Positions 1-64,000 of a stretch of DNA of 64,000 nucleotides are shown piece by piece (positions within the stretch are counted from its first letter, which is position 1; the number at the start of each line of letters is the position of its first letter). The notes beneath the pieces were generated by a model. That model made no database searches. It was not told where the DNA came from and was given only the letters and a program-made list of their open reading frames with translations. A program made the translations under genes and the position numbers. The DNA lies in IMG/VR virus record IMGVR_UViG_2703718869_000013, positions 32,001-96,000 of that record; one strand, 5' to 3'. This DNA comes from a virus. Its lineage: Duplodnaviria; Heunggongvirae; Uroviricota; Caudoviricetes.

Positions 1-747
1 AAGCATCAGCAATTTTACCCTGCAATAGGTGTTAGACGGGGTACAGGGAAAATTGAAATTTTGGATGGTTCCCGGCGTCGAGCTTCTGCCATCTTAGAGA
101 ACGTAGGGTTGCGGGTTTTAGTCACGGACCAGGAGATCAGCGTTCAGGAAGCGCAAAATTTAGCGAAAGACGTTCAGACAGCATTGCAGCACAGCATTCG
201 AGAAATAGGTCTGCGTTTGATGCGAATGAAAAATGATGGGATGAGTCAGAAGGATATTGCAGCCAAAGAAGGGCTGTCTCAGGCTAAGGTCACGCGTGCT
301 CTCCAGGCAGCGAGTGCTCCGGAAGAATTAGTCGCCCTTTTCCCTGTGCAGTCGGAATTAACCTTTTCGGACTACAAAACGCTTTGTGCTGTTGGCGACG
401 AAATGGGGAACAAGAATTTAGAGTTTGATCAGCTTATTCAAAACATATCCCCGGAAATAAACGACATCTTATCCATTGAAGAAATGGCCGAAGATGAAGT
501 TAAAAATAAAATCCTGCGCTTGATAACAAAGGAAGCCTCACTACTCACGGATAAAGGTTCTAAAGATAAGTCCGTAGTTACTGAATTATGGAAATTTGAG
601 GACAAGGATCGCTTTGCAAGGAAGCGCGTGAAAGGCCGTGCATTTTCTTATGAGTTTAATCGACTTTCAAAAGAGCTACAGGAAGAACTCGACAGGATGA
701 TTGGGCATATCCTTAGAAAGAGCCTCGATAAAAAGCCGAAGCCTTAA
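1..747 (+). CDS. parB: ParB partition protein, C-terminal part (5' end outside window)
   Basis: Open frame runs in from base 1; translation resembles the P1 ParB C-terminal region as recalled; immediately followed by a parS-like site. Confidence 0.85.
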   Translation, partial: KHQQFYPAIGVRRGTGKIEILDGSRRRASAILENVGLRVLVTDQEISVQEAQNLAKDVQTALQHSIREIGLRLMRMKNDGMSQKDIAAKEGLSQAKVTRALQAASAPEELVALFPVQSELTFSDYKTLCAVGDEMGNKNLEFDQLIQNISPEINDILSIEEMAEDEVKNKILRLITKEASLLTDKGSKDKSVVTELWKFEDKDRFARKRVKGRAFSYEFNRLSKELQEELDRMIGHILRKSLDKKPKP

Positions 748-750
748 ACT

Positions 751-838
751 TTCGCCATTCAAATTTCACTATTAACCTACTGTTTTTAAAGTAAATCCAT
801 CTAAAATTTCAAGGTGAAATCGCCACGATTTCACCTTG
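751..838. other. parS: parS-type plasmid partition site
   Basis: ATTTCAC/ATTTCAA heptamers and TCGCCA hexamers in both orientations around an AT-rich core, directly after the parB stop. Confidence 0.8.
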
Positions 839-894
839 GATTTTACCTTCCTCCCCTACTCCCGAAAAAATAAAAAAATTGCTTGTCACGAGAA

Positions 895-920
895 AGTCAA
901 CAAGTGACTTTCAATAAAAT
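895..920 (+). promoter_or_regulatory. Late-promoter-like motif (AGTCAACAAGTGACTTTCAATAAAAT) upstream of the head gene
   Basis: Same ACAAGTGA(C/T)TT..A(T)TA motif recurs upstream of lyz, the holin gene and the portal gene in this window. Confidence 0.4.
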
Positions 921-971
921 CTCTTCCGAAAAGGGATTCACACAAGTGCCTTGTGTTTAAGGAAGAGTAAA

Positions 972-2678
972 TTGAGTAACTTACGCGAATACCAGAATCG
1001 TATTGCAGATATCGCAAAACGCTCTAAAGCTGTGCTTGGCTGGGCAAGCACTGCGCAGTTCGGTACTGATAACCAATTCATTAAAGATGATGCCGCGCGT
1101 GCCGCATCTATCCTTGAAGCTGCACGTAAAGACCCGGTTTTTGCGGGTATCTCTGATAATGCCACCGCTCAAATCGCTACAGCGTGGGCAAGTGCACTGG
1201 CTGACTACGCCGCAGCACATAAATCTATGCCGCGTCCGGAAATTCTGGCCTCCTGCCACCAGACGCTGGAAAACTGCCTGATTGAGTCCACCCGCAATAG
1301 CATGGATGCCACTAATAAAGCGATGCTGGAATCCGTCGCAGCAGAGATGATGAGCGTTTCTGACGGTGTTATGCGTCTGCCTTTATTCCTCGCGATGATC
1401 CTGCCTGTTCAGTTGGGGGCAGCTACCGCTGATGCGTGTACCTTCATTCCGGTTACGCGTGACCAGTCCGACATCTATGAAGTCTTTAACGTGGCAGGTT
1501 CCTCTTTTGGTTCTTATGCTGCTGGTGATGTTCTGGACATGCAATCCGTTGGTGTGTACAGCCAGTTACGTCGCCGCTATGTGCTGGTGGCAAGCTCCGA
1601 TGGCACCAGCAAAACCGCAACCTTCAAGATGGAAGACTTCGAAGGCCAGAATGTACCAATCCGAAAAGGTCGCACTAACATCTACGTTAACCGTATTAAG
1701 TCTGTTGTTGATAACGGTTCCGGCAGCCTACTTCACTCGTTTACTAATGCTGCTGGTGAGCAAATCACTGTTACCTGCTCTCTGAACTACAACATTGGTC
1801 AGATTGCCCTGTCGTTCTCCAAAGCGCCGGATAAAGGCACTGAGATCGCAATTGAGACGGAAATCAATATTGAAGCCGCACCTGAGCTGATCCCGCTGAT
1901 CAACCACGAAATGAAGAAATACACCCTGTTCCCAAGTCAGTTCGTTATCGCGGCTGAGCACACGGTACAGGCGGCGTATGAAGCACAGCGTGAATTTGGT
2001 CTGGACCTGGGTTCCCTACAGTTCCGCACCCTGAAGGAATACCTGTCTCATGAACAGGATATGCTGCGTCTTCGCATCATGATCTGGCGTACTCTTGCGA
2101 CCGACACCTTTGACATCGCTCTGCCGGTTAACCAGTCCTTTAATGTATGGGCAACCATCATTCGTGGCAAATTCCAGACTGTATATCGCGACATTATTGA
2201 GCGCGTTAAATCTTCTGGTGCGATGGGGATGTTTGCTGGTGCTGATGCAGCATCTTTCTTCAAACAGTTGCCGAAGGATTTCTTCCAGCCAGCCGAAGAC
2301 TATATCCAGACTCCGTATGTTCACTACATCGGTACCCTGTTCGGTAACGTGAAAGTGTACGAAGTACCTGCTGGTATTTGTAAGAACTTAACGACAGAGA
2401 ACATTCAGTTCAGCTCGATGGATGTGCTGTGCTACGTCCGTGATGAAAATCCGGGTAAAGCAGGCTTCGTGACTGGTGATGCTGTCCCGGCTATCCCGTT
2501 CCAGCATCCGACCACTCCGGCGCTGGTCAACCGTACCACACTGTGGGGTTCGGCTATCAACGATATGCACCCACGCAACGGCGCTGATTACTTCACTCGT
2601 GTAACGCTGACAATGGCCAAAAAAGGCGGGCTTAACTTCATAAGCGGCGACACGATTGATGCCGGTGACTCTGAGTAA
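972..2678 (+). CDS. Virion structural protein, probably major head protein (P1 gene 23 position)
   Basis: Long ORF right after parS as in P1; TTG at 972 has an AGGAAG Shine-Dalgarno (the track's upstream TTG at 951 does not); function assigned by position and size only. Confidence 0.5.
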   Translation: MSNLREYQNRIADIAKRSKAVLGWASTAQFGTDNQFIKDDAARAASILEAARKDPVFAGISDNATAQIATAWASALADYAAAHKSMPRPEILASCHQTLENCLIESTRNSMDATNKAMLESVAAEMMSVSDGVMRLPLFLAMILPVQLGAATADACTFIPVTRDQSDIYEVFNVAGSSFGSYAAGDVLDMQSVGVYSQLRRRYVLVASSDGTSKTATFKMEDFEGQNVPIRKGRTNIYVNRIKSVVDNGSGSLLHSFTNAAGEQITVTCSLNYNIGQIALSFSKAPDKGTEIAIETEINIEAAPELIPLINHEMKKYTLFPSQFVIAAEHTVQAAYEAQREFGLDLGSLQFRTLKEYLSHEQDMLRLRIMIWRTLATDTFDIALPVNQSFNVWATIIRGKFQTVYRDIIERVKSSGAMGMFAGADAASFFKQLPKDFFQPAEDYIQTPYVHYIGTLFGNVKVYEVPAGICKNLTTENIQFSSMDVLCYVRDENPGKAGFVTGDAVPAIPFQHPTTPALVNRTTLWGSAINDMHPRNGADYFTRVTLTMAKKGGLNFISGDTIDAGDSE

Positions 2679-2738
2679 TCAGGGGAAGTTCTCCGTTTAA
2701 CATAGCGCCCCCGTGCGGGGCGCATAACAGGGAAAGTT

Positions 2739-4328
2739 ATGTCTCAATATTCAATTCAACAGTCATTAGGTAATGCATCCGGCGTCGCGGTTAGCCCGAT
2801 CAATGCCGATGCGACGTTATCTACCGGTGTTGCATTAAATAGCAGCTTGTGGGCTGGTATTGGCGTATTTGCGCGTGGCAAGCCGTTTACTGTTCTTGCG
2901 GTTACTGAGTCCAATTACAAAGATGTTCTCGGCGAACCGCTGAAGCCGTCTTCCGGCTCACAGTTCGAACCAATTCGCCATGTATACGAAGCTATTCAGC
3001 AAACGTCAGGTTATGTTGTTCGTGCTGTTCCGGATGATGCGAAGTTCCCGATTATTATGTTCGATGAATCAGGCGAACCGGCTTACAGTGCGTTGCCATA
3101 CGGTTCTGAAATTGAACTTGATAGTGGCGAAGCCTTTGCTATCTACGTTGATGATGGTGATCCGTGTATTTCACCTACCCGTGAGTTAACCATCGAAACG
3201 GCAACAGCGGACAGCGCGGGTAATGAACGCTTCCTCTTAAAACTGACCCAGACGACTTCGCTCGGCGTGGTAACGACCCTGGAGACACACACTGTGTCTT
3301 TGGCGGAAGAAGCGAAAGATGACATGGGCCGCTTGTGTTATCTGCCTACGGCTCTGGAAGCCCGTTCTAAATATCTGCGCGCGGTTGTTAATGAAGAGCT
3401 GATTTCGACGGCGAAAGTAACAAATAAAAAATCGCTGGCGTTCACTGGTGGTACCAACGGTGATCAGTCGAAAATCTCAACCGCTGCGTACCTGCGTGCG
3501 GTTAAGGTGCTGAACAATGCGCCGTACATGTACACCGCTGTTCTCGGCCTGGGTTGCTATGACAATGCGGCGATCACCGCGTTAGGTAATATCTGTTCTG
3601 ATCGCCTGATTGATGGCTTCTTTGATGTCAAACCGACATTGACGTATACGGAAGCGCTCTCTGCTGTTGAAGATACCGGTTTACTTGGTACCGATTATGT
3701 AAGCTGTGCTGTCTATCACTACCCGTTCTCCTGCAAAGACAAATGGACCCAATCCCGTGTGGTCTTTGGTCTGTCTGGCGTGGCGTATGCGGCGAAAGCT
3801 CGTGGCGTCAAGAAAAACTCTGATGTCGGCGGTTGGCATTACTCACCGGCTGGTGAAGAACGTGCCGTCATTGCTCGTGCGTCAATTCAACCGCTGTATC
3901 CGGAAGATACCCCGGACGAAGAAGCAATGGTCAAGGGCCGTCTCAATAAAGTATCTGTTGGCACCTCTGGCCAGATGATCATCGACGATGCTTTAACTTG
4001 CTGCACGCAGGATAACTATCTGCACTTCCAGCACGTCCCATCCCTGATGAATGCAATCAGCCGTTTCTTTGTCCAGTTAGCCCGACAGATGAAGCATAGC
4101 CCGGACGGTATTACTGCGGCTGGCCTGACTAAAGGGATGACCAAACTTTTAGATCGCTTTGTCGCCTCCGGCGCTCTGGTGGCTCCTCGTGATCCTGATG
4201 CTGACGGTACAGAACCGTATGTGCTGAAAGTTACGCAGGCGGAATTCGATAAATGGGAAGTAGTCTGGGCCTGCTGCCCGACTGGCGTAGCCCGTCGTAT
4301 CCAGGGCGTACCGCTGCTTATTAAGTAA
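2739..4328 (+). CDS. Putative tail sheath protein (P1 gene 22 position)
   Basis: 529-aa ORF following the head gene; assigned by synteny and size. Confidence 0.45.
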   Translation: MSQYSIQQSLGNASGVAVSPINADATLSTGVALNSSLWAGIGVFARGKPFTVLAVTESNYKDVLGEPLKPSSGSQFEPIRHVYEAIQQTSGYVVRAVPDDAKFPIIMFDESGEPAYSALPYGSEIELDSGEAFAIYVDDGDPCISPTRELTIETATADSAGNERFLLKLTQTTSLGVVTTLETHTVSLAEEAKDDMGRLCYLPTALEARSKYLRAVVNEELISTAKVTNKKSLAFTGGTNGDQSKISTAAYLRAVKVLNNAPYMYTAVLGLGCYDNAAITALGNICSDRLIDGFFDVKPTLTYTEALSAVEDTGLLGTDYVSCAVYHYPFSCKDKWTQSRVVFGLSGVAYAAKARGVKKNSDVGGWHYSPAGEERAVIARASIQPLYPEDTPDEEAMVKGRLNKVSVGTSGQMIIDDALTCCTQDNYLHFQHVPSLMNAISRFFVQLARQMKHSPDGITAAGLTKGMTKLLDRFVASGALVAPRDPDADGTEPYVLKVTQAEFDKWEVVWACCPTGVARRIQGVPLLIK

Positions 4329-4337
4329 GGGAATACA

Positions 4338-5153
4338 ATGAGCAAAAACTTTTTTCAATCCGGGGCATTTTTGGGGAATGGACTGTCTCGTTTCGCTTTG
4401 AACTCTGATCCTGTGCAGCTGATGGAGTCCGCCCGAGCAAGCGCCGAACAGCCAACAGATCCGGTTATTAATAATAATCCGGAACCGGCGGCACAGACTA
4501 ACGATAACGTTCCATCTGATCCGGCTCCTGAGCAAATCCTGGAAGGGAAAGACGGTAAAGAATGGACCGTCGAACAGGCGCACCAGATGATTCTGGAAGC
4601 TGCAAATAGAAGTGCTATGCAGAATGCGTTGAGTGATGCGGCCGACGCCGTTTTCGCCTGGGCTGATAGCGGTGATCTGACTTTCGACTCCCTTGATGGT
4701 TTCGTTCAGGCTATCGCTGGTATCTCTGATGACGACGACTCCGAAGTTACAGAAGAACAGGACGATGCCTATAACGAAGCATGGGCAAATGTTGCTGACT
4801 TCCTCGCAGCATGCGGTGTAGATGATGACCTGATCGAAGCACTGGCTGACGATGAAGACGACGACGCAGCTGCTGATGTTGGTGCCTCTATCGCTGGTTT
4901 AGATAGCGACGACCGCGACGAACTGGAAGCGGCGTTTGTTGTTGCTGGCACTTCTGATGAAATGCTGACTGAAGCATTTAAGAAGGTTGTTCGTAATGGT
5001 GAGATCAAACTCATCCGTAAACGCCTGCGTAAAAAACGTCTGACTGCGGCTCAAAAATCGGCGCTGAAAAAAGCACGCCGTAAAGCCCAGACCGGCGCGG
5101 CAAAACTGGCCCGCAAAAAGTCAATGAAACTGCGCCGTAAGCGCCTTGGCTAA
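4338..5153 (+). CDS. Hypothetical virion-associated protein, acidic body with strongly basic K/R-rich C-terminal tail
   Basis: ORF with biased composition (D/E-rich middle, KRLRKKR-type tail); followed by hairpin terminator. Confidence 0.55.
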   Translation: MSKNFFQSGAFLGNGLSRFALNSDPVQLMESARASAEQPTDPVINNNPEPAAQTNDNVPSDPAPEQILEGKDGKEWTVEQAHQMILEAANRSAMQNALSDAADAVFAWADSGDLTFDSLDGFVQAIAGISDDDDSEVTEEQDDAYNEAWANVADFLAACGVDDDLIEALADDEDDDAAADVGASIAGLDSDDRDELEAAFVVAGTSDEMLTEAFKKVVRNGEIKLIRKRLRKKRLTAAQKSALKKARRKAQTGAAKLARKKSMKLRRKRLG

Positions 5154-5158
5154 AGGAG

Positions 5159-5182
5159 GAGGCCGGAGAACTCCGGCCTTTA
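5159..5182 (+). terminator. Hairpin GGCCGGAG-aa-CTCCGGCC followed by TTT
   Basis: Perfect 8-bp stem directly after stop at 5153. Confidence 0.5.
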
Positions 5183-5188
5183 ACTTGA

Positions 5189-5770
5189 ATGGCACCTATA
5201 CCTTATGGGGTTTACAGCCAGGCTGACGGTGTATCACCATTTCTGAAAGTTACTTTAACGAACTCTCAGTACCAGGTTACCGGATATATCAGCCAGGGAG
5301 CGGCAATGAACATGGCCCAGAATTGGGAAGCGCCGTTTACCGGTATGTCCATGGGATCTGTTTCTGGTGCTCTGGGTGGTTTTGTGCAAGTAGGTACTGA
5401 AACAACGTCGGTTGCCCGTTGGAATAGCTTAATGGTTTGGGAAGGGGGGACTCCGCCGACGTTCACGCTGCCTGTAACTTTCATTGCTTTGAACAATCCA
5501 TTCATTGAAGTTTCAGGCGCTATCGCCGCGTTGACAGCCATGATTAGCCCGGAACTAAAAGCGGCCAATGTTGGTGGTCGAATCCCGGAGCGCGTGACGC
5601 TAAACATTGGTCGCCGGATCAACATCACCGATGTCGCCATCCAGGACTTAAGTTTTGATCTCGATGCGCCAAGGGATAGTAATGGATATTTCCTGAAAAA
5701 CACCGTCAACCTCCAGTTGACCGGTTCTTCGATATATAACAGCTCCGATATTGTTCGGGCGTTCCAGTAA
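5189..5770 (+). CDS. Hypothetical structural-block protein
   Basis: 193-aa ORF in same orientation as flanking late genes; overlapping minus-strand ORF judged spurious. Confidence 0.55.
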   Translation: MAPIPYGVYSQADGVSPFLKVTLTNSQYQVTGYISQGAAMNMAQNWEAPFTGMSMGSVSGALGGFVQVGTETTSVARWNSLMVWEGGTPPTFTLPVTFIALNNPFIEVSGAIAALTAMISPELKAANVGGRIPERVTLNIGRRINITDVAIQDLSFDLDAPRDSNGYFLKNTVNLQLTGSSIYNSSDIVRAFQ

Positions 5771-5781
5771 AAGGATTTTAT

Positions 5782-6291
5782 ATGGGACACAATAACACTA
5801 AGGGAAACCGTAAATTTATTAAGGGCCGCTATACTGCCAACGCGGCCAAAGGCGAACGACTGGTATCTTCTGAATTCCAGCTCACTTTTGCAGGCCGTGA
5901 AGATATCAGCGTACTGGTTCGTACGTCGCAAATTCCTGAAATGACCCGCGAGGATGTGGAGGACTATGGTCCGAATGGTGTGAAGTTCAACCAGCACGGA
6001 CCAATTCGAAACTCTGGGGAAATCCAGGTCCAGTGCGTGGAGACTATCGAAGGCGATATTCTTCAGTTCATCAAGGATCGCATTGCGGCGAAGGACTATG
6101 TTGATATCACGATGGCTGCTACCCCTGAATCCAAATCTTCCGGGGTTAACGCTGTGACAAAAGCTGCTACAACAATTGAAATGTTGGACTGCAAAATCTA
6201 CAGTGATGCAATCGACTTTAGTACCGAAGATGTGACTGCCGCTGTGCGCCCGTCACTTCGTATCGTTTACAACTGGATTGAGTGGGATTAA
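5782..6291 (+). CDS. Hypothetical structural protein (baseplate or tube-like, by position)
   Basis: 169-aa ORF, tight spacing to previous gene, terminator downstream. Confidence 0.55.
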   Translation: MGHNNTKGNRKFIKGRYTANAAKGERLVSSEFQLTFAGREDISVLVRTSQIPEMTREDVEDYGPNGVKFNQHGPIRNSGEIQVQCVETIEGDILQFIKDRIAAKDYVDITMAATPESKSSGVNAVTKAATTIEMLDCKIYSDAIDFSTEDVTAAVRPSLRIVYNWIEWD

Positions 6292-6310
6292 GAGTCACCC
6301 CTTGTATTTT

Positions 6311-6334
6311 AAAGCTCCTACGGGAGCTTTTTTG
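6311..6334 (+). terminator. Rho-independent terminator (AAAGCTCC-tac-GGGAGCTTTTTT)
   Basis: GC stem plus T-run after stop at 6291. Confidence 0.7.
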
Positions 6335-6374
6335 TGCTTAAATTATGCCGGTATAGCGAAATTTTGAGCATATT

Positions 6375-6671
6375 ATGGAAATTGATTTTTCATACTCTCC
6401 TGAAACGATAGAACGAAGATTCGAAATAATTGGATGCAAAACTATTTCAGAGGAGCATTATTGGATTCTCTATGATGCCAATACATGGTTATGTGCCTTA
6501 GCAGAATGTCGGCCATCGTTATGTGCAGGGGAGGGAGGACTTCGACATAAGGTGCTGGCTACACTTGAAGTGAACACGTTACGATATTGGTGTGTCGAAA
6601 TACTTAGGGATAACAAAGAATTACATTTATTATTGCTGAATAAGTGTGCGCCTCTGCGCAGGAAAGCATAA
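6375..6671 (+). CDS. Hypothetical small protein
   Basis: 98-aa ORF in AT-rich segment, no clear Shine-Dalgarno; strong hairpin plus T-run downstream. Confidence 0.4.
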   Translation: MEIDFSYSPETIERRFEIIGCKTISEEHYWILYDANTWLCALAECRPSLCAGEGGLRHKVLATLEVNTLRYWCVEILRDNKELHLLLLNKCAPLRRKA

Positions 6672-6797
6672 GAAAACCCAACCGCCATACTGGAATTATC
6701 AGAAGAATATGTGCGGAAAGTTATAGCTAGCTATTGAAAAGCTAAAGTAGATCGGTTAGATTTACTTTACTCATCTACCATGCGTAGAAAGAGCGAT

Positions 6798-6838
6798 CGA
6801 ACCCGATACATAGCAATATGTGTCGGGTTCAGCTTTTT
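6798..6838 (+). terminator. Long imperfect hairpin followed by TTTTTT
   Basis: GAACCCGA..TCGGGTTC stem with inner ACATA/TATGT pairing then T6. Confidence 0.55.
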
Positions 6839-7317
6839 TATGTCCCAAGTGCTCTTTTTCTGCTTTGTTTGAGTGTTCTGATTTTACTGTCATAGGTTAC
6901 AACATAGGCTGTTTTGAGAAGCCAATAGTCTCTACGTGCGGATAGCACAACAACGTAGTTTTCACACTCGTTCCAGATTACCCACTCTTCAGTTGGTCCT
7001 CGTCTTTCAGACCAACATGATATATCGCAATGGTCATAATTCCTTATCATATGCGCGATCCAGCGGATCCGCTTACACCGTTCAAGATCTGGTATTCGTT
7101 CTTCTTCTATTTTTCCCTCTGATACTAAATGCCAAAATCCGAACTCTTTCCCATCATATTCCGGTGAATAACGTAATCGAACAGGGAGACCCTTAAACGT
7201 TATATTAGAGATTAAAATATCTTCTCTAACAACATCATATACATCGTCTATATACTCTTGCCAACTTCCATTGAAGTACAATAAATCTGGCATTTGAAGC
7301 ATCAGCGAGCCTCCCAC
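6838..7317 (-). CDS. Hypothetical protein, second gene of a two-gene operon next to the lytic replicon
   Basis: 159-aa ORF overlapping the upstream gene by 16 bp (7302-7317); no recognisable motifs. Confidence 0.55.
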   Translation of the reverse strand: MGGSLMLQMPDLLYFNGSWQEYIDDVYDVVREDILISNITFKGLPVRLRYSPEYDGKEFGFWHLVSEGKIEEERIPDLERCKRIRWIAHMIRNYDHCDISCWSERRGPTEEWVIWNECENYVVVLSARRDYWLLKTAYVVTYDSKIRTLKQSRKRALGT

Positions 7318-8006
7318 ACGAAAATATTAAATTTACTTTCTGTTGGAAGAGTGCTTTTTAGTAACTCCCTGTTTGTATGTGATTTTATCCTGTTTATGAC
7401 TTGGATTTTTCCCGCGTTGCTATTCATTCCTCGATGAACGTAGCCTAACGCACCAATGAAAAGATCCGTTAGCTGCAATTGTTGCACTTCATGAGATCGT
7501 ATATGTTGAATTCTGTTTATCGACTCATGATTGTAATCATAGCGATCATTGTGAAGAACTCCTCTTAATTTCTCAATTTTTTCAATACCTAAAGTATCTT
7601 TTATATCTAGGTAGATATTGTATGTGTTGTTACTTTCTATTATGTTTTTTAAGACATAAAAAAACATCTTATAATAGAAAGTATTATGATCTTGATGGAA
7701 TCGAGCATGGTCCAGTTGCTCTTTATCAGGAACAACAACACCTCTAAAGCGCAATGCTGGGTTGCTGAAGAAGTAATCTACGACCTCTAAGTAAAATTCA
7801 ACTTTGGACGCAGATACTTTAGTCCACTTGATTTCGAAATCAGGTTTTAAATTGTGTTTTAATTTTAATCCCTTGATGTCTCTAGCAATTTTTTTTGTGA
7901 TAGTGCCAGGACACCAAAGCGCACCCAATACCATGACTTTATTATGATCATTTAGTAGGTGACAGGATTCATCGCAGAATACATTAAATGTTCTTCGGTT
8001 CAACAT
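7302..8006 (-). CDS. Hypothetical protein with DUF3800-like features
   Basis: N-terminal FCDES motif and C-terminal QLQLTDLFIGAL motif resemble the DUF3800 signatures as I recall them; AT-rich codon usage. Confidence 0.45.
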   Translation of the reverse strand: MLNRRTFNVFCDESCHLLNDHNKVMVLGALWCPGTITKKIARDIKGLKLKHNLKPDFEIKWTKVSASKVEFYLEVVDYFFSNPALRFRGVVVPDKEQLDHARFHQDHNTFYYKMFFYVLKNIIESNNTYNIYLDIKDTLGIEKIEKLRGVLHNDRYDYNHESINRIQHIRSHEVQQLQLTDLFIGALGYVHRGMNSNAGKIQVINRIKSHTNRELLKSTLPTESKFNIFVWEAR

Positions 8007-8174
8007 GTTAACTCCACTTATTGTTAGGTAGAATTGTCCGTTAGTTGTTTATTAATTGCAATAATTGGACGTTCTGATTTGCTAACTACGTCATCTTACC
8101 AGGACGCCTATGAGTTTTCCTCATGGCAAACTAGAGGTGTTGAAAGTATGCATGGTTATAATTAGAGCAATCTA

Positions 8175-9020
8175 TCACCCTCTGAATCCTACCGGTATAC
8201 CCCATTGTTCGTTATCTTTATTTTTGGCTAATACCGCATTAAGAGCTTCGTTTACCGTCATGCAATGCGGTAGATTATCGAAGTTTGATATCCAGCCAAT
8301 ATCAGGAGAACGCTTGTTCTTCAGGTAAGCATATTTCCGCGCTGCCGCCTCTACTTTCTGCTTGAACTCATGTTTTTGAGCGCGTTTTTTGGATAACCGC
8401 AGATTGTCAGCCTTTGCTTTTGCTTCAGCGATCCATGAAGTCAATTTTTTGAGTCTGGTCGTTCCGGCACCGCCGGAAACTGATCTTTTTGTTTTTTTAA
8501 CTTGTGACTTCTTATTCTTTATTGCCACGTCATCCTGACAGGGGGAGGGGGTATCATTTTGACATGGGGGTGTGGATAAAAAATTAAATAAAGCCAATGT
8601 CTTAGCGAGAACAGCTTTAACCTTGGTTGCCGCTGAAGAGATCTTTAATTTGCTTTCAATCAGCGCATTTTTGGCTTGTTGTGCGAAGGCCAAAAAGGAT
8701 GGTGTAAACCGGTACAGGTTAGCGCGACGTTCACGGTGATCGCCGATAACAATCTCTACAGACAGAATTCCTTTGTTTACAGCTTCACGGAATGCACGAA
8801 CGACGGTTGATTGGCTATAACCAGTTTCTGCCGCGATCAGGCGGTGAGGCTTGTGAATGAAGTATTCACTGGTTGTTGCCGCTAGATTTGCACATTGCGA
8901 CAGGATATGCCCGGCGCTACGAGATAGACCGGAGTGTGTTACAAAGCAGGCCAATTCATAGCCAGAAAAAGTAAAATCGCTCATCGTTATACAGCTCAGG
9001 AAAGTGACTTTAGCCAGCAT
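8175..9020 (-). CDS. repL: Lytic replication protein RepL-like
   Basis: 281-aa ORF immediately downstream of kilA-like gene, same strand; size and position match the P1 kilA-repL lytic replicon. Confidence 0.6.
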   Translation of the reverse strand: MLAKVTFLSCITMSDFTFSGYELACFVTHSGLSRSAGHILSQCANLAATTSEYFIHKPHRLIAAETGYSQSTVVRAFREAVNKGILSVEIVIGDHRERRANLYRFTPSFLAFAQQAKNALIESKLKISSAATKVKAVLAKTLALFNFLSTPPCQNDTPSPCQDDVAIKNKKSQVKKTKRSVSGGAGTTRLKKLTSWIAEAKAKADNLRLSKKRAQKHEFKQKVEAAARKYAYLKNKRSPDIGWISNFDNLPHCMTVNEALNAVLAKNKDNEQWGIPVGFRG

Positions 9021-9049
9021 TACAATGCTGGTGGTTCTTACTACGTCTG

Positions 9050-9850
9050 TTAGCGCGTTGCCGCGACAGGTACCAGCACACCAGCATCAAGCAATCGCTT
9101 CATCAGCCACTGCTGACCTTTGCCGGTTATACGAGTCGTGAAAGAAATCCTGCTTCCATTGCTTGTATCGATCACGGTTTCTTTAAGGGTGAAATACCCA
9201 CGGGATATGTATTCTTGTTTGGGGACGTTCCTGCGTTCACCGGTTGCGATCAGAATTCCGTTATCACGCAACCAGGTGAAGAGATAGTTTTGGCCCAGGC
9301 CGAGCACTTTGGCATAGTTGCCGATTAGAACCCCGCTGGCGGTAGCAACGCGTTCGGCGAATTCGACTTTAGGCGCATCCATAAGCATTTTTTGCTCCAG
9401 CCGTTGCTTTTGCTCTGCCAGGTCGGCAGCCAAACGGAGAGCTTCAGGGAGACTCTGCGGAATAGCAGGTTGTAATCTTCCGGCTCGATAGTCGATAAAT
9501 GTCTGGTTTACCTTCAGCCGAAACGCGGGAGAAATCCAGCCTGCGTACTCCACAGCGAGCAATTCATGGGCAAACGTACCGCCGCCACGGCCTTCGAACG
9601 AAACTATGCAATTCTGCATAGTTTCTTTTTCAAGCTCTTCGATGAGCTGTTTAGCTGACAGCGTTCTTAGCCATTGAGCTGGCGCTTTATGGGCACCGAG
9701 TCCGCTCGCTCTGTGTAGAGCATTAAGGTTGTAACGGCCAGCGCGGTCGGTCGTAATTTCAACACCACAAATAACGGGCAGAGTGGTTGAAGGATCGACA
9801 TTTTGATGAAGGTTTGATATATTCATATCCGCATTGAATGTTTGTTGCAT
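9050..9850 (-). CDS. kilA: KilA-like protein (KilA-N domain plus KilAC/ANT C-terminal domain)
   Basis: N-terminal VICGVEITTDRAGRYNLNALHRASG block is KilA-N-like; C-terminal LPEALRLAADLAEQK..PKVEFAERV..GNYAKVLGL block shared with the four Ant proteins; C1-operator-like site upstream. Confidence 0.7.
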   Translation of the reverse strand: MQQTFNADMNISNLHQNVDPSTTLPVICGVEITTDRAGRYNLNALHRASGLGAHKAPAQWLRTLSAKQLIEELEKETMQNCIVSFEGRGGGTFAHELLAVEYAGWISPAFRLKVNQTFIDYRAGRLQPAIPQSLPEALRLAADLAEQKQRLEQKMLMDAPKVEFAERVATASGVLIGNYAKVLGLGQNYLFTWLRDNGILIATGERRNVPKQEYISRGYFTLKETVIDTSNGSRISFTTRITGKGQQWLMKRLLDAGVLVPVAATR

Positions 9851-9919
9851 TTTTTCTCCAAATTTGCATCAACCTTCAATCACCAGCTCGAAATGGTGAT
9901 TCTTTGCACTTAGAAAACG

Positions 9920-9936
9920 AAATTTATTAGAGCAAA
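9920..9936 (-). promoter_or_regulatory. C1-operator-like site upstream of kilA (Op53-like)
   Basis: 16/17 match to ATTGCTCTAATAAATTT on the minus strand. Confidence 0.65.
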
Positions 9937-9968
9937 TTTTTCTGACTCGATCCAGATCGGGTTGGACG

Positions 9969-9998
9969 ATCTGCTCAGAAACCTGCCAGTTTGCTGGC
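9969..9998 (+). terminator. Hairpin AACCTGCCAG-tttg-CTGGCAGGTT followed by T7 (plus-strand orientation)
   Basis: Perfect 10-bp stem; T-run only on plus strand, so orientation is opposite to flanking genes. Confidence 0.4.
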
Positions 9999-10014
9999 AG
10001 GTTTTTTTCTTTTG

Positions 10015-11058
10015 TTAACCTATTGCTACTGGTTTTAACAAACCAGCATCAAGTAGCTTGCGAGTTAACCACTGCTGGCCTTTACCCGTTAATTGGGGCG
10101 TCAGCCGTATCTGGTAGCCATTTTCATCATCCAGCACCACTTCTTTCACCGTGAAATACCCGGCGTTAATGTACTGCTGGCGCGGTACGTTTTTGCGCGC
10201 ACCAAAAGCCATGAGAATGCCGTTCTGGCGCAACCATGAGAAAAGGGCGTTTTGCTTAAGTCCAACGACCTTTGCAAAGTTCCCGATCAGGATTCCATTA
10301 GCCGCTGATACCCGGTCGGCAAAATCGACTTTAGGGGCTGCGGCCACCAGCTGTTGTTCCAACTGCATTTTCTGTTCTGCCAACTCGGCAGCCAGGCGTA
10401 GAGCTTCTGGTAATGTTTGGGGGATCGATGGGGTAGGGGAGTTTGCCTGCTGCAATTCTTCCAGTTTGTCGATCAGCGAACGGCGGACCGCTTTTGACTC
10501 GCGCGCGGCGACTCGCAAGGCTTGTTTGTAGGTCATGGTGATGACCTCAAAAGAGCGCCCAGCCCTTGTGCCATGGGATTTTGCACTTTTTGTGTAAAAT
10601 TCACCTTCAAGTTCATCGAGTATTTTTTCGATGAATTTATTGTTTCTAACCTCTGGTTCTCCACATAACTTGCGTGCCTCATTGACCATCTTCAACAATG
10701 TTTGGCTGTCGATTGTGTCTCCGGTGTTGGGGATGACATTCACGGCTGGTGTTGGCGTAGCTGACGTAACAGGTGCTGGTTTCTCAACATTCAAATTTTT
10801 ACCGGTCACTCTATGTGCCTCCTTTCTCATTTCTGCTGCCACCGTTGCGTAACGTAGACGTCCTTGTTCAATCAAATAATCCCTGATCTCGGCTATCAGT
10901 AGCCTGTTGATCACAGCCTTATCTGTTCGGGTATAAAAACGCCTGGTTATCATGAAATAGTTGGCAATTGCGCCGGGGATCTCCCGTGTCGGCATACAGG
11001 CAGTATGCAGGGCGATTGCTTCGGCTATGTCATTACGGGTGACGAGAGGTTTTTTCAT
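10015..11058 (-). CDS. ant: Antirepressor Ant (module A), KilAC/ANT C-terminal domain
   Basis: 347 aa; start overlaps icd stop; about 93% identical to Ant of module B by eye; C-terminal ANT domain shared with KilA. Confidence 0.8.
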   Translation of the reverse strand: MKKPLVTRNDIAEAIALHTACMPTREIPGAIANYFMITRRFYTRTDKAVINRLLIAEIRDYLIEQGRLRYATVAAEMRKEAHRVTGKNLNVEKPAPVTSATPTPAVNVIPNTGDTIDSQTLLKMVNEARKLCGEPEVRNNKFIEKILDELEGEFYTKSAKSHGTRAGRSFEVITMTYKQALRVAARESKAVRRSLIDKLEELQQANSPTPSIPQTLPEALRLAAELAEQKMQLEQQLVAAAPKVDFADRVSAANGILIGNFAKVVGLKQNALFSWLRQNGILMAFGARKNVPRQQYINAGYFTVKEVVLDDENGYQIRLTPQLTGKGQQWLTRKLLDAGLLKPVAIG

Positions 11059-11276
11059 AAAACCCCCTGAACGTCGGCAGAGAAGGGGAGGTTCCAGTAA
11101 CTAAGTGAATTGCGCGAGTTAGTTGAAAAACGGGCAGTAAAAATGCAGGGGCCATCAGGCAATTGAGAGCGTGCTTCGTCTTCTGTTGCTGCGATAACGA
11201 AGTGATAGTGGTGTTTTTTACAGGAATAGAAACGCCAGATGAATTCTTGGCGTGCGCAAGGATTGGCATTAACCAT
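11055..11276 (-). CDS. icd: Icd-like small protein (module A), translationally coupled to ant
   Basis: 73 codons, stop overlaps ant ATG; paralogous to 39144-39365, 46770-46991 and 53290-53511. Confidence 0.7.
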   Translation of the reverse strand: MVNANPCARQEFIWRFYSCKKHHYHFVIAATEDEARSQLPDGPCIFTARFSTNSRNSLSYWNLPFSADVQGVL

Positions 11277-11289
11277 AGTTACGGCCTCA

Positions 11290-11480
11290 CTAACAGGTTT
11301 AACAACCTGCTACCCGCTGTCAAACAGGTGGCAGGACGTGACAGGGTTGACAGACTGGCGTTAGTGAAACCAGCAGGCCGAAGCCTCCCCATCACGCCCC
11401 ACCATAATTCGGGCGTAACGCGGTTTACGGACACAAAAATACCGCAATATCGGAAATCTGCGGTTGTCCGCACTAACATT
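11290..11480 (-). ncRNA. c4: c4-like antisense RNA region (module A) with flanking target repeats
   Basis: Conserved structured block with GGCTTCGGCC tetraloop hairpin; motif triples TTTGACAG/CTGTCAA and GTTAGTG/CACTAAC; exact RNA ends not determinable. Confidence 0.55.
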
Positions 11481-11589
11481 CAGGCTGTCAAACCTGGTCG
11501 CAGAATTTGCTACGACGGCAGAACTATAAGCCTGAACGATTAAAAGGTCAATATGATGCGAAAAGATAGCATTCGCGACTTAAAAATAC

Positions 11590-11606
11590 AAATTTATTAG
11601 AGCATT
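11590..11606. promoter_or_regulatory. C1-operator-like site upstream of module A (Op51-like)
   Basis: 16/17 match to the operator 17-mer; adjacent TTGTGCA-ATAAA-TGCACAA palindrome. Confidence 0.6.
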
Positions 11607-11701
11607 ATTTGTGCAATAAATGCACAAATGGATCTAATAACCTCTTTTTTTTAAAGGCGAAAATATGTACCCTAAATGGGTTATAAGGCAGGTGAGATTA
11701 T

Positions 11702-11833
11702 AATGAGAAGACTATTACTACCGTTATTATTTATGGCCGGGACTGTTAATGCAGCATCAAGCGTAAAGGAGATTTGTACCGATTATACGAAATACCTTGG
11801 GCACGTTTACGCCTTTGCGATCAATGACTATTA
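11702..11833 (+). CDS. Small secreted peptide (signal peptide then 26-aa mature part)
   Basis: ATG with AGGTGAG Shine-Dalgarno; MRRLLLPLLFMAGTVNA signal-like N-terminus; below the ORF-track size cutoff. Confidence 0.4.
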
Positions 11834-11855
11834 ATCCATGCGTAGGAGTGGATTT

Positions 11856-12173
11856 ATGCTGATTCGTTTGTTTTTAGTGCTTTCCTTTTTAACATTTAAT
11901 GTTTTTGCTGATGAAGTTGACTTTTCGAAGGTAGATTGCAATTCAGTGGAAACAAGAAAAGCTCTTATTGAAGAATATAACGAAATATTATCGTCATATG
12001 GAATAACAGTGGTTGATTCTTATAATCAAAAAACTATTCAGAAAGGAATAAATAAACTGGTTTGTTATGGGGTTTACCAATATTCAGATGGCTCTTCGGA
12101 GTATGTTATTTATAAAGCATACCCAAATAGTCTTGGTGAATTGATTAGTGAGTTTAAACCGATTAATGAGTGA
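11856..12173 (+). CDS. Secreted hypothetical protein
   Basis: ATG at 11856 preceded by AGGAG; MLIRLFLVLSFLTFNVFA signal peptide; track ORF starts at upstream in-frame ATG 11838. Confidence 0.5.
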   Translation: MLIRLFLVLSFLTFNVFADEVDFSKVDCNSVETRKALIEEYNEILSSYGITVVDSYNQKTIQKGINKLVCYGVYQYSDGSSEYVIYKAYPNSLGELISEFKPINE

Positions 12174-12180
12174 ATGGAAA

Positions 12181-12960
12181 ATGAAATTATTTAATGTAAT
12201 AACATTTTGTTGTGCTATTTTTGCTGGAAGCGCGATAGCTGATAATAAATTGCCAGATTGGCTTTCTACTTCAAAAAAAGATTATGATTTAGTAAGGGTG
12301 TTCTATTTGTCTGGATTTGCCTCGAAAGCAATGAATAATCAATTTGGTTATCATTTTCCATCTGAGTTGGTTAATGATTTTAAAGATAATGAATTTGCCG
12401 CTCAGGAAAAATGGAATACAATTTCAATTGTATATGGTGAAATAAAATCCATAAGAATGGTGAATAATGAACCAATTGTAGAGTTATTTACTCCAGGGGA
12501 AAATGCAACGCCACTAAATTATATCAAATTGAAAGTGTTGGATTCAAAACAAAACTCTCTGTTAAAACTAAAAAAAGGGGATGATATATATGCAGTGTGC
12601 TCCGGTGCTAATTTTAGGTTAGTGCCAATTCTGAGCAACTGCACTCCAGCAACTGACGTCATTGATGCTGCACTCTCTTTTTCTGGTGAATATATGTTCC
12701 CTGCTTTTGATTCTTTTTCACCTACTAAGCAAAACGTCAAATATATATTCACAAATCAAGATCCTGTTCAGATGATGAATTTTATAGGGTACCTATCCTT
12801 AGTCGATACAACGAAGGATAAGAATAAAATGGATATGGTTCGTAAGTGTACGCCTTGGAAGCCGGAATGTTCACAACAATTCGTTGATGTAATGGAAGGA
12901 TTTGATAACATCATGTATAAATATGAGAGGGAATTTAAAAATTACATAGAATTAAAATAG
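12181..12960 (+). CDS. Secreted hypothetical protein (possible Sim-like superinfection exclusion, by position only)
   Basis: MKLFNVITFCCAIFAGSAIA signal peptide; AT-rich; divergent from the c4-icd-ant module; track ORF starts at 12148. Confidence 0.5.
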   Translation: MKLFNVITFCCAIFAGSAIADNKLPDWLSTSKKDYDLVRVFYLSGFASKAMNNQFGYHFPSELVNDFKDNEFAAQEKWNTISIVYGEIKSIRMVNNEPIVELFTPGENATPLNYIKLKVLDSKQNSLLKLKKGDDIYAVCSGANFRLVPILSNCTPATDVIDAALSFSGEYMFPAFDSFSPTKQNVKYIFTNQDPVQMMNFIGYLSLVDTTKDKNKMDMVRKCTPWKPECSQQFVDVMEGFDNIMYKYEREFKNYIELK

Positions 12961-12992
12961 TATTTGAAATGATAGTCAATTTAAGTTTTAAC

Positions 12993-13020
12993 AAAACGCC
13001 CATTAAAGGGCGTTTTATTG
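12993..13020 (+). terminator. Rho-independent terminator (AAAACGCCC-attaaa-GGGCGTTTT)
   Basis: Stem-loop with T-run after stop at 12960. Confidence 0.65.
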
Positions 13021-13183
13021 TTTTACTCAAAACAACCTGACTCAAAACAACCTGATTGTGTGATAACCATATGATACTCCTCATTCCATCTACACTACCT
13101 ACTCTAACTTAATGATACCATATTACTCCCGGACGGCAATATTCCCACTCAATGGACAAATGACTACTCGTAGAATCGGGTAA

Positions 13184-13774
<591 letters not shown>

Positions 13775-13784
13775 GGGGGCTGAT

Positions 13785-14396
13785 ATGGGGCTTAATGTTG
13801 CTTCAGTAAAGTCTTATGTATCTTCGGCATTAACGACGACATTATTTGGCTCCGGCGTTGGTGAGCGGGAAGTTGGTAAGCTGACGTCAATCATCATGAA
13901 CAAAATGCTGTTCGCGCAAGGATGGCAGTTCTCTGTCGAAGTTGATGGTCTGGAGGGGGCAGACTTCTTTGCTAAAGACATTACCTACCACGATTACAGC
14001 ATCGAATATGAAACGATTAAAATCGGCGGAGGGAATATCCTTCAGCCAACGGAGCGTTCGCCTGGGCAGATAACAATGATGGTCAGGGACACTGTTGATG
14101 GCCTCGTTTTGGACTGGTTTAAGACGGCAAAAAGTCGGGTGATCAATCCTGACGGTACCGGGAACATACCATCTAAATATTTGCTCAATGTGCGTATTTA
14201 TCGGTTGCTGTCTTCCGGCTTAACCAAACTGGAAAATGAGATGACGGTATTCCCGGTCACTACCGGCGATGTCACCTATGCGCGGGATCAGGTTACGGAA
14301 TTTAAGTCATTCCCAATGACCTTCGCATTGCACAGCACGTTTAACCAATCCTCAAGTTCTTTGGCTTCCCTTCTGGGCTTTAGTTTTTCTCTTTGA
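13785..14396 (+). CDS. Hypothetical tail protein (tube-like position)
   Basis: 203-aa ORF, tight spacing in operon. Confidence 0.55.
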   Translation: MGLNVASVKSYVSSALTTTLFGSGVGEREVGKLTSIIMNKMLFAQGWQFSVEVDGLEGADFFAKDITYHDYSIEYETIKIGGGNILQPTERSPGQITMMVRDTVDGLVLDWFKTAKSRVINPDGTGNIPSKYLLNVRIYRLLSSGLTKLENEMTVFPVTTGDVTYARDQVTEFKSFPMTFALHSTFNQSSSSLASLLGFSFSL

Positions 14397-14410
14397 ATTA
14401 AGGAGCAAGG

Positions 14411-15292
14411 ATGCTTTTACCCCTTTTCCCGCTACCATCGCGGCCAACTGAATTGATCCAGTTCCGTCAGCCAAATATTGCTGATGCGATGCGTTTCAAC
14501 TCGATAACACCGGAGGAACAAGAACAACAGACAACGGCATATTTAAAAGCCTTGCTGGCTGAACCCGTGAAACATGATCCCCTGACATGGACGGCGCAGG
14601 ACCGGATTACCGCGTTATGGTGGATATTTACTGGCTCCCGTGAAACACCGGTCGAGACATTCACCTACACCTGTAAACATTGCGGTAAAGAGCATTATTA
14701 CGATTGTGATATGAATGCTCTGGCTGAAGATATCCAGGTCCTGGAAGTGGAACCTTTCATTGACGATATTGAGGTGTCTGTAGAGGGAGTACCTTATCAA
14801 TGGCGTATCGTGCCGCTTGATGGTTGGGCAATGGAAATGCTGGAGATGCGCCGTGCAGCATTGCCACCTGAAGACGACGCGGAATTCAAAGAAGCGATCG
14901 TTGATTTGCGTTTTTGGGAATTCGCTTATCAGTGTGAGCTTTATAACGATGTTAGTGGTACTCGTGAAGATCAGGCTGAGCGTCGTTATGAAACGATCAA
15001 ACGGATGGCCATTGATACTGAATTTATGAAGCTGGCGGCACACATCCGGCTGGCTCATGAAAAGCTCGAACATGGTTTACCGTGCTACATCGATAAAGGC
15101 GAAATGCGTCTTCGTCTCCCGCCGCACAAATGCCCAAACCAGGATACAAAGGAGTCCACAGAGGGTGCGTACACCCGTCTGTGGGTGCCCTTTCGGGCTA
15201 CCGACTTCATTCCACAGGTGGGGATTGAAAAGCTATCAGACCTTAGTGTCCAACCTGGTTTTGTATGGGGGTATACCGATTCAGGACGCTGA
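14411..15292 (+). CDS. Hypothetical tail-region protein with Cys-rich segment
   Basis: 293-aa ORF; CKHCGKEHYYDCD motif; upstream of sit. Confidence 0.55.
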   Translation: MLLPLFPLPSRPTELIQFRQPNIADAMRFNSITPEEQEQQTTAYLKALLAEPVKHDPLTWTAQDRITALWWIFTGSRETPVETFTYTCKHCGKEHYYDCDMNALAEDIQVLEVEPFIDDIEVSVEGVPYQWRIVPLDGWAMEMLEMRRAALPPEDDAEFKEAIVDLRFWEFAYQCELYNDVSGTREDQAERRYETIKRMAIDTEFMKLAAHIRLAHEKLEHGLPCYIDKGEMRLRLPPHKCPNQDTKESTEGAYTRLWVPFRATDFIPQVGIEKLSDLSVQPGFVWGYTDSGR

Positions 15293-15373
15293 AAGGCTTA
15301 CTGAATCCTATGCGTTTTTCCTGTTGGAGAAACTGGAAGAAAAACTTAAACCGAAACGGTAGGCGATAAGATC

Positions 15374-18300
15374 ATGGAAAGAAAAAACGCCAATATTGAC
15401 GATGTTATAAGGACAGTTGAAACCGCCAGCGCGAAAGAGCTGGAAGAGCTTGCAGGTATTCGGGAAGCTGTTGAAGATTTGAAAGGGGAACGAGTTGCAA
15501 CTGTTGATCCTGTCTCTCGCAGTGTGTCGGCATTAAATCGCACAATCGAAAATTCCCGGCCAGACTTTGTGGCCAATGCGCCATCCGTGGACCCTATTGT
15601 TGAGGCAATGAAACGGCTTAATTTAGGGGACGTTTCTCGTGTAGTTCAGGAGGATGTTGCTCTAGAGGAACCGCAGGCCAAATCAACTACGCGAAAGGGT
15701 AAAAAACGACGCAAGAAGGCTATAACAGAAGATGTAAAGGCGCAACGGACCGAAGCAGCCGAACACGCTCGCGAAATGTTCGGTCAAAAAGGCGGTGCGC
15801 AAAAAAGCCAAAACCAACGCGATGCGCGTGGTCGTTTTATTGGAAAGTCAGGGAGTAAGGCCGCAGCGGAAGATGCCCGTGCTGAACGTGCTGAAAAGGC
15901 CAGGCGCAAAGAGGATGATGAGCGTCTAAATGCTGAATCAGGTTTATTAAAAAAACTGTCAAAAGTAGCTGAAGGCATAGGTAACCCTTCAGAGACTCGT
16001 GCCGTCGATGCGTTAGGTTATGCCGTTGCTGGTCCATTGTGGGCAGCAGGGAAGGAGCTTGGCGGGATATCAAAAGAAGTTGGTGGATCGCTTAATGGTG
16101 CCAGAAAGTCTATTGCCGATGTGATTCGTGGCAATGACGATAACAGCCGTAGAAAAGGTTTTTTTAGGCGTAAATCGCAAAATAGTGCCGATGTCGTTCA
16201 GATTAACACCCAAAAACGGACGGTTCAGGAACTTCAGGATCAGACCAGCGAAATTAAAGAGGGCAATGACAAGATTCTCAGCGCCCTTGATCAGATAGCC
16301 AAAAACACCGGGAAAAAGAAGGGCGGCTTGCTGTCCAAATTATTTAGCCTGTTAGGGAAGGGGGCCGGTGGTATTGCCTCCCTTATTTTTGGCCGTGGGG
16401 CACTAAAGAAAGTTGGCTCGATGGCACTCGGCGCTTTAGGTATTAAGGGGGTAGGGAAACTAGGGATTAAGGCGGTCGCAAAAGGCGCTTTACGTGCAAT
16501 TCCGCTAGTCGGCACGGTGGCTGGAGGTATCTATGATGCGGTAACCGGTTGGAATGATATAGAAGCGCAACGCCGAGCGTTTGGGCTTAAATCAGGACAA
16601 GATCCATCATTCCAGCAAAAAGCCGCTTATACGTTAGCTAATGTTCTTGATATGGGGGGACTGGTATCTGGTATTAGCAGCGCCATTGGTGAGGTTCTCA
16701 AATCACTTGGATTTGAGGATATCGGCAATATGTTGCAATCATTTTCGACGGAAAGTATTGCCCAGGCCATTGATAGCGGGGTTACCAACTTAGAAACATA
16801 TATTTCTAATCTTGGCGACACCATTTCTACCAAGTTCGATGATTATACAGCAAAGATTGGTGATGCTATTTCTGCATGGTTCAGTGACACCACAAAGAAT
16901 CTGAACGAAAAATTAGACGCCATCAAAAACTTCTTTACTGTCGATAACCTGAAACAGGTTTTCAGTGATGCAATTGATAGTGCAATTGATTTCATTAAGA
17001 ATCCTGGGAAATACATTAAAGAGGCTGGCAGTAATCTATGGAGTGCCGCAAAAGAGCTTTCAGGTGAGGTTGCAGATGCCGCTGTTCAGAGCACCCCTGT
17101 GGCCTGGGTTGCATCAAAGCTAGTCAACAAAGCGGATGCGAAAGAGGTTACACCTGAATTAAAAACACCAGCTAAAGAAAGTCAGGAGGACAATGCTCCT
17201 AAGACTGAATATACCCCTAAAAAGGCTAATATTGTCACTCGTGTTGTAAATGCATCCCTAGATACGGCGAAAGATAGCAATAAAACAGTTAAAGAAACTG
17301 CCAATCAGATTATCAATGCAAATGCCGTAGAAACGGGCAATCGCGCGTTGCAGAAAATTGATAATGCTATTGGTCAAAATAGCTCATCATCATCGTCGCT
17401 TAATACTACTGGCACCAGGAATGACATTCAGAAAGCTGCGGATACCTACAACAATGGCAACTTAGATGTAAAAGTCGGAAGCCTTGGCGCTGAAGGTAAG
17501 GCAAATCTCGATAAGTTGGCTCCGTATTTTGCTGAACTAGAGAATAAATATGGCCTTCCTGAAGGTACTCTTTACGCGATCGCTGCAACTGAATCTGGTG
17601 GTGATCCTAACGCAAAATCTACGCTTACAAGATCACCAAATGGAAAGCTAAGTGGTGGCGCTCTCGGAATGTTCCAGTTTACGAGCGTTGCTCGTGAGGA
17701 AACTGGATTATCCCGGGAAGATTCTTTTAATCCGGAAAAATCGGCAGAAGCTGCGGCTCTTCTCATGAGCAAGTATCTGAAGCAAGCCAATGGAGACTTA
17801 AACGAGGCCATCACTGCATATAACGCTGGGTTTGGCACTATCAATAAGTGGAAAAAAGGCACAGGTGACTTATCGAAAGAAAACCGTGAGTACGCGATCA
17901 AGGTCAATACTCATCGTGCTCGCTATTTGGGTGGTGAAATCTATACACCTGGAGCAGGAGCACAGGGTGGGGCGCAATATGGAGTGAGGGGACCACTGCC
18001 TGATAACGCCGTTATCGATCAGTCTACTGGCCTGGCGTTTACCCCTGGTGATAGCCCGTTTGAGAAAGGCGGTCTGGTAGACAAAATCGGCAATGCTGTT
18101 GGCGTTAACGATCTGGTCAACAAATTCATGAATGGCCGGGGGATGCGTCGGGAAGTCGTTCAGGGAACCCTCGAAGAACGTGCACGAGGAAGGGGAACCG
18201 CAACGGCAGCTGGCAATGTGTATGTTGATACACCTATGCCAGTTGAAGAGGCACGTCCGGTAGCAAACAACTCAAGTTACTTTGACCAACTCGGTGCACA

Positions 18301-18706
18301 AATGGGGATTGATGGGCTGTATGACAAACTCATTAATGCCCGGGGAATGCGCTCAAATAATTCTCCTCAACCAGCCTCCACGTCCCAGGTGACGACTGCC
18401 GCCAACGATTTGCAGCAACCAACCGGTCGTATGCAGATAGACGGACAGGTTATTAGTGACCTTGGCGGCTCCGGTGCCAAGCCGACAATGCAGTTGGCTG
18501 ATAATACCGTTTCACTTGATGGTGAAACGAAGCGGCTGTTTGCGCAGATGACCTCATTGCTTGCCAGGATTGAAGAGCACACTAAAGACTCGGCGAAAGG
18601 CCAGGGAACTGTCGTAAAGGTCAGCACGCCTCAACCGGGCGTTATGCGCACGGTGCCACTGTCAATTGATGATCCGTTGATGAATGACTACGCGAGAGTT
18701 GATTGA
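15374..18706 (+). CDS. sit: Sit-like tape-measure / injection transglycosylase
   Basis: 1110 aa; lytic transglycosylase signature AIAATESGGDPNAKS ... GALGMFQF; Gly-rich membrane-like segment; size matches P1 Sit. Confidence 0.85.
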   Translation: MERKNANIDDVIRTVETASAKELEELAGIREAVEDLKGERVATVDPVSRSVSALNRTIENSRPDFVANAPSVDPIVEAMKRLNLGDVSRVVQEDVALEEPQAKSTTRKGKKRRKKAITEDVKAQRTEAAEHAREMFGQKGGAQKSQNQRDARGRFIGKSGSKAAAEDARAERAEKARRKEDDERLNAESGLLKKLSKVAEGIGNPSETRAVDALGYAVAGPLWAAGKELGGISKEVGGSLNGARKSIADVIRGNDDNSRRKGFFRRKSQNSADVVQINTQKRTVQELQDQTSEIKEGNDKILSALDQIAKNTGKKKGGLLSKLFSLLGKGAGGIASLIFGRGALKKVGSMALGALGIKGVGKLGIKAVAKGALRAIPLVGTVAGGIYDAVTGWNDIEAQRRAFGLKSGQDPSFQQKAAYTLANVLDMGGLVSGISSAIGEVLKSLGFEDIGNMLQSFSTESIAQAIDSGVTNLETYISNLGDTISTKFDDYTAKIGDAISAWFSDTTKNLNEKLDAIKNFFTVDNLKQVFSDAIDSAIDFIKNPGKYIKEAGSNLWSAAKELSGEVADAAVQSTPVAWVASKLVNKADAKEVTPELKTPAKESQEDNAPKTEYTPKKANIVTRVVNASLDTAKDSNKTVKETANQIINANAVETGNRALQKIDNAIGQNSSSSSSLNTTGTRNDIQKAADTYNNGNLDVKVGSLGAEGKANLDKLAPYFAELENKYGLPEGTLYAIAATESGGDPNAKSTLTRSPNGKLSGGALGMFQFTSVAREETGLSREDSFNPEKSAEAAALLMSKYLKQANGDLNEAITAYNAGFGTINKWKKGTGDLSKENREYAIKVNTHRARYLGGEIYTPGAGAQGGAQYGVRGPLPDNAVIDQSTGLAFTPGDSPFEKGGLVDKIGNAVGVNDLVNKFMNGRGMRREVVQGTLEERARGRGTATAAGNVYVDTPMPVEEARPVANNSSYFDQLGAQMGIDGLYDKLINARGMRSNNSPQPASTSQVTTAANDLQQPTGRMQIDGQVISDLGGSGAKPTMQLADNTVSLDGETKRLFAQMTSLLARIEEHTKDSAKGQGTVVKVSTPQPGVMRTVPLSIDDPLMNDYARVD

Positions 18707-19062
18707 TGGCCAACAATAACGAAATTGATCCTTTACTGACGCTGGAGTTATCCGGCGTAAAAACGTATGAGTCCCAGGAGGAGGCCTGGGGCGCTCGTTT
18801 ATATGAGTGGCTGAACACTTATCAGGGTGAGGTATACGGGGATCCGTCATGGGGCAATGTTTTACCGCAGTTTAAACACGAACCGACCAACTTGTCGCAT
18901 GTTCAAATTGCGGTTGAGGCAATGCTGTTGCAAAAACTGACGGTAGATTTACCTGACATACCGATTTCTGGCTTGTCAGTAGCCGAGGGAGATGCTTTTG
19001 ATAAGTTGAAAATATCCATTCGTATCAGGGATATAACTATCACACAGGACGTGGTGCTATGA
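18703..19062 (+). CDS. Hypothetical baseplate-region protein
   Basis: 119-aa ORF, 4-bp overlap with sit stop and with the next gene. Confidence 0.55.
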   Translation: MMANNNEIDPLLTLELSGVKTYESQEEAWGARLYEWLNTYQGEVYGDPSWGNVLPQFKHEPTNLSHVQIAVEAMLLQKLTVDLPDIPISGLSVAEGDAFDKLKISIRIRDITITQDVVL

Positions 19063-20492
19063 GTAAAACAACACCGACTAAAGACAGTATTCGTGCAGAG
19101 TTTGAAGAGCTTGTCGAGAAAGATTCATTCTGGTCGAAGTTTGTCGGCTCTCAATTTGTCTCGATGCTGACATTGTTTATTACCCAGATTGTCTACAGGT
19201 GCTTTCAGTATGCCGATGCGGCGCTGGCTGAAGGCTTTATATCGACCGCGACGCGGCGTTCCTCTATCCTGGCAGCGGCAGAAACGAATAGTTACGTTGG
19301 TACCAAGCCAACACCGTCATCGGGGATGATTGAGATCACCGCCACAAGTGAAGATGCCCCAGCGGTAATCCCCAAAAACATGCCTTTAATATCTGACGAC
19401 CAGTACCCTTACATGACTATGGATGTATGCAGGTTGGTTGACGGCACCGGTACGGTAGAAGTGGCACAGTTGGAAATCCAGGAGGTGACATATACCGTTA
19501 CGGCAGCCAAAGAATTTCTGGAAGTCGTGTTATCAAAGGCTCTCACTGCTGTCTGCTATAAGCTGGAAGTATTCGTGACGACCGATGGTAAGACCACGCA
19601 GTGGTCTTCCAGCACTATGTTCCGGTTAGCCGGTAGTAAAAGCCAGGTCTACGTTGAGTTTTATAAGCCATCCGAGCAGTTGGGGGTTCGATTCGGTGAT
19701 GGGCTAATTGGGCAAATACCGCCAGAAGGCTCGACCATTACACTTAAGGTATGGTGCACCAACGGAGATATAACCCTGGTTGCTGGCCAAAATCTGACGC
19801 CTGTCGATTCTGCGGCTAATTTAGCTAATTTGATTTCAGTTAAGACAACGACACCCATAACCGCAGGTACCGATGCCGAAACAACGGAGATCACACGTAA
19901 TCGTGCACAATATTACCTTGCCTATGATGATCAGGTCGTATGGGGCGGGGACTATACGTATTTTCTGGTGCGTAACATCCCGGGACTGTCCTGGGTAAAG
20001 GCATGGGGCGAAGGCCAGCAAGAGAAATTAGATGGTGCTTATAATGTTCGGAATATCAATAAGATATTTATTTCAGGATGGCATCCAAACAAAAGCCAGT
20101 CAGAGCTTGAAGAAATGATCCTGGCTGCCTTTAAGAAGGTGCCGAATGAGTTGAACAAGAAATTCTCGTATAAAGAGGTCAGAAAACTCCCCTTTAAGAT
20201 CACCATCACTGGGCGGATATCGGCAAGCCTGACCATTGAGAATGTGACCGATGAGCTGAAGTCGGCACTGGAAACAAAATTTGGGCGCGACTCAACTTTC
20301 TTTGATCCGAACCGCGTCGGGAAGTACATCCTGATTAAGAAAAAAGACGTTTGGGCGTTTATCGAAACGCTGGGTTATTTCCGCGACTTTTATCTGGAAT
20401 TTGTCGAGTGGAATGAGTCCAACGGCTTTTACGATTTCGTTTATCTGGATACAGAAAACTCCACCTTTAATATTTCGTATGAGGAGGAGTGA
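19059..20492 (+). CDS. Putative baseplate protein
   Basis: 477-aa ORF between tape-measure and tail-fiber genes; by position. Confidence 0.5.
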   Translation: MSKTTPTKDSIRAEFEELVEKDSFWSKFVGSQFVSMLTLFITQIVYRCFQYADAALAEGFISTATRRSSILAAAETNSYVGTKPTPSSGMIEITATSEDAPAVIPKNMPLISDDQYPYMTMDVCRLVDGTGTVEVAQLEIQEVTYTVTAAKEFLEVVLSKALTAVCYKLEVFVTTDGKTTQWSSSTMFRLAGSKSQVYVEFYKPSEQLGVRFGDGLIGQIPPEGSTITLKVWCTNGDITLVAGQNLTPVDSAANLANLISVKTTTPITAGTDAETTEITRNRAQYYLAYDDQVVWGGDYTYFLVRNIPGLSWVKAWGEGQQEKLDGAYNVRNINKIFISGWHPNKSQSELEEMILAAFKKVPNELNKKFSYKEVRKLPFKITITGRISASLTIENVTDELKSALETKFGRDSTFFDPNRVGKYILIKKKDVWAFIETLGYFRDFYLEFVEWNESNGFYDFVYLDTENSTFNISYEEE

Positions 20493-21328
20493 TGCAGCGT
20501 TCCTGGTTTAATAACCGGCTTACATCAGCTAAGCAAAAGTCATTGCTCTATAAATCATTGGCTGATTTGGTTCAGTCAATGATGGACACCTTTGTTGACC
20601 CATGGTTGGAGCGAATTACCAACCGGAAGTCTATTTTCTCCATGAGCAAGGAGGATCTGGAGACCAGGACAAATGAACTTGGCCAGTTCTTTACTATCAG
20701 AACCTCGGACTCATCTTCCGTTCCGATGTTGTTACAACAGCGGCTTGATGAGATCCACTTTAAGGGAACTGAACGTCCTATAAACCAGACAATTTACCGC
20801 GAATTTAACGGTATTTCTGTTTTATGGGATCCGATATATGCACCGGTGGACCTTGAGCGTCATCCCTATGGCACAGTTCTAATACCAGAAAGCACATTGG
20901 AGACTACCGGCGGCACATTCGGCGAGATGTTTCTGACTTCCAGAGGGATGATCAGTATTCCCATAAACGACCTGGCCCGGACAATGGGTATTACTGGCAC
21001 GATAGATCAGTCCGCAATTACAGAAGAAATTCTCAGAAAGTTTAATCAGTTCGTAAAGCCTCTACTGCCACTGCATATAGTGTTTGATGGGCTTACGCTC
21101 TATTTGTCGGTTGTTGTAAATGAACAGGCCGACATGATCACTTTGAACGAGATTTCTGATACCGAAAAAGCATTCTGCTGGTTTGAAACTTCGGATACAA
21201 CTTCGCTTACTGGAGTTACGTCGATTAGCGCCCCGATCACCGCAACGCCTGGTGGCACTATTGTGAAAGCGACACCTACGTTTGATCGCACCCGCGCAGA
21301 TGATTTGTTGCTGGATAGCGACGCCTGA
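20489..21328 (+). CDS. Hypothetical baseplate / tail protein
   Basis: 279-aa ORF, overlapping start; by position. Confidence 0.5.
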   Translation: MMQRSWFNNRLTSAKQKSLLYKSLADLVQSMMDTFVDPWLERITNRKSIFSMSKEDLETRTNELGQFFTIRTSDSSSVPMLLQQRLDEIHFKGTERPINQTIYREFNGISVLWDPIYAPVDLERHPYGTVLIPESTLETTGGTFGEMFLTSRGMISIPINDLARTMGITGTIDQSAITEEILRKFNQFVKPLLPLHIVFDGLTLYLSVVVNEQADMITLNEISDTEKAFCWFETSDTTSLTGVTSISAPITATPGGTIVKATPTFDRTRADDLLLDSDA

Positions 21329-21406
21329 CAATCACCCCGTCCGCAGGGCGGGGTGACAAGTTACTTCTCTTACAATGAGGCTTCACAACAGTGATTAGGG
21401 AAAATC

Positions 21407-21841
21407 ATGTCTGACGTCTCAACAAACCTCTATAAGAGTCAGTTGTTGGACTATTACTATCAGCGGCGCGCTGAATCGTCCATTAACAAAGGCTCTCGAT
21501 TTTTAATCAGCAAGGCCGTTTTCGGTACCAGTTCTCTGGTTACTAAGAAAGGAGATGGCACTTATGAGATTGGAGAACTGCCAAAGGCTTTCGATCTGGC
21601 AGAACTGACCAGCCAATTTTGTACCATCAACCTCGTGCCAACCTACTCAGGTGGGATAATTACTGTCCGAATGGACCTTGATCAAAGCCAGTTGCAGGAA
21701 GGGAAAAACTACCCATTCAACACTCTGGTTGTTCTGGATAACGAGAACAAGCCAATCGCCATTATTTGTGTCCAGGAAGACTCGCTGTATGTGGGCAAAA
21801 CATATACCGCAGTTATGGCCATAAACACGACTACAGCATAA
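21407..21841 (+). CDS. Hypothetical tail protein preceding the tail fiber gene
   Basis: 144-aa ORF; stop immediately before the tail fiber start. Confidence 0.5.
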
Positions 21842-21852
21842 GGATATGCTTG

Positions 21853-24702
21853 ATGAATGACGTTACAGTTGTTACATCGGTTACTTACCCATCACCCGAG
21901 TCGTTGGCTCTGGTTGCTGATGTGCAATACCACGAACCATATCTGTCAGCCGCGCTAAACCGAAAATTCAGGGGGATTGTTGACCCGGGATTTTATGCCG
22001 GTTTCTTACCTAAGCCTGGCGGTGGGATGAACCTGTTAATCACCTCAGTGGATGGAGATAAAACCGCAGGCGCGGCGTCGGTGGATATTGGTGAATTCTA
22101 CCAGGTAACTATTCAGCAATGTACGGATATTCCTCTTGCACTTAGTGCAGGCAAGAAATATGCAATTGTGCTGAAGGGAAGATACCTCCTTGGAGAGGAT
22201 ACCTATCAGGTTAATACCGCGTCACATATTCATGCGGCTGAATTTGTTACCAGAACCTATACCGATTCATATCAGTTAGGAGATGGGGAGCTGCTTGTTT
22301 GTACGGTGAATATCCCTGCTGGAGTATCAGCCATTACCCAGGAGATGATTGATACATCCGAGCGTATTAACCGCACGATCGGCATTGATATCTCAGACTC
22401 TGTAACCAGTAGCAGAAGTGATGTTGCTGCAAGTTCGCTGGCAGTTAAAAAAGCCTACGATCTGGCGAACAGTAAGTATACGGCGCAGGATGCAAGCACA
22501 ACGCAAAAGGGATTAGTTCAGCTCAGTAGCGAAACTAACAGCGACAGCGAAACAATGGCGGCTACCCCTAAAGCCGTTAAGTCTGTAAAAGATCTTGCTG
22601 ATACCAAAGCGCCAATAGAAAGCCCGAGTCTGACAGGAACGCCAACCGCGCCGACGGCAGCGCAAGGTACAAATAGCACGCAGATCGCAAATACAGCCTT
22701 TGTTAAGGCAGCTATAACGGCACTTATCAACGGTGCACCTGGCACACTGGATACGCTTAAAGAAATAGCTGCTGCGATCAATAACGACCCGAATTTCAGC
22801 ACAACTATCAACAATGCTCTGGCTCTTAAAGCTCCTTTAGCAAGTCCTGCATTAACGGGAATACCTACTGCGCCTACCGCTGCACAGGGTACGAATAACA
22901 CGCAGATTGCTACGACCGCTTATGTAAGAGCTGCCATATCCGCATTGGTTGGTTCATCACCAGAAGCTCTTGATACCCTGAATGAGCTTGCCGCAGCACT
23001 TGGTAATGACCCGAACTTTGCGACAACAATGACAAATGCGCTGGCAGGCAAACAGCCTCTGGATGCAACTTTAACCGCGCTTGCTGGTCTTGCTACAGGC
23101 GCAAATAAATTGCCGTACTTTACCGGTACAGACACTATTTCTCAGACTGACTTAACGTCAGTCGGTCGCGATATTCTGGCCAAAACAAGCGTCCTTGCTG
23201 TTATCCAATACCTTGATTTAAGAGAACTTGGCACAAGCGGTGAAAAGATCCCCCTGTTGAGCACGGCTAACAAATGGGGTGCACGCCAGACTTTCAACGG
23301 TGGGATCACCGGGGCGCTGACAGGGAACGCCGACACCGCGACGAAATTAAAAACAGCCATAAACATTAATGGCGTCAGATTCGATGGTTCGGCTGACATT
23401 AATATCAATACTCTGGTATCTCGCGGTCGCGTAACGGCCCTAGAGGCGAATGCACAGGGAACATCCGGGATTCAGCTGTATGAGGCATACAACAATGGCT
23501 ACCCTTCCCCCTATGGCAATGTGCTTCACCTTAAAGGTGCCACCGCTGCTGGCGAAGGTGAGTTATTCATTGGCTGGAGTGGCACGAGCGGTGACCATGC
23601 GCCCGTACATATCCGTTCGCGGCGTGATACTGATTCTGCCAACTGGTCTGAATGGGCGCAGGTCTATACGTCAAAAGATTCAATTCCCGGCGTCAATGCC
23701 AAAGGGGATCAGGACACCTCTGGTAATGCGGCTACAGCGACCAAGTTGCAGACAGCATGTACTATCAATGGCGTCTCGTTTGATGGTTCTACTGATATCA
23801 CTTTAACCGCTGCGCATGTTGCTGCTTTTGCCAGAAGAGCAACGGATACGTATGCCGATGCGGATGGGGGCGTTCCCTGGAATGCCGAATCAGGCGCTTA
23901 CAATGTCATTCGCTCTGCCGACAGCTATATTCTGGTTAACTTCTATACCGGAGTCGGAAGTTGCCCGACCTTGCAGATGAAGGCGCATTACAGAAATGGT
24001 GGTCTGTTCTACCGTTCTTCAAGAGACGGTTATGGTTTTGAGGAAGACTGGGCAGAAGTTTATACCTCGAAAAATCTTCCACCAGAAAGCTACCCAGTCG
24101 GCGCACCAATCCCGTGGCCATCAGATACCGTTCCGTCTGGTTATGCCCTGATGCAGGGGCAGACTTTTGACAAATCTGCATACCCGAAACTTGCAGCGGC
24201 TTATCCGTCAGGCGTTATTCCTGATATGCGTGGCTGGACGATTAAGGGCAAGCCCGGCAGTGGTCGTGCCGTATTGTCTCAGGAACAGGACGGCATTAAA
24301 TCGCACACCCACAGCGCCAGCGCATCCAGTACGGATTTGGGGACGAAAACCACATCGTCGTTTGATTACGGTACTAAAACGACCAGTTCATTTGATTACG
24401 GCACAAAAACTACGAATAGCGCTGGAAATCATTCACACAATATACCTGTTGGTCACACTGGCGCGGGGAATGGTGTATCAGCCGGTTTTAACGCTGCGTT
24501 AGGTACTGGTACCACGTCGAGCGCAGGCGAGCATGCTCACAATGTATATATCGGTGCCCATAACCACACTATCGGCATTGGTGCTCATGCCCATTCTGTC
24601 ATTATTGGTCCCCACGGACACACCATCACCGTTAACGCTACGGGTAACGAAGAAAACACCGTAAAAAACATCGCATTTAACTATATTGTGAGGCTTGCAT
24701 AA
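21853..24702 (+). CDS. Tail fiber protein
   Basis: Repeated SP(S/A)LTG(T/I)[11 protein letters not shown](S/N)TQIA..A(F/Y)V(K/R)AAI collar-type repeats; C-terminal His-rich HxH repeats; ATG at 21853 has an AGGA Shine-Dalgarno (track ORF begins at 21766). Confidence 0.85.
24338..24414 (+). repeat. Three tandem imperfect 30-bp repeats encoding [10 protein letters not shown] inside the tail fiber gene
   Basis: Direct reading of DNA and translation. Confidence 0.7.
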
Positions 24703-25280
24703 TGACATTCAGAATGAGTGAACAATCACGGACCATAAAAATTTATAATCTACTGGCTGGAACCAATGAGTTTATTGGTGAAGGTGATGCATACATTCCA
24801 CCTCATACAGGTCTGCCTGCAAACAGTACCGATATTGCCCCGCCAGATATTCCGGCTGGCTTCGTGGCCGTTTTCAACAGTGATGAGGCATCGTGGAATC
24901 TCGTTGAAGACCATCGGGGAAAAACCGTCTATGACGTGGCTTCCGGCGACGCGTTATTTATTTCTGAACTTGGCCCATTACCGGAAAATGTCACCTGGTT
25001 ATCCCCGGAAGGGGAGTTTCAGAAGTGGAACGGCACAGCCTGGGTGAAAGATGCAGAAGCAGAAAAACTGTTCCGGATCCGGAAGGCGGAAGAAACAAAA
25101 AACAGCCTGATGCAGATGGCCAGTGAGCATATTGCGCCACTTCAGGATGCCGTAGATTTGGATATTGCGACGGAGGAAGAGGCATCGTTACTGACTGCAT
25201 GGAAGACATATCGGGTATTGTTGAATCGTGTTGATACAACAGTAGCATCGGATGTTGAGTGGCCAGTCGCCCCGCAATAA
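24702..25280 (+). CDS. Tail fiber assembly chaperone (U/Tfa family)
   Basis: 192 aa; start overlaps tail fiber stop; U/Tfa-type sequence as recalled. Confidence 0.8.
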
Positions 25281-25323
25281 AAGGATAAAGCCATCGATAG
25301 AAATATTGATGGCTTCATGTACT

Positions 25324-25896
25324 CTATTTATACAATACAACACCGCTCTTTTTTGTTATATATGTGCAGTTCGATGGTATATCTTTATTTATAAAAGACA
25401 TTGCACCTATTTTTACATTATCCCCAATTTTACGTGATAATCCAATGATGCAACAATTAGCTCCGATATCAACGTTATTACCAATTTTTACTCTTGAACC
25501 AGGCATGTCACCATCTACCTGTCCAATGGTAGTATTCTGTCGCAAAACCAGATTTTCACCAGCATCAACAGCAAAATGAACAACAATTCCAGTATGATGG
25601 GGAATTGTTAAACCTTTTCCAATATTTGCGCCCAATCCAATTTCGCAACCAAATCTGTTAATTATATTATTGTTTAACTTTCTGGCTGCTTTCTTATGTA
25701 ATTTATTGCCATTAATATACATTTCATTAGCCAGTCTCCACCAGAAAAGGAAATTCCGATTGCGCTGCTTCTTCTCTCTTAATAGTCGCCAAACATCCAT
25801 TTTTTCACGCCTGATGATTTCAGCCATCCAGTAGCTCAATAGAGCTTTTGAATTCCCGAAGATGACAAAGTGAATAGCTATTAAGTAACATAACAT
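25324..25896 (-). CDS. Hexapeptide-repeat O-acetyltransferase (serine/sugar acetyltransferase-like)
   Basis: Left-handed beta-helix hexapeptide repeats (IGLGANIGKGLTIPHHTGIVV, IGNNVDIGANCCIIG, IGDNVKIGAMS); AT-rich gene; start codon choice uncertain. Confidence 0.75.
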   Translation of the reverse strand: MLCYLIAIHFVIFGNSKALLSYWMAEIIRREKMDVWRLLREKKQRNRNFLFWWRLANEMYINGNKLHKKAARKLNNNIINRFGCEIGLGANIGKGLTIPHHTGIVVHFAVDAGENLVLRQNTTIGQVDGDMPGSRVKIGNNVDIGANCCIIGLSRKIGDNVKIGAMSFINKDIPSNCTYITKKSGVVLYK

Positions 25897-26363
25897 ATTG
25901 CAACTGCCTATATTTTTTGGTTTCTATGTTTATATATTGACATTATAATTAAAACAATAATCATCAGTGTGTTACTGCGTTCCTGCTAAACTAAATCAAC
26001 GCACAATGTAAACACAAATGTTAATTTTAAACTGAGCGCTAAAGGGATGTCAATATTGTATTGATAATGAGTTGCAAGATTGCCAACACTTTCTATATTT
26101 TTGGATGTAATAATTTATATTTTATCTATTTAGTGTTTCTTTAGACTTATTAAGGATGTCATTATTAATTTATGGCTTGCCATTTCTATACATATCTGTT
26201 AAAAATTTTGACTTGTTTGTTGAAAATAGATTTAATTGATTGGTTTATTTTTTACATGACGCTCTTTAATATAGCTTCAGGTATATATAAGCACAATGCA
26301 TTATTTCCAGAGGAAATTAACAAAATTGTTAGCTCTTATTTGTTGAGCTTATAGATATTAATT

Positions 26364-26384
26364 AAGGCCCGATTCCGGGCCTTT
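26364..26384. terminator. Hairpin GGCCCG-attc-CGGGCC with flanking A/T runs
   Basis: Stem-loop between AT-rich island and lysis genes. Confidence 0.45.
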
Positions 26385-26601
26385 CCTCATTCCGGCTTTT
26401 CGGGAAACGTTACTGGAAGGATGGAGGTATCCGTGGATTCGACTTTCTGCGCATAGAGAATCCACTCGGTTAATTTTTGTTTACCCTGAACGGAAATAAT
26501 GCCTAGCCGTAACTGTGAGTCCCAGAGCTGAGTTTTATCCCTGACGAGCTGTAGCAGGCTTTGCTTTTCTTTTTCCGCTTGTTGTCTTTGCATGACCGGT
26601 T

Positions 26602-26623
26602 GAGAAGTTACTTTGCATACCAT
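26602..26623 (+). promoter_or_regulatory. Late-promoter-like motif upstream of holin gene (GAGAAGTTACTTTGCATACCAT)
   Basis: Shares AAGT.A.TTTGCAT.. pattern with motifs upstream of lyz and head gene. Confidence 0.4.
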
Positions 26624-26651
26624 TACCTCCTGACAACGTAGGAGGGAACTT

Positions 26652-26981
26652 GTGCTTGACACACAGGAATTAGCTCCAGTTGCTATTGCGCTCCTGCTTT
26701 CAGTAATTGGTGGGATAGGCACGTTCCTGATGGATGTCCGAGACGGTCGCCAGTCTGGCAATTTGTTGGGATTGGTTACGGAGATCTTTGTTGCAGTGAC
26801 AGCTGGCGCGGTGGCGTACCTATTGGGGCAACACGAGGGCTGGGAGTTATCAATTACGTACTTAATGGTAACGATAGCCAGCAATAACGGTCATGAGGTG
26901 ATTTCAGGGATGAAACGAGTGAATATCGATAGCATTCTGAATGTTCTTACAAGTTTGGTGAAAAAGGGAGGTGGGAAATGA
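26652..26981 (+). CDS. Holin (LydA-like)
   Basis: 109 aa with two to three hydrophobic helices and charged C-terminus; GTG start with GGAGGG Shine-Dalgarno; followed by overlapping antiholin-sized ORF. Confidence 0.6.
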   Translation: MLDTQELAPVAIALLLSVIGGIGTFLMDVRDGRQSGNLLGLVTEIFVAVTAGAVAYLLGQHEGWELSITYLMVTIASNNGHEVISGMKRVNIDSILNVLTSLVKKGGGK

Positions 26982-27421
26982 TTGGCTGGGGTGTATGCGC
27001 TCTTGCGTTAGCCTTAGCCGATCGCTATTTGCTAAAACGCAAGGACATCACGCATTTAGAACTTGGTGATGTGGAAATTAAACCGGGTTTCATCCGGGTG
27101 CCGTTCAAATACCGGTCTAAATTCCCGTTTTTGCGCGGCGCAACGGTCAGATATTGGATCCGCGATGTTCAGAAGCCAACGACAGTGATTGAAGGCGAAC
27201 AACGTTGTCTGACGTCGGCTGAACAGGGCGAAAACAGTGAATGGTTGTACATACCCACTGAATATATGGGTAAAGGAGAACGGCTGTGGCATTTCAACGT
27301 CATGGTTACGCATGGCGACTCGTTCATTAACCCGTTGTATCGGATTTTCCCTGTTACTCAGCAAATCCGCAGAAGTTACGTAATAAATCTCGCACAGGAT
27401 GTGTCAGATGACGAAAAATAA
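26978..27421 (+). CDS. Antiholin-like protein (LydB position)
   Basis: 147-aa ORF overlapping holin stop; by position. Confidence 0.45.
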   Translation: MIGWGVCALALALADRYLLKRKDITHLELGDVEIKPGFIRVPFKYRSKFPFLRGATVRYWIRDVQKPTTVIEGEQRCLTSAEQGENSEWLYIPTEYMGKGERLWHFNVMVTHGDSFINPLYRIFPVTQQIRRSYVINLAQDVSDDEK

Positions 27422-28010
27422 GTATGCAACGGTCGATTTTGACCAGGTTAATGAAAAGGGGCTGAAATCCCTTATCGCGGCGATCAATAAAACCGGTGTT
27501 ACGGTAATTGAGGTTGACTCCAGCAACCGCGCAACAACGAAAGATGGCGTTAAAGTTAAAACCGCAAAGCTGGTTCTTAACGACGGACAAATTCTTGCCA
27601 TACAGGTAAACGATACTGGCGATATATCGTCTGTGAGGCTGAATGGAAAAGCTATTCCTAACGCTCAGTCGCCGGATATCAAGACGCTTGGTACCGTCAT
27701 GGGGCAAGCGGCCCGCAAAAACTCCGCAAAATTCCAGAAATCACTGATCGCCAAAGCGAAACGTGTTGCCAATCCGGTAGACAAGAAACCGGCAGTAAAA
27801 TCCAACTTTCAGCGCCTGCAAGAGGCAAAACAGCGGAATGCTCAGGTGGTTGCCGCTTATAAATCAGCGCAGAACTCGGTGTCTTTCAATCAACAGCAGA
27901 TCACTGATTTGCGGGCGAAGCTGGATAAGGAGACAGGCCGACTCAATAACGAAAAGGCCCGAAATGGCGAACTCAAACGCCGTCTTAAGCAACTGAAAGC
28001 AGGAAATTAA
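27399..28010 (+). CDS. Hdf-like protein (shares NSAKFQ-containing segment with the next, DarA-sized gene)
   Basis: 203 aa; internal similarity to 28012-29931 product (..NSAKFQ(K/R)..); coiled-coil C-terminus. Confidence 0.5.
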   Translation: MCQMTKNKYATVDFDQVNEKGLKSLIAAINKTGVTVIEVDSSNRATTKDGVKVKTAKLVLNDGQILAIQVNDTGDISSVRLNGKAIPNAQSPDIKTLGTVMGQAARKNSAKFQKSLIAKAKRVANPVDKKPAVKSNFQRLQEAKQRNAQVVAAYKSAQNSVSFNQQQITDLRAKLDKETGRLNNEKARNGELKRRLKQLKAGN

Positions 28011-28011
28011 C

Positions 28012-29931
28012 ATGGAACAGTTCAATATCAATAAAGGGGTGGCGATCAAGCCTGGGCTTGACGTGCTTCCCCCGCCAGTGACTGATGATGAATATCGCGC
28101 ATTAATGGCCGGTGAGGACCGCTATCTGATGACGGAATCCAACACCCTGGAGGAAATCGAGGCTACGTTCTTCTATGACACGCCGATCCACTGGTGTGCT
28201 ACGGATTTACTGGAGGCGATTAGTTCTACTCGTTTGCAGCTACACCGGACCATGCAGGCATTTGTCCGGGCATTGAACCAGAAGCTGAATGGTACCGGAA
28301 TCTCTGCGGGGAGTGATAAAACGGGGGACGTGGCCCAGAACGGTGCACGCGCGATCGGCGGGGCTGAAATTGGCCGGGCGCGTAACGTTAACGGGCTGCC
28401 GGTTCTGCCAGCCATTATTCCGCTCAGTGATGGTCAGACTATCAGCATTCTGTTTCATAGCCCGACAGCGGAAAACCGGATCACCAATAGCGATACGCTG
28501 ATTGCTTTCCAGTTCTTACTGAATAAAAAAGACGTTACTCATACCGTTGCTCCGATGAGTGGACGTGATATGACGCTGGCGCAGGTCACCATGAAACTTG
28601 CCAACCTTGCAGAGAAAAACTCGGCAAAATTCCAGCGTGCGCAGAAGAAGAAAAAAGCCCTGGTTGATGAAATAACCCAACTACAGGCTGACAGTGACCA
28701 GAAAGAGGATGCCATGAGCGACCTCGCGGATCAGGTGGCAGCGGTAGAAGGCCAGAAGGCAGATCTGGAGCAGAAAATTAACGTGGTTGCTTCGGAAGCG
28801 GATTCTCTTTATCAAGAAAATGAGCGTTTGCAGGCGGAGATTGATCAGCTCAATCGCACTGGTGGGCGCGATACCATTGCTCCTGCGGGGATGACTGGTG
28901 GGCACTCTCGCGTGCTGACGGATCGCCTTGCCAGTATCAAAAATCGTATGCATATGGACGGGGAAGCGACGCTCAGTAATGGTGCATCAATGAAGCAATT
29001 CATTGGGGATGGCGAAGGGTATATCCAGTTAACCGATCCGGATGGCAGCGTATACATGATCAAGGCTAAATCCATACAGGGTGTGGACATGGCAGATGCG
29101 ATCGGCAAGCTGTTTAAAGCCTATAAAGCGGGTAATGTATCGGAATACCTGGTCCAACCAGAAGAACATAAACCGGAAAACGTCGAACCTGAACCAGCGG
29201 AGGATACCGGTAGCTCTTCGCCTGAACCAGAAGTCTCTGTAGGTGCATATCGATATGCCCTGCAAATGCGTCCGGCGGCCCCTGGCGCAATACCTGAAGG
29301 TAACAAAGCAATTCTGCCGCGCCCTGATGAAGGTGACCCGTATTATGAATATGCACGCTACGGCATTGCTACTTACGATACCCCGCTTTCTGATCAGCAA
29401 ATGAGTGAGTACGACCTGAAGTTATTGCCTCGCGAGGATTCTTTCGACTTCCTGGCGAAGACACTTACTAATGGTCCGTTTGGCAAATATGCACAAAAAG
29501 CTCTGGATCTGGCCACCAGCTCACCAGACGAGTTCCGCGTAATGCTGAAAACTCAGTTTCAAAAAACTTTCCCCAATATTGCGTTTCCGGGGGGCGCTGG
29601 CACCGAGAAAATGGTGCAGAGCATGATCAATGCATTGCAGGCCGAAGTCGGTGAGATTACTCAGCCAGAACCTGCCCCGGCACAGCCTGATGAAACGGTT
29701 AGCGAAGCAGATGCAGAGGCTAATAAAGCCATTGAATATCTCAATAACGTGATGGATATGCAAAGCACTGACATGGCGGAGATCCGTAACGCCCGGGGTA
29801 ATGTCCGGGAAGCGATTGCAGCCCTTCAGGCTGCCGGGCGTTTTGAGGAAAACGAAGAGCTGGTTAATGGCGCTGCTCGCCACCTGGCTGATCTGCTGGT
29901 AGCAATCCAGAAAGCGGGGGTAGCGGCATGA
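28012..29931 (+). CDS. DarA-like antirestriction/head-internal protein
   Basis: 639-aa ORF in the position and size expected for P1 DarA; no catalytic motif recognised. Confidence 0.5.
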   Translation: MEQFNINKGVAIKPGLDVLPPPVTDDEYRALMAGEDRYLMTESNTLEEIEATFFYDTPIHWCATDLLEAISSTRLQLHRTMQAFVRALNQKLNGTGISAGSDKTGDVAQNGARAIGGAEIGRARNVNGLPVLPAIIPLSDGQTISILFHSPTAENRITNSDTLIAFQFLLNKKDVTHTVAPMSGRDMTLAQVTMKLANLAEKNSAKFQRAQKKKKALVDEITQLQADSDQKEDAMSDLADQVAAVEGQKADLEQKINVVASEADSLYQENERLQAEIDQLNRTGGRDTIAPAGMTGGHSRVLTDRLASIKNRMHMDGEATLSNGASMKQFIGDGEGYIQLTDPDGSVYMIKAKSIQGVDMADAIGKLFKAYKAGNVSEYLVQPEEHKPENVEPEPAEDTGSSSPEPEVSVGAYRYALQMRPAAPGAIPEGNKAILPRPDEGDPYYEYARYGIATYDTPLSDQQMSEYDLKLLPREDSFDFLAKTLTNGPFGKYAQKALDLATSSPDEFRVMLKTQFQKTFPNIAFPGGAGTEKMVQSMINALQAEVGEITQPEPAPAQPDETVSEADAEANKAIEYLNNVMDMQSTDMAEIRNARGNVREAIAALQAAGRFEENEELVNGAARHLADLLVAIQKAGVAA

Positions 29932-30293
29932 CACTATCAGCTATTGAGTTAATGGACCTCAGCGATAAGTTGGATGCTCTGATGTCCAAAGCGGCTACCG
30001 CGAGTGGCATGGAGTTGCTGGATATCAGCGATGAAATTGACCAGATCATGCAACAGATGGGGTACGGCGCGTCTGGCGACGGTAGTGGCGAGGAGAAACA
30101 ACCTTCGGAACATGATGGTGTGCCAAAACTGGTTGCTGATTTCCTGGCTGATAAATTCGTCGATCAGAGCACCGATGCATTTATCGGTACGTTGCAGGAC
30201 TTGAGTCAATATGTTGGCACATACATCGATCTGGACCAGGTTAAACAGCACACGGCGGCATGGATAGCCGCCAACATTAAAGAGGCAGCGTGA
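29928..30293 (+). CDS. Hypothetical acidic protein (DdrA position)
   Basis: 121-aa ORF overlapping previous stop; by position. Confidence 0.45.
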   Translation: MTLSAIELMDLSDKLDALMSKAATASGMELLDISDEIDQIMQQMGYGASGDGSGEEKQPSEHDGVPKLVADFLADKFVDQSTDAFIGTLQDLSQYVGTYIDLDQVKQHTAAWIAANIKEAA

Positions 30294-31625
30294 CATCCTC
30301 CACGCCCCGAAGGGCGTGGATTCCTGCTACGTTCAGGCTGTCGCCTGAATCATTTCGGTGGGTTCCTGCTTCAACGGGCGGCCTGACTGCACCATCCCTC
30401 CACAGGCAAGTACGGCGTGTCCCGCCGCTAAAATGTTACGAGCGCCGTTTACATCGGCGTTCGCTGTATATCCACATACCTGGCATCTGAATTTACTTTG
30501 TGACAGGCGATTTTCTTTCGCTGTATGACCACAGCACGCGCAACGCTGGCTTGTGTACGCTGGCGGAACAGCAAGCACCTGACCGCCACGCCAGAGCTGC
30601 TTGTACTCAAGCTGGCGGCGCATTTCATACCAGCCCTGATCCAGTATCGAACGGTTTAAACCTGATTTTGCCCGGACATTGCGACCCGGATGACTTATCG
30701 TTCCCGCCGCTGACTTTGACATGTATTTAACCTTCAAATCCTCAATGACAATCATTGCGTGGTTTTTGCTGATGATCGTTGTGACTTTATGAAGGTAGTC
30801 TCTGCGGATATTTGCGATACGAAAATGCAGTCGCTGTATTTTGCGTTTCTGCTTCTGCCAGTTGTTGCTGAATTTGACCTTGCGGCTTAACTGTCGCTGA
30901 AGTCTCGCCAGCTTCTTCTGGTTTTTCTGAAAACTGTTTACAGGCTCAAAGACTGTGCCATCTGACAGCGTGGCGAGTTTAGCCACGCCAGCATCCAGCC
31001 CGATCATTGATGCTGAAGGGTGAACCGGAGTGGATATTTCACTTTCTGTCTGAATACTGATGTACCACTTACCGCAGGACTGGCTGACAGTGACATTTTT
31101 CACAACTCCCGTGACCTGACGGCTATTCCGGTAGCGCATCCAGCCCAGTTTCGGCAGAAAAATACGGCTGTTTTCCTGATCGAGCTTAACGCCCTGCGGG
31201 TAGCGAAATGCATCATTCTGTCCCCGCTTTTTGAATCGGGGAAAAGCAGCCCGATTCTGGAAGAAGTTTTTGTAAGCCCGCTCAAGGTCTTTCAGTGACT
31301 GTTGCAATGGCTGTGAGGGAGAATCTATAAGCCATTCGGTTTCAGTGTCTTTTTTCCACTCAACCAACCAGGAAGCCATTTTCGTGTAAGGGATGTATTT
31401 TTTACCGGCCTCATGATTCTCATTCTGAAGCGCCAGAGCACGGTTGAAAACGAAACGACAAGCTCCGGCAAAGTGCCTCATTTGACACTCCTGTTGACCA
31501 TCTGGTTTTAACCGGAATTTGAATGACACCTGTTGTTTCATGTCACTATTTTAAGCAAAAATAGCCGGGAGGAAAACTGTGCCTTATATCCCCACTATGA
31601 GGAGCGTAGGGGGCGGCACATTGGA
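30294..31625 (-). mobile_element. TnpB-only IS200/IS605-family element (approximate ends)
   Basis: Single tnpB gene, no tnpA; perfect hairpin CCACGCCC-cgaa-GGGCGTGG at about 30300-30319 next to the tnpB 3' end; imperfect hairpin near the other end; element ends are inferred. Confidence 0.6.
30333..31541 (-). CDS. tnpB: TnpB (RuvC-like, zinc-ribbon) transposon-associated nuclease
   Basis: 402 aa; C-terminal CACCGH..C..CGY zinc-ribbon and RuvC-like segments typical of OrfB/TnpB. Confidence 0.85.
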
Positions 31626-31640
31626 TAAGGCGTAACAGGG

Positions 31641-34628
31641 ATGAGCTTAAGCGATCAGGTGGTAATGGCCACCAGCATAGAAACGCTGATCGAGCTGCTA
31701 AAGAACCTGCCCGATTATGGGCGGGTTTCGTATGTGGTGACAGCGAAGGGAGACGAGGTAAAAACAGCGTTTGATATCGTCGATGCCTCAGTTCTTTTGG
31801 TATCCAATACTCTGGATGGGAAAATTAATCCAGACTATCCCCAGGAACTTCAGCCGCGCGACCGGACCCGCGCATCCAGCCTTCTTCAGGTTAACCAGAT
31901 ATCCAAAGATTTGCGGCCTGCTCAGCTTACCGATTCCGGTTTATCCAGCCATGGCGCGCCGATAATTGGTGAGGACAATGCCGTTGAGTCAGGTAATGGA
32001 CGGACCATGGGGATCATCAAAGCCTATCAGGACGGCAATGCGGATCGGTATCGTGAGTACCTGATTGATCATGCGACCGAATTCGGCATACGACCTGAAA
32101 AGGTTGAATCAATGACGGCTCCGGTACTGGTGCGCCGCCGGTTAACTAAGGTTGACCGCGTTCAGTTTGCCAAGGACTCAAATATTTCTGATCTTCAGGA
32201 AATGGCAGCCAGTGAAAAGGCTTTTGTTGATGCCGACAGCATAACACCGGCGATGATGGCGCTTTTTAACCCGTCAGAAAGCGGAGATCTGCTTAGCCGC
32301 AGTAATGACGCGTTTATTCGCGGATTTATGACGCAAGTTGGTGCCACACAGGCGGCTGGCCTTGTAACTGAAGATGGGCGACCAACACGGCAACTTGTTG
32401 ACCGTATACAAAACGCGATCTTTGCCAAGGCATATAAGGATGCGCGCCTGGTAAGGATGGTTGCAGAAGAACCTGATCCGGATATGCGTAATGTTCTGAC
32501 GGCGCTTAATGCGGCAGCCAATGATTTTGTCCAGATGCAGGCTTTATCAGGAGAAGCGCACAAGCAGGCTGTGACAACTATTGTTGATGGCATTGAGACA
32601 GCGGATAGCCTCGATAAAAAGGCGCTGGCGGCATTGAAAGATGCGGTAGACCTGGTAAGGCAATCGAAGGAGTCAGGCCAGCATATTACCGATGTTATTG
32701 CTCAGGGGGATATGTTCAGCGAAACGGCCCCGGAAGTGAAAGCACTCGCGTTGTTCATCGTCGCGAATAACCGTAGCGCGAAGCGTATGGCCACCGCCTT
32801 TAAGTTGATGGCGCAACGTATCAATGATGAGTTACAGCACCAGGGCCAGGCGCTCGGGGATATGTTTGGCGGCGGCGATGTGTCGTTACAGGATATCCTT
32901 CGCCAAGTATCTCAGGAACTGGAAAACGAAGGTATGCAAGGGATATCTGGCGGTCTTTTCGAGTCAGCTTCTGGCGGTAGTTACAACGGTGTTGCTCCAT
33001 ATACCAGCTTGCTATTACATCGGGCATCCGGCATCAAAGACATTATTCATCTGATCAGGCTGCTTTCCCGTACAGATCCCCAGGATGAACAGCTTGTTCA
33101 AGTGCTTGCGCATTTTGTTCGAATGCCTGTTGCCGACGTGAAAAAATGGTGCCGATTATTCGGTATCAGCAATTCGTTACTTCGCGGCTTGTTAAATCAC
33201 GCATCCTCCCTTGGGCGCGATGGCTTTGACGAGATAGCGCAGGCGATAAAAAACGGAGATATGCCACCAGCTATTGACTGGTTTTCCATTCGCCCAACCA
33301 GGGTGAAAGCATTCCTTAGCGCGGCGCATTCGGCATCACCATTGGCAGAAATGGTTCAGAGGTTATCGCTCATATTCACAGACCATACCGCGTTGGGTGA
33401 TCTGACTCTGGACGAGATGAAAGAAGCCTCCATTCAGTGGGCCGATCAACAAAATGAGGTTAACTCAGACTTCTTGCCAGCATTCAGGAAGGCCGTTAGT
33501 AAAGCGGATGATGCCCGTGGAATTCTGAAGGCATTTAAGGCATTGCAAAGTCGGGTTAATAAACATGTCGGTGATATCGATGGGGTAACGGCGGAAGGCA
33601 GGGATATCCTTAAAGAGCACGGCATAACGCCAGAGTTTATTGATGAGATCAGGACGGATATGCAGCGTGAGGTCGTATCGTCCCTGCAAATTGTAGTCAG
33701 AGCGTTGGCGGATGCTAATCCGAAGAGTGCGGCCATTGTTAACCGGGTTATTGGTGATATTGAAGCATCGGAGGGCATGGGGGCGCTGAAACACTTCCTT
33801 TCGCGAGCGTTTAATCCTAACGGCAATATTCTCCCCGGCATTATTGGTGAGGCTAAAAAGTATGTCAGCGAAGAAGAACTTGAGCATCTTGACCAACTAC
33901 TTAAGCGATTCTCATATAACCCGCAGACACGCTGGCAAATGAATCAGCGAAGTATGGGTTCGGTCCACGAGAAAGTGTTATCCGCCATGAACAGTGCGAT
34001 CGCCAACTCATCCGTATCTGAAGAAAAAGCTCTTGAGTGGGCCGACTCTTTTATCACGGAAGAAGTGGAAGAAGCCCGCGCTGGACAGAATGGTGGGATA
34101 GACCTGCGCAAGGAACTTGCTGATATTTATCGCCTGACCGGCGGTAAAATTTCGACCTTATCAAAGGTGGTTCACCACCAGGGAAGGGCATATGCAAATC
34201 TTAATGGTGTTGTTGCTGTCAATTTGAACGATGAAAATGCAAGTGCACTGTGGCACGAGCTGGGTCATCATCTTGAGTACAGTAACCCAGGTTTGTTAGA
34301 GAAAGCCCGGTCATTCCTGAAGGCCAATGTTGAAGGGGATAAGCCATCTTTCGTCAATATCGGTGGGCGTGGCAAGCCTGAATGGTGCTTCAGATCTCGA
34401 TTGAGTAATATTTATATGGCGAAGGTATACCCGCCAGCCTCAGTAAGTAACACCGGGAAAATTCGGCAGAAATCACCGACTATTTCCAAAACGTCAGCAA
34501 CGGAAGTATTCTCTATGGCTCTTCAGTTGTATCATGGCAAAGAGGCCGCTGCCGCATCACTGATGAATGGTGACGGATTGCTGGAACTGTTATTAGGTGT
34601 GGCAAAGGAGCTAAATAATGCAGATTAA
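31641..34628 (+). CDS. Large hypothetical protein (DdrB position in Dar-like operon)
   Basis: 995-aa ORF; by position and size only. Confidence 0.45.
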   Translation: MSLSDQVVMATSIETLIELLKNLPDYGRVSYVVTAKGDEVKTAFDIVDASVLLVSNTLDGKINPDYPQELQPRDRTRASSLLQVNQISKDLRPAQLTDSGLSSHGAPIIGEDNAVESGNGRTMGIIKAYQDGNADRYREYLIDHATEFGIRPEKVESMTAPVLVRRRLTKVDRVQFAKDSNISDLQEMAASEKAFVDADSITPAMMALFNPSESGDLLSRSNDAFIRGFMTQVGATQAAGLVTEDGRPTRQLVDRIQNAIFAKAYKDARLVRMVAEEPDPDMRNVLTALNAAANDFVQMQALSGEAHKQAVTTIVDGIETADSLDKKALAALKDAVDLVRQSKESGQHITDVIAQGDMFSETAPEVKALALFIVANNRSAKRMATAFKLMAQRINDELQHQGQALGDMFGGGDVSLQDILRQVSQELENEGMQGISGGLFESASGGSYNGVAPYTSLLLHRASGIKDIIHLIRLLSRTDPQDEQLVQVLAHFVRMPVADVKKWCRLFGISNSLLRGLLNHASSLGRDGFDEIAQAIKNGDMPPAIDWFSIRPTRVKAFLSAAHSASPLAEMVQRLSLIFTDHTALGDLTLDEMKEASIQWADQQNEVNSDFLPAFRKAVSKADDARGILKAFKALQSRVNKHVGDIDGVTAEGRDILKEHGITPEFIDEIRTDMQREVVSSLQIVVRALADANPKSAAIVNRVIGDIEASEGMGALKHFLSRAFNPNGNILPGIIGEAKKYVSEEELEHLDQLLKRFSYNPQTRWQMNQRSMGSVHEKVLSAMNSAIANSSVSEEKALEWADSFITEEVEEARAGQNGGIDLRKELADIYRLTGGKISTLSKVVHHQGRAYANLNGVVAVNLNDENASALWHELGHHLEYSNPGLLEKARSFLKANVEGDKPSFVNIGGRGKPEWCFRSRLSNIYMAKVYPPASVSNTGKIRQKSPTISKTSATEVFSMALQLYHGKEAAAASLMNGDGLLELLLGVAKELNNAD

Positions 34629-34938
34629 AATCGCAGCGCCATTAGGTGGAGATGCCATTATCGAATTTGATGATAATGAAGAAGTTTCCGGGCGTTTAAG
34701 CATTATCTCCGGTGACATTACCGAGGACATGATCGCTGAAGCCATAGCTGGGGCAAATCCCAATAGCTATATGGGATTCGTTAACACCCTTGATGCTCCC
34801 GCAAGTGATGTTCTCCGAACGCTGCATCTTTACGCTGGCTGGTTTGTTGATTGGCCAGCAGTAGATGGTGGCGATGAGGATGATGATGACGATGAAGAGG
34901 GTTTTAGTGATGAAACAGTCAACCAACTCTTGTATTGA
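34618..34938 (+). CDS. Hypothetical acidic protein (poly-D/E tail)
   Basis: 106-aa ORF overlapping the previous stop; DEDDDDDEEG tail. Confidence 0.5.
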   Translation: MQIKIAAPLGGDAIIEFDDNEEVSGRLSIISGDITEDMIAEAIAGANPNSYMGFVNTLDAPASDVLRTLHLYAGWFVDWPAVDGGDEDDDDDEEGFSDETVNQLLY

Positions 34939-35068
34939 CAGGAATTGGCATAGAATTGATTGTTCAAATTTCATCCATCACATAGACGACTTCATGTTAT
35001 TTGCCTGATAATTATGGCCTTAATAACCCATGTATATCTTTTGGGTTATATTCTTATCTTTAACAAGG

Positions 35069-35112
35069 TTATAAGAGCGACAATGATAAATTTATCACTA
35101 TCGCTCTTATAA
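35069..35112. repeat. 44-bp near-perfect AT-rich palindrome (TTATAAGAGCGA..GATAAATTTATC..TCGCTCTTATAA)
   Basis: Arms differ only at the caat/tagt positions; lies between convergent genes. Confidence 0.6.
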
Positions 35113-35141
35113 CTCTTTGTTAGCTATAGCTTTAAACAAAT

Positions 35142-35429
35142 TTAGTTTTGAGGCAATGCAACAAAAGTCAGCTCTTGATCTTTGATTAATGCTTTTGTTT
35201 GTTTGGATGTAATTCCCACTTTAGTTTTTACATCATTGTGGAGCTTCTTATACGCTTTTATTTCATCTGCTGTATATCGGAAGCCATTTGCACTGTTACT
35301 GGACAGTTGAAGTGCGATTACGTCATCACTGACACCCGCATCGCTTAGCTTAGCTATGCGGGTAATAGTGTGGCCTGCGCGAGTGTTTGTGGTGGATATT
35401 TTGTCTAAGAAATTGTTCAGTTTTTCCAT
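35142..35429 (-). CDS. Hypothetical protein
   Basis: 95-aa ORF with ATG start; no motif recognised. Confidence 0.5.
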   Translation of the reverse strand: MEKLNNFLDKISTTNTRAGHTITRIAKLSDAGVSDDVIALQLSSNSANGFRYTADEIKAYKKLHNDVKTKVGITSKQTKALIKDQELTFVALPQN

Positions 35430-35647
35430 TGTTTACAACCTCTTACTTGAGTTTATTGCCAGTAGAATTGCCACTATTCTTTTGCCTCAACGAATCACAA
35501 TGTACTGGAATAAGAAACTATGAGCAATACTTACGCTTTGCGAATACAGAAGATGAATAATCAACTTATTACTAAAATGTTAATAATATTATTCTGTTAC
35601 ATAGTGTTCGCTATAACAATCGGGAGTTGAATGCTAATTCAATAAAT

Positions 35648-35677
35648 AAAGAACCCGCCAATTGGCGGGTTCTTTTT
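35648..35677. terminator. Bidirectional-type terminator (AAAGAACCCGCC-aatt-GGCGGGTTCTTTTT)
   Basis: Perfect stem flanked by A-run and T-run. Confidence 0.7.
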
Positions 35678-36458
35678 AATCACTTTCCACTTCTTCCGTG
35701 GTGTTTTCTTGCAGTTCTGTTAATGCAGCACGACATAGGTTCCGGGCATTGGCTATAGCCACACTTTTGACTTCATCCGTCATCGTGCAGGTAATGTACT
35801 GATCGAGTTCTTCAGCGCGGATGATGCTTTTGCCAATCAGAAACTGTATTTGCCAGAGCAGATCGGCATCCATAATCAGAATTTCTGCCGGGCCTTCAGG
35901 GCCAGCCGGGAAGGAAACATAAGACTGTTTGCCCAGGCCGACAACTCGACAACTTGCTTCAAGAATTGCGCGCTTGAGGTCTGACTTTATAACGGAAACA
36001 GGTTGATTTTCACCAGTGATTACGCCGTTGACATGGAAAGGCATGTAGCTTGAAATACGCTCCACTTTCCACACACCAGCAAGCGATCCTTCATGCAGCA
36101 CAATGGGGGTAACCGCGAGTTTCATCTCACCATATAGCTGCTGGCAGATAGCTGGATTGCTGAATACATCTAAAGGCTCACATTCAAACAGCGGCGCAAT
36201 CTGCATGAGGTCCATCATGGTCATCCCTGGGGTACGAGCAGTAATGAATCTGCGCATACCAGTATCCATTGCGCTCCAGATTGCTACACCATGCTTTTTG
36301 CTCACTTCTTCAGTAAAGCCAAGGTGGCACATGATGGTTTTTTCGATAGCCAGATCAGAGATCGAAACCTTTTCGCCAGGCACACCATCATTATTGATGG
36401 TCACTTCGACACTCTGACCATTACGCAGGCGGTATTGAATTGCTTTAGTATTTTCCAC
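35676..36458 (-). CDS. Hypothetical protein
   Basis: 260-aa ORF, GTG start, co-oriented with upstream DUF2829-like gene. Confidence 0.55.
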   Translation of the reverse strand: MENTKAIQYRLRNGQSVEVTINNDGVPGEKVSISDLAIEKTIMCHLGFTEEVSKKHGVAIWSAMDTGMRRFITARTPGMTMMDLMQIAPLFECEPLDVFSNPAICQQLYGEMKLAVTPIVLHEGSLAGVWKVERISSYMPFHVNGVITGENQPVSVIKSDLKRAILEASCRVVGLGKQSYVSFPAGPEGPAEILIMDADLLWQIQFLIGKSIIRAEELDQYITCTMTDEVKSVAIANARNLCRAALTELQENTTEEVESD

Positions 36459-36464
36459 GTTAAA

Positions 36465-37142
36465 TCACTCCACTACAAACCAGTCACATGCCAGTAAGTC
36501 GCCTACAGAAGGAACCCACGGAACAACTACACCTTGTGCATTTTTTAAGGCGAAATAAGCACCATACGGAACGAGGTCGCCGGGGAAATATCCCTTAATG
36601 GCTTCCATTCGTGCCGGGTACTGTCCTTCAGGAACCAGCCAGCAGAATTGGTTTTCGCCGTTCCACCCGCGTCGGGCAACTTTCTTGCCATCCTTCAGCC
36701 ACATCAGCGCGTCAGAAAAGTCGGCTGCTTCAAGGTCGATTTCTTCTTGTAGAGTAGCGATACCGCCAGCAGAAATAGTTACGTCCCTGGCTGTAATGAA
36801 TGTCACCCCATTGTGACCTTCAATGCTGAGCGATACCCCATTTTCGAAGAAGTCGTTAGTCCGACTAAAGCCTTCTTCAAATGTTTTTTCTGGCGAATAG
36901 GACAGAGATCCGTCCTCATAAGCGACCAGATATCCGCCAATTTCTGGTCGGTGTTTTTGCAAAAATATTTTATCAACATGGACTTTTACCCCTTCTGGCT
37001 CAACGACTTCGATGTTGCAAAAAAGGACCACATCCATTAGGGCGATAATTTCGATATCTTTGATTTTTGAGGCGCGAACTGTTTTATGGCTTTTGTATTT
37101 TGGAAGTGCCGTCAAAAGCTCTTTCGTTGTCATGTTATTCAT
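36465..37142 (-). CDS. Hypothetical protein with C-terminal DUF2829-like (Tad2-type) domain
   Basis: C-terminal FSDALMWLKDGKKVARRGWNGENQF...DWFVVE matches the DUF2829 pattern as recalled; N-terminal 130 aa unassigned. Confidence 0.5.
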   Translation of the reverse strand: MNNMTTKELLTALPKYKSHKTVRASKIKDIEIIALMDVVLFCNIEVVEPEGVKVHVDKIFLQKHRPEIGGYLVAYEDGSLSYSPEKTFEEGFSRTNDFFENGVSLSIEGHNGVTFITARDVTISAGGIATLQEEIDLEAADFSDALMWLKDGKKVARRGWNGENQFCWLVPEGQYPARMEAIKGYFPGDLVPYGAYFALKNAQGVVVPWVPSVGDLLACDWFVVE

Positions 37143-37339
37143 AGTCTTTCCTCTGCTTAAAACCTGATGTATTGCGCCTTCAGGTGGGTCAGGAATGTTT
37201 TCCCACCAGCGAACGCAATATCTCGGGGTGTTCTATTCGTTAAAAGCGCGTGCCATTGCCAACTTTGGCGTTTTTGAGCGAGTTCGTGCTTTTGTCGGCG
37301 TCTGGACCACCGCTTTTTTTTCAGTCGTTTTTTACACAT

Positions 37340-37828
37340 TCAAAACGGAATATCGTCGTCAAAGTCCATTGGAGGTTCGTTATTAGCGTTGCTCTGAGGT
37401 TTACCGCCACCACTGTATTGCTGGTGGTTTTGAGGTTGGTTTGATTGCCCCCAGCCATTTGTGGACTGTGAATCGTCGCGACGAGCGCCGATCATTTGCA
37501 TGGTGCCGCCCTGGCTGACGATAATTTCCGTCGTGTAACGTTCTACACCGGCGTCATCTGTCCACTTACGGGTTTTAAGTTTCCCTTCGATGTAGACCTG
37601 AGAACCTTTTCGTAAATACTCACTCGCAATTTCAGCAAGTTTTCCGAACAAAACGACTTTATGCCATTCTGTTTGCTCTTTCTGTTGGCCCGTTTGCTTG
37701 TCGCGCCATGATTCATTCGTTGCGATGCTGAGTCTTCCGACCGCTCCGCCATTTGGTATATACCTGATCTCCGGGTCTTGCCCCAGGGTACCAATCAGGA
37801 TGACTTTGTTTACACCGCGTTGTGCCAC
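37340..37828 (-). CDS. ssb: Single-stranded DNA-binding protein
   Basis: OB-fold SSB sequence with Gly/Gln-rich linker and acidic DDDIPF tail. Confidence 0.95.
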
Positions 37829-37846
37829 TTATCTTACCTAATAAAA

Positions 37847-37863
37847 TAAATTAATTAGAGCAA
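37847..37863. promoter_or_regulatory. C1-operator-like site between ssb and lyz
   Basis: 16/17 match to the operator 17-mer. Confidence 0.55.
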
Positions 37864-37886
37864 TAATGTATATCTTTGAAACGTAG

Positions 37887-37910
37887 CTAACAAGTGATTT
37901 GCATTATCCT
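37887..37910 (+). promoter_or_regulatory. Late-promoter-like motif upstream of lyz (CTAACAAGTGATTTGCATTATCCT)
   Basis: Shares ACAAGTGA(C/T)TT core with the motif upstream of the head gene. Confidence 0.45.
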
Positions 37911-37997
37911 GTGCCTTCTAAAGGGATCGAGTCAGTCGGTATTGGCTGTGAATGGGTGTTTGTCCTGGAGCGTAAAAAATTCGCTTATGAGGTCTTT

Positions 37998-38555
37998 ATG
38001 AAGGGAAAAACAGCCGCAGGAGGCGGTGCAATTTGCGCTATCGCGATGATGATTACCATCGTGATGGATAATGGCAATGTGCGAACCAACCAGGCGGGGC
38101 TTGAGCTTATCGGAAACGCTGAAGGTTGCCGACGTGATCCATACAAGTGCCCGGCGGGTGTATGGACCGACGGGATCGGTAATACACACGGGGTAACGCC
38201 TGGCGTGCGAAAAACCGACCAGCAAATCGCCGCTGATTGGGAAAAGAATATCCTGATCGCTGAACGCTGTATTAACCAGCACTTCCGGGGCAAAGACATG
38301 CCCGATAATGCCTTCAGCGCAATGACAAGCGCGGCATTCAATATGGGATGCAATAGTTTACGGACCTACTACAGCAAAGCGCGAGGCATGCGAGTCGAAA
38401 CGTCCATCCACAAGTGGGCGCAGAAAGGGGAATGGGTGAATATGTGTAACCATCTCCCTGATTTTGTGAACAGTAACGGCGTCCCCCTGCCCGGGTTAAA
38501 GATTCGCCGTGAAGAAGAACGCCAGCTTTGCCTGACGGGGCTTGTCAATGAATAA
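37998..38555 (+). CDS. lyz: SAR endolysin (T4-lysozyme-like, signal-anchor-release type)
   Basis: N-terminal Gly/Ala-rich weakly hydrophobic segment followed by lysozyme catalytic region, as in P1 Lyz; internal ATG at 37998 gives the 185-aa product, track start 37899 rejected. Confidence 0.9.
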   Translation: MKGKTAAGGGAICAIAMMITIVMDNGNVRTNQAGLELIGNAEGCRRDPYKCPAGVWTDGIGNTHGVTPGVRKTDQQIAADWEKNILIAERCINQHFRGKDMPDNAFSAMTSAAFNMGCNSLRTYYSKARGMRVETSIHKWAQKGEWVNMCNHLPDFVNSNGVPLPGLKIRREEERQLCLTGLVNE

Positions 38556-38799
38556 ACTCCGGCAGCTCCGCCGACTTTCGACAATGAAGTTATCGCTGGC
38601 GGCGATAGTTTTTGACTCGATTTTCATGGCGGTATATGTGCTCAATGAGACGTGGCCACTGGAACCACTATTATATGCCGGGCTTCGGCTGTGCCTGACA
38701 TTTTTGAGCATGGCTGCAAGATTGATGCAGCAGAAAGAAACCGCTTCAGATTGCCCACGTCGCGCGGTGCGCAAATATATGGCACGCAGGCGAAGATGA
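38542..38799 (+). CDS. Small membrane protein with basic C-terminus (holin/antiholin-like topology)
   Basis: 85-aa ORF overlapping lyz stop; two hydrophobic segments and RKYMARRRR tail; may be spurious. Confidence 0.35.
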   Translation: MSMNKLRQLRRLSTMKLSLAAIVFDSIFMAVYVLNETWPLEPLLYAGLRLCLTFLSMAARLMQQKETASDCPRRAVRKYMARRRR

Positions 38800-38809
38800 T
38801 TTAACCATT

Positions 38810-38843
38810 ATTGCTCTAATAAATTTGATTTATTAGAGCAAAT
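38810..38843. promoter_or_regulatory. Tandem inverted C1 operators (ATTGCTCTAATAAATTT / GATTTATTAGAGCAAAT) upstream of module B
   Basis: First half is a 17/17 match to the operator 17-mer, second half 15/17 in inverted orientation. Confidence 0.75.
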
Positions 38844-38924
38844 AACCTACCATCGAACACGGCTCTATTGATCTCATCGTCGTTCAGGCTTATAGTTCCA
38901 CCGTCGTAGCAAATTCTGCGACCA

Positions 38925-39125
38925 GGTTTGACAGCCTGAATACTTGTGCGGACAACCGCAGATTTCCGATATTGCGGTATTTTTGTGTCCGTAAAACCGC
39001 GTTACGCCCGAATTATGGTGGGGCGTGATGGGGAGGCTTCGGCCTGCTGGTTTCACAAGTGCCAGTCTGTCAACCCTGTCACGTCCTGCCACCTGTTTGA
39101 CAGCGGGTAGCAGGTTGTTAATTCA
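38925..39125 (+). ncRNA. c4: c4-like antisense RNA region (module B) with flanking target repeats
   Basis: Triples GTTTGACAG / CTGTCAACC / GTTTGACAG and ACTTGTG / CACAAGT / ACTTGTGAGG; GGCTTCGGCC hairpin; downstream target overlaps the icd Shine-Dalgarno. Confidence 0.6.
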
Positions 39126-39143
39126 ACTTGTGAGGCCGTAACT

Positions 39144-39365
39144 ATGGTTAATGCCAATCCTTGCGCACGCCAAGAATTCATCTGGCGTTTCTATTCCTGT
39201 AAAAAACACCACTATCACTTCGTTATCGCAGCAACTGAAGACGAAGCACGCTCTCAATTGCCTGATGGCCCCTGCATTTTTACTGCCCGTTTTTCAACTA
39301 ACTCGCGCAATTCACTTAGTTACTGGAGCCTCCCCTTCTCTGCCGACGTTCAGGGGGGTTTATGA
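39144..39365 (+). CDS. icd: Icd-like small protein (module B)
   Basis: 73 codons; stop overlaps ant ATG (ATGA). Confidence 0.75.
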   Translation: MVNANPCARQEFIWRFYSCKKHHYHFVIAATEDEARSQLPDGPCIFTARFSTNSRNSLSYWSLPFSADVQGGL

Positions 39366-40405
39366 AAAAACCTCTCGTCACCCGTAATGACATAGCCGAA
39401 GCGATCGCCCTGCATACTGCCTGTATGCCGACACGGGAGATCCCCGGCGCAATTGCCAACTATTTCATGATAACCAGGCGTTTTTATACCCGAACAGATA
39501 AGGCTGTGATCAACAGGCTACTGATAGCCGAGATCAGGGATTATTTGATTGAACAAGGACGTCTACGTTACGCAACGGTGGCAGCAGAAATGAGAAAGGA
39601 GGCACATAGAATGACCAGTAATAATTTGAATGTTAAAAAACCAGCATCTGTTGCTTCAGCTACGCCATCACCAGCTGTGAATGTTATCTCCAACACTGGA
39701 GATACAATCGACAGCCAGACGCTGTTAAAGATGGTTAATGAGGCGCGCAAGCTATGTGGGGAAAATGAGATCCGCAATAACGATTTTCTCAATAGAATTA
39801 AGGATGAACTTGATGGGGAATTTTACGAAACTTTCGTAAAATCCCATGGCACAAGGGCCGGGCGCTCTTTTGAGGTCATAACCATGACCTACAAACAAGC
39901 CCTGCGAGTCGCCGCGCGCGAGTCAAAAGCGGTCCGCCGTTCGCTGATCGACAAACTGGAAGAATTGCAGCAGGCAAACTCCCCTACCCCATCGATCCCC
40001 CAAACATTACCAGAAGCCCTACGTCTGGCTGCCGAGTTAGCAGAACAGAAAATGCAGTTGGAACAACAGCTGGTGGCCGCAGCCCCTAAAGTCGATTTTG
40101 CTGACCGGGTATCAGCGGCTAATGGAATCCTGATCGGGAACTTTGCAAAGGTCGTTGGACTTAAGCAAAACGCCCTTTTCTCATGGTTGCGCCAGAACGG
40201 CATTCTCATGGCTTTTGGTGCGCGCAAAAACGTACCGCGCCAGCAATACATCAACGCCGGGTATTTCACGGTGAAAGAAGTGGTGCTGGATGATGAAGAT
40301 GGTTACCAGATACGGCTGACGCCCCAATTAACGGGTAAAGGCCAGCAGTGGTTGACGCGTAAACTGCTCGATGCAGGTTTATTAAAGCCTGTAGCGGCTG
40401 AGTGA
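39362..40405 (+). CDS. ant: Antirepressor Ant (module B)
   Basis: 347 aa; ANT/KilAC C-terminal domain; translational coupling to icd. Confidence 0.8.
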   Translation: MKKPLVTRNDIAEAIALHTACMPTREIPGAIANYFMITRRFYTRTDKAVINRLLIAEIRDYLIEQGRLRYATVAAEMRKEAHRMTSNNLNVKKPASVASATPSPAVNVISNTGDTIDSQTLLKMVNEARKLCGENEIRNNDFLNRIKDELDGEFYETFVKSHGTRAGRSFEVITMTYKQALRVAARESKAVRRSLIDKLEELQQANSPTPSIPQTLPEALRLAAELAEQKMQLEQQLVAAAPKVDFADRVSAANGILIGNFAKVVGLKQNALFSWLRQNGILMAFGARKNVPRQQYINAGYFTVKEVVLDDEDGYQIRLTPQLTGKGQQWLTRKLLDAGLLKPVAAE

Positions 40406-40417
40406 TTAAATTAAAAA

Positions 40418-40436
40418 GGCGGCCTTTCGGCCGCCA
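40418..40436 (-). terminator. Hairpin GGCGGCC-tttc-GGCCGCC with T-run on the minus strand
   Basis: Lies between convergent ant (plus) and the head-protein gene (minus); same hairpin recurs after module C ant near 48108. Confidence 0.55.
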
Positions 40437-40480
40437 GTGATTTCAGATACCCCGGCAGCCGCCGGGGTTATTTTTGGTGG

Positions 40481-43211
<2,731 letters not shown>

Positions 43212-43246
43212 TTAATTAGAACAATTCACATCATGTTTGAACGGAA

Positions 43247-43268
43247 TTTAACACTAGTCACTTGTTAA
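43247..43268 (-). promoter_or_regulatory. Late-promoter-like motif on the minus strand (TTAACAAGTGACTAGTGTTAAA) upstream of the portal gene
   Basis: ACAAGTGAC core as upstream of the head gene and lyz. Confidence 0.4.
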
Positions 43269-43513
43269 GGATTACCAATGAACAAGCTATCTATGTGGTG
43301 TTTCGCTGTTCAAGTGTCAGCGAAATATTGAAATATATTAGTGCAATAACATTTCATCGGGCGCCGATTAGATACGGCGTGGAAAAGGTGGAAGGCAAAA
43401 GCTATGACCGACTACGCCGGACGTGAAATAATATGTCCACACTATCTGATACAATAAAACCGAATAGGACATAACTTCGACGTCAAAGCCTTGGCACAGG
43501 CTGGAGAGAAAAC

Positions 43514-43762
43514 TTGAAAAAGCGATACTACACAGTAAAGCATGGGACGCTACGAGCATTACAAGAGTTTGCTGACAAGCATAACGTTGAGGTGCGCAGG
43601 GAAGGGGGAAGTAAAGCTCTGCGCATGTACCGTCCGGACGGGAAATGGCGTACGGTCGTCGATTTCAAAACTAACAGTGTTCCCCAGGGCGTCCGCGATC
43701 GGGCATTCGAAGAATGGGAGCAGATCATCATAGATAATGCTCTGCTACTAAATGCTGACTGA
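43514..43762 (+). CDS. Hypothetical small protein (weak HicA-like pattern)
   Basis: 82 aa, TTG start with GGAGAG Shine-Dalgarno; GGSKALRMYRPDGK resembles a HicA GSxH region but with Lys in place of His. Confidence 0.35.
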   Translation: MKKRYYTVKHGTLRALQEFADKHNVEVRREGGSKALRMYRPDGKWRTVVDFKTNSVPQGVRDRAFEEWEQIIIDNALLLNAD

Positions 43763-43800
43763 GTTTAATATTACAATATTATCTGGGAGATAAATGCATA

Positions 43801-44535
43801 TTATTTTCCAGATAATAACTGATGTTTTGCATATTCACGTGGCGTGCAATTATAATATTGCCTGAACAGGCACACAAAGTACGATGTACTACTAAAGCCA
43901 CAGCTTTCTGATACTTGTTTGACTGAATGATTTTGCTTTAGTAATTTAATAGCGAAAGCCATCCGTGTATCAAGTAATAACTTACTGAAGGAGGTGTTTT
44001 CCAATAATAGTTTTTTCTTTATTAAGCTTTCACTCATGTAGAGATAATCGGTTAGGTCTCTTAGTTTCCAGTGTTTAGATACATCTGAAAGAAATATGCT
44101 GCGCACTTTCCCTGAGAAAGTGGGCATACCAGACGTAAGAAATGCTCTAAAGTTATCAACATCATTAAAAATTGAGAGTAATGAAAAAGTTACTGCCTCC
44201 CTAAAATCAGAATGGATATGATTTTGGTCGCTTATATTATCGATCATCCTGATTAATAAATCAGGATAGGCAAAAGACTTTTTTAGCAAATGTGGACACT
44301 TATCCAGCGATTGGTTTCCAAGGTTGTTGCTGCATAATAAATAGTTTCTTACGGTATTATCATTGAGTTCGAATTCTATATATTTGTCTGAATACATTTT
44401 TAAGCATTCATGCTCAGAATGCTTAAGCAACAACACATCACCGTAATTTAATATCAAGAAATCCTTAAGAAATTGAAAGCTTATAGGTTTCTTTATGAGT
44501 ATGAAGTAACAAACTGCTGACATGGCCACCACCAT
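43801..44535 (-). CDS. AraC/XylS-family transcriptional regulator
   Basis: C-terminal HTH signature VKQVSESCGFSSTSYFVCLFRQYYNCTPREY; very AT-rich gene. Confidence 0.85.
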   Translation of the reverse strand: MVVAMSAVCYFILIKKPISFQFLKDFLILNYGDVLLLKHSEHECLKMYSDKYIEFELNDNTVRNYLLCSNNLGNQSLDKCPHLLKKSFAYPDLLIRMIDNISDQNHIHSDFREAVTFSLLSIFNDVDNFRAFLTSGMPTFSGKVRSIFLSDVSKHWKLRDLTDYLYMSESLIKKKLLLENTSFSKLLLDTRMAFAIKLLKQNHSVKQVSESCGFSSTSYFVCLFRQYYNCTPREYAKHQLLSGK

Positions 44536-44661
44536 TCTAAAGAGGCTTTGAATAAGAATAGAGATAGCCAGGCTCAGAAATCAAGAAGTTGTGTAAAAAT
44601 AAAATTATTGATTTATGTCACATTTTTTGATTGTTTTAATTGATGTTTTTCAATATTATCA

Positions 44662-44685
44662 CAAACAAACAAACAAACAAACAAA
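44662..44685. repeat. (CAAA)6 tetranucleotide repeat next to a TTGACA hexamer
   Basis: Direct reading; about 100 bp upstream of the EAL gene start, in the divergent intergenic region. Confidence 0.9.
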
Positions 44686-44787
44686 TAAATTGACATTTAA
44701 TCTACAAAAGTAGAGTGTAACTCTTGTAAATATAGGGGGCTCGTTATCTGAGCAAAATCAAGCAATTTAAAACTTGAGGGTGGGGAT

Positions 44788-45477
44788 ATGGAAGTTATCT
44801 ACATTGCAGAACCAATCATTTCTACGAGCACGAACAAGTTGATTGCAGTAGAAGTGTTAAGCAGATTTCGCTCCAAAGATGGTGTCGCTCTTCCTACTCA
44901 AAGAGTATTGGGTATGTTTACCAATAAGATGAAGATTAATTTACTTAAATCACAACTTAACACAATAATGAAATACAAGTGTTTTTTTGAACGCCATAAT
45001 ATACTATGTTCTATTAATGTAGATTATGATACATGTATATATATATACAGTAATAAACAAACTCAAGAGTTAATTAAAAACAATAAATTTATAGCTCTTG
45101 AGATATCAGAAAACTACCCTGATTTAAGCGATGAGGATTACGTTATACCCTTTCTCCTGACTTTGACAGACTATGTTTGGCTTGATGATTTTGGAAGTGG
45201 CAACACCACCATGAAAACATTAATTAAAAATAAATACCATGCAATAAAACTTGATAAGGCCTTTTTCCAAGAATATGGGACTAATCCTCATTTTGATGTC
45301 ATTATTAGTAATTTAAAAAAATTATGCCCGAATATCATCGCTGAAGGTGTTGAAAACATTGAGTGTCATAAGCTATCAAAAGGGATAGGGCTATGGGGTG
45401 CCCAGGGATATTTTTTTCCATCAATTCCTCTGGTGGAGATTGAGTCCATAGATAGTAAGTGGCTATCAGATTTATGA
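44788..45477 (+). CDS. Stand-alone EAL-domain protein, predicted cyclic-di-GMP phosphodiesterase
   Basis: EVL(SRF) motif, E..E.NY, DDFGSG, KLDKAF, AEGVE and GAQGYFF motifs all present. Confidence 0.8.
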   Translation: MEVIYIAEPIISTSTNKLIAVEVLSRFRSKDGVALPTQRVLGMFTNKMKINLLKSQLNTIMKYKCFFERHNILCSINVDYDTCIYIYSNKQTQELIKNNKFIALEISENYPDLSDEDYVIPFLLTLTDYVWLDDFGSGNTTMKTLIKNKYHAIKLDKAFFQEYGTNPHFDVIISNLKKLCPNIIAEGVENIECHKLSKGIGLWGAQGYFFPSIPLVEIESIDSKWLSDL

Positions 45478-45530
45478 GATGCAGAGAGTTAGGATATTGA
45501 TATGAACGTCTAAGCACCTCATTACCATGC

Positions 45531-46175
45531 TTAAAAGATGTTATCCTTACCTGTTAATTTACCTTGAGGAACTTTAGCGAGCTCCATCCGATAAAATGCT
45601 CTTATCATATTTACAAATGGTTCATATGGTGAATATCTGTTGTCTTGTTCAGTAATGGTGTTTGTCATTGTCCTGATGAAGTCTGCGCTTGCCACGTTGT
45701 TGTATTCCGTTGCGAAGCAGCATAACAACGTCAGAACGTGCTCTGTCGTTATTTCGCTCCAGTTGATGTTGAAAAACTCATCGCCTTTTTTATCGTGTTC
45801 GGAATCGAAGATGCTTTGGTGGAGGATGTATTTGCCGGATTCCTTGCGCGGTAACTTGATTGCTTTCTGGCGTTCCAGCTCCTTATAAATCTGCATTGCC
45901 TCAATTAGTACCGGCCTGCCGTTCATGAAGGGATCGCGCAACCTTACACGCTGGCCAACTCGACCAGTAATAAAGCTGTTTTCCTCTTCCACCAGCACGA
46001 TAAAACCCTTCTCCTCTTTTTCTCGCAATTCGCGCAGCAGCTGGAGTTCCATATCGCGGCGGCGTTCAGGGTAGCTGGTCCGCTCAGCCATTATCAGCTC
46101 GTTATTGATCCATGCAGCAGTCATTGACGCCGGTTTGCCGACGCTCATCGAAACAACGCATATTTTCTTATCCAT
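45531..46175 (-). CDS. Hypothetical protein
   Basis: Start moved to internal ATG at 46175 (AGGGGGAG Shine-Dalgarno); track ORF extends to 46322 without a ribosome-binding site. Confidence 0.5.
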   Translation of the reverse strand: MDKKICVVSMSVGKPASMTAAWINNELIMAERTSYPERRRDMELQLLRELREKEEKGFIVLVEEENSFITGRVGQRVRLRDPFMNGRPVLIEAMQIYKELERQKAIKLPRKESGKYILHQSIFDSEHDKKGDEFFNINWSEITTEHVLTLLCCFATEYNNVASADFIRTMTNTITEQDNRYSPYEPFVNMIRAFYRMELAKVPQGKLTGKDNIF

Positions 46176-46435
46176 AGCTCCCCCTACAAAAAAGAAAAGC
46201 CACCAGCGGCGGCTTAGCAATACAACTGAAGGTAGCGCCCGGTACTCAGACTGTGCCGTCCATGGAATATTTGAAAAGGGATCCATCCGTACCGGGCGTG
46301 TGATGATTTTGACTGAAGTCACTTGTCAGTTGTCAATTATTTATTATTAAAAATAATATATTTATTAGTGCATACAAATAATACACTAAGTGTGCACATT
46401 GCAACCTCAGAGAGGAAACATTCAACCAGATTGTT

Positions 46436-46469
46436 ATTGCTCTAATAAATTTGATTTATTGGGGCAAAT
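46436..46469. promoter_or_regulatory. Tandem inverted C1 operators upstream of module C
   Basis: ATTGCTCTAATAAATTT exact, followed by inverted degenerate copy. Confidence 0.7.
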
Positions 46470-46549
46470 AAACTACTATTGGACGCCAGACTATTGATCT
46501 TCCTGTTGTTCAGGCTTATAGTTCCTACGCCGTAGCAAATTCTGCGACC

Positions 46550-46752
46550 GGGTTTAGCAGCCTGAATGTACATGCGGACAACCGCAGATTTCCGATATTG
46601 CGGTATTTTTATGTCCGTAAAACCGCGTTACGCCCGAATTATGGTGGGGCGTGATGGGGAGGCTTCGGCCTGCTGGTTTCATGTACGCCAGTCTGCTAAC
46701 CCCGTCACGTCCTGCCACCCGTTTAGCAGCGGGTAGCAGGTTGTTAAACCTG
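46550..46752 (+). ncRNA. c4: c4-like antisense RNA region (module C), different specificity
   Basis: Same scaffold as module B but triples are TTTAGCAG / CTGCTAA and GTACATG / CATGTAC, changed in a compensatory way. Confidence 0.6.
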
Positions 46753-46769
46753 TACATGAGGCCGTAACT

Positions 46770-46991
46770 ATGGTTAATGCCAATCCTTGCGCACGCCCTG
46801 AATTTATCTGGCGCTTTTACTCCTGCCAGAAACGCCACTATCACTTCGTTATTGCACCGACAGAAGATGAGGCACGTTCTCAGCTTCCGGATGCTCCCTG
46901 CATTTTCTCCGCACGCTTTTCTACTGACTCGCGCAATTCTCTCAGTTACTGGTGCCTCCCTGTTAACGCTTCTGTTCAGGAGGGGCTATGA
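46770..46991 (+). CDS. icd: Icd-like small protein (module C)
   Basis: 73 codons; stop overlaps ant ATG. Confidence 0.75.
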   Translation: MVNANPCARPEFIWRFYSCQKRHYHFVIAPTEDEARSQLPDAPCIFSARFSTDSRNSLSYWCLPVNASVQEGL

Positions 46992-48100
46992 GAACGTCAT
47001 TAGTCACCCGTGAAGAGATGATCGAGGCAATTGAACAGCACACAATCTGTATCAGCACCAGGGATATACCAGGCGTTATTGCCAACTACTTCATGATCAC
47101 CAAACAACTTTACCGGAGAAAGGACAAGAACGCGGTTCACCGTATCCTGTTGTCTGATATCCGCGAATACCTGCTCGAACAGGGTCATCTGAATTACGCA
47201 ACCGTCGCAGCCGAAGCACGCAAGGAGGCACACAGAATGAAAGCAACTAACGTTAAATCAGAAAAAATTTATGCACCTTCAGTTCAGGAATCGGAACTGG
47301 TGGTTGTTCAGAATCAGCCGGATGAAATTCCCGTTCTGGAATGGCAGGGAGTACGTGTCGTAACAACCGAAACTCTTGCTAGAGGGTATGGGGTCGATGA
47401 AGCCAATATTCGCAACAATTTGTCTCGCAACCTTGACCGCTTTGAAGAAGGTAAGCATTACTTTCTTCTAACTGGTTTAAAATTAAGAGAATTTAAGAAC
47501 AGAGTAACCGGAAGTTACTCTGTTGGTAAGAACGCCAGAAGCCTTACACTCTGGACAGAGCGCGGCGCTGCACGCATGTCTAAGATCGTGGACACAAATG
47601 AAGCATGGGCATTCTTTGAAAAACTGGAAGACAGCTACTTCCGGCAAAAAGAACAGCAACCGGTCGCAATCCCTCAGACGCTTCCCGAAGCTCTGCGCCT
47701 GGCTGCCGAGCTGGCTGAACAAAAGCAACTTCTGGAACAGAAAGCCCACCAGCTAAATCAGCAGCTGGTGGCCGCCGCCCCTAAAGTCGATTTTGCCGAC
47801 CGGGTATCAGGGGCCAAGGGGATCCTGATTGGAAATTTTGCAAAGGTTGTTGGGCTTAAGCAAAACGCGTTGTTTGCCTGGTTACGGGGGAACGGCATCC
47901 TGATAGCGTCCGGTGGACGTAAAAATGTGCCGTTCCAGCAATACATCAACGCCGGGTATTTCACGGTGAAAGAAGTGGTGCTGGATGATGAAGATGGTTA
48001 CCAGATACGGCTGACGCCCCAATTAACGGGTAAAGGCCAGCAGTGGTTGACGCGTAAACTGCTCGAAGCTGGCTTGTTAAAACCGGTGGCGGCTGAATGA
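46988..48100 (+). CDS. ant: Antirepressor Ant (module C), with extra Bro-N/AntA-like central domain
   Basis: 370 aa; C-terminal ANT/KilAC domain; central WQGVRVVTTETLARGYG..LTLWTERGAARM block. Confidence 0.8.
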   Translation: MRTSLVTREEMIEAIEQHTICISTRDIPGVIANYFMITKQLYRRKDKNAVHRILLSDIREYLLEQGHLNYATVAAEARKEAHRMKATNVKSEKIYAPSVQESELVVVQNQPDEIPVLEWQGVRVVTTETLARGYGVDEANIRNNLSRNLDRFEEGKHYFLLTGLKLREFKNRVTGSYSVGKNARSLTLWTERGAARMSKIVDTNEAWAFFEKLEDSYFRQKEQQPVAIPQTLPEALRLAAELAEQKQLLEQKAHQLNQQLVAAAPKVDFADRVSGAKGILIGNFAKVVGLKQNALFAWLRGNGILIASGGRKNVPFQQYINAGYFTVKEVVLDDEDGYQIRLTPQLTGKGQQWLTRKLLEAGLLKPVAAE

Positions 48101-48339
48101 TTAAAAAAGGCGGCCTTTCGGCCGCCAATGATGTCACGGAGTCTATAATGGCAATGTCTTCGTAGTTGACTAAAGCCACAACTCAATTATAACAATTAAT
48201 TATAGCAATAGTGGCTATTTTATTTATCGCGAATCACATTTTTTCTCTTCAGTACATGTGTGCTATACTCCTTCTTGATTGATTGGATGCGGAATACAAA
48301 CCCGCTCTTTTGTGCAGCCTGGCTCCTTGCCAGGCTTTT

Positions 48340-48651
48340 TTATTTCATCATGGAAGCTGTTAACGCTTTGGACCTTGCTGAACTGATTGAGAGGGCTTTG
48401 TCAACGTGCCCCAAAAATTCGCCAAACTCAGACATCACTTTAGCAAAACCGCGCCGTGCTTCTTCCTCGGTGGCGTTCATCACGAAATGTTCAGCACCAC
48501 GCATACTTTTGACAGGGAACGCAACGGATATTGAGTCAATATCAGGCATTCTATCGCTCAGCTTTACAGTGACAATGACGGCTGGCGACTGAATATTAGT
48601 GCTTACAGACAGCACTACATATTTTCCGTCGATGTTGAAATCCTTTCTCAT
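48340..48651 (-). CDS. Hypothetical protein (cre-adjacent)
   Basis: 103-aa ORF downstream of cre, same strand; weak C1-operator-like site upstream. Confidence 0.5.
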   Translation of the reverse strand: MRKDFNIDGKYVVLSVSTNIQSPAVIVTVKLSDRMPDIDSISVAFPVKSMRGAEHFVMNATEEEARRGFAKVMSEFGEFLGHVDKALSISSARSKALTASMMK

Positions 48652-48667
48652 ATGTCACCATAAATAT

Positions 48668-48684
48668 CAAAGAATTAGAGCAAT
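48668..48684. promoter_or_regulatory. Weak C1-operator-like site
   Basis: 13/17 match including the TTAGAGCAAT core. Confidence 0.35.
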
Positions 48685-48701
48685 CATTTACGCGTTGATG
48701 G

Positions 48702-49733
48702 CTAATCGCCATCTTCCAGCAGGCGCACCATTGCCCCTGTTTCACTATCCAGGTTACGAATGTAGTTCATGACAATATTTACGTTGGTCCAGCCACCAGC
48801 TTGCATGATCTCCGGTATTGAAACTCCGGCGCGGGCCATATCTCGCGCGGCACCGACACGGGCACTATGTCCAGACCAGGCCAGGTATCGCTGACCAGAG
48901 TCATCTTTTGCCCCGTAAATCAATCGGTGAGTTGCTTCAAAAATCCCTTCCAGGGCGCGAGTTGATAGCTGGCTGGTGGATGATGGCGCGGCAACACCAT
49001 TTTTTCTGACGCGGCAAAACAGGTAGTTATTCGGATCATCAGCTACACCAGAGACAGAAATCCATCGCTCAACCAGTTTAGTTACCCCCAGGCTAAGTGC
49101 CTTCTCTACACCAGCGGTGCTAACCAGCGTTTTCGTTCTGCCAATATGGATTAACATTCTCCCACCGTCAGTACGTGAGATATCTTTAACCCTGATCCTA
49201 GAAATTTCGGCTATACGTAACAGGGTGTTATAAGCAATCCCCAGAAATGCCAGATTACGTATATCCTGGCAGCGATCGCTATTTTCCATGAGTGAACGAA
49301 CCTGGTCGAAATCAGTGCGTTCGAACGCCAGCGCCTGTTTTGCACGCTCACCGGCATCAACGTTTTCTTTTCGGATCCGTCGCATGACCAGTGAAACAGC
49401 ATTGCTGTCACTTGGTCGTGGCAGCCCGGACCGACGATGAAGCATGTTTAGCTGGCCCAAATGTTGCTGGATAGTTTTTACTGCCAGACCACGCGCCTGA
49501 AGATATAGAAGGTAATCGCGAACATCTTCAGGTTCTGCGGGAAACCATTTCCGGTTATTCAACATGCACCATGCCGCCCACGACCGGCAAACGGACAGAA
49601 GCATTTTCCAGGTATGATCAGAAAACGCCTGGCGATCCCTGAACATGTCCATCAGGTTCTTGCGAACCTCATCACTCGTTGCATCGACCGGCAATGCAGG
49701 CAAATTTTGGTGAACGGTTAACGAATTAGTCAT
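48702..49733 (-). CDS. cre: Cre site-specific tyrosine recombinase
   Basis: 343 aa, near-identical to P1 Cre as recalled (differences at residues 2-5 and a few internal positions); loxP about 820 bp upstream. Confidence 0.97.
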   Translation of the reverse strand: MTNSLTVHQNLPALPVDATSDEVRKNLMDMFRDRQAFSDHTWKMLLSVCRSWAAWCMLNNRKWFPAEPEDVRDYLLYLQARGLAVKTIQQHLGQLNMLHRRSGLPRPSDSNAVSLVMRRIRKENVDAGERAKQALAFERTDFDQVRSLMENSDRCQDIRNLAFLGIAYNTLLRIAEISRIRVKDISRTDGGRMLIHIGRTKTLVSTAGVEKALSLGVTKLVERWISVSGVADDPNNYLFCRVRKNGVAAPSSTSQLSTRALEGIFEATHRLIYGAKDDSGQRYLAWSGHSARVGAARDMARAGVSIPEIMQAGGWTNVNIVMNYIRNLDSETGAMVRLLEDGD

Positions 49734-50125
49734 TTATTATGCGTGATTTTAACAGTTAAGCCTTGTTCATGAAGTATCTCATCAATAATTCGAATCACAT
49801 CCCCTGGTAGATCATCGTTCTCGAAATATCTGTGATCGGGGATTTCTACAGTGATTGGGGTTGCTGCTTTATGCAAAATCCGAACAATCTTTTTTTCTTT
49901 TTTGCATGTTGCATATTCAGCCTCTTCGATATCTATCCAGCTCGCACCATCAAATTGCTGGTAAACCCGAGTGTATAGTAAGCGGTTTCGCTTTACTTCT
50001 TCTGCTAACTCCCAAATTGCAACAGCCATAGCACGTTCATTTTCATTCGTTCCAGGGTTAGCAGCTTTTTGTTTTGCGTCGTTCAGTAAGGCGTTTACCT
50101 TGGCATCTGTCAGGCCATTAAACAT
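49730..50125 (-). CDS. Hypothetical protein, stop overlaps cre start (ATGA)
   Basis: 131-aa ORF with ATG start; TGA overlaps the cre ATG. Confidence 0.55.
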   Translation of the reverse strand: MFNGLTDAKVNALLNDAKQKAANPGTNENERAMAVAIWELAEEVKRNRLLYTRVYQQFDGASWIDIEEAEYATCKKEKKIVRILHKAATPITVEIPDHRYFENDDLPGDVIRIIDEILHEQGLTVKITHNK

Positions 50126-50144
50126 TCATCACCTCATGATCAAG

Positions 50145-50366
50145 TTAAATTATTGTTTTCAGCAGAGTGTACAGGATTGGCTCTGCCTTTACCTGGTTAT
50201 GGTTCTCGTCATAGAAACGCCAGCGACCGCGCGTGCGTTCTATTTTCTCTTCACCGCGAGATAATGACTGTTGGTAACTATCACGCTCAAACCATTTTGC
50301 CCGCCAGTAACCACGGTTTTTCTCAAGCTCAAGATGAGTGGACACTTTAGCAGCTGAATATCCCAT
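50145..50366 (-). CDS. Hypothetical small basic protein
   Basis: 73-aa ORF upstream of the 131-aa ORF, same strand. Confidence 0.4.
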   Translation of the reverse strand: MGYSAAKVSTHLELEKNRGYWRAKWFERDSYQQSLSRGEEKIERTRGRWRFYDENHNQVKAEPILYTLLKTII

Positions 50367-50398
50367 TTTTCACCTCTGATTGATTGGTGGTGCTAAGT

Positions 50399-50484
50399 GC
50401 GCTACGCGAAATCTGGAGCACTAACACTGCCAACATTTCGCAGATTTTACGTAGCGCAACCTTGATCAAATGATCAAGTGATCA
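50399..50484. promoter_or_regulatory. 17-bp inverted repeat pair plus three TGATCA hexamers (GATC cluster) between loxP and the small ORFs
   Basis: GCGCTACGCGAAATCTG ... CAGATTTTACGTAGCGC; TGATCAAATGATCAAGTGATCA. Confidence 0.4.
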
Positions 50485-50555
50485 CTATTTGACCTGATAA
50501 GGTATTGAACTGTATGGATTTACAGGTAAATTAATCATGTTCAATAACCCTTAAG

Positions 50556-50589
50556 ATAACTTCGTATAATGTATGCTATACGAAGTTAT
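50556..50589. other. loxP: loxP site (13-bp inverted repeats around 8-bp spacer)
   Basis: ATAACTTCGTATA-ATGTATGC-TATACGAAGTTAT read directly. Confidence 0.97.
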
Positions 50590-50632
50590 TAGGTCCGAAG
50601 AGGAGTTTACGTCCAGCTACGCATAAAAATCA

Positions 50633-50649
50633 AGAATTATTAGAGCAAT
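50633..50649. promoter_or_regulatory. C1-operator-like site in the coi-c1 control region
   Basis: 15/17 match to the operator 17-mer. Confidence 0.55.
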
Positions 50650-50709
50650 AAATTTTGAGAGAAAAATCCCACTCCACCAGCCAAAAACTGGATTGTTTTT
50701 CATAGTTGT

Positions 50710-50732
50710 TTGACAATTGCTCTAATAAATTA
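50710..50732 (+). promoter_or_regulatory. TTGACA -35 hexamer abutting a C1 operator (ATTGCTCTAATAAATTA)
   Basis: 16/17 operator match overlapping the promoter spacer; upstream of coi and c1. Confidence 0.65.
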
Positions 50733-50970
50733 TAGTTTTGCCGCCGTTACGTAATACGACTTTGGATTCACTATTTAATGTGTCTTCAGCGTTGTAGAGC
50801 GGCTCAGAAGGAAATGAGCAAACAGGGAAACCTTATACAACGGCATTACAGCTATGCATTGCTCATCTTACACACAGCGCAATGTTGTTAGATTACCCCA
50901 GCATGGATCATGGGTGAAACAGTAGGTCAGAGCTTCAGGCTCTGTGTTGTCAATACAGTGAGGCATAATT

Positions 50971-51180
50971 ATGGCTTTCATTCAACCAACCATCGACGAC
51001 GTTAGACATTGCTCTAACGCTTTATCTGTAGACCCTGCCGAAACCGACGCTGCCCGCGCCATTGCTGAACACTACTCAAAGATATCCAATCAGGAGTACC
51101 GCATCACCCAAGACGACCTGGATGATCTCACTGACACAATCGAATATCTCATGGCCACTAACCAGCCAGACTCACAATAA
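50971..51180 (+). CDS. coi: Coi-like C1 inactivator
   Basis: 69-aa acidic protein immediately upstream of c1, downstream of operator-controlled promoter. Confidence 0.75.
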   Translation: MAFIQPTIDDVRHCSNALSVDPAETDAARAIAEHYSKISNQEYRITQDDLDDLTDTIEYLMATNQPDSQ

Positions 51181-51290
51181 ATGCACTAATAAATCTATTA
51201 TTTTCGTTGGATCCTTCTATAATGGTGGCCAACAACTCCCAGTGTAATCCGCTGTGAGTTGTTGGCCATGTCAATTCTGGAGGAGGATCA

Positions 51291-52142
51291 ATGATAAATT
51301 ATGTCTACGGCGAACAACTGTACCAGGAGTTCGTCAGCTTCAGGGATCTCTTTCTAAAAAAAGCTGTTGCACGCGCCCAACACGTTGATGCCGCCAGCGA
51401 CGGTCGTCCTGTACGCCCGGTTGTCGTTCTGCCGTTCAAAGAAACGGACAGCATTCAGGCTGAAATTGATAAATGGACTTTAATGGCGCGGGAACTGGAA
51501 CAGTACCCAGACCTCAATATCCCAAAGACTATTTTATATCCAGTGCCTAACATCCTTCGCGGTGTGCGTAAGGTTACAACTTATCAGACAGAAGCTGTGA
51601 ACAGCGTCAACATGACCGCTGGCCGCATTATTCATCTGATTGATAAGGACATTCGCATCCAGAAAAGCGCGGGGATCAATGAGCACAGTGCGAAATACAT
51701 AGAGAACCTGGAAGCAACAAAAGAGCTAATGAAGCAGTACCCGGAGGATGAAAAATTCCGTATGCGTGTACACGGCTTTAGCGAAACAATGCTGCGCGTC
51801 CATTACATTTCCAGTAGCCCTAACTACAATGATGGTAAATCAGTTAGTTACCATGTGCCGCTGTGTGGTGTGTTTATCTGCGATGAAACTCTCCGTGATG
51901 GAATCATCATCAACGGTGAATTCGAGAAAGCAAAATTTAGCCTTTATGACTCTATAGAACCGATCATCTGCGACCGCTGGCCGCAGGCAAAAATATATCG
52001 CCTGGCAGATATTGAAAATGTAAAAAAACAAATTGCCATCACTCGCGAAGAGAAAAAGGTTAAGTCAGCCGCATCAGTTGCGCGCAGCCGTAAAACCAAG
52101 AAGGGGCAGCCAGTAAACGACAACCCCGAAAGCGCGCAATAA
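51291..52142 (+). CDS. c1: C1 master repressor of lysis
   Basis: 283 aa beginning MINYVYGEQLYQEF as recalled for P1 C1; operator sites throughout the window. Confidence 0.9.
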   Translation: MINYVYGEQLYQEFVSFRDLFLKKAVARAQHVDAASDGRPVRPVVVLPFKETDSIQAEIDKWTLMARELEQYPDLNIPKTILYPVPNILRGVRKVTTYQTEAVNSVNMTAGRIIHLIDKDIRIQKSAGINEHSAKYIENLEATKELMKQYPEDEKFRMRVHGFSETMLRVHYISSSPNYNDGKSVSYHVPLCGVFICDETLRDGIIINGEFEKAKFSLYDSIEPIICDRWPQAKIYRLADIENVKKQIAITREEKKVKSAASVARSRKTKKGQPVNDNPESAQ

Positions 52143-52145
52143 ATT

Positions 52146-52168
52146 ATGCCCGGCATCAACCGGGCATT
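52146..52168. terminator. Hairpin ATGCCCGG-catcaa-CCGGGCAT between convergent c1 and ant
   Basis: 8-bp stem directly after c1 stop. Confidence 0.5.
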
Positions 52169-52174
52169 CTTCCA

Positions 52175-53293
52175 TTATTCAGCCGCCACCGGTTTTAACA
52201 AGCCAGCATCGAGCAGTTTACGCGTCAACCACTGCTGGCCTTTACCCGTTAATTGAGGCGTCAACCGTATCTGGTAGCCATCTTCATCATCCAGCACCAC
52301 TTCTTTCACCGTGAAATACCCGGCGTTGATGTACTGCTGGAACGGCACATTTTTACGTCCACCGGACGCTATCAGGATGCCGTTCTCCCGTAACCAGACA
52401 AACAGCGCGTTTTGCTTAAGTCCAACAACCTTTGCAAAATTCCCAATCAGGATCCCTTTAGCTACTGATACCCGGTCGGCAAAATCGACTTTAGGAGCGG
52501 CGGCCACCAGCTGCTGATTTAGCTGGTGGGCTTTCTGTTCCAGAAGTTGCTTTTGTTCAGCCAGTTCGGCAGCCAGGCGTAGGACTTCAGGAAGCGTCTG
52601 GGGGATTGCGATCGGTTGCTGTTCTTTTTGTCGGAAGTAGCTGTCTTCCAGTTTTTCAAAGAATGCCCATGCCTGATCGGTTTCGAGCATTTTAGCGTGG
52701 CGGGCTGCGCCGCGTTCTGTCCAGAGGGTGAGTGAGCGAACATTGCGAGCAATTTTTACAGAGTAGTTTAAAGCTACTCTGTGCTTCAACTCGCGCAATG
52801 ATTCTCCTTCAACTTTGAAAAAGTGCTTCCCTTCAACAAAGCGTACTTTGTTCTCATGATGATTTTGGCGAATACGGATTGTTTCTGTCCCATACCCTCT
52901 CGCAAGAGTCTCGGTTGTCACTACACGCACTCCCTGCCATTCCAGAACGGGAATTTCATCAGACTGATTCTGAACAACCACCAGCTCCGATTCCTGAACT
53001 GAAGGTGCATGAATTTTTTCTAATTTAACGTTATTTGCTTTCATTCTGTGTGCCTCCTTGCGTGCTTCGGCTGCGACGGTTGCGTAATTCAGATGACCCT
53101 GTTCGAGCAGGTATTCGCGGATATCAGACAACAGGATACGGTGAACCGCGTTCTTGTCCTTTCTCCGGTAAAGTTGTTTGGTGATCATGAAGTAGTTGGC
53201 AATAACGCCAGGTATATCCCTGGTGCTGATACAGATTGTGTGCTGTTCAATTGCCTCGATCATCTCTTCACGGGTGACTAATGACGTTCTCAT
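52175..53293 (-). CDS. ant: Antirepressor Ant (module D), with Bro-N/AntA-like central domain
   Basis: 372 aa; paralogous to module C Ant; ANT/KilAC C-terminus. Confidence 0.8.
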   Translation of the reverse strand: MRTSLVTREEMIEAIEQHTICISTRDIPGVIANYFMITKQLYRRKDKNAVHRILLSDIREYLLEQGHLNYATVAAEARKEAHRMKANNVKLEKIHAPSVQESELVVVQNQSDEIPVLEWQGVRVVTTETLARGYGTETIRIRQNHHENKVRFVEGKHFFKVEGESLRELKHRVALNYSVKIARNVRSLTLWTERGAARHAKMLETDQAWAFFEKLEDSYFRQKEQQPIAIPQTLPEVLRLAAELAEQKQLLEQKAHQLNQQLVAAAPKVDFADRVSVAKGILIGNFAKVVGLKQNALFVWLRENGILIASGGRKNVPFQQYINAGYFTVKEVVLDDEDGYQIRLTPQLTGKGQQWLTRKLLDAGLLKPVAAE

Positions 53294-53511
53294 AGTCCCT
53301 CCTGAGCAGAAGCGTTAACAGGGAGGCACCAGTAACTGAGAGAATTGCGTGAATCAGTGGAAAAACGGGCAGAGAAAATACATGGGGCGTCAGGAAGCTG
53401 AGAGCGAGCCTCATCTTCTGTTGGTGCAATAACGAAGTGATAGTGACGTTTTTGGCAGGAGTAAAAGCGCCAGATAAATTCAGGATGAGTTGGGGTAGGG
53501 ATAGTAGCCAT
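53290..53511 (-). CDS. icd: Icd-like small protein (module D)
   Basis: 73 codons from ATG at 53511 with GGAGG Shine-Dalgarno; track ORF continues upstream without a start signal. Confidence 0.7.
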   Translation of the reverse strand: MATIPTPTHPEFIWRFYSCQKRHYHFVIAPTEDEARSQLPDAPCIFSARFSTDSRNSLSYWCLPVNASAQEGL

Positions 53512-53519
53512 ATTGGCAG

Positions 53520-53700
53520 CCTCCTTAGACGTTGGTATGTAACCACCGCAGAAGAGACCAATCTTGCTGGCGGTGGACTGTACGGAGTTGGCCTTACTGG
53601 CGTCCAAGGTAACCAGCCTACCCGAAGGTAGCCCCATACAGCCCACCATTGTAGAGGTGTGCGTGTACGCCGATACAAAAAAAGACGCGAGCGGCGTCTG
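53520..53700 (-). ncRNA. c4: Divergent c4-like antisense RNA region (module D)
   Basis: Homologous hairpin with same TTCG loop but different stem (CTACC/GGTAG versus AGGC/GCCT); candidate triple GTCTAAGG (upstream, downstream at SD) with CCTTGGAC in the core; terminator hairpin upstream. Confidence 0.5.
53676..53699 (-). terminator. Hairpin AGACGC-cgctc-GCGTCT followed by T7 on the minus strand
   Basis: Direct reading of the reverse complement. Confidence 0.55.
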
Positions 53701-53829
53701 TATCGCCTTAGACTTAAGCGGGAGGCCAATCCCGGCACCCGTTTTAATGAGGTGCCTGATAAGCATAAACCGAAAATGCCTCAAGGCGCAAGAGGTCAGG
53801 CTCAATGTAACATCGGTAGTTAAAAAACA

Positions 53830-53846
53830 CAATTTATTAGAGCAAA
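53830..53846. promoter_or_regulatory. C1-operator-like site upstream of module D
   Basis: 15/17 match; between pacB stop and the module D control region. Confidence 0.6.
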
Positions 53847-53849
53847 TAT

Positions 53850-55334
53850 TCATTCATTAAGCCATGCCAGAGCTTCATCAACCTGCGCTTCGTCTTCGAC
53901 GCTAAGCACTTCATCCTGGGGAACATAATCCGCCAGCATAGCGAAACAATATGTATCCCAATGGTCTGGTGAGTGCAGGTTGAGTTTTTTCTTCATATCC
54001 TCCTTACTCATCACTTTCCATTGACCTGCGGAGTTAATCCCTACAGGGATTTTCGACGCTTCCTCAATAGTTTCATTACCCTTATCCAGTCTCATACGAC
54101 CAGATTTTACGGCCTCTGCGGCTTGAACGTTGGCATAAGCACGTTTATCAAAGTACAGGCTCTTATCTTCACGGCTATGCATCTTTTTACCCCAGCGTAT
54201 ACGCTGTACGGTAATACCATAATACTCGTACATCAGATCCGCCGTTGCTTTACCCAGGCCATCGCCGTCTATCGCTATGGTGATATTTGGGAATCGCTCA
54301 GGATTACATTCTGCGAAAATTTTGGCGGCAAGCTGCGTTTCTGTAACGTCTGTGTATTCCAGCATTCGATAGTTGATTACACGGCGTTTATTTCGCTGGC
54401 CGGACACCATCATGATATTAATAACGGACTTATCTCGTCCTGTGCCACCAGCAACGTCAACACATGCAACCCAGCCCCATCCTTTGGCAATCTTGACTTT
54501 CCGCCGCGTTGCACGTTCAACCTCATCACGTCCAAGAAGGAAGCCATCCTGTGATTTAGGAAATAGGCCGCGTACCTTAATCATGTACATAGGGTTATCA
54601 CGCCCGCCGTACTCCGCCAGCTTCATTTTGATAAATGCTGGCGTTACCAGCGGTGATTCCTCACTGTTAAGCGTGATCGCCGTATAAACGCCATCAGGGT
54701 TACCAGGCCGCTTGGCCAGTTTATGGTGAGTATCGTAGAAATAGCCGCTTGGGCGTGTAGGCTGTGACAGCAATAAGATGCGGTTATCCTGTCCGGTAAG
54801 AGCACCGGTGATGATACCGAAAGCTCTATCACTGACACCGGAGGCTTCATCGATAATATACAGAAGATGATCTGCGTGTTCACCTGCGAGAGCTTCTTCA
54901 CTTCCCAGACGAAAGCCCTTCGGTACTACAGTCCATACACCTTTACCAGTAACTTCATAAAAAGCGGTTTCTGTCAGAACAAAATAATCCGCAAGCCATG
55001 GAAAACGGCTGGTGGCCGTAGCCCAGTTTATCTTGATGTACTTGAATATACCGGTCATTACCTGCTGAATTTTGTTCGCAACGATAATGGCACGGGCACC
55101 GGGATACATGATTATGAACAACATGATCATGATAGAAGTCATGTCTGATTTCCCGGTACCGTGACCAGACGAAACAGATGTCTTGCTACCCTGTTCCTGC
55201 ACAGACTCAATAATCAGATCCTGCTGCCAGGTAGGTGTTTTGCCGAACAAAACATCAGCGGCCGCAATCCAGTCATAACGATATAGCGCCACCAGCTCGC
55301 GCCAACGTGGATCCGTTACGCAACTTCTGGCCAT
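53850..55334 (-). CDS. pacB: Terminase large subunit PacB
   Basis: 494 aa; Walker A-like GHGTGKS; follows pacA with overlapping stop/start. Confidence 0.8.
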
Positions 55335-56527
55335 TAATCATCATCCCCGTATAGCTTGCGGGTAACTTCTTCGTCTTCCTCCTCGTCTTCGTCCAGGTCT
55401 TGTTCCAGCCATGGTTCGTTTGATACACCTTCAGTATCAACATCTCCATAACCGCCTGTATCAACGATATCGGCGATTTCTTCCCTACGTTGCTCAATCC
55501 ACAATGCAGCATCGGCGCGGCGGTTGGCGGCCCGTTCTCGCGCAACTTTGTCCAGATCTTCAAGAGAAGGGCCACCGACGGCAGTTTGCCTTTCCTCATC
55601 ATCGGTATTTGTCTTAGGAGCACGCAGATCGGCTTTGATTTGTTCCAGCATCAGGGGCGGCACTTTCCCTCCATGCGCCTCGATGAATTCAGCCGCTTCC
55701 AGCACTGACCAGTTATTTTCACGCTTTCGTTCGTATGCCAGCTTAACAATGCCAGCTTGCCCCATAGATAAAGCGTGCTTTTCCGCCTCCCGGCTTTCTT
55801 TTCGATAGTTATTCCGGATGCTGTAAATGGTGTTGATCAGGCTGCTTATCTGCGCGGAACAGCTGTTTAGCATGCTCGCGATACGGTATTCAGGCGGAGT
55901 ACCTTCATCATCGGCTTTTTGCTGATCGCGCATTTCCTGCACCAAGCGAATACACGTATCCCTGGCGTTCTCCAGCATAAGGAGATGAGAAAGAGACTTT
56001 TCAAGAAGAGTGGTTTCCAGAACATCGGCCCCGGACCGACGCAACATAGCGCGCGCGGCCTTCCGCGCTTCAACGTTATCTATCAGGTAATCGCCAGCTT
56101 CAAATTCAAAGCGTTCACCATCATCATCCAGGGTGTCGCGTTCCAGGCGATCACGTAAGGTCCGGTGGGCGCGGGTGATCACGTCATGATCATCTGAACG
56201 ATCATTTATGCGCTTATTTTGGCGCTTCGCATTCTCTACTGCGGCACTGACAACGGCATTAACTCTTTGTTTTTCCGCTATTTCCGCCGCAATGTGATCA
56301 CCTGAATGTTGATCATTAGAGTGATCAATGATCATGCTTTTTAGTGGCTTCCTGACTGGCTTATTTGGCTTGCGGCTGTCCGCAGTCCTGGTGTCTTCTT
56401 TGAAGGCACGGAGATAACGACGTGCGGTATTAGGGTTAAGATTAAACTCGGCGGCATACTGTGCGATGGTGTAACCACCATCTCGCGCCAGGCGAGCAAA
56501 ATTCTTTTTGTGATCGTCCCAGGTCAC
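55334..56527 (-). CDS. pacA: Terminase small subunit PacA (contains pac site)
   Basis: 397 aa; pac hexamer clusters inside its 5' part; acidic C-terminus. Confidence 0.8.
56176..56334. other. pac: pac packaging site: two clusters of TGATCA hexamers (3 + 4) with GATC Dam sites
   Basis: TGATCACGTCATGATCATCTGAACGATCA and TGATCACCTGAATGTTGATCATTAGAGTGATCAATGATCA, about 100 bp apart, inside pacA. Confidence 0.85.
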
Positions 56528-56564
56528 TTATGCTTCCTTTCGTAAAAACTCTTTTTGACGCGAG

Positions 56565-56585
56565 GGTAACGAAAGTCACATGTCA
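56565..56585 (-). promoter_or_regulatory. Late-promoter-like motif upstream of pacA (minus strand GACATGTGACTTTCGTTAC)
   Basis: GTGACTTTC core similar to the other late motifs. Confidence 0.3.
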
Positions 56586-56612
56586 AAAGGCCCGGAACGG
56601 GCAAGCAATCAA

Positions 56613-57065
56613 TCAGATACGTGCAGATGTGGCATTACCGTAATGACGGTGCTGACGGGCCACCTTATTGAAAAGTTGACGCGCCATTACCCAAGGCTGG
56701 TGCTCCCGGCGTTCCTTTTCGTCCTGCGTCATATAGAGTTCGTTCTGGAGTTTTTCATCAAACCGGCGCGGAGCGCGGCTACGGCGAAAGAATTCAGGAT
56801 TCAGAGAGTGGATCTGAAATCTACGTGGGCGTGTACTGTCATCAATCAAAACAGACGAATACTTAGACACAGCGATAGCCTTTAAGCGCAGATAAACATC
56901 GCGCTTATCGACATCCAGATGCGGGTATTCCTTTTCAAGAATTGCTGCGAGTTCTTTCGCTGATAGAAGAGATTTAGTGCGGATCATGTAATCCGCAATC
57001 TCGTACGATGTTATTCGTGAGTGATTTATTTCCATGAAGTGGCGTCCCTGCCAGTTAAGTAACAT
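56613..57065 (-). CDS. lpa: Late promoter activator Lpa-like
   Basis: 150-aa ORF at the position of P1 lpa, preceded by operator-like site. Confidence 0.55.
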   Translation of the reverse strand: MLLNWQGRHFMEINHSRITSYEIADYMIRTKSLLSAKELAAILEKEYPHLDVDKRDVYLRLKAIAVSKYSSVLIDDSTRPRRFQIHSLNPEFFRRSRAPRRFDEKLQNELYMTQDEKERREHQPWVMARQLFNKVARQHRHYGNATSARI

Positions 57066-57135
57066 CCTGTCACCTACTGATTAGCCCATGTCAACTAATC
57101 AACGTCGAATATAATACCCTCGATTAAAGAAATAG

Positions 57136-57152
57136 CAATACATTAGAGCAAT
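57136..57152. promoter_or_regulatory. C1-operator-like site upstream of lpa
   Basis: 13/17 match including the TTAGAGCAAT core. Confidence 0.45.
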
Positions 57153-57153
57153 T

Positions 57154-58197
57154 TTATCTAACGCTCGACGAGTGACTTGTGATAGCGCCAACTCCAAGCG
57201 CGTAATCAAAGAACAATCGTTGATGCATCGCCAGCCTACCGTGCGTCTTCTCCCAATTATCGCGGTCACGCTCAATATCACGCTGGCATGACTGGCACAG
57301 AGGAATAGCATAAATGTCATGCGCGCATAATCGACTATGACGAACGATATAAGGCGTAATGTGAGCGACAGCTCCCGCAGCTCCACAGCCACAGCATGGA
57401 CGGGAAGCCACAAAGTCCATGTACTCGGGCAATTTTAGCGATTGAAGTTTTGGTATTTTGAAATGCGCCATGCCAGGGTCGGAGTCAACATCCACAGGGC
57501 ATACTTTTGCACGCATCGGCGCGGCGCGTTCTTCCATCATCTGAACATATGCTGTAGCGCGATCGTCATACGGGCGAATATCCGCCTCTTTCAGAGGTCC
57601 GCTATCCTGCGTTGCGGCTTTCATCTTATTTATTGATATACGGCAAACTTCTTCCGGCATCAGGTGCATCATGTTGCGCATGAAAGCCCACCAGCACAGT
57701 TCCTGAATACTTAAATCATGGCCATCTGAAAGCCCCATTTCCTGACGGGCGACATCCAGTATCCAGTTAACGCGATTATTATGCAGCGTTTCTTTCAGCT
57801 CATTAAAACCACGCATCCGGTAATGGTTATCGTGATGCCAGCACAACAACACCGCGCTATTGTCTCGTTCTGCGTGGACAATATGGTTGTCACACCAGCT
57901 ACGATCTGCGGCCTGGCATTGTCCCTCTTTCCTGCGCAACCACGCCACCAGCGCGTCAATTCCACCAATACGGCGAAACAGTTCATCGCTGTTAAAAAAC
58001 GGCTGCAACGCCTCATTTGTTGCCATGGTTTGCTCGGTAACAACGAGGCCGTCTTCCATGTGCTCGATTAACTCACGCGGCACCGGCTCCATAATAAATT
58101 TACGGCCAGCCTCCACCAGCTTTCTGACCTCCTGATCCACTTTGAACGTGGCGAGGCCAAGCTCTTTCTGTACAAAGGGAGTAATTACGGCTTTCAC
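57154..58197 (-). CDS. Hypothetical Cys/His-rich protein (PdcB position)
   Basis: 347-aa ORF with CWHHDNHY and PCCGCG..C..C motifs. Confidence 0.5.
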
Positions 58198-58224
58198 ATC
58201 ACACCTTTCATCACTGATTGGGCT

Positions 58225-58425
58225 TTATCTGCTGCCCGGCATTCTCTGTTTAAGCACAACCATTTCCTGACGGCATAACACAGCAATAGCGGTCCTGGCA
58301 CCAATTTGCTTACCAACCAGGTATTGCTTTACCTTGCGGCGACTCACGCCATCAAGAAGCATCTTTAACGCTTCACGGGACAATTTGTTGTATTTGCGTG
58401 CCATTAATCTACTCCGCAGAGCCAT
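58225..58425 (-). CDS. Hypothetical small basic protein (PdcA position)
   Basis: 66-aa ORF downstream of doc. Confidence 0.4.
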
Positions 58426-58789
58426 ACAATCTACGTAACGTGTCGGCGACAGAAGATACAGATATCTCGCCAGTCGCAGCGCCTACAGTAAGGTCTGCCA
58501 GTTCAGGTGAATCAAATACCTGCACCCCGTTACGGCGTAGAAATAGCAGCGCACTGTTTAGCGCGGTACGCTTATTGGCATCATTGAATATATGCCCTCT
58601 CGCTGTAGCCACAAGGTAGGTGGCGGAGACTTCGAAAAGGTCGGTGATCTCTTCGTAGGCAACTCTGGCCTGAACTCTCCCGATAATGGCCTCTGCCCTA
58701 CCCGGATCTGACATTCCCGGCAGGCCGCCGTAGCGGCTTATATTCGCATCATGAAGCGCAATAAGTTCTTCCGGTGATATATGCCTCAT
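58409..58789 (-). CDS. doc: Doc toxin (Fic-fold kinase)
   Basis: 126 aa matching P1 Doc as recalled, including [11 protein letters not shown]ic-like motif; overlaps phd stop. Confidence 0.95.
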
Positions 58790-59010
58790 TATCGGTTAAC
58801 CAGTTCCTTGTTGGTGGAGTCCAGGGTGTCAAACAGGGATGCAAATTCAGCATCCAGCGCCGCTTTTTTGTAGGCTTCGAAAGTAGCCTTGCTGACAATT
58901 ACTGCTGGCTCACGGCCTCTGCGGGTGATTTCAACCTCTTCCCCGGCTTCAACATTGTTGAGCACTTCAGAAAGGTTGCCGCGCGCGGTACGGAAGTTAA
59001 TGGATTGCAT
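58789..59010 (-). CDS. phd: Phd antitoxin
   Basis: 73 aa [39 protein letters not shown]... as recalled for P1 Phd; track ORF has 2 extra N-terminal codons. Confidence 0.95.
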
Positions 59011-59082
59011 AAACACCTCGTGTACTCGTTATGTGTACACAATTATAAACTTCACAGGCATAAAGCACCAGCACTTTGCAGC

Positions 59083-59472
59083 TTAAATCACCGGACAATC
59101 ATCAAATTCCCCACTTCGGGCATCATTGATGACATGAGTGATCACACCAAAAACAGCATTACTGCACGTGTATCCATCGTCATCTACTGGTAATGCCTCT
59201 TTCTTCCCGGTGCTTAAATCCTCCAGGTGCTGGCGCGGATACTTCCTGTATCTCTTTATGCGATATTCACCCTCCATAGCGCACACAAGCAGAGAACCAT
59301 CAACCGGAGTAAGCGAGGAATCAACCACCAGCAAAGCACCCCGCAATATTCCCTCACGGTGATGGCTATCAGCTGCCCGCATGAAGTAGGTTGCTGATGG
59401 ATGCCTGATTAGTTGCTGATCAAGAGAAATTCGGCTTTCAACATAATCCGCCGCAGGAGAAGGGAAGCCCAT
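59083..59472 (-). CDS. humD: HumD (UmuD homologue, LexA-like S24 peptidase fold)
   Basis: 129 aa with UmuD-like C-terminal domain; position next to phd-doc as in P1. Confidence 0.85.
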   Translation of the reverse strand: MGFPSPAADYVESRISLDQQLIRHPSATYFMRAADSHHREGILRGALLVVDSSLTPVDGSLLVCAMEGEYRIKRYRKYPRQHLEDLSTGKKEALPVDDDGYTCSNAVFGVITHVINDARSGEFDDCPVI

Positions 59473-59646
59473 AGCGTTTTCACCTCAATAATACTGTTCA
59501 TTTATACAGTATACATTAAAGAGACACCTTTGGTGCAAACGCGTTACGTACATCAACCACCGCTGATGATTTTGTGCTCTTTGCTACTATTCATCACCAA
59601 CGGATCAGCGTAACCTCGTTGCCAATCAGTTAATAAGGAATTAGCT

Positions 59647-60057
59647 ATGCCTAATCGCATTCCTCTCGATCCTGTATTGCCCAAAAATTTTGACTGCACT
59701 CCTAACGAGAAACGCTCTAAAGCTCAGCTGGACGCCTGGTGGGACCATCCCTATGGGGTTACAGAACATGACGGGAAAATTGTTGTTTATTGTCTGAATG
59801 GTGGTGCGTGGGACCGTCCATCCGTGCTTGGTTTGGCAAATAACTATGATGAAGCCTGTGAACTTGCCGAAAGACAGCAGGCTAGATGGGTGAAAACACG
59901 GTCACAGCCGACATTCATGTTTTCAAAAGAACCGCCATTTATACTGGCGAGGATGCCGCAGCGACCGGATCATCAACAAGAAATTGTTGCTGAATTTTCC
60001 TCAAGGGATGAGATGAATCTCTTCTCATTAAAGCAGGAAGAAAGGGAGCGCGTCTAA
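59647..60057 (+). CDS. Hypothetical protein
   Basis: 136-aa ORF with ATG start; no motif recognised. Confidence 0.5.
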   Translation: MPNRIPLDPVLPKNFDCTPNEKRSKAQLDAWWDHPYGVTEHDGKIVVYCLNGGAWDRPSVLGLANNYDEACELAERQQARWVKTRSQPTFMFSKEPPFILARMPQRPDHQQEIVAEFSSRDEMNLFSLKQEERERV

Positions 60058-60222
60058 GTGTCTCCAACTCTCGACCACAACCGGATGAACATGGCCCAGC
60101 TCGCCTGGTACAGCAAAGAATTAGATATGTCTATTGCCCGGCTTGAAAACGAAAAAGCCGCTATCCAAGCCCAGCATGAAGGGGTAGTAACCGGGTAGCT
60201 ACGAGAACTGCCAACTATTCGG

Positions 60223-60252
60223 AAAAACGTACGCTAATTAGCGTACGTTTTC
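60223..60252. terminator. Bidirectional terminator (AACGTACGC-taatt-AGCGTACGTT flanked by A5 and T4)
   Basis: Perfect stem with runs on both sides, between convergent genes. Confidence 0.7.
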
Positions 60253-60293
60253 ATTCCATTGGGCTTCAGACGCCTTCACCGTCTTGTTCTTTG

Positions 60294-61223
60294 CTACGGA
60301 TATTCGTAATGCATGTTTTCATCCGGATAAGGGTTGTCAAACGCATTTGCAGAAACACGGATCGTCAAATTATCCGATAATCCTTCGATCATCTCCAAAA
60401 TCTCAGGCGGACAACTTTTGTCAAAGGTCAACACAAAGTCATAGATCAAACCGTCATCACTACTGTTTTCCTGTGTGTCCCATTCCAGCAATTCAAGATC
60501 TTCGTCTGTTATGCCAAGCTCCGCTGCCAGTCTGCTCTGAGGAGGTTTGCCATACTTTAGCTCCGGGTCAACCCTGTCGTCATTGACGCAGCCTCCAGCT
60601 TCAAGCTCGAAATCGTAAAAACCGCGCTTGCCAGCCATGCGGGGCAATATCACCTTCACAACTATATCAAGGGTGTCACCACAGAACGGCCTATCGTCCA
60701 GTGTCTCGCCCTTGTACTGGATTTTGGCAATAGCCACCAATTTGTCACCACGATCCTCGATTTGCACATCGTCATAATAAGCATCGAAAAATTCCGCATT
60801 GGTTTCAGCCATCAAACCGGAAAGCTGGTCATCTATAAGAGATTGGCAATCGGGTAGTAAGACTTCGACAATATAGTTTTCCAGTGTGTCATGGATCCAG
60901 ACATTTCCACCACATAGCCCTTCACTGGTAAGCATGTCTGATAGAAGCCTGGCGAGGTCAATTGACTGGGTAAGGTCATTTGGCAAACCGTTGAGTTTCG
61001 AGCGTCTGTCATTCATCAACGGTATATCAGGAATGAAGATATATGCCTCTTCGAGCTGAACCAGCGGGTAGGTCTTCTCGGCCATGAGTGCCGCATGGCT
61101 CTTGTAACCGAAAAATGCTGCAACCAGCTCTCTTGCATGTGAAGCTTTTAGTTTTTCAGTGGATTGGGAAACATGATTTTGACGTAGGAAATCTGCGCAA
61201 AGTTTTGAGAGATCGGTACTCAT
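60294..61223 (-). CDS. Hypothetical acidic protein
   Basis: 309-aa ORF, no motif recognised. Confidence 0.55.
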   Translation of the reverse strand: MSTDLSKLCADFLRQNHVSQSTEKLKASHARELVAAFFGYKSHAALMAEKTYPLVQLEEAYIFIPDIPLMNDRRSKLNGLPNDLTQSIDLARLLSDMLTSEGLCGGNVWIHDTLENYIVEVLLPDCQSLIDDQLSGLMAETNAEFFDAYYDDVQIEDRGDKLVAIAKIQYKGETLDDRPFCGDTLDIVVKVILPRMAGKRGFYDFELEAGGCVNDDRVDPELKYGKPPQSRLAAELGITDEDLELLEWDTQENSSDDGLIYDFVLTFDKSCPPEILEMIEGLSDNLTIRVSANAFDNPYPDENMHYEYP

Positions 61224-61717
61224 AGTAGTGATCCTGTCTTAACAATGCTGGACTTTAAAAGTAGTGGTAAGTGTTTAAGTCACTACGCTTGCCAGCATGG
61301 TTAATAAAGATCAACTGTCATTGGCAGGTAGTTCGATTTGCTGTCTTTTAGGTCACTTACAGCCTTGGCAATCAGCTCCGATACCTAAGATACCAGAATG
61401 GCCGATTTTAGCAAGACGAATAAATGATGCTTTCAGCTAGCCATGTCCTAGCATGGCCAGATTTTGGGTGTTCGTATTTATTTCATTGACCAGCAATATA
61501 ATCGTTAATCTGGTTACTCGGAGACGGGCTGCAACATCGAGCGCAGCGCGTGAAGGTGGAAGGATAAAAGTTGGCAGTTATCTCAGCTACCCGGTCACTC
61601 TCCCATGAAGTAGTTCTGAACCGGATTAGAGAAATGCAAAACGATAACAGAGGCTAAATCGAGGTAGAAAACACATTATTTAAGGCCACTAATTGTGGCC
61701 TTAAAGGGGAGAGATGC

Positions 61718-62272
61718 TTATTGGCTATGGCTAAAAATCAAATGAGACACTTCATTTGGTTGTAGCTCGTCAAGATCCGGGGCCACAAAACCTTTTCCGA
61801 AAGACTTCACAAGAGATTCACCAGCCGCATCATTGTCACCTATTACACGAAAGTCATACGGCAGCATCGCAAGTTGACGGCGTAATCCTGCGGAGAAAGT
61901 CGAACCTAACAGCGCCCACGAATTGCCGCCCGCATTGTGTACAGCTGCGCTCTTAAAAATAGACTCAGTTATCCATATTGGGCCATCTTTTAAAGGAAGA
62001 TAGGTTCCCCAAAGTAACTGTCTGCCGTGTGATCGCGTGAAATACCGGGCCATCTTCGGATTGCTATGCTGCTTAGGAGCACCTGGTCTATATGTCTGAT
62101 ACCCAGCCAACATCCCATCAAACCTGTATAGAGGGAATGTAACTACTCCTTCGCTTTCATCGATCCACTGTCTATATGGGTGTATATCATGGCGGTAGTT
62201 ACGAGTTAGCAAATGAGCTTCCAGCTTTCCAAATTTTGTCATAATTCCGTTCTTCCTGGCTTTTAGCTGCAA
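61718..62272 (-). CDS. Hypothetical protein with Toprim-like motifs
   Basis: ITESIFKSAAVHNAG ... WALLGS ... VIGDNDAAG resembles Toprim motifs (E..., DxDxxG). Confidence 0.45.
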   Translation of the reverse strand: MQLKARKNGIMTKFGKLEAHLLTRNYRHDIHPYRQWIDESEGVVTFPLYRFDGMLAGYQTYRPGAPKQHSNPKMARYFTRSHGRQLLWGTYLPLKDGPIWITESIFKSAAVHNAGGNSWALLGSTFSAGLRRQLAMLPYDFRVIGDNDAAGESLVKSFGKGFVAPDLDELQPNEVSHLIFSHSQ

Positions 62273-62290
62273 TATTGCAGTTGCTCATGT

Positions 62291-62563
62291 TTAAAGCTCA
62301 CATTTCCAGATGGTATTCTGAACACCCGAACCGGGAGCGAGATGGGGATTAGCATTCGCGCTATGCTGATATACAGCTTTAGACTTCCCATATTGCTGAC
62401 AGGCTTTATCTGCGGTTTTTTGCAGGCTATCCAGGCCATACCAACCATCTGACTGTATGCTTACCTTTTCACCGTCGTTGTATTGCACCATTGCGCACCC
62501 AGATATAGCCAGTATCGCGCCGACAATAACGCTTTTCCATAAAACTCTATGCAACATATACAA
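62291..62563 (-). CDS. Small lipoprotein
   Basis: Signal peptide ending in lipobox AISGC, mature part with four Cys. Confidence 0.55.
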   Translation of the reverse strand: MYMLHRVLWKSVIVGAILAISGCAMVQYNDGEKVSIQSDGWYGLDSLQKTADKACQQYGKSKAVYQHSANANPHLAPGSGVQNTIWKCEL

Positions 62564-62602
62564 AAATCCCCTCTGTGAATTGAGGGGATTTTAGCATGGT
62601 GA

Positions 62603-62863
62603 TCAGACATCAGCTTTATGCAGAATTTTATCCACCAGCGATGTGATTTTTTCTGCCAGGTCATCATTACTTACCCAATCCTGGCGGGCAGCCAGAACGG
62701 GCGACAAGGCTAATATTAACTCTCGTCGTAATGATACGTTCCTTGCTACAGGCGGAATACGTGGTGCTGGTGGTGGTTTAAGCCCCTCACTCCCTTGTAT
62801 TTCTGGAGTATTCGGCTGATAGCCATTAGTTATTTTCGGCGGTATTGGACGAGGACGAAACAT
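62603..62863 (-). CDS. Hypothetical proline-rich protein
   Basis: Start moved to ATG at 62863 (TAGGAGGT Shine-Dalgarno); track ORF extends to 62983. Confidence 0.45.
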   Translation of the reverse strand: MFRPRPIPPKITNGYQPNTPEIQGSEGLKPPPAPRIPPVARNVSLRRELILALSPVLAARQDWVSNDDLAEKITSLVDKILHKADV

Positions 62864-62867
62864 CGCG

Positions 62868-63152
62868 CTACCTCCTACACTCAGGGCAAGTGTTCCCTTC
62901 CGCAAAGTAGGGGAAACTGCTATCAAGTTCATCACACCATCTGCGATGCTCGTAGCACCAAAAAGCCTCCCACGGTAAACCAAAAGACTTCATCCACCGG
63001 GACACTCGATCTGGTATATCTGCTGGTGGCAGTTCTTCTGGCAATAATTTGCCTGATAATTCCCTTTCCGCCCGCGCCAGCATTCCTTTTAGACTCGCAT
63101 TCTCTTTTTCAAGAATCTCTATGCGCGCCTGTAACTCAGCTTTCGTTGGCAT
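62868..63152 (-). CDS. Hypothetical coiled-coil protein with C-terminal Cys pairs
   Basis: Internal ATG chosen; track ORF extends to 63233; start uncertain. Confidence 0.4.
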   Translation of the reverse strand: MPTKAELQARIEILEKENASLKGMLARAERELSGKLLPEELPPADIPDRVSRWMKSFGLPWEAFWCYEHRRWCDELDSSFPYFAEGNTCPECRR

Positions 63153-63786
63153 GGTCCGCCTCATGCTTTTCAGCCGCCAGCGGCAATAAAGCCCTGGCCA
63201 TCTTATGAACCAATAGTGCATCAATAATGCCAAGCGTATGCCCTGGCTTAATGTTTAATGCCGCCTCGAGGTGACATCTTTCCAGGCCACTTTTCTCGAC
63301 TTGTTTATGATGATCTGGCGTAATAACGTCGCCCAAAACACGGCTAATTCTTTCTCGTAATTGCTGGGTGCCAGCACACTTGATCGCTGTATCGTGGAGA
63401 CGGTTAACCAGTTCGCGATAAACATGCGGCTTAATGCGGATACGTTCACCGGTGACGCCCTTTCCTGGCGCTGGCACCGAACTATCCGGAATATCCGGAT
63501 AGTTGCCAGCCTCGTAAGCTACCCGCAGCCAGTGCATGAATGTTTCAGTGGACACACAACCACAGTCCACATCGATTTTTCCGCGTTGCTGTTCCAGCCA
63601 CTGCTCAAAATTCAATCTACACGTATTACTTTCATGTTGCTCTTTTTGTCTCAAGGCCAGCATCTGCTGGGCTATTTCCAATACTTCATCTGCCGTATAT
63701 CCAGCACCGTGACCATACATTTCGATACGGGAAATAATCTCTGATATACGCTCTTCAGTGATTCTGGTCATTTCTTTTTGCGCCAT
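63136..63786 (-). CDS. Hypothetical protein
   Basis: 216-aa ORF with ATG start. Confidence 0.5.
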   Translation of the reverse strand: MAQKEMTRITEERISEIISRIEMYGHGAGYTADEVLEIAQQMLALRQKEQHESNTCRLNFEQWLEQQRGKIDVDCGCVSTETFMHWLRVAYEAGNYPDIPDSSVPAPGKGVTGERIRIKPHVYRELVNRLHDTAIKCAGTQQLRERISRVLGDVITPDHHKQVEKSGLERCHLEAALNIKPGHTLGIIDALLVHKMARALLPLAAEKHEADHANES

Positions 63787-63962
63787 TTCTTTTCACATTC
63801 CTTAGTCCATTTTTCAATGTTCATTTTGGCAATATCAGTCATTCCATCACCTAAGAAATACTTTTTCCGGTATGTCTTACACTTAAACCACACTACAACA
63901 GCCACCAGCCAGAAAATAAAAGGCCATACAGCAATACCAACGACAGCCGCGATAAAGCCCAA
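63768..63962 (-). CDS. Small membrane protein
   Basis: 64 aa with one long hydrophobic helix and K-rich tail. Confidence 0.4.
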   Translation of the reverse strand: MGFIAAVVGIAVWPFIFWLVAVVVWFKCKTYRKKYFLGDGMTDIAKMNIEKWTKECEKKWRKKK

Positions 63963-64000
63963 TATCCATAAATGAAGCTCTCCAACTTCTGTTTCCGGCA

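What the first reader, a model, noticed from the sequence alone, without database searches (positions are those of the whole stretch)
30294..31625. TnpB-only IS200/IS605-type element inserted in the Dar-like operon
A 402-aa TnpB with zinc-ribbon and RuvC-like motifs lies antisense between two Dar-operon genes with no tnpA nearby. A perfect hairpin CCACGCCC-cgaa-GGGCGTGG sits immediately beyond the tnpB 3' end and abuts the upstream gene's stop codon. TnpB proteins are RNA-guided nucleases whose guide RNA comes from the tnpB 3' end, so this could be an active guide-carrying element; it also separates the downstream Dar genes from their upstream promoter.
Basis: partly seen in the sequence, partly recalled or inferred. 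Interest (0 to 1): 0.45.

Follow-up and report, generated by a model that had tools for sequence, protein, structure and literature searches.

The report
IS609-like TnpB element in P1 dar operon
A 1.3-kb transposase-less insertion sequence with an apparently intact RNA-guided nuclease (TnpB) and its guide RNA sits between two anti-restriction genes of a P1-like phage-plasmid; the same insertion is already annotated in published P1 relatives, so it is a correct but largely ordinary finding.

Summary
Comparison with the empty site in phage P1 puts the insertion at window 30290-31624 (1335 bp, no target duplication). It lies 3' of a TTAT that is the reverse complement of the ddrA stop codon. It carries one gene, a 402-aa TnpB with an intact RuvC triad and zinc ribbon, and no tnpA anywhere in the window. 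The reported hairpin is the right-end hairpin. It closes a ~147-nt guide-RNA scaffold whose structure is supported by compensatory changes in 35 relatives.

The family is IS609/insQ (IS200/IS605), present in about 92% of complete E. coli genomes. This same insertion is already annotated in phages RCS47 and SJ46 and in plasmid pSvP1. It occupies about 14% of P1-like plasmids; P1 and P7 lack it.

The predicted guide is antisense to the ddrA 3' end. With the TTAT motif it matches exactly the empty site of element-free P1 relatives, as the published TnpB homing and plasmid gene-drive model predicts.

Less ordinary points:
- Every copy at this site has a non-canonical left end and ends TCAC rather than the family-invariant TCAA, so it may no longer be movable by TnpA.
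- Occupancy does not follow flank haplotype.

Nuclease activity, RNA expression and any polar effect on ddrB were not tested.

The parts
30290..31624 (-). Whole IS609-like tnpB-only element, 1335 bp, no target-site duplication
   Evidence: Alignment to the P1 empty site ...GAGGCAGC|ATAAGGCG.... The same 1335-bp insert is in RCS47, SJ46, pSvP1_F, MBT-5 and others.
31625..31628 (-). Target and predicted TAM: TTAT on the minus strand (ATAA on the + strand), immediately 5' of the left end
   Evidence: Family survey of left-end flanks: TTAT in 19 and TTAC in 5 distinct copies.
31542..31624 (-). Left end (83 nt up to the tnpB ATG). The outer helix TGTGCC/GGCACA (31620-31578) is kept. The inner hairpin (31612-31590, CCCC.AC/GTGGGG with a 10-nt loop) is non-canonical. 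The family's TAAAA guide tetranucleotide region is missing.
   Evidence: This variant is found only at this site.
30333..31541 (-). tnpB, 402 aa: HTH, RuvC (D183, E267, D363) and zinc ribbon (C334, C337, C353, C356)
30290..30436 (-). Predicted guide RNA (omega/reRNA) scaffold, about 147 nt, overlapping the last 104 nt of tnpB (through its stop codon) and the right end. Includes a long-range closing helix, 30436-30431 with 30298-30293.
   Evidence: RNAalifold plus pair counts on 35 sequences: 96.9% paired, 10 pairs with compensatory changes, 0 of 500 shuffles as good, slid controls 37-47% paired. Sub-threshold Rfam hits to RAGATH-18, HgcC and sot0042 on this strand.
30299..30320 (-).
30290..30293 (-). 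Right-end terminal tetranucleotide TCAC; the family is invariably TCAA
30270..30289 (-). Predicted guide segment, read out of the right end into the flank: GCUGCCUCUUUAAUGUUGGC, antisense to the last codons of ddrA
   Evidence: Position relative to the right end. By analogy with the ISDra2 reRNA, whose last ~16 nt come from the flank (PMC8612924). Matches the empty sites of P1, P7 and three other P1-like records exactly.
29928..30293 (+). ddrA, 121 aa; its last base and its stop codon are supplied by the element
31641..34628 (+). ddrB, 995 aa, now 1347 nt downstream of the ddrA stop codon instead of 12 nt

Best explanation
This is a non-autonomous (tnpA-less) member of the IS609/insQ group of the IS200/IS605 family.

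Origin. It entered a P1-like phage-plasmid once, 3' of the TTAT that overlaps the ddrA stop codon, by single-strand 'peel-and-paste' transposition with TnpA supplied in trans. That step is inferred.

Content. It encodes a TnpB RNA-guided nuclease that looks catalytically competent. The last ~147 nt of the element form the guide-RNA scaffold. Transcription running out of the right end would add a ~16-20-nt guide antisense to the ddrA 3' end.

Predicted action. TnpB with this RNA should recognise TTAT followed by GCTGCCTCTTTAATGT.... That is the rejoined or never-occupied ddrA/ddrB junction of P1 relatives, not the occupied site. Cutting the empty site would trigger recombinational repair from an occupied copy (retention or homing), or destroy an element-free competitor. 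This is inferred from published TnpB work and was not tested here.

Mobility. The left-end hairpin and guide tetranucleotide and the right-end cleavage tetranucleotide depart from the otherwise invariant family pattern. The copy is therefore probably no longer a substrate for TnpA. It would then persist by vertical inheritance, by recombination between P1-like genomes, and possibly by TnpB-driven homing.
For: Boundaries and the absence of a target duplication come from the P1 empty site.

TnpB looks intact. The domains are present. D183, E267 and D363 align with D191, E278 and D361 of ISDra2 TnpB, and there are two CxxC pairs. D191A and E278A abolish ISDra2 activity (PMC8612924).

The guide-RNA structure is supported by covariation. 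Many G-U pairs fit only the tnpB-sense RNA.

The target rule fits the family. TTAT or TTAC lies 5' of the left end, and it covaries with the AAAA or AAAG tetranucleotide 5' of the left-end hairpin.

The empty sites of P1, P7 and three other P1-like records equal TTAT plus the predicted 20-nt guide. In the window that protospacer occurs only at the occupied junction, preceded by TCAC.

A single origin is indicated. The left-end variant and the TCAC end are found only at this site: in 64 E. coli genomes, 15 metagenome or viral contigs, and all 8 copies read.

The mechanism has published support. TnpB cuts the donor joint using the same motif as TnpA (10.1101/2023.03.14.532601). TnpB acts as a gene drive and an 'anti-self' defence in plasmids (10.1101/2025.02.20.638934).
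Against: There is no expression or cleavage data.

No convincing promoter was found for tnpB or the guide RNA. There is no Shine-Dalgarno sequence before the ATG, and promoter-like hits are at chance level.

The terminal A-to-C change also alters the last scaffold base, with unknown effect on the RNA.

One same-site copy (vB_EcoM-813R1) is frameshifted.

dN/dS of 0.13-0.28 among same-site copies is weakened as evidence. At 30 of 75 polymorphic sites both alleles occur in copies elsewhere, which implies gene conversion with paralogues.

The outer left-end helix shows a compensatory change. The odd left end could therefore be a functional variant rather than decay.
Confidence: 0.8

Rival explanations
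1. Inert relic. The element is a stranded passenger with no current activity. TnpB and the RNA are not expressed or not functional, and its 14% frequency reflects hitch-hiking on a successful P1-like lineage plus ordinary recombination.
For: No tnpA. Non-canonical left end and TCAC right end. No convincing promoter or ribosome-binding site. One frameshifted copy. Apparent purifying selection may be imported by gene conversion.
Against: The ORF is intact in 7 of 8 same-site copies despite dS up to 0.11. All catalytic and zinc ligands are kept. The guide-RNA helices are intact in the window copy. Nearly identical elements sit in different flank haplotypes.
Confidence: 0.3
2. Ordinary mobile non-autonomous IS. 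The copy is still excised and inserted by a TnpA supplied in trans, and the empty sites on identical flank haplotypes are precise TnpA excisions.
For: tnpB-only copies with an 83-nt left end are common at many sites, in L003, L007-L010, L018 and L039. An empty-site plasmid (L111) shares the window's proximal flank haplotype exactly. The outer left-end helix is maintained.
Against: This left-end variant and the TCAC end have never been seen at any other site. The left end lacks the tetranucleotide that covaries with the target in the rest of the family. The left end folds no better than shuffled sequence. The chromosomal IS609 tnpA copies examined are pseudogenes.
Confidence: 0.15
3. Nuclease-dead, exapted TnpB acting as an RNA-guided repressor (TldR-like), for instance of dar transcription.
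For: The guide is complementary to the dar operon DNA at the ddrA end.
Against: The RuvC triad and zinc ribbon are intact and the protein is full length. The guide arises simply from the insertion position, as in any TnpB element.
Confidence: 0.03

Closest known systems
IS609 / insQ of E. coli (IS200/IS605 family), and the 'IS609-like sequence' of P1-like plasmid pSvP1 (Venturini et al. 2019, PMC6906374)
   Same: The nucleotide sequence is 95% identical to chromosomal insQ copies from 16 nt inside tnpB to the right end, and the protein is 92% identical. The pSvP1_F copy (L015) is the very same insertion, 13 nt different. The left cleavage site is TTAT, as that paper reports for IS609.
   Different: Chromosomal IS609 has a divergent tnpA (a pseudogene in the copies examined) upstream of tnpB. 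This copy instead has an 83-nt left end of a variant type, and TCAC instead of TCAA at the right cleavage site.
insQ insertion annotated in phages RCS47 (NC_042128) and SJ46 (NC_031129)
   Same: Same site, same length and same orientation, at 98.6% and 97.4% identity over 3.4 kb.
   Different: 25 and 56 nucleotide differences within the element. SJ46 and MINF_9A have the right-end hairpin loop inverted and a stem mismatch.
ISDra2 TnpB-reRNA (Karvelis et al. 2021, PMC8612924; PDB 8bf8, 8exa, 8h1j)
   Same: Same domain order and catalytic residues, aligned over residues 5-376 at E = 2e-50. The guide RNA is derived from the tnpB 3' end plus the right end, with the guide taken from the flank.
   Different: The predicted motif is TTAT rather than TTGAT. 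The element here has no tnpA. Activity was not tested here.
IS608 of Helicobacter pylori (TnpA end-recognition rules)
   Same: The right-end guide and cleavage tetranucleotides in the family are GAAT and TCAA, as I recall for IS608. In the family, the left-end tetranucleotide (AAAA or AAAG) covaries with the target (TTAT or TTAC). This parallels IS608's AAAG with TTAC. The IS608 values are from memory of Barabas 2008 and Guynet 2009 and were not re-read.
   Different: The window copy breaks both rules: it has no AAAA 5' of the left-end hairpin, and TCAC at the right end.
TnpB plasmid gene drive and anti-self defence (Mears et al. 2025, bioRxiv 10.1101/2025.02.20.638934)
   Same: A TnpB-bearing IS sits in a conserved region of a low-copy plasmid, and its guide targets IS-free versions of the same plasmid.
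   Different: That work used engineered plasmids, including the F plasmid, and does not mention phages. Here the carrier is a phage-plasmid and the evidence is only comparative.
Rfam HgcC (RF00062), sot0042 (RF02656) and RAGATH-18 (RF03064)
   Same: Partial matches on the tnpB-sense strand at the tnpB 3' end, including the terminal hairpin and the GGAGGAUGUCA tail.
   Different: All are far below the gathering scores (22.6 against 50, 17.3 against 88, 28.1 against 44.9), so this is not a member by Rfam criteria.

Membership tests
IS200/IS605 family (IS609 group) | Insertion without target-site duplication, 3' of a specific tetranucleotide | tested here: met
   P1 empty site compared with the window: TTAT|element|GCTGCC, with no duplication. 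TTAT or TTAC flanks the left end in 24 distinct relatives.
IS200/IS605 family (IS609 group) | Subterminal hairpin at the right end, about 10 nt from the cleavage site | tested here: met
   9-bp hairpin at 30299-30320, with its foot 9 nt from the end at 30290. Conserved with covariation.
IS200/IS605 family (IS609 group) | Subterminal hairpin at the left end resembling the right-end hairpin, preceded by a guide tetranucleotide that pairs with the target | tested here: not met
   The canonical CCCCGTCC-TTCA-GGGCGGGG preceded by AAAA is replaced by a 4+2-bp stem with a 10-nt loop. The fold is -6.9 kcal/mol at z = -0.2, against -13.1 kcal/mol at z = -3.3 for a canonical left end.
IS200/IS605 family (IS609 group) | Right-end cleavage tetranucleotide TCAA | tested here: not met
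   TCAC in the window and in all same-site copies. TCAA in 33 of 33 distinct relatives, and in 46 or more distinct right ends.
IS200/IS605 family (IS609 group) | Y1 (HUH) transposase TnpA in the element (autonomous form) | tested here: not met
   No tnpA in the element or in the 64-kb window. It is therefore a non-autonomous, tnpB-only form, like L003, L007-L010 and L018.
TnpB RNA-guided nucleases (OMEGA) | HTH/WED, RuvC with a D-E-D triad, and a zinc-ribbon (TNB) domain | tested here: met
   Pfam and NCBIfam hits. D183, E267, D363 and C334, C337, C353, C356.
TnpB RNA-guided nucleases (OMEGA) | Structured guide-RNA scaffold spanning the tnpB 3' end and the right end | tested here: met
   49-pair consensus, 96.9% paired, 10 covarying pairs, and better than the shuffled and slid controls.
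TnpB RNA-guided nucleases (OMEGA) | Expression of the RNA and TAM-dependent, guide-dependent DNA cleavage | not testable with these tools
   Needs small-RNA sequencing and interference or cleavage assays.
Nuclease-dead TnpB-like regulators (TldR) | Loss of RuvC catalytic residues or a truncated C-terminus | tested here: not met
   The triad is intact and the protein is full length.
Rfam HgcC / sot0042 / RAGATH-18 | Score at or above the family gathering threshold | tested here: not met
   22.6 against 50, 17.3 against 88, and 28.1 against 44.9 bits.

The most novel reading that the evidence does not exclude
The copy can no longer be moved by TnpA, because both ends are altered. It survives in P1-like phage-plasmids as a self-contained TnpB/guide-RNA homing cassette. 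It would cut the ddrA/ddrB junction of element-free P1 relatives that enter or co-reside in the cell. The cut genome would either be converted to the occupied allele, with short co-conversion tracts, or eliminated as a competitor. That would be an RNA-guided gene drive and exclusion weapon operating between phages.
Probability: 0.3. Interest if true: 0.55.

Novelty: already known. Interest (0 to 1): 0.27.

Why it matters
As an annotation it adds little. The family is ubiquitous in E. coli, and this very insertion is already in published P1-like genomes.

It offers a natural test of the TnpB homing and gene-drive model in a phage-plasmid:
- occupied and empty alleles coexist in the population, about 14% against 86%;
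- the target is defined to the base;
- the ends look TnpA-incompetent, so nuclease-driven spread could be separated from transposition.

It also matters practically for P1-based tools. A resident P1-like prophage carrying this element might cut incoming P1 vectors at the ddrA/ddrB junction. Separately, the insertion may alter expression of the anti-restriction protein DdrB.

Tried and rejected
- **Rfam scan.** Only sub-threshold hits, so no curated family can be claimed.
- **tnpA search in the window.** Nothing found.
- **Variant left end at other sites.** Searched in E. coli genomes, metagenome contigs and IMG/VR and found only at the ddrB junction. The idea that it is a separately mobile subtype is therefore unsupported.
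- **Promoter and terminator scan.** Counts are at chance level, so no claim is made about polarity on ddrB or about a tnpB or guide-RNA promoter.
- **dN/dS as proof of selection.** Downgraded after finding that 30 of 75 polymorphisms are shared with paralogous copies, which indicates gene conversion.
- **Flank phylogeny as proof of homing.** Occupancy is incongruent with flank haplotypes. However, the P1-like flanks are mosaic everywhere, so ordinary recombination or precise excision cannot be excluded.
- **Nuclease-dead regulator (TldR-like).** Rejected because the catalytic residues are intact.
- **A first regex-based left-end survey timed out.** It was redone with BLAST.

Full report
**1. 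What is in the sequence**

The window is a P1-like phage-plasmid. It is about 98% identical over 24 kb to ~98-kb E. coli plasmids. By comparison with the annotated P1 genome, the local genes are:
- hdf, 27399-28010;
- darA, 28012-29931;
- ddrA, 29928-30293;
- ddrB, 31641-34628.

Between ddrA and ddrB, on the opposite strand, lies a 402-aa ORF at 30333-31541. It matches Pfam HTH_OrfB_IS605, OrfB_IS605 and Cas12f1-like_TNB. It also matches the NCBIfam model 'RNA-guided endonuclease TnpB family protein' at 384 bits against a cutoff of 100.

The hairpin CCACGCCC-CGAA-GGGCGTGG is at 30300-30319 and extends to 9 bp.

**2. Exact boundaries**

P1 reads ...AAAGAGGCAGC|ATAAGGCGTAAC... at the ddrA/ddrB junction. 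The window has 1335 extra bases (30290-31624) at the bar and no duplicated bases.

In the tnpB orientation the junctions are ...CGCCTTAT|CCAATGTGCC... at the left end and ...GGAGGATGTCAC|GCTGCCTCTTT... at the right end.

The TTAT target is the reverse complement of the last base of ddrA codon 121 plus its TAA stop codon. After insertion the element supplies that base and a new stop codon (GCG TGA), so DdrA is unchanged in length.

ddrB, which in P1 starts 12 nt after ddrA, now starts 1347 nt after it.

**3. Family and prior knowledge**

The element belongs to the IS609/insQ group of IS200/IS605. Of 5426 complete E. coli genomes, 5015 contain a relative, with a median of 2 places per genome.

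Chromosomal copies are about 95% identical from 16 nt inside tnpB to the right end. They have a divergently oriented tnpA pseudogene upstream. Full-length relatives in other Enterobacterales encode a 146-aa Y1 TnpA. The window has none.

The same insertion, at the same site and in the same orientation, is annotated:
- as insQ in phages RCS47 and SJ46;
- as 'IS200/IS605 family transposase IS609' in vB_EcoM-813R1;
- in plasmid pSvP1_F.

Venturini et al. 2019 (PMC6906374) list an 'IS609-like sequence' in pSvP1. They also list a canonical IS609 at another P1 site in pJIE250-3, with cleavage sites TTAT (left) and TCAA (right).

The feature is thus already in the public record, though it has been described as a transposase and not analysed as an RNA-guided nuclease.

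**4. Frequency**

In complete E. coli genomes, 452 carry the ddrB start region. Of these, 64 (about 14%) carry the occupied junction. The same 64 are recovered with the left end alone and with the right-end junction.

P1, P7, JL22, phi456 and most P1-like plasmids are empty. The gene is therefore not a fixed ancestral part of P1.

**5. Is TnpB intact?**

Alignment to ISDra2 TnpB (PDB 8bf8, E = 2e-50) places D183, E267 and D363 opposite D191, E278 and D361. The two CxxC pairs (C334, C337, C353, C356) are present. D191A and E278A abolish ISDra2 activity (PMC8612924). D361 is the third RuvC residue from my memory of the structures.

Seven of eight same-site copies have the full ORF; the 813R1 copy is frameshifted.

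Pairwise dN/dS among same-site copies is 0.13-0.28, with dS up to 0.11. However, at 30 of 75 polymorphic sites both alleles also occur in only four copies from other loci. Much of the variation was therefore probably imported by gene conversion, and this is weak evidence for selection at this locus.

**6. Guide RNA**

The last 231 nt of the element were aligned with 34 other copies: one further same-site copy (MINF_9A, L011) and 33 distinct relatives at 76-97% identity from Escherichia, Citrobacter, Serratia, Pantoea, Xenorhabdus, Photorhabdus, Morganella, Klebsiella, Brenneria and others.

The RNAalifold consensus has 49 pairs:
- 96.9% of cells are paired, against 37-47% when partners are slid by 1-3 columns;
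- 10 pairs show compensatory double changes, in 57 cells, against 3-13 cells in the slid controls;
- 0 of 500 column shuffles reach these values.

Numerous G-U pairs would be A-C on the other strand, so the structure belongs to the tnpB-sense RNA.

A long-range helix (ACAUUU at 30436-30431 with GGAUGU at 30298-30293) closes a ~147-nt scaffold at 30290-30436. That size is similar to the ~150-nt ISDra2 reRNA.

Rfam gives only sub-threshold hits there. HgcC and sot0042 are archaeal RNAs that overlap TnpB 3' ends, and RAGATH-18 is the third hit.

**7. Predicted target**

By analogy with ISDra2, the guide is the 16-20 nt following the right end: GCUGCCUCUUUAAUGUUGGC (30289 down to 30270), antisense to the end of ddrA.

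Left-end flanks in the family are TTAT (19) or TTAC (5), so the motif is predicted to be TTAT.

TTAT plus this guide is exactly the empty site of P1, P7, vB_EcoM-Ro157c2YLVW and two plasmids. Two other empty plasmids carry changes in the motif or seed region: L115 has TTAC|T... and L116 has a mismatch at guide position 11.

In the window the protospacer occurs only at the occupied junction, preceded by TCAC rather than TTAT.

This matches the published model in which TnpB cuts the donor joint or vacant site using the same motif as TnpA (Meers et al.; Karvelis et al.). It also matches the demonstration that TnpB-bearing IS elements act as a gene drive and as an 'anti-self' defence in plasmids (Mears et al.). 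That preprint does not mention phages. Nothing about expression or cleavage was testable here.

**8. Non-canonical ends**

This is the least ordinary part of the finding.

*Canonical left ends.* All 24 canonical left ends surveyed read TTAY|C..GTGCGCCGT-AAAA/G-CCCCGTCC-TTCA-GGGCGGGG-ATATAAGG. The tetranucleotide 5' of the hairpin covaries with the target:
- AAAA with TTAT, 18 copies;
- AAAG with TTAC, 4 copies;
- 2 exceptions.

This is the pattern I recall for IS608, where the guide tetranucleotide pairs with the cleavage site. That recollection was not re-read.

*The window's left end.* The outer helix is kept, with a compensatory change (TGTGCC/GGCACA). The TAAAA is lost, and the hairpin is replaced by a 4+2-bp stem with a 10-nt loop. 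As DNA it folds at -6.9 kcal/mol (z = -0.2), against -13.1 kcal/mol (z = -3.3) for a canonical left end.

*The right end.* All 33 distinct relatives end in TCAA. The window and all seven other same-site copies read in full end in TCAC. So do all but one of the metagenome and viral contigs whose right end could be read; the exception is L096, the recombinant contig described in section 11.

*Distribution.* The variant left end was found only at this site, in 64 E. coli genomes and 15 metagenome or IMG/VR contigs.

*Inference.* There was a single insertion event, and this copy is probably a poor or dead substrate for TnpA. This is an inference only. The compensatory change in the outer helix leaves open that it is a functional variant.

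**9. Gain, loss or homing signals**

Over 800 nt on each side, occupied and empty genomes are intermingled:
- The window's right flank is identical to the empty E. fergusonii plasmid p22C037LT2. Its left flank is identical to that plasmid for the proximal 180 nt, including two variants seen in no other sequence.
- The element most similar to the window's is in plasmid MBT-5: 2 SNPs plus a loop inversion in 1335 nt. It sits in flanks that differ by 14 and 16 per 800 nt, with the nearest differences at -51 and +168.
- pSvP1's left flank is closest to the empty P7, and SJ46's is closest to the empty Ro157c2YLVW.

The element has therefore moved between backbones, or been lost precisely, recently and with breakpoints close to its ends. 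This is what TnpB-triggered homing would produce. However, the flanks are mosaic throughout, so ordinary recombination or precise excision cannot be excluded.

**10. Effect on the dar operon**

The element physically separates ddrB from hdf-darA-ddrA and removes the tight ddrA-ddrB spacing.

On the + strand only one weak terminator-like site is predicted inside the element (30907-30922), and counts are at chance level.

Read-through late transcription would be antisense to tnpB and its RNA; this is an inference.

The Dar background, including the part DdrB plays in behaviour towards EcoB and EcoK restriction, is summarised in PMC12810830. Whether DdrB levels change in occupied phages is untested.

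**11. Other things seen in related sequences**

- The right-end hairpin loop is inverted between near-identical same-site copies.
- One metagenome contig (L096) joins the P1 left-end flank to a TCAA right end and the flank of a chromosomal IS609 site.
- A canonical tnpB-only IS609 occupies a second site in P1-like plasmids.
- The noticed-in-passing list gives the details of each.

**12. Verdict**

The element is a further copy of an already annotated IS609-like tnpB-only insertion in P1-like phage-plasmids, so the novelty rating is 'already known'.

The modest extra interest lies in three things:
- the altered ends, shared by all copies at this site;
- the exact match of the predicted guide and motif to the empty allele carried by about 86% of P1-like plasmids;
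- the decoupling of occupancy from flank haplotype.

Together these make a phage-to-phage TnpB homing or exclusion scenario testable.

Noticed in passing
window 30308-30311; L014, L011 and L012 at the homologous position: The 4-nt loop of the right-end hairpin is inverted between otherwise near-identical same-site copies. In the tnpB sense it is TTCG in the window, RCS47, pSA186_4, 813R1 and pSvP1_F, and CGAA in MBT-5, MINF_9A and SJ46. In SJ46 and MINF_9A the flip comes with an A-C stem mismatch that would be a G-U pair on the other strand. This looks like a palindrome or template-switch inversion and implies that the hairpin forms in vivo.
   Followed up: partly
L096 (metagenome contig SKEB01000180.1): The left end has the P1 ddrB flank and the variant left end. 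The right end is canonical (TCAA) and is followed by the flank of a chromosomal IS609 copy at the yjfZ/ytfB site (as in L006). This is either recombination between the phage-plasmid copy and a chromosomal copy (a cointegrate) or a chimeric assembly.
   Followed up: no
L009 (E. albertii p2014EL-1348-2, locus 1503-2835): A second P1-like plasmid site, between the head-processing gene and the lysozyme region, carries a tnpB-only IS609 with fully canonical ends (TTAT ... TCAA). This appears to be the site reported for pJIE250-3 in PMC6906374. P1-like plasmids have therefore been hit independently at least twice by this family.
   Followed up: partly
window 30253-30273 (minus strand): A terminator-like hairpin (TGGCGGC-TATCCAT-GCCGCCG followed by TGTGCTGTTT) starts 17 nt beyond the right end. 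That is just after a 16-nt guide, so it could define the 3' end of the guide RNA. The count of such sites in the region is at chance level.
   Followed up: no
L115 (NZ_CP020522.1) and L116 (NZ_OQ423472.1), empty ddrA/ddrB junctions: Two empty-site P1-like plasmids carry changes in the predicted target: TTAC|TCTGCC... (motif plus guide position 1) and a T-to-C change at guide position 11. They could be neutral variants or alleles that escape TnpB cutting.
   Followed up: no
L003-L070, left ends (family survey): The tetranucleotide 5' of the left-end hairpin covaries with the flanking target: AAAA with TTAT in 18 copies, AAAG with TTAC in 4, and 2 exceptions. This is a natural-variation confirmation of the guide and cleavage-site pairing rule in this family.
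   Followed up: yes
Hits H20-H25: Fragments or whole copies of the same tnpB occur in unrelated phage records. Morganella phage IME1369_01 has a full copy annotated 'putative virulence protein'. Filamentous phage If1 has 643 bp at 95.5% identity within ORF348. Aeromonas phage AP1 has 291 bp at 96%. The last two are odd hosts for an enterobacterial IS and could be contamination or mis-assembly.
   Followed up: no
window 31523-31552 (+ strand): A promoter-like site (ATGACA-18-TATTTT) lies at the tnpB start/left-end boundary and points outward through the left end towards ddrB. It could restore ddrB transcription, but it is a 9-of-12 match at chance frequency.
   Followed up: no
window 31525-31541 and the left end; alignment positions 8-29 of tnpB: The first ~30 nt of tnpB plus the left end hold most of the 15 positions that are fixed in same-site copies and absent from the four outgroup copies compared. 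Homology to chromosomal IS609 starts only 16 nt inside the ORF. This suggests that the 5' part of the element has a different ancestry from the rest.
   Followed up: partly

What the first reader, a model, noticed from the sequence alone, without database searches (positions are those of the whole stretch)
35676..37142. Protein with a C-terminal DUF2829-like (Thoeris anti-defence Tad2-type) domain beside ssb
The last 85 residues of the 225-aa product (FSDALMWLKDGKKVARRGWNGENQF...DWFVVE) match the DUF2829 pattern as I remember it, the family that includes Tad2, which sequesters the Thoeris signalling molecule. It is fused to a 140-aa unknown N-terminal domain and followed by a 260-aa unknown, near the Dar antirestriction genes. 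A phage-plasmid anti-defence cluster here would be plausible.
Basis: partly seen in the sequence, partly recalled or inferred. Interest (0 to 1): 0.55.

Follow-up and report, generated by a model that had tools for sequence, protein, structure and literature searches.

The report
Tad2-family sponge gene in P1-like phage-plasmid
A P1-like phage-plasmid carries, just after its ssb gene, an already catalogued kind of anti-defence gene (a Tad2-family protein predicted to bind bacterial immune signal molecules), here fused to a module resembling a phage capsid-decoration protein; the gene after it is P1's isaA, whose function is unknown.

Summary

The "unknown" N-terminal part is a phage L Dec-type OB fold (residues 1-97) followed by a short beta-rich stalk (98-135). 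The 260-aa neighbour is P1 IsaA (95% identity). Its function is unknown and it is non-essential in P1.

ssb, the Tad2-like gene and isaA appear to form one unit. A C1 operator lies upstream and a strong terminator lies downstream. Reference P1 lacks exactly the 225-aa ORF, and its isaA sits behind the same ribosome-binding site and ATG. D6-type phage-plasmids carry Tad2-like plus isaA beside cre.

The three modules recombine independently. Other alleles fuse the Tad2 domain to dUTPase or to Sequestin.

The gene most likely encodes an early-expressed sponge for TIR-derived or related nucleotide immune signals. The ligand is not determined.

A 2025 preprint already reports Tad2 in 56% of P1-type and 93% of D6-type phage-plasmids, so interest is modest. 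The Dec-like fusion partner is the one undescribed aspect.

The parts
37848..37864 (-). C1 repressor operator (Op21/Ossb type), ATTGCTCTAATTAATTT, upstream of ssb
   Evidence: One mismatch to the 17-bp C1 operator consensus. The window holds 13 such sites against 0.37 expected. The same position is annotated as the C1-controlled operator Ossb in P1 and P7.
37340..37828 (-). ssb, first gene of the unit
   Evidence: Pfam SSB E=6.9e-40. About 97-98% DNA identity to P1/P7 ssb.
37157..37339 (-). ssb-to-Tad2-like spacer. It holds a 60-aa very basic ORF of unknown status, and no consensus promoter was found in it.
   Evidence: ORF list. The sigma-70 scan found no promoter-like site in 35300-38000. 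The spacer DNA is conserved in P1.
37146..37153 (-). Shine-Dalgarno GAGGAAAG, 3 nt before the ATG of the 225-aa gene
   Evidence: Read from the sequence. In P1 the homologous sequence (GAGAAAAG, then the same ATG) precedes isaA.
36852..37142 (-). Module 1 of the 225-aa protein (aa 1-97): OB-fold domain of the phage L Dec type
36738..36851 (-). Module 2 (aa 98-135): beta-rich stalk or linker, FENGVSLSIEGHNGVTFITARDVTISAGGIATLQEE
   Evidence: Four short strands with low pLDDT (47-56) in the monomer model. The profile alignment to Dec runs on into Dec's spike region, to Dec residue 122. The segment varies between alleles: two beta types, one helical type, or short linkers. It is retained in the OB-less D6 allele.
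36468..36737 (-). Module 3 (aa 136-225): Tad2 (PF11195/DUF2829) domain. The stop codon is at 36465-36467.
35676..36458 (-). isaA homolog (260 aa, GTG start 6 nt after the Tad2-like stop)
35648..35675 (-). Intrinsic terminator directly after the isaA stop
   Evidence: 12-bp stem with 7 G-C pairs, followed by ATTTATT.

Best explanation
The 225-aa gene encodes a Tad2-family 'sponge'. [quoted passage not shown]

It sits in a three-gene unit, ssb then the Tad2-like gene then isaA. The unit lies behind a C1-repressor operator and ends at a strong terminator. It should therefore be switched on as soon as C1 repression is absent, that is on infection or induction, which is when a sponge is needed.

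The C-terminal 90 residues are the ligand-binding module. They are closest to ModTad2, the tested homolog that binds His-ADPR (type II Thoeris) and cUMP/cCMP (Pycsar) and does not block type I Thoeris. The N-terminal Dec-like OB fold plus stalk is most likely an oligomerisation or scaffold module, and it is exchangeable. In other alleles a trimeric dUTPase or nothing takes its place.

Shown: domain identity, fold, conservation of the ligand-contact residues, gene order, the operator, the terminator, and presence or absence across relatives.

Inferred: co-transcription, early timing, tetramer formation, the ligand, and the anti-defence effect.
For: - Pfam PF11195 at E=1.6e-22.
- Sequence hits to five solved Tad2 proteins, best ModTad2 at E=6e-20.
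- All 44 aligned family members keep W160, W209 and D215; S212 is kept in 43 of 44; N161 is kept in 33 and replaced by K or R in the rest. These align with SPO1 Tad2 W25, W73, D79, S76 and N26, which contact gcADPR.
- The beta2-beta3 region has the same length as in ModTad2 (a one-residue gap). That insertion creates ModTad2's second pocket.
- A C1 operator lies at 37848-37864, annotated as Ossb in P1 and P7. No internal promoter-like site was found, and there is a terminator after isaA.
- The gene behaves as an accessory cassette. It is absent from P1 and P7 and present in SJ46, Ro157c2YLVW and D6 and in 229 PLSDB plasmids.
- Sibling alleles fuse the same Tad2 domain to Sequestin (PF21825), a proven sponge, or to dUTPase.
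- Published work shows that Tad2 homologs inhibit Thoeris I, II and IV, Pycsar and CBASS by sequestration, and that sponge-sponge fusions work.
- DefenseFinder calls Tad2 in 56% of P1 and 93% of D6 phage-plasmids.
Against: - No experiment exists on this protein or any allele of it that I could find. It is not among the sequences I could locate in the supplement of the 84-sponge screen (that file was cut when stored).
- Characterised Tad2 proteins are about 90-aa stand-alone tetramers. Whether a 135-residue N-terminal, probably trimer-forming, extension is compatible with the tetramer that forms the pockets is unknown.
- T78 of SPO1 Tad2, an adenine contact, is Gly here, so specificity cannot be read from the sequence.
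- I could not obtain the ModTad2 His-ADPR contact residues from the papers held.
- Co-transcription with ssb is inferred from the lack of a promoter match in a simple scan.
Confidence: 0.72

Rival explanations
1. Two sponges in one chain. The Dec-like OB domain, with or without the stalk, is itself a second ligand-binding module for a different immune signal, so the protein blocks two signalling defences at once, as Acb4-Tad2 and Tad2-Sequestin fusions do.
Against: Its only significant relative is a capsid-binding decoration protein, not a nucleotide binder. No pocket analysis or oligomer model could be made. The D6 allele deletes the OB domain but keeps the stalk and Tad2. A metabolic enzyme, dUTPase, occupies the same position in other alleles. 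Both facts fit a scaffold role as well as a sponge role.
Confidence: 0.15
2. A structural protein. The Dec-like OB fold and trimeric stalk attach the protein to the P1-type capsid as a decoration protein, or load it into the virion as happens for the Dar proteins. The Tad2 domain would then be displayed or delivered rather than made in the cell after infection.
For: The N-terminal 135 residues match the full layout of phage L Dec (134 aa): OB legs, a short helix, then a beta spike. The gene lies next to the Dar antirestriction genes, whose products are packaged in P1 heads (the packaging is established knowledge about P1).
Against: The gene sits behind the C1-controlled ssb promoter region and is not in a late operon. 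The annotated late promoter there, LPlyz, points the other way. P1 and P7 make normal virions without the gene. The D6 allele lacks the OB domain. A sponge on the outside of a capsid would have no access to cytoplasmic signals.
Confidence: 0.06
3. An anti-CRISPR of the AcrIIA7 type. DUF2829 proteins were first reported as inhibitors of type II-A Cas9.
Against: The Tad2 discovery paper notes that Cas9 binding was never shown and argues that the family is anti-Thoeris. The hosts here are Escherichia, Salmonella and Shigella, which as far as I know do not carry type II CRISPR-Cas. ModTad2 is a much closer relative than AcrIIA7 (77 against 48 bits).
Confidence: 0.03

Closest known systems
ModTad2 (MoTad2), Myroides odoratus prophage, PDB 9EIB/8V3E
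   Different: ModTad2 is an 89-aa stand-alone protein. The window protein carries a 135-residue N-terminal OB-plus-stalk extension. Ligand binding has not been tested here, and the residue before the conserved Asp is Gly rather than Ser.
SPO1 Tad2 (Gp34.65), PDB 8SME/F/G, founding member of the family
   Same: Same Pfam family and fold. The gcADPR contacts W25, N26, W73, S76 and D79 are conserved as W160, N161, W209, S212 and D215.
   Different: It is only distantly similar (E=1e-9). T78, I63, T65, D67 and H71 are replaced. SPO1 Tad2 lacks the ModTad2-type insertion, and its second pocket is occluded by F44 stacking.
Sponge fusions: Acb4-Tad2 (Pasteurella phage Pm86) and Tad2-Sequestin (PF21825)
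   Same: These have a Tad2 domain joined to another module in one chain. The Acb4-Tad2 fusion was shown to block both Thoeris and CBASS. Tad2-Sequestin alleles at 79-85% identity in the Tad2 domain occur in related ~90-kb elements.
   Different: The partner here is neither Acb4 (PF13876) nor Sequestin. There is no Pfam hit at E<=10, and the fold is an OB barrel, not the dsRBM-like fold of Acb4 or a helical one.
Phage L decoration protein Dec (PDB 6E3C)
   Different: Dec is a late structural protein that binds P22/L capsids as a trimer. The module here lies in an early, C1-controlled unit, is fused to a sponge domain, and is dispensable in some alleles. Capsid binding was not tested.
P1 IsaA (P1_gp017)
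   Same: The 260-aa downstream gene is 95% identical, lies in the same position relative to ssb, and ends at the same terminator region.
   Different: In reference P1, isaA directly follows the spacer and uses the ATG that serves the Tad2-like gene here. P1's 320-aa annotation carries an extra 58 N-terminal residues.

Membership tests
Tad2 / PF11195 (DUF2829) sponge family | Match to the family HMM above the curated threshold | tested here: met
   80.2 bits against a cut-off of 25, E=1.6e-22, profile positions 2-73 of 73.
Tad2 / PF11195 (DUF2829) sponge family | Tad2 fold: an N-terminal helix, then an antiparallel sheet with short helices in the loops | tested here: met
Tad2 / PF11195 (DUF2829) sponge family | Conserved ligand-contact residues (SPO1 Tad2 W25, N26, W73, S76, D79) | tested here: met
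   W160, N161, W209, S212 and D215 align with them. W160, W209 and D215 are invariant in all 44 aligned homologs. The adenine contact T78 is Gly.
Tad2 / PF11195 (DUF2829) sponge family | Homotetramer with pockets at the protomer interfaces | not testable with these tools
   Only monomer prediction was available. The effect of the N-terminal fusion on tetramer assembly is unknown.
Tad2 / PF11195 (DUF2829) sponge family | Binds and sequesters a defence signalling nucleotide and relieves the defence | not testable with these tools
   This needs binding assays and phage challenge. No published test of this allele was found.
Phage L Dec-type decoration protein | Dec-type OB fold with detectable sequence homology | tested here: met
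Phage L Dec-type decoration protein | C-terminal three-stranded beta-helix that trimerises | tested here: inconclusive
   Residues 98-135 are beta-rich but have low confidence in a monomer model. They align to Dec 90-122 in the profile alignment. No oligomer model could be made.
Phage L Dec-type decoration protein | Late expression and binding to the capsid surface | tested here: not met
   The context is an early-type unit behind a C1 operator with ssb. P1 and P7 lack the gene. Capsid binding itself was not tested.
P1 IsaA (phrog_2326) | Full-length sequence homology and conserved position downstream of ssb | tested here: met
   95% identity over 260 aa. phrog_2326 E=1.5e-149. Synteny with P1 and SJ46.
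P1 IsaB | Sequence homology of the 225-aa protein to IsaB | tested here: not met
   BLASTP gave no significant alignment (best E=2.2).

The most novel reading that the evidence does not exclude
The Dec-like OB-plus-stalk module is not just a handle. It may be a previously unrecognised sponge or ligand-binding domain recruited from a capsid-decoration protein. Alternatively it may be a trimerising module (the role a trimeric dUTPase could play in sibling alleles) that joins tetrameric Tad2 units into a higher-order assembly. Either reading would be a new architecture for phage signal sequestration. The locus between ssb or cre and isaA in P1- and D6-type phage-plasmids would then be a site where such modules are shuffled.
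Probability: 0.15. Interest if true: 0.6.

Novelty: new variant of a known kind. Interest (0 to 1): 0.35.

Why it matters
P1-type phage-plasmids are widespread in clinical Escherichia, Shigella and Salmonella, and P1 is a standard laboratory phage. The laboratory reference lacks this gene although many natural relatives have it, so lab P1 may under-represent the family's ability to evade signalling defences.

The allele series could serve as a natural experiment on how sponge specificity and architecture evolve. It includes three Tad2-domain variants, one of which changes a ligand-contacting Asn to Lys. It also includes several stalk types, and partners of OB, dUTPase, Sequestin or none.

The gene's presence in these elements is already catalogued, and no new mechanism is demonstrated here.

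Tried and rejected
- **isaB identity.** I tested whether the 225-aa gene is P1 isaB. It is not.
- **IsaA as an obligate Tad2 partner.** Rejected. IsaA occurs without Tad2 in P1 and in distant D6-like elements. The 226-aa gene after the Tad2-Sequestin alleles is unrelated to IsaA.
- **ModTad2 contact residues.** I tried to obtain the ModTad2 His-ADPR contact residues. The journal paper is not held, and the preprints give them only in figures.
- **Earlier experimental test of this allele.** I looked in the supplement of the sponge screen for this sequence. It was not found, but that file was cut when stored.
- **Tool limits.** A degenerate DNA motif scan found only the same architecture again, in three ~62-kb viral contigs. 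A word-indexed search with the N-domain alone returned only the same family.

Full report
**Observation.** The window is a P1-type (Punavirus) phage-plasmid. Positions 35000-38600 match Escherichia phage vB_EcoM-Ro157c2YLVW at 99% over the full length. The same stretch matches Salmonella phage SJ46 at 98% and phage P1 at 96% over part of it.

- On the minus strand lie ssb (37340-37828), a 225-aa ORF (36465-37142) and a 260-aa ORF (35676-36458).
- Residues 141-224 of the 225-aa product match Pfam PF11195 'Tad2-like' (the former DUF2829) at E=1.6e-22, 80 bits against a threshold of 25.
- The Dar genes are annotated in the homologous DNA directly upstream.

**The Tad2 domain.**

- By sequence, the C-terminal 90 residues match five solved Tad2 proteins:

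| Solved protein | PDB entry | E-value |
|---|---|---|
| ModTad2 | 9eib/8v3e | 6e-21 (about 47% identity) |
| HgmTad2/AcrIIA7 | 8kbi | 1e-11 |
| AcrIIA7 | 9kzr | 8e-11 |
| SPO1 Tad2 | 8sme | 1e-9 |
| SptTad2 | 8wjd | 3e-9 |

- The SPO1 Tad2 residues reported to hold gcADPR are W25, N26, W73, S76 and D79. They align with W160, N161, W209, S212 and D215.
- W160, W209 and D215 are invariant in all 44 aligned homologs. N161 is Lys in ten of them and Arg in one.
- The adenine contact T78 is Gly here.
- The loop between strands 2 and 3 has the ModTad2 length, with a one-residue gap. In ModTad2 this insertion opens a second pocket. That pocket was later assigned to cUMP/cCMP.
- On present evidence the domain belongs to the ModTad2 clade. 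That clade inhibits type II Thoeris and Pycsar, and ModTad2 itself does not inhibit type I Thoeris. The ligand of this protein remains an inference.

**The N-terminal part is not unknown.**

- Residues 1-97 fold with high confidence (pLDDT about 82-94 over residues 11-90) into a small beta barrel followed by a short helix.
- A profile of 18 N-terminal regions finds Dec as its only significant PDB hit, at E=3e-7. Profile-sequence comparison gives 95.5% probability, E=1.5e-8.
- The two share the motif P-E-x-G-G-Y-L...G-x-L-x-Y...F-E-x-x-Y.
- Dec is 134 residues long: OB 'legs', a helix at 78-86, and a C-terminal three-stranded beta-helix spike that forms only in the trimer.
- The window protein has the same order over its first 135 residues. 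Residues 98-135 (FENGVSLSIEGHNGVTFITARDVTISAGGIATLQEE) are predicted as short strands with low confidence in the monomer. The profile alignment extends into Dec's spike region.
- The N-terminal module is not Acb4 or any other Pfam family.

**Operon and regulation.**

- A 17-bp C1 operator with one mismatch lies at 37848-37864, just upstream of ssb. This is the position annotated as Ossb/Op21 in P1 and P7.
- A simple scan found no sigma-70-like site between ssb and the end of isaA.
- The 225-aa gene has a GAGGAAAG ribosome-binding site.
- isaA starts at a GTG 6 nt after the Tad2-like stop.
- A 12-bp G+C-rich hairpin with a T-rich tail directly follows the isaA stop, at 35675-35648.
- I infer a single C1-repressed transcription unit, which would be expressed early.

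**Comparison with relatives.**

- *P1.* Reference P1 is collinear with the window on both sides but lacks window positions 36455-37138, which is essentially the 225-aa ORF. In P1 the homologous ribosome-binding region and the same ATG are followed directly by isaA, giving M-T-A-Q-N-T-K. The Tad2-like ORF therefore behaves as a cassette, present or absent between a fixed translation start and isaA.
- *P7.* P7 lacks both genes and has nmpC at that position.
- *D6.* D6 is a different phage-plasmid lineage. It carries a separate dUTPase gene, a 146-aa Tad2-like gene and an isaA homolog next to its cre-like recombinase. Its Tad2-like protein keeps the first 20 residues, the stalk and the Tad2 domain but has no OB domain. 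Its Tad2 DNA is 97% identical to the window, while its IsaA is only about 50% identical.
- *Other alleles.* Across 143 homologs, the Tad2 domain appears with the OB-stalk module, with an N-terminal dUTPase, with a C-terminal Sequestin (PF21825) domain, or with other extensions.
- *Mosaicism.* Segment-wise identities show free recombination. P0004 is 64/86/100% identical to the window in OB/stalk/Tad2. P0015 is 57/44/100%, and P0021 is 69/89/62%.
- *Tad2-domain variants.* Three circulate, differing mainly in the second-pocket loop. One of them has E-W-K-G in place of G-W-N-G.
- *Distribution.* The gene is in 229 PLSDB plasmids. Nearly all of those are non-mobilizable; the listed ones are mostly about 90-105 kb and come from Escherichia, Salmonella and Shigella. 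Most of the listed records are annotated 'DUF2829 domain-containing protein'.

**IsaA.**

- The 260-aa product is 95% identical to P1 IsaA. P1's 320-aa annotation adds 58 N-terminal residues.
- The family is small: 30 cluster representatives among 1.84 billion proteins.
- It has no Pfam or PDB sequence match.
- It models well, at pLDDT 87 and pTM 0.83.
- In more distant D6-like elements IsaA homologs follow cre, phrog_1968 and phrog_6669, with a dUTPase-Tad2 fusion inserted just upstream in some and not in others.
- P1 CRISPRi scored ssb, isaA and isaB as non-essential.
- IsaA is thus a backbone accessory gene of unknown function. The Tad2 cassette repeatedly lands in front of it. I found no evidence that IsaA is itself anti-defence.

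**Mechanism and rivals.** My best explanation, at about 0.7 confidence, is an early-expressed Tad2-family sponge that sequesters TIR-derived or related nucleotide signals. The OB-stalk would act as an exchangeable oligomerisation or scaffold module.

- *Two-sponge fusion (0.15).* This is suggested by published Tad2-Acb4 and Tad2-Sequestin fusions.
- *Dec-like structural or virion-associated role (0.06).* The early C1-controlled context and the gene's absence from P1 and P7 argue against it.
- *AcrIIA7-type anti-CRISPR role (0.03).* This is unlikely in these hosts and is questioned in the literature.

**What is known already.**

- Tad2 is a well-characterised family.
- A 2025 preprint screened 1,592 P1/D6 phage-plasmid sequences with DefenseFinder. 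It reports 'Tad2 AcrIIA7 (anti-Thoeris)' in 56% of P1-type and 93% of D6-type elements.
- The presence of the gene is therefore not new.
- In the papers I could search I did not find any of the following described:
  - the homology of the N-terminal module to Dec;
  - the cassette-type presence or absence relative to reference P1 at a shared start codon;
  - the three-module mosaicism;
  - the placement of this domain nearest the His-ADPR/cUMP-binding ModTad2.
- I rate it a new architectural variant of a known kind, of modest interest.

Noticed in passing
L001 (P1 NC_005856) 3001-3963, compared with window 35676-37163: P1's isaA is annotated as 320 aa, starting 29 nt after ssb. The 264-aa form (cluster P0124, 803 members) starts at the ATG that in this window starts the Tad2-like gene, with the same upstream ribosome-binding region. 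SJ46's 281-aa annotation of the Tad2-like gene has the same kind of 56-residue N-terminal extension, and that reading frame is closed in this window. Both long annotations look over-extended.
   Followed up: partly
window 35000-35650 (ORF 35142-35429, minus strand): A low-GC stretch (0.39) holds a 95-aa ORF with no Pfam match. It occupies the position where P1 has isaB plus IS1. Among the deposited phages it matched only vB_EcoM-Ro157c2YLVW.
   Followed up: partly
window 37157-37339, minus strand: A 60-aa, very basic ORF (MCKKRLKKKRWSRRRQKHELAQKRQ...) starts at an ATG immediately after the ssb stop codon and fills the ssb-to-Tad2-like spacer. The DNA is conserved in P1. Whether it is translated is unknown.
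   Followed up: no
homologs P0021, P0028, P0031, P0033, P0050 and others (alignment A1): One allele class of the Tad2 domain has R-E-W-K-G-E in place of R-G-W-N-G-E, so the phosphate-contacting Asn becomes Lys. It also has a much shorter beta2-beta3 loop. A second class has an 8-residue insertion (ELEINFDS) in that loop. These may be specificity variants.
   Followed up: partly
L004 (D6) 4048-4997; L014 4001-4726; L009 5064-5978: dUTPase is either a separate gene directly upstream of the Tad2-like gene (D6) or fused to it (241-aa and 304-aa proteins). Both dUTPase and a Dec-type stalk are trimer-forming (this rests on my own knowledge, not on a tool result), so a trimeric N-terminal partner of Tad2 may be a recurring theme.
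   Followed up: no
L012, L013, L016 around 4001-4870: Tad2-Sequestin fusion genes (191 and 289 aa) occur in another group of ~77-95-kb elements. They are preceded by a RecA-dependent-nuclease-family gene and followed by an unrelated 220-226-aa gene and a HigB/HTH pair.
   Followed up: partly
window, 13 sites including 9920, 11590, 38810, 46436 and 50716: C1-operator-like 17-mers occur 13 times against 0.37 expected. Two are perfect copies, and there is an adjacent pair at 38810-38842. This is the typical dispersed P1 immunity operator set.
   Followed up: no
L018 3137-3853 (IMG/VR contig of 61.6 kb, the same length as the contig recorded for the Klebsiella phage SopranoGao homolog P0097): The same OB-linker-Tad2 architecture occurs in a ~62-kb non-P1 phage. 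It lies just after a repressor-like gene, so the fusion is not confined to P1/D6 phage-plasmids.
   Followed up: partly

What the first reader, a model, noticed from the sequence alone, without database searches (positions are those of the whole stretch)
38810..40405. Complete immI-type antirepressor module between lyz and the head genes: double C1 operator, c4-like antisense RNA, icd, ant
Seen directly: a tandem inverted C1 operator (38810-38843), then a conserved block in which GTTTGACAG occurs upstream (about 38927) and downstream (about 39094) of a core containing its complement CTGTCAACC (about 39066). A second triple is ACTTGTG (about 38942), CACAAGT (about 39054) and ACTTGTGAGG (about 39125); the last copy overlaps the GAGG Shine-Dalgarno of a 73-codon icd-like ORF whose stop overlaps the ant ATG. 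This is the a1/b1, a'/b', a2/b2 architecture of the P1 c4 antisense repressor that occludes the icd ribosome-binding site. As far as I recall, textbook P1 has only one such module, next to kilA, so a copy here is unexpected.
Basis: partly seen in the sequence, partly recalled or inferred. Interest (0 to 1): 0.7.

Follow-up and report, generated by a model that had tools for sequence, protein, structure and literature searches.

The report
Extra P1 antirepressor immunity module
This P1-like phage-plasmid carries a complete, apparently working second copy of the phage's antisense-RNA-controlled antirepressor switch between its lysis and head genes, with its own RNA "lock and key"; it is one of four such switches in the window, a stacking that is common in wild relatives but absent from laboratory P1 and not described in the papers I could search.

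Summary
Window 38796-40444 is a 1.65-kb insertion, absent from P1 and P7. It sits between the lydD stop codon and the lydD/pro terminator.

The insertion holds a bivalent C1 operator, a P51b-like promoter, a1/b1 targets, a 77-nt C4 RNA (Rfam 68.6 bits, correct fold), and a2/b2 targets with b2 on the icd Shine-Dalgarno. It also holds icd (70/73 identical to P1 Icd) and ant1/ant2 (KilAC domain).

This C4 differs from P1 C4 at three bases, all in loop b'. Both b1 and b2 carry the matching changes, giving a specificity that is neither P1 nor P7.

Across 38 distinct modules, all a/b target-to-C4 pairs are Watson-Crick in 100% of cells, and 8 pairs change on both sides.

The window has four such modules with four different specificities. 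Related plasmids have up to five, in fixed slots. Among complete E. coli genomes with any module, the median is two.

The lydD|pro slot is rare: 16 of 530 matching genomes and 11 of 544 matching plasmids. Here it is a chimera of cassette ends around the body of another plasmid's canonical immI allele.

Verdict: a real new member of a known system (P1 immI). The module stacking and combinatorial specificities are only mentioned in passing in the papers I could search. Interest is moderate.

The parts
38542..38799 (+). lydD (holin-like gene of the late lyz-lydD operon). It is the left flank of the insertion, and its stop codon (TGA 38797-38799) is supplied by the insert.
   Evidence: 97% identical to P1 20085-21740. 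The protein equals P1 LydD minus one C-terminal Arg. The overlapping lydE frame (38652-38804) is cut from 71 to 50 aa by the insertion.
38796..40444 (+). The inserted cassette as a whole (1,649 bp). It replaces 20 bp of P1 (GCGATAATAGTTAACGAGAA) between lydD and the lydD/pro terminator.
   Evidence: Junction comparison with P1. P1, P7 and most relatives align over only 57% of a flank-spanning query. The same left junction is found in 11 of 544 matching PLSDB records, 16 of 530 matching E. coli genomes and 3 IMG/VR contigs.
38810..38842 (.). Bivalent C1 operator: a perfect 17-mer on + (38810-38826) and an inverted 14/17 copy on - (38826-38842). It forms the 5' edge of the cassette.
   Evidence: The identical 33-bp element heads modules at the lydD|pro, mat and ban-adjacent slots of other plasmids. 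Canonical P1 Oc4 is annotated as monovalent.
38825..38853 (+). Possible C1-occluded promoter (TTGATT-17-TACCAT, 8/12), at the position of P1 P2c4/P51a.
   Evidence: and position relative to the P1 annotation in alignment A1. It is weak, falls below the scan tool's 9/12 threshold, and is inferred only.
38868..38896 (+). Sigma-70 promoter TTGATC-17-TATAGT, the equivalent of P1 P1c4/P51b. It lies outside the operator.
   Evidence: Scan hit at 9/12. It aligns with the annotated P1c4 -35 and -10. The -10 region is invariant in all but one of 38 modules.
38928..38934 (+). a1 target (TTGACAG) in the leader.
   Evidence: Complementary to a'. Lies within Rfam c4-a1b1 hit 38890-38942, 57.1 bits. Covaries with a'.
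38942..38948 (+). b1 target (ACTTGTG) in the leader.
   Evidence: Complementary to b'. 6 of 7 b1:b' pairs show double compensatory changes across 38 modules, with 100% paired.
39017..39093 (+). C4 antisense RNA (predicted mature 77 nt). b' is CACAAGU (39054-39060) in the hairpin-2 loop, and a' is CUGUCAA (39067-39073) in the unpaired junction.
   Evidence: Rfam RF01695, 68.6 bits. Fold -43.3 kcal/mol, z -4.9. Differs from the annotated P1 C4 only at positions 41, 43 and 44, all in b'.
39097..39103 (+). a2 target (TTGACAG) between C4 and icd.
39126..39133 (+). b2 target (ACTTGTGA), overlapping the icd Shine-Dalgarno GAGG (39132-39135).
   Evidence: All 8 b':b2 pairs are paired in 38 of 38 modules, and 6 of them change on both sides.
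39144..39365 (+). icd (73 aa, cell-division inhibitor homologue). It is translationally coupled to ant through an ATGA overlap.
   Evidence: 70/73 identical to P1 Icd. NCBIfam NF033153 at 52.3 bits, cut-off 25. Overlap shown.
39362..40405 (+). ant1 (347 aa antirepressor). The nested in-frame ant2 starts at ATG 39611, preceded by AAGGAGG (264 aa).
   Evidence: 320/347 identical to P1 Ant1. Pfam ANT/KilAC PF03374 at 108.5 bits and PHROG 63 'anti-repressor Ant' at 350 bits. dN/dS is 0.20 against the window's canonical ant. The ant2 start is shown.
40418..40435 (.). Cassette 3'-end hairpin GGCGGCC-TTTC-GGCCGCC. On the minus strand it is followed by a T-run, so it looks like a terminator for pro/prt transcripts entering ant in antisense.
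   Evidence: Terminator scan. The same hairpin ends module 3 at 48109-48126 and the lydD|pro module of CP013030.
40449..40468 (+). Native lydD/pro intergenic terminator (CCCCGGCAGCCGCCGGGG followed by TTATTTTT). It now serves as the terminator downstream of ant and is the right flank of the insertion.
   Evidence: Present in P1 immediately after the 20 replaced bases. Terminator scan.

Best explanation
Window 38796-40444 is a self-contained accessory copy of the P1 immI operon, carried as a cassette. It sits in the 20-bp gap between the lydD stop codon and the lydD/pro terminator.

Proposed mechanism, by homology with P1 immI:
1. In a lysogen, C1 sits on the bivalent operator and shuts any operator-overlapped promoter.
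2. The downstream P51b-like promoter stays on and makes a leader-c4-icd-ant transcript.
3. The 77-nt C4 RNA is cut out of that transcript.
4. Loops a' (CUGUCAA) and b' (CACAAGU) of C4 pair with a2 and b2. This covers the icd ribosome-binding site.
5. Because ant is translationally coupled to icd, neither the division inhibitor Icd nor the antirepressor Ant1/Ant2 is made.
6. If C4 is outrun or absent, Ant is made and inactivates C1.

This module keeps the P1-type 'a' pairing but has its own 'b' pairing (ACTTGTG/CACAAGT). The C4 of the window's canonical immI therefore cannot cover its ribosome-binding site, and vice versa.

The likely biological role has two sides. A prophage that makes four different C4 RNAs should silence the antirepressors of more kinds of superinfecting relatives. 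A phage that carries four differently keyed antirepressor modules should be more likely to escape the C4 set of a resident relative.

The present copy is a recombinant. It has cassette ends (bivalent operator, 3' hairpin) around a body that is an allele of the canonical immI of other P1-like plasmids.

Shown here: the sequence anatomy, family membership, fold, three-way covariation, intact genes under purifying selection, the insertion polymorphism and the chimeric origin. Inferred from P1 work: RNA processing, translational repression and coupling, Ant-C1 antagonism, C1 control of the promoters, and the ecological role.
For: Family and fold:
- Rfam C4 at 68.6 bits and c4-a1b1 at 57.1 bits, both above gathering.
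- The MFE fold matches the C4 consensus with a' and b' exposed, z -4.9.

Homology and gene integrity:
- 93.5% nucleotide identity to P1 48207-49721, the c4-icd-ant1 region, with every annotated P1 immI element alignable.
- Icd is 70/73 identical to P1 Icd and hits NF033153.
- Ant is 320/347 identical to P1 Ant1, with a KilAC domain, the nested ant2 start conserved and dN/dS 0.20.

Specificity:
- C4 differs from P1 C4 at only three bases, all in b'. Both b1 and b2 carry the complementary changes.
- Across 38 distinct modules the a1:a', b1:b', a':a2 and b':b2 pairs are standard pairs in 100% of 532 and 570 cells.
- 8 pairs change on both sides, none changes on one side only, and 0 of 500 shuffles reach the observed score. 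Slid controls pair in 27-48% of cells.
- Predicted duplex energies are about -9/-11 kcal/mol for cognate a/b. Non-cognate pairs reach that on at most one of the two elements.
- All co-resident modules examined differ in a or b: the window, three complete plasmids, and four further genome pairings from IMG/VR loci.
- One plasmid (CP074905) holds the P7 type in the canonical slot and the P1 type in this slot.

Insertion and origin:
- Insertion polymorphism with clean junctions.
- Per-100-nt identity of the ant gene to the canonical immI of p15648-1 is 100% until the last ~150 nt. The whole body 38880-40395 is 98.9% identical.
- That p15648-1 segment is followed by kilA and repL, so it is that plasmid's canonical immI.

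Background: c4 represses ant translation by pairing around the ribosome-binding site, and this underlies P1/P7 heteroimmunity (review PMC12197685; network summary PMC8546580).
Against: - No expression data exist. Nothing here shows that the RNA is made or processed, or that Ant from this copy binds the resident C1.
- Module 2 shares its 'a' pairing with the canonical module. Partial cross-repression is therefore possible, and the degree of independence is unknown.
- The absence of duplicated specificities within a genome is not statistically compelling. From the type frequencies I estimate that random pairing of canonical and lydD|pro types would clash only about one time in ten. The other slots have nearly fixed types.
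- The operator-overlapped promoter is weak (8/12), so what C1 actually controls at this copy is uncertain.
- The module lies directly downstream of the late lyz-lydD operon with no intervening plus-strand terminator. Part of its expression may therefore be late read-through rather than immI-like.
Confidence: 0.8

Rival explanations
1. Late-phase lock. Because the cassette sits directly downstream of the Lpa-dependent late lyz-lydD operon, its main job at this site would be different. Late read-through would swamp C4 and express Icd and Ant, reinforcing lytic commitment by removing residual C1 and blocking division. On this reading the C4/operator parts are inherited baggage.
For: No plus-strand terminator-like site lies between the lydD stop (38799) and the module. 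The first one is the native terminator at 40449-40468, after ant. The module is co-oriented with lyz-lydD in every record seen.
Against: The same cassette, with an identical bivalent operator, works from quite different transcriptional contexts in other slots: divergent from mat, and beside ban. All a/b pairings stay perfect at this slot even though the b type varies among plasmids (ACGAATG, GTTAGTG, GATTGTG, ACTTGTG). That argues that C4 control is under selection here. All lydD|pro copies share one junction, so the common orientation may reflect a single insertion event rather than selection.
Confidence: 0.1
2. Non-functional passenger: a duplicated or recombined immI copy that is silent or decaying and confers nothing.
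For: No functional data exist. The copy is a recombinant of two sources. Laboratory P1 and P7 do well without it.
Against: All ORFs are intact, including the nested ant2 start. dN/dS is about 0.2. The promoter, the operator and all six pairing elements are intact and mutually complementary. The slot is occupied by intact modules in independent E. coli and E. albertii plasmids from several continents.
Confidence: 0.08
3. Assembly artefact: a repeat-induced misjoin that placed a copy of immI between lyz and pro.
For: The window holds four partly similar modules, which is the kind of repeat that can confuse assemblers. One short IMG/VR contig (L014) does show a mismatched b1/b' versus b2 combination that could be chimeric.
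Against: The same left junction, base for base, occurs in 16 complete E. coli genomes, 11 PLSDB plasmids and 3 IMG/VR contigs from unrelated projects. The junction-specific leader and tail are not present at the canonical immI.
Confidence: 0.02

Closest known systems
Bacteriophage P1 immI operon (Oc4/Op51, P51a/P51b, a1 b1, c4, a2 b2, icd, ant1/ant2)
   Same: Same order and spacing of every element. 93.5% nucleotide identity over 1.5 kb. Same 'a' pairing. Same C4 fold. Icd is 96% identical to P1 Icd and Ant is 92% identical to P1 Ant1. Same icd/ant overlap and ant2 start.
   Different: The location differs: lydD|pro rather than sim|kilA-repL. The operator is bivalent rather than monovalent. 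The b specificity is ACTTGTG/CACAAGT rather than GTTAGTG/CACTAAC. The last 10 nt of ant and the 3' hairpin tail differ. It coexists with a canonical copy.
Bacteriophage P7 immI (the classical heteroimmune partner of P1)
   Same: Same architecture. It illustrates that changing the C4 loops and their targets together creates a new immunity specificity (PMC12197685).
   Different: P7 differs from P1 in both a (TTAGCAG/CTGCTAA) and b (GATTGTG/CACAATC). The module here keeps the P1 'a' and has a third 'b'.
Canonical immI allele of E. coli plasmid p15648-1 (NZ_CP009051) and relatives (AP018798, CP074817)
   Same: 98.9% identical over 38880-40395, and 100% per 100-nt window across the ant gene until its last ~150 nt. 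Same a and b types.
   Different: There it is the sole kilA/repL-linked immI with the canonical monovalent-type leader. Here it is embedded between cassette ends at another locus.
[quoted passage not shown]
   Same: The same phenomenon of additional immI-like units. The window's module 4 is the pacB|c1 one.
   Different: Those reports are one-line mentions. None places a module between lyz/lydD and pro, and none analyses the C4 specificities.
Gifsy-1 IsrK-orf45-AnrP antirepressor unit (Salmonella)
   Same: A small-RNA-controlled, translationally coupled short ORF plus antirepressor. The leader of the window's module 4 hits Rfam isrK directly upstream of its C4 (PMC12197685).
   Different: IsrK is reported to activate rather than repress orf45 translation. 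Module 2 has a c4-a1b1 leader rather than an isrK-like one.

Membership tests
C4 antisense RNA (Rfam RF01695) | Covariance-model score at or above the curated gathering score | tested here: met
   68.6 bits against 45, E 3e-11, full length 1-87 of 87 at 39011-39096.
C4 antisense RNA (Rfam RF01695) | Long closing stem enclosing two hairpins, with b' in the second hairpin loop and a' single-stranded in the junction | tested here: met
   The MFE and centroid structures are identical, -43.3 kcal/mol, z -4.9. The loop is UUCACAAGU and the junction CUGUCAA.
C4 antisense RNA (Rfam RF01695) | Processed from a longer transcript to a 77-nt RNA (RNase P substrate in P1; my own knowledge of Citron & Schuster 1992 and Hartmann et al. 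1995, not readable here) | not testable with these tools
   The predicted ends 39017 and 39093 are identical in sequence to those of the annotated P1 c4. There are no RNA data.
P1-type immI operon | Downstream targets a2 and b2 complementary to a' and b', with b2 overlapping the icd ribosome-binding site | tested here: met
   7 and 8 contiguous Watson-Crick pairs. b2 ACTTGTGA runs into GAGG, 9 nt before the ATG. 100% paired with compensatory changes across 38 modules.
P1-type immI operon | Upstream targets a1 and b1 in the leader (Rfam c4-a1b1, RF03163) | tested here: met
   57.1 bits against 46.7 at 38890-38942. 100% paired, with 8 of 14 pairs changed on both sides.
P1-type immI operon | icd followed by translationally coupled ant1, with in-frame ant2 | tested here: met
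   ATGA overlap at 39362-39365. ant2 ATG at 39611 with AAGGAGG. Icd hits NF033153, and Ant hits PF03374 and PHROG 63.
P1-type immI operon | C1 operator upstream, with one C1-controlled and one constitutive promoter | tested here: inconclusive
   The operator is a perfect match plus an inverted 14/17 copy. The P51b-like promoter is 9/12 and lies outside the operator. The P51a-like candidate is only 8/12. Which promoter is C1-controlled is my recollection of the P1 literature, not something I could read here.
P1-type immI operon | Genomic position between sim and kilA-repL | tested here: not met
   It lies between lydD and pro. The window's sim/kilA-linked copy is at 10015-11606 on the minus strand. 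This makes module 2 an extra copy, not the immI locus.
P1-type immI operon | Ant1/Ant2 complex inactivates C1; Icd blocks cell division | not testable with these tools
   Only homology is available (92% to P1 Ant1 and 96% to P1 Icd).

The most novel reading that the evidence does not exclude
Wild P1-like phage-plasmids may run a combinatorial antisense 'immunity barcode'. C4 specificity is built from two independently reassorting pairings: at least three 'a' types and at least seven 'b' types were seen here.

Complete C4-icd-ant cassettes headed by a bivalent C1 operator occupy up to five fixed slots per genome. Alleles move between slots by recombination, as in this window, where a canonical-slot allele has replaced the body of the lydD|pro cassette.

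Stacking differently keyed modules would serve two purposes at once. It would widen the range of relatives a prophage can hold in check, and it would let the phage break the immunity of resident relatives. That would be an arms race fought with three-nucleotide changes in an RNA loop.
Probability: 0.45. Interest if true: 0.65.

Novelty: new member of a known kind. Interest (0 to 1): 0.48.

Why it matters
P1/P7 heteroimmunity is the textbook case of immunity specificity set by an antisense RNA, but it has been treated as a two-allele curiosity of one locus.

The data here suggest that natural P1-like plasmids carry several such units:
- The plasmids are common in STEC, E. albertii and Salmonella and can carry resistance genes.
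- The pairing elements are strictly co-varying and reassort.
- The units sit at defined slots.

If the modules are independent in vivo, they predict which phage-plasmids can coexist, exclude each other or induce each other. That bears on the spread of these elements.

They would also provide a natural set of orthogonal small-RNA/ribosome-binding-site pairs. These differ by three to seven bases in an otherwise constant scaffold, and each is directly testable with reporter fusions.

Tried and rejected
Literature:
- Six searches succeeded. They found only passing mentions of extra icd/ant genes (PMC6906374, PMC6799933).
- The primary P1 papers are not held: Lobocka 2004, Citron & Schuster 1992, Heinrich 1994, and Gilcrease & Casjens 2018. 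Statements about RNase P processing, P51a/P51b control and Rho polarity therefore rest on my own knowledge. I cannot exclude that Gilcrease & Casjens 2018 catalogued C4 types.
- The 2026 O111:H8 preprint (PMC13596339) says nothing on immI.

Test of selection for distinct specificities within a genome:
- All co-resident modules examined do differ in a or b.
- The expected clash rate under random pairing is low (my rough estimate type frequencies: about one in ten).
- Slot-specific types are nearly fixed, so the sample has no power. I dropped the claim of demonstrated selection.

Other checks:
- The genome-contig scan gave only 4 loci, one of them spurious (L092, Phycisphaerae, 46% over 38 residues). 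It added nothing.
- I looked for target-site duplications or shared recombination motifs at the cassette junctions and found none. Flanks simply diverge just upstream of TTATTGCTC.
- I checked whether the operator matched the other bivalent operator on these plasmids. It does not: the one upstream of dam is 28 bp with a 6-nt overlap.
- No identical copy of the window's module with its flanks exists in PLSDB or RefSeq complete E. coli genomes. The best full-length match is CP074905 at 95.2%.
- Structure prediction and large protein searches were not used. Homology to P1 proteins is above 90%, so they could not change the verdict.
Full report
**1. What the window is**

blastn against P1 (NC_005856) shows a P1-like phage-plasmid, inverted relative to the P1 record. 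The canonical immI region (sim-c4-icd-ant-kilA-repL) lies at window 7246-12345 on the minus strand and is 98% identical to P1.

The finding lies elsewhere. Window 37139-38795 matches P1 21740-20085 (ssb, lyz, lydD). Window 40445-43420 matches P1 20068-17093 (pro, prt). Between them, 38880-40395 matches P1 48207-49721, which is c4-icd-ant1, at 93.5% identity.

**2. The observation**

See the observation check for the list.

- The 'double operator' is a perfect C1 17-mer (38810-38826) plus an inverted 14/17 copy (38826-38842) overlapping it by one base.
- Operator-like sites are 35-fold over-represented in the window: 13 against 0.37 expected.
- Rfam places a full-length C4 at 39011-39096 (68.6 bits, gathering 45) and the c4-a1b1 leader motif at 38890-38942 (57.1 bits, gathering 46.7).
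- The RNA folds into the family consensus at -43.3 kcal/mol (z -4.9, 0 of 200 shuffles as stable). CACAAGU sits in the second hairpin loop and CUGUCAA is unpaired.

**3. Anatomy**

Aligned with the annotated P1 immI, the unit reads in this order:
- bivalent operator;
- a weak operator-overlapped promoter candidate, TTGATT-17-TACCAT;
- a good promoter, TTGATC-17-TATAGT, at the place of P1c4/P51b and outside the operator;
- a1 and b1;
- C4, predicted mature ends 39017-39093;
- a2, then b2 running into the GAGG of icd;
- icd, 73 aa, 70/73 identical to P1 Icd, NF033153;
- an ATGA overlap into ant1, 347 aa, 320/347 identical to P1 Ant1, KilAC domain, PHROG 63;
- the nested ant2 start at 39611 behind AAGGAGG.

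C4 differs from P1 C4 at exactly three bases, positions 41, 43 and 44, all in b'. Both b1 and b2 carry the complementary changes.

**4. It is an insertion, and a cassette**

In P1 the lydD stop is followed by 20 bp and then the terminator CCCCGGCAGCTGCCGGGG-TTATTTTT. In the window those 20 bp are replaced by 1,649 bp (38796-40444), and the terminator is retained.
- LydD loses one residue.
- The overlapping lydE frame is cut from 71 to 50 codons.
- Pro is untouched apart from its last residue.

P1, P7, RCS47, SJ46 and about 97% of related plasmids lack the insert. The identical left junction occurs in 11 of 544 matching PLSDB records, 16 of 530 matching complete E. coli genomes and 3 IMG/VR contigs. 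The hosts are E. coli (often O111, O103 or bovine isolates) and E. albertii.

The first 84 bp (operator leader) and the last 49 bp are not canonical immI sequence. The tail is a GGCGGCC-TTTC-GGCCGCC hairpin that reads as a terminator on the minus strand.
- The same leader heads modules in two other slots, beside mat and beside ban.
- The same hairpin closes the mat-slot module.
- Flanks diverge immediately upstream of TTATTGCTC, so the operator is the cassette's 5' edge.

**5. The present copy is a recombinant**

- The body 38880-40395 is 98.9% identical to a segment of p15648-1 and related plasmids.
- There it is the canonical, kilA/repL-linked immI.
- Identity across the ant gene is 100% per 100-nt window until the last ~150 nt, where it falls to 95-98%.
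- In most other plasmids the lydD|pro slot holds an ORF6N-type Ant of 370-372 aa, like the window's modules 3 and 4.

So a canonical-slot allele has replaced the body of the slot cassette here. ant is under purifying selection, with dN/dS 0.20 against the window's canonical copy.

**6. Four modules, four keys**

Rfam finds C4 four times in the window, and each has icd and ant behind it.

| Module | Position | a type | b type | Notes |
|---|---|---|---|---|
| 1 | canonical immI | TTGACAG | GTTAGTG | the P1 type |
| 2 | lydD/pro (this finding) | TTGACAG | ACTTGTG | |
| 3 | 46436-48126 | TTAGCAG | GTACATG | replaces ref, between mat and c8 |
| 4 | 52175-53846, minus strand | GATTGGCC | GTCTAAGG | between c1 and pacB; isrK-like leader |

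P7 is TTAGCAG + GATTGTG.

Predicted loop-target duplexes are about -9 and -11 kcal/mol for cognate pairs. Non-cognate pairs reach that on at most one of the two elements.

**7. Population evidence that the pairings matter**

From 84 Icd-encoding loci plus four complete replicons I extracted 106 modules, 41 of them distinct. 38 of the P1/P7 scaffold type align cleanly.
- 24 of the 45 variable alignment columns fall within the 44 columns (of 275) that make up the six pairing elements.
- Leader targets to C4: 14 pairs, 532 cells, 100% standard pairs. 8 pairs change on both sides (116 cells) and none changes on one side only. 0 of 500 shuffles reach the covariation score.
- With the partner slid by 1-3 columns, only 27-40% of cells pair.
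- C4 to icd-RBS targets: 15 pairs, 570 cells, again 100% paired. 8 pairs change on both sides, and slid controls pair in 27-48% of cells.

The a and b types reassort: P1-a and P7-a each occur with several b types. Only one exception to three-way matching appeared, on a 4.9-kb contig (L014). It is either a recombinant or an assembly chimera.

**8. Stacking is the rule in the wild**

A query covering icd and the conserved 5' part of ant gave these counts against complete E. coli genomes:
- 661 of 5,426 genomes have a match;
- 1,136 places in all;
- median two and maximum seven per genome.

Complete plasmids examined carry four (CP013030, CP074905) or five (AP042542) modules. The slots are canonical, lydD|pro, mat|c8, c1|pacB and ban-adjacent.

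No two co-resident modules share both a and b. Pairings of IMG/VR loci by genome agree. CP074905 has the P7 type in the canonical slot and the P1 type in the lydD|pro slot.

This non-redundancy is suggestive but not statistically demonstrable with this sample. Expected clashes are few.

**9. Mechanism and role**

The mechanism is taken from P1 immI. C4 pairs around the ribosome-binding site and blocks antirepressor synthesis, and this is the basis of P1/P7 heteroimmunity (PMC12197685). The Ant1/Ant2 complex antagonises C1 (PMC8546580). RNase P processing, translational coupling with Rho polarity, and the C1-controlled versus constitutive promoters are my recollection of papers that are not held.

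Everything needed for that mechanism is intact in this copy. The role I favour is a wider immunity range for the prophage and a wider anti-immunity range for the infecting phage. That role is inference.

An alternative specific to this slot is late read-through from lyz-lydD. It is allowed by the absence of an intervening terminator. It is disfavoured because the cassette works from other contexts and keeps its C4 pairings perfect while its b type varies at this very slot.

**10. Comparison with what is known, and novelty**

The unit meets every testable defining feature of a P1-type immI operon except genomic position. Promoter control is inconclusive (see the membership table). It is therefore a new member of a known kind.

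RefSeq already annotates its icd and ant genes in sister plasmids, without the RNA. The searchable literature mentions extra icd/ant copies only in passing and at other positions. I could not read Gilcrease & Casjens 2018.

The following may be under-described and are worth a targeted experiment:
- combinatorial a-by-b specificities;
- slot-resident cassettes headed by a bivalent operator;
- allele exchange between slots;
- up to five differently keyed modules per plasmid.

Overall interest is moderate.

Noticed in passing
window 46436-48126 (+): A third complete module occupies the place of the ref gene between mat and c8/cre. It has an operator at 46436-46452, C4 at 46637-46722, icd at 46770-46991, and a 370-aa ORF6N+KilAC Ant at 46988-48100. 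It ends with the same 3' hairpin at 48109-48126. Its specificity is TTAGCAG + GTACATG, and the second operator half-site is degenerate.
   Followed up: partly
window 52175-53846 (-): A fourth module lies between c1 and pacB, convergent with c1. It has C4 at 53566-53653 (75.9 bits), icd at about 53290-53511, and a 372-aa ORF6N+KilAC Ant at 52175-53293. Its leader scores as Rfam isrK (53678-53755, 60.8 bits against 50). This suggests that the Gifsy-1 IsrK-orf45-AnrP unit and P1 immI share one architecture. The a2 pairing includes one G-U.
   Followed up: partly
window 38652-38804 (+): The insertion truncates lydE (putative antiholin in the P1 annotation) from 71 to 50 codons, with a new 'MI' C-terminus. 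LydD loses one Arg.
   Followed up: partly
L095 (NZ_CP013030) 24380-25965; L098 (NZ_AP042542) 1-685: A fifth slot for the same cassette exists in related plasmids. It lies downstream of the ban (dnaB) operon, carries the identical 33-bp bivalent operator, and has specificity TTGACAG + GTACATG. It is not present in this window.
   Followed up: partly
L014 (IMGVR_UViG_2565956613_000015): This is the only module whose elements do not match: b1 and b' are ACGAATG/CATTCGT but b2 is GTTAGTG. It is either a natural recombinant predicted to be derepressed, or an assembly chimera of two co-resident modules on a 4.9-kb contig.
   Followed up: no
window 39700-39860 (ant nt 350-500): Divergence between the two P1-type ant genes of the window is concentrated here (69-72% identity, against 96-100% elsewhere). 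This lies just after the Ant2 start and could be a specificity-determining patch.
   Followed up: no
L095 (NZ_CP013030) about 31577-31604; same in CP074905 and AP042542: A second kind of bivalent C1 operator (28 bp, ATTACACTAATAAATTTATTAGAGCAAT, half-sites overlapping by 6 nt) sits upstream of the dam/dmt gene. Its geometry differs from the 33-bp cassette operator.
   Followed up: no
window 25045-25243 (+): Rfam IS009 (RF02111) hit at 192 bits, full length. It lies in a stretch (23792-26591) with no match to the part of P1 compared (positions 1-52500).
   Followed up: no
window 40418-40435: The cassette's 3' hairpin is followed by a T-run only on the minus strand. It should therefore terminate pro/prt late transcripts before they run antisense into ant, as if the cassette carries its own insulation.
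   Followed up: no

Follow-up and report, generated by a model that had tools for sequence, protein, structure and literature searches.

The tract under study, CAAACAAACAAACAAACAAACAAA, consists of six perfect CAAA units at positions 44662-44685 on the plus strand of the window, i.e., the whole stretch of 64,000 nucleotides that was analysed, and reads as (TTTG)6 on the minus strand. It is directly preceded by ATCA at its 5' side, and the order on the plus strand is ...TCAATATTATCA, (CAAA)6, TAAA and TTGACATTTAATC... The tract is intergenic. It is bounded by two ORFs that are 252 bp apart, one on the minus strand (43801-44523 or 44535) and one on the plus strand (44788-45477), and the ATG of the latter is located 103 bp downstream of the tract end. 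The initial annotation was exact in its coordinates and unit count and correctly placed the EAL start about 100 bp downstream; the genes it had named as AraC-family and EAL neighbours indeed encode the respective Pfam domains on opposite strands. Only its statement that the tract ends immediately before a TTGACA hexamer is off by one degenerate unit, TAAA at 44686-44689. As judged by Tandem Repeats Finder, the array at 44661-44689 (7.2 copies) is the single period-4 array of the 64-kb window. No second (CAAA)6, exact or with up to two mismatches, is present elsewhere in the window, and 100 shuffles of it that preserved the dinucleotide composition all lacked (CAAA)6. The array of six perfect units and one degenerate unit represents an improbable perfect tandem repeat, as is characteristic of SSR contingency loci. 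Among the matches listed for (CAAA)6 in genomes and viral contigs are sequences from Haemophilus, Aggregatibacter, Pasteurella and Brachyspira, and none from Enterobacterales. The features of the locus are as follows, in window positions, with the letters (a) to (d) denoting promoter candidates:

43801-44523, minus strand: gene for an AraC/XylS-family regulator of 240 aa (244 aa from the ATG at 44535), Pfam HTH_18 and HTH_AraC
44555-44584, minus strand: candidate (c), TTGATT (44584-79), 18-bp spacer and TATTCT (44560-55), hexamers conserved
44576-44620: invariant 45-bp block on the AraC side, GAAATCAAGAAGTTGTG..AAAAATAAAA.TATTGATTT.TGTCA
44579-44591: match AATCAAGAAGTTG to the IHF core consensus WATCAANNNNTTR, one of only four matches in 64 kb
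44650-44660, plus strand: TCAATATTATC, one mismatch away from the AggR/Rns-type pattern WWWWWWWTATC, directly to the left of the tract
44655-44663, minus strand: candidate (d), extended -10-like TGTGATAAT, directly abutting the tract and pointing to the AraC-family gene
44662-44685, plus strand: (CAAA)6 tract
44686-44689, plus strand: degenerate TAAA unit, separating (CAAA)6 from TTGACA
44690-44695, plus strand: TTGACA hexamer, 4 bp from the tract
44690-44696, plus strand: TTGACAT, invariant in all lineages, a -35-like hexamer or operator half-site
44711-44716, plus strand: -10 of candidate (a), TTGACA-15-TAGAGT, top PWM score, short spacer
about 44714-44734: conserved GTGTAAC.C.TGT.AATATA on the EAL side, from the cross-lineage alignment
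44725-44733, plus strand: candidate (b), extended -10-like TGTAAATAT, an alternative EAL promoter, conserved everywhere
44755-44767: IHF-like near-copy AAATCAAGCAATT, adjoining the EAL RBS
44788-45477, plus strand: gene for an EAL-only protein of 229 aa, with Pfam EAL, PDB and NCBIfam matches
45315-45321, plus strand: A7 homopolymer in the EAL ORF, A6 in three relatives, which results in a 199-aa protein

The regulator matches both Pfam profiles above cut-off, and its best PDB matches are CsvR, Rns and GadX, those to CsvR and Rns reaching 1e-20 over residues 42-232. It also gives a full-length match to the NCBIfam YdeO equivalog, but should not be regarded as YdeO itself, because the score of 155 bits is under the cut-off of 348. 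As judged from these matches, the protein is a member of the Rns/CsvR/GadX/YdeO subgroup of the AraC/XylS family. The EAL protein has STM1697 and YdiV/CdgR as its nearest solved relatives overall and aligns motif by motif with the active PdeL/YahA (EVLxR, N, ExxE, DDFGSG, KLDK, AEGVE, QGY). Every motif of the catalytic signature used here (E(A/V)LxR, N, ExxE, DDFG(T/S)G, KxD, EGVE, QG(Y/F)) is present, whereas YdiV and STM1697 lack DD and EGVE. Given the complete set of catalytic motifs, the protein is probably a working c-di-GMP phosphodiesterase, and it may combine or bridge two types, the degenerate anti-FlhD4C2 factors (STM1697, YdiV) and the active EALs. The A6 allele of the homopolymer is found in phage vB_EcoM-Ro157c2YLVW and two draft plasmids (L001, L025 and L036), all belonging to one haplotype, and constitutes a second slippage-type lesion in the EAL cargo gene. 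In another relative (L024), a TA dinucleotide (window 45036-45037) is missing, which cuts the EAL protein to 87 aa; the deletion falls in an imperfect 16-bp tandem repeat (Tandem Repeats Finder array at 45017-45049).

The region is 99.3% identical to the Punavirus phage vB_EcoM-Ro157c2YLVW, and the host element is a P1-like (Punavirus) phage-plasmid of E. coli. As seen from the genes annotated next to it in Ro157c2YLVW, in a P1 isolate and in plasmids, the AraC-EAL module (43801-45477) occupies a cargo slot between lxc/ulx/darB and mat/ref/cre, next to a mat-like gene, where P1 carries res-mod. Its GC content amounts to 33%, and that of the intergenic region to 29%, compared to 46.8% for the window. 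PLSDB contains 560 plasmid records with the module, most of them with a variant of 87% identity, here termed P1-type. In an index of protein sequences, the EAL protein is listed in 364 blocks and the AraC-family protein in 445, which corresponds to several hundred assemblies. In one relative (L021/L286, a 269-kb contig), the P1-like segment with the module directly adjoins chromosomal genes (yqjK, doxX and GST neighbours), and in E. coli ST2747 (L006) a module-bearing P1-like segment lies within the complete chromosome; some of the elements are therefore integrated and not plasmid-borne. Secondary BLAST matches additionally reveal about four diverged copies of an icd-like plus antirepressor (ORF6N/KilAC) module within the window (about 10025-11539, 38808-40445, 46434-48136 and 52174-53484). 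Literature searches yielded no paper on the AraC-EAL module, the CAAA tract or phage Ro157c2YLVW.

The tract is located at the hinge of the divergent control region, between two conserved halves, and falls in the cross-lineage alignment exactly between the invariant block at 44576-44620 and the invariant TTGACAT. The block on the AraC side contains the match to the IHF core consensus, which overlaps the candidate -35 of the regulator promoter, as well as the inverted motifs AATCAA/TTGATT and an ATGTCA half-site (44615-20), and the EAL RBS forms another invariant block on the opposite side. Together with TGACAT, the ATGTCA half-site brackets the tract as an imperfect inverted repeat. AggR-type sites follow the pattern WWWWWWWTATC and a site-to--10 distance rule of 21-23 bp (PMC6392122). 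The match TCAATATTATC next to the tract may be considered as a speculative candidate for such an Rns/AggR-type site; its TATC motif is not conserved in E. albertii and displaced in P1-type relatives.

The initial annotation had described the region as a divergent promoter region, with TTGACA as a -35 hexamer whose upstream spacing would be altered by any unit change. The divergent gene layout holds, whereas the promoter follows from geometry only: a sigma-70 consensus scan of positions 44400-44900 returned no sites, so TTGACA is not callable as a -35 on consensus grounds. Likewise, a unit change does alter the spacing to the invariant TTGACA, but the role of this hexamer as a -35 was not supported, its sole -10-like partner being TAGAGT at 15 bp, which reads AGGAGT in E. 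albertii and belongs to a segment missing in the P1-type relatives. The four promoter candidates listed above emerged from a heuristic PWM scan, run over n = 0-10 CAAA units (n being the unit number) and combined with cross-lineage conservation. The score of candidate (a) is independent of n. In the P1-type relatives, TTGACA lies exactly 17 bp from TGTAAATAT of candidate (b) because of a 15-bp indel. The lineages of the window, O111, ST2747 and E. albertii have the respective 15-bp segment, TTAATCTACAAAAGT (44697-44711), directly 3' of TTGACAT; the common P1-type variant lacks it and has a much better promoter geometry (17 bp). In candidate (c), the spacer varies in sequence and is constant in length across the lineages, and TTGATT-18-TATTCT is likely to represent the core promoter of the AraC-family gene, as judged from its sequence, at about 80-100 bp from the tract. 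In a hypothetical promoter based on candidate (d), the tract would serve as spacer and -35 region, and the PWM score changes only from 7.7 to 8.7 for n = 2-10. No ON/OFF promoter geometry emerged in the PWM scan, the minus-strand candidates adjacent to the tract changing by at most 1 bit.

Relatives were gathered by exact-protein look-ups (EAL, AraC-family, Mat-like and Ant proteins) in NCBI and ENA contigs, and the CAAA units were counted by script, the intergenic region having first been aligned with that of four relatives. The counts across about 45 related sequences are 0, 1, 2, 3, 4, 5, 6, 7 or 8, and contigs encoding identical EAL, AraC-family, Mat-like or Ant proteins contain 2-8 CAAA and 1-2 TAAA units. 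The comparison of repeat numbers among relatives had been set beforehand as a test of slippage, and the number turned out not to be invariant (2-8 units); such whole-unit polymorphism among close strains is a further characteristic of SSR contingency loci. Three units are present in the near-identical phage vB_EcoM-Ro157c2YLVW, four in the sole IMG/VR match to the right flank, two in the complete E. coli genomes of the lineage (O111 plasmids and the ST2747 chromosome), one in an E. albertii plasmid and none in a P1-type relative, which reads ACAGATAAATAAA. Scans with flank patterns gave no matches in GTDB representative genomes and JGI metagenomes and one in IMG/VR. Within the close clade, counted as unique samples, tracts of 3 units are most frequent (about 12), followed by those of 4 (about 8), 5 (four samples), 6 (three, with the window among them), 7 and 8 units (one each). 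The TAAA unit is doubled to (TAAA)2 in two relatives, which have 7+2 (L014) and 5+2 units (L019). All of the more diverged lineages (19-131 differences) show n = 2, as established for eight fetched sequences and five more judged by span length. Every difference in tract length is a multiple of 4 bp. An assembly artefact was rejected, because the whole-unit alleles lie within 12-40 bp, which is shorter than any read, and were obtained in many independent assemblies with identical flanks.

The tempo of these changes was derived from flanks of 900 bp on the left and 1700 bp on the right of the tract (2.6 kb). One haplotype with zero differences over the 2.6 kb, represented by 11 sequences, has 3, 4 or 5 units, and the zero-difference haplotype of the window, shared with L014 and L018, has 6, 7 (plus two TAAA) and 8 units, which bears out the earlier proposal of the tract as a substrate for slipped-strand mispairing. 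Over longer distances, the window and L018 differ by 16 mismatches and one 8-base gap in 18.7 kb aligned, and two further relatives (L021 and L022) by one 8-base gap in 16.8 kb aligned; in both pairs, the tract is the sole indel. Five sequences of the L030-type haplotype have n = 3 only, the central A-type haplotype ranges over n = 3-6 and the B-type haplotype over n = 4-8. Longer tracts are more variable, and length is also correlated with descent as given by haplotype; the length-dependent variability fits slipped-strand mispairing, as expected. The tract is a genuine slippage-prone microsatellite which changes in whole 4-bp steps far faster than the flanks acquire substitutions, and no other indel hot spot occurs in up to 19 kb around it. 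Its instability is length-dependent, with 2 units being stable and 3 or more unstable.

At least about eight length changes have occurred in the clade versus about eight non-recombinant point differences over 2.6 kb, so that mutations in the 24-bp tract are about as frequent as those in the 2,600 flanking bases combined. The per-base mutation rate of E. coli is about 2e-10 per generation, and the rate of length changes in the tract can roughly and indirectly be put at 1e-7 to 1e-5 per generation. This would be some 2-3 orders of magnitude below classical phase variation. A contingency locus is expected to switch at about 1e-5 per generation or more, reversibly and within a clonal population. 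The term identical flanks applies to the 2.6-kb module, because the plasmids are mosaic beyond it, with 1-5 SNP/kb in the wider flanks. In 11 plasmids, the module is identical over 2.6 kb and the surrounding 7-20 kb differ by 1-5 SNP/kb; this greater uniformity of the module suggests either its recent spread by recombination or strong constraint.

We propose, with a probability of about 0.5 and by analogy to nadA of Neisseria meningitidis, that the slippage-prone tract adjusts EAL transcription, and possibly that of the regulator gene, in a graded manner via spacing and helical phase. An ancestral (CAAA)2 proto-repeat would have expanded into the present tract within a single sub-lineage of the P1-like E. 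coli phage-plasmids. The tract lies at the hinge between an AraC side, comprising the IHF-like site, AATCAA/TTGATT, the ATGTCA half-site and the Rns-type TATC site, and an EAL side with the invariant TTGACAT, the conserved TGTAAATAT and the RBS. Each CAAA unit would add 4 bp and about 137 degrees of helical rotation between the conserved blocks, and it is by this shift that tract length would most likely grade EAL transcription, and possibly that of the AraC-family gene: factors bound upstream would be displaced in distance and phase relative to the core promoter, with the -35/-10 spacing unaltered. The invariant TTGACA follows the tract after 4 bp, and the upstream block contains an IHF-consensus match, so that the layout may resemble that of nadA; however, the promoter is a candidate, and none was returned by the consensus scan. 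The estimated rate suggests an evolutionary tuning knob or a slow switch and not a classical high-frequency ON/OFF system. 
Against tuning, the consensus scan returned no sigma-70 promoter, the 15-bp partner of TTGACA is not conserved, and tracts of up to 8 units are short for a tetranucleotide contingency locus. All lengths from 2 to 8 units persist in nature, and none should therefore be strongly deleterious. In addition, the allele counts fall monotonically from n = 3 (about 12, 8, 4, 3, 1 and 1), as neutral stepwise drift would give and with no sign of preferred phases, and two self-contained half-regions could separate at the tract without consequence. The same distribution, with every size from 2 to 8 tolerated, argues for a neutral VNTR, i.e., a mutational hot spot devoid of regulatory effect at a tolerant hinge between independent back-to-back promoters, the length of which drifts as in the VNTRs used for E. 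coli MLVA typing. This is a serious alternative, which we consider credible without favouring it. It is in line with the lack of a consensus promoter across the tract, with the fact that the best-conserved candidates (TTGATT-18-TATTCT in the case of the regulator, TGTAAATAT in that of EAL) do not extend into it from their respective sides, with PWM scores of the tract-adjacent candidates that hardly vary with n, and with an estimated rate which is low for a contingency locus. However, an invariant TTGACAT is found only 4 bp away, the extended -10-like element TGTGATAAT directly abuts the tract, and inverted invariant half-sites, ATGTCA and TGACAT, are present on either side. In addition, inserting 4-24 bp, corresponding to non-integral helical turns, into compact divergent control regions of the AraC type usually alters regulation, as is generally known. 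The phase-variable expression considered in the initial annotation is a hypothesis, which explains the data no better than a slow tuning knob or a neutral VNTR would. A bona fide SSR contingency switch on a P1-family phage-plasmid, with lysogen subpopulations that differ in the expression of EAL and the Rns-like regulator, appears unlikely.

Classical high-frequency ON/OFF phase variation, in which the cargo would be turned on and off by slippage among the cells of a lysogen culture, is regarded as quite improbable. It might operate through a minus-strand promoter with the tract as spacer and -35 region, or through the Rns/AggR-type site TCAATATTATC, which would need 21-23 bp to the -10 (TAAATT) and reaches this only at n = 5. 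The length polymorphism among identical modules and the affiliation of the regulator with the Rns/CsvR/GadX group are in its favour, as are the TATC-to-TAAATT spacing of 1+4n, which yields 21 bp at n = 5 as in the AggR-type rule (PMC6392122), and the known phase-variable c-di-GMP phosphodiesterases pdcB/pdcC and sfaY (PMC11868660). However, the strong correlation of allele size with haplotype implies a modest rate, n = 5 is not the commonest allele, the tracts comprise 8 units or fewer, and an extended -10 candidate needs no -35, so that n should matter little. The spacing model for n = 5 is given a low probability because of the site not being conserved, the TATC motif differing in E. albertii and being displaced in the P1-type relatives. 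The tetranucleotide contingency loci known so far are typically longer than 8 units. A switch at the translational or RNA level, with the tract in a small ORF or a structured 5' UTR and 4-nt steps shifting a frame or hairpin, is hardly credible. Two small ORFs of 32 aa (plus strand) and 27 aa (minus strand) do cross the tract in frames that vary with n, an imperfect 22-nt inverted repeat flanks it, and the SSR in the hmw 5' UTR offers a precedent (PMC12721329). Yet these ORFs of 27-32 aa are the only ones crossing the tract, are short in every frame, have no RBS of the Shine-Dalgarno type and are not conserved as coding sequences; they were rejected as genes. An RNA hairpin formed by the flanking inverted repeat was also rejected, since the RNA folds no better than shuffles (z = -0.75 for the plus and -1.97 for the minus strand), and Rfam gave no relevant match.

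In comparison to known systems, the CAAA tract most resembles, by analogy, an SSR of the nadA type in a distal promoter region or a graded SSR of the hmw type. In core-promoter spacer SSRs, i.e., the TA repeats of hifA/hifB in H. influenzae and the homopolymers of porA, opc and fetA in N. meningitidis, slippage alters transcription from a divergent or single promoter. These tracts are located between -35 and -10, whereas the CAAA tract precedes TTGACA on the plus strand and would be part of a spacer only in the hypothetical minus-strand extended -10 promoter, as in the SSRs of the hifA/hifB type. With the VNTR/MLVA loci of E. coli, the tract shares a short tandem repeat with stepwise copy differences between close isolates. 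Those loci usually have units of 6-18 bp and no proposed function, while the CAAA tract has a 4-bp unit and is located in a compact regulatory region beside invariant motifs. The distal (TAAA)n tract of nadA in N. meningitidis provides a precedent for the modulation of a promoter by tetranucleotide repeats (Metruccio et al., 2009; PMC2791445), for which a switching rate of about 4.4e-4, low, medium and high promoter states and binding of NadR and IHF have been measured (PMC2791445). The two tracts consist of A-rich tetranucleotide units and precede the core promoter (here a candidate), outside of -35/-10, in AT-rich, horizontally acquired DNA between regulator-binding regions (here putative) with an IHF or IHF-like site nearby; in both, unit changes shift the spacing of distal elements, and the copy number is polymorphic among strains. 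Unlike nadA, the CAAA tract is shorter (2-8 units), has a far lower estimated rate and is described here from its sequence, and it resides in E. coli on a phage-plasmid beside an AraC-family regulator, in contrast to the MarR-family regulator of nadA.

The heptanucleotide SSRs of hmw1A/hmw2A in H. influenzae are transcribed and exert their effect via RNase III and a long hairpin in the 5' UTR, natural tracts comprising 11 units or more (PMC12721329). They are intergenic like the CAAA tract, and their copy number grades downstream expression with no ON/OFF behaviour (PMC12721329), but the CAAA tract shows no significant RNA structure. Phase-variable c-di-GMP phosphodiesterases are represented by pdcB/pdcC of C. 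difficile and sfaY/PdeY of E. coli (PMC11868660), which share with the present locus a gene for an EAL-type c-di-GMP enzyme and heritable stochastic variation, the latter being a proposal in the present case. Their switching relies on promoter inversion or, for the sfa operon, on Dam/epigenetic control, with no SSR involved, and none of them is found on a P1-family element.

As for its significance, the hypermutability of the tract is solid, and it is unusual both in E. coli and on a P1-family element. Host-adapted pathogens (Haemophilus, Neisseria, Campylobacter) are well known for SSR-driven variation, which to our knowledge has seldom been reported in E. coli, phages or plasmids; P1 itself switches its tail fibres through Cin inversion and not by slippage. 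In the present case, a tract that is demonstrably hypermutable in nature sits in the control region of an AT-rich cargo made up of an Rns-like regulator and a probable phosphodiesterase, and this AraC-EAL module is frequently carried by P1-like plasmids from STEC and further E. coli. Even if neutral, the tract is a ready-made high-resolution typing marker for P1-like elements, and it constitutes a natural case of length-dependent microsatellite instability in E. coli. If a contingency switch were true, slippage during plasmid or lytic replication would create subpopulations differing in c-di-GMP-controlled motility and biofilm formation, and the locus would be the first slipped-strand phase-variable one on a P1-like element and among very few in E. 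coli. If the tract tunes expression, the phage-plasmid would provide its host with a heritable and quickly evolvable heterogeneity in c-di-GMP signalling.
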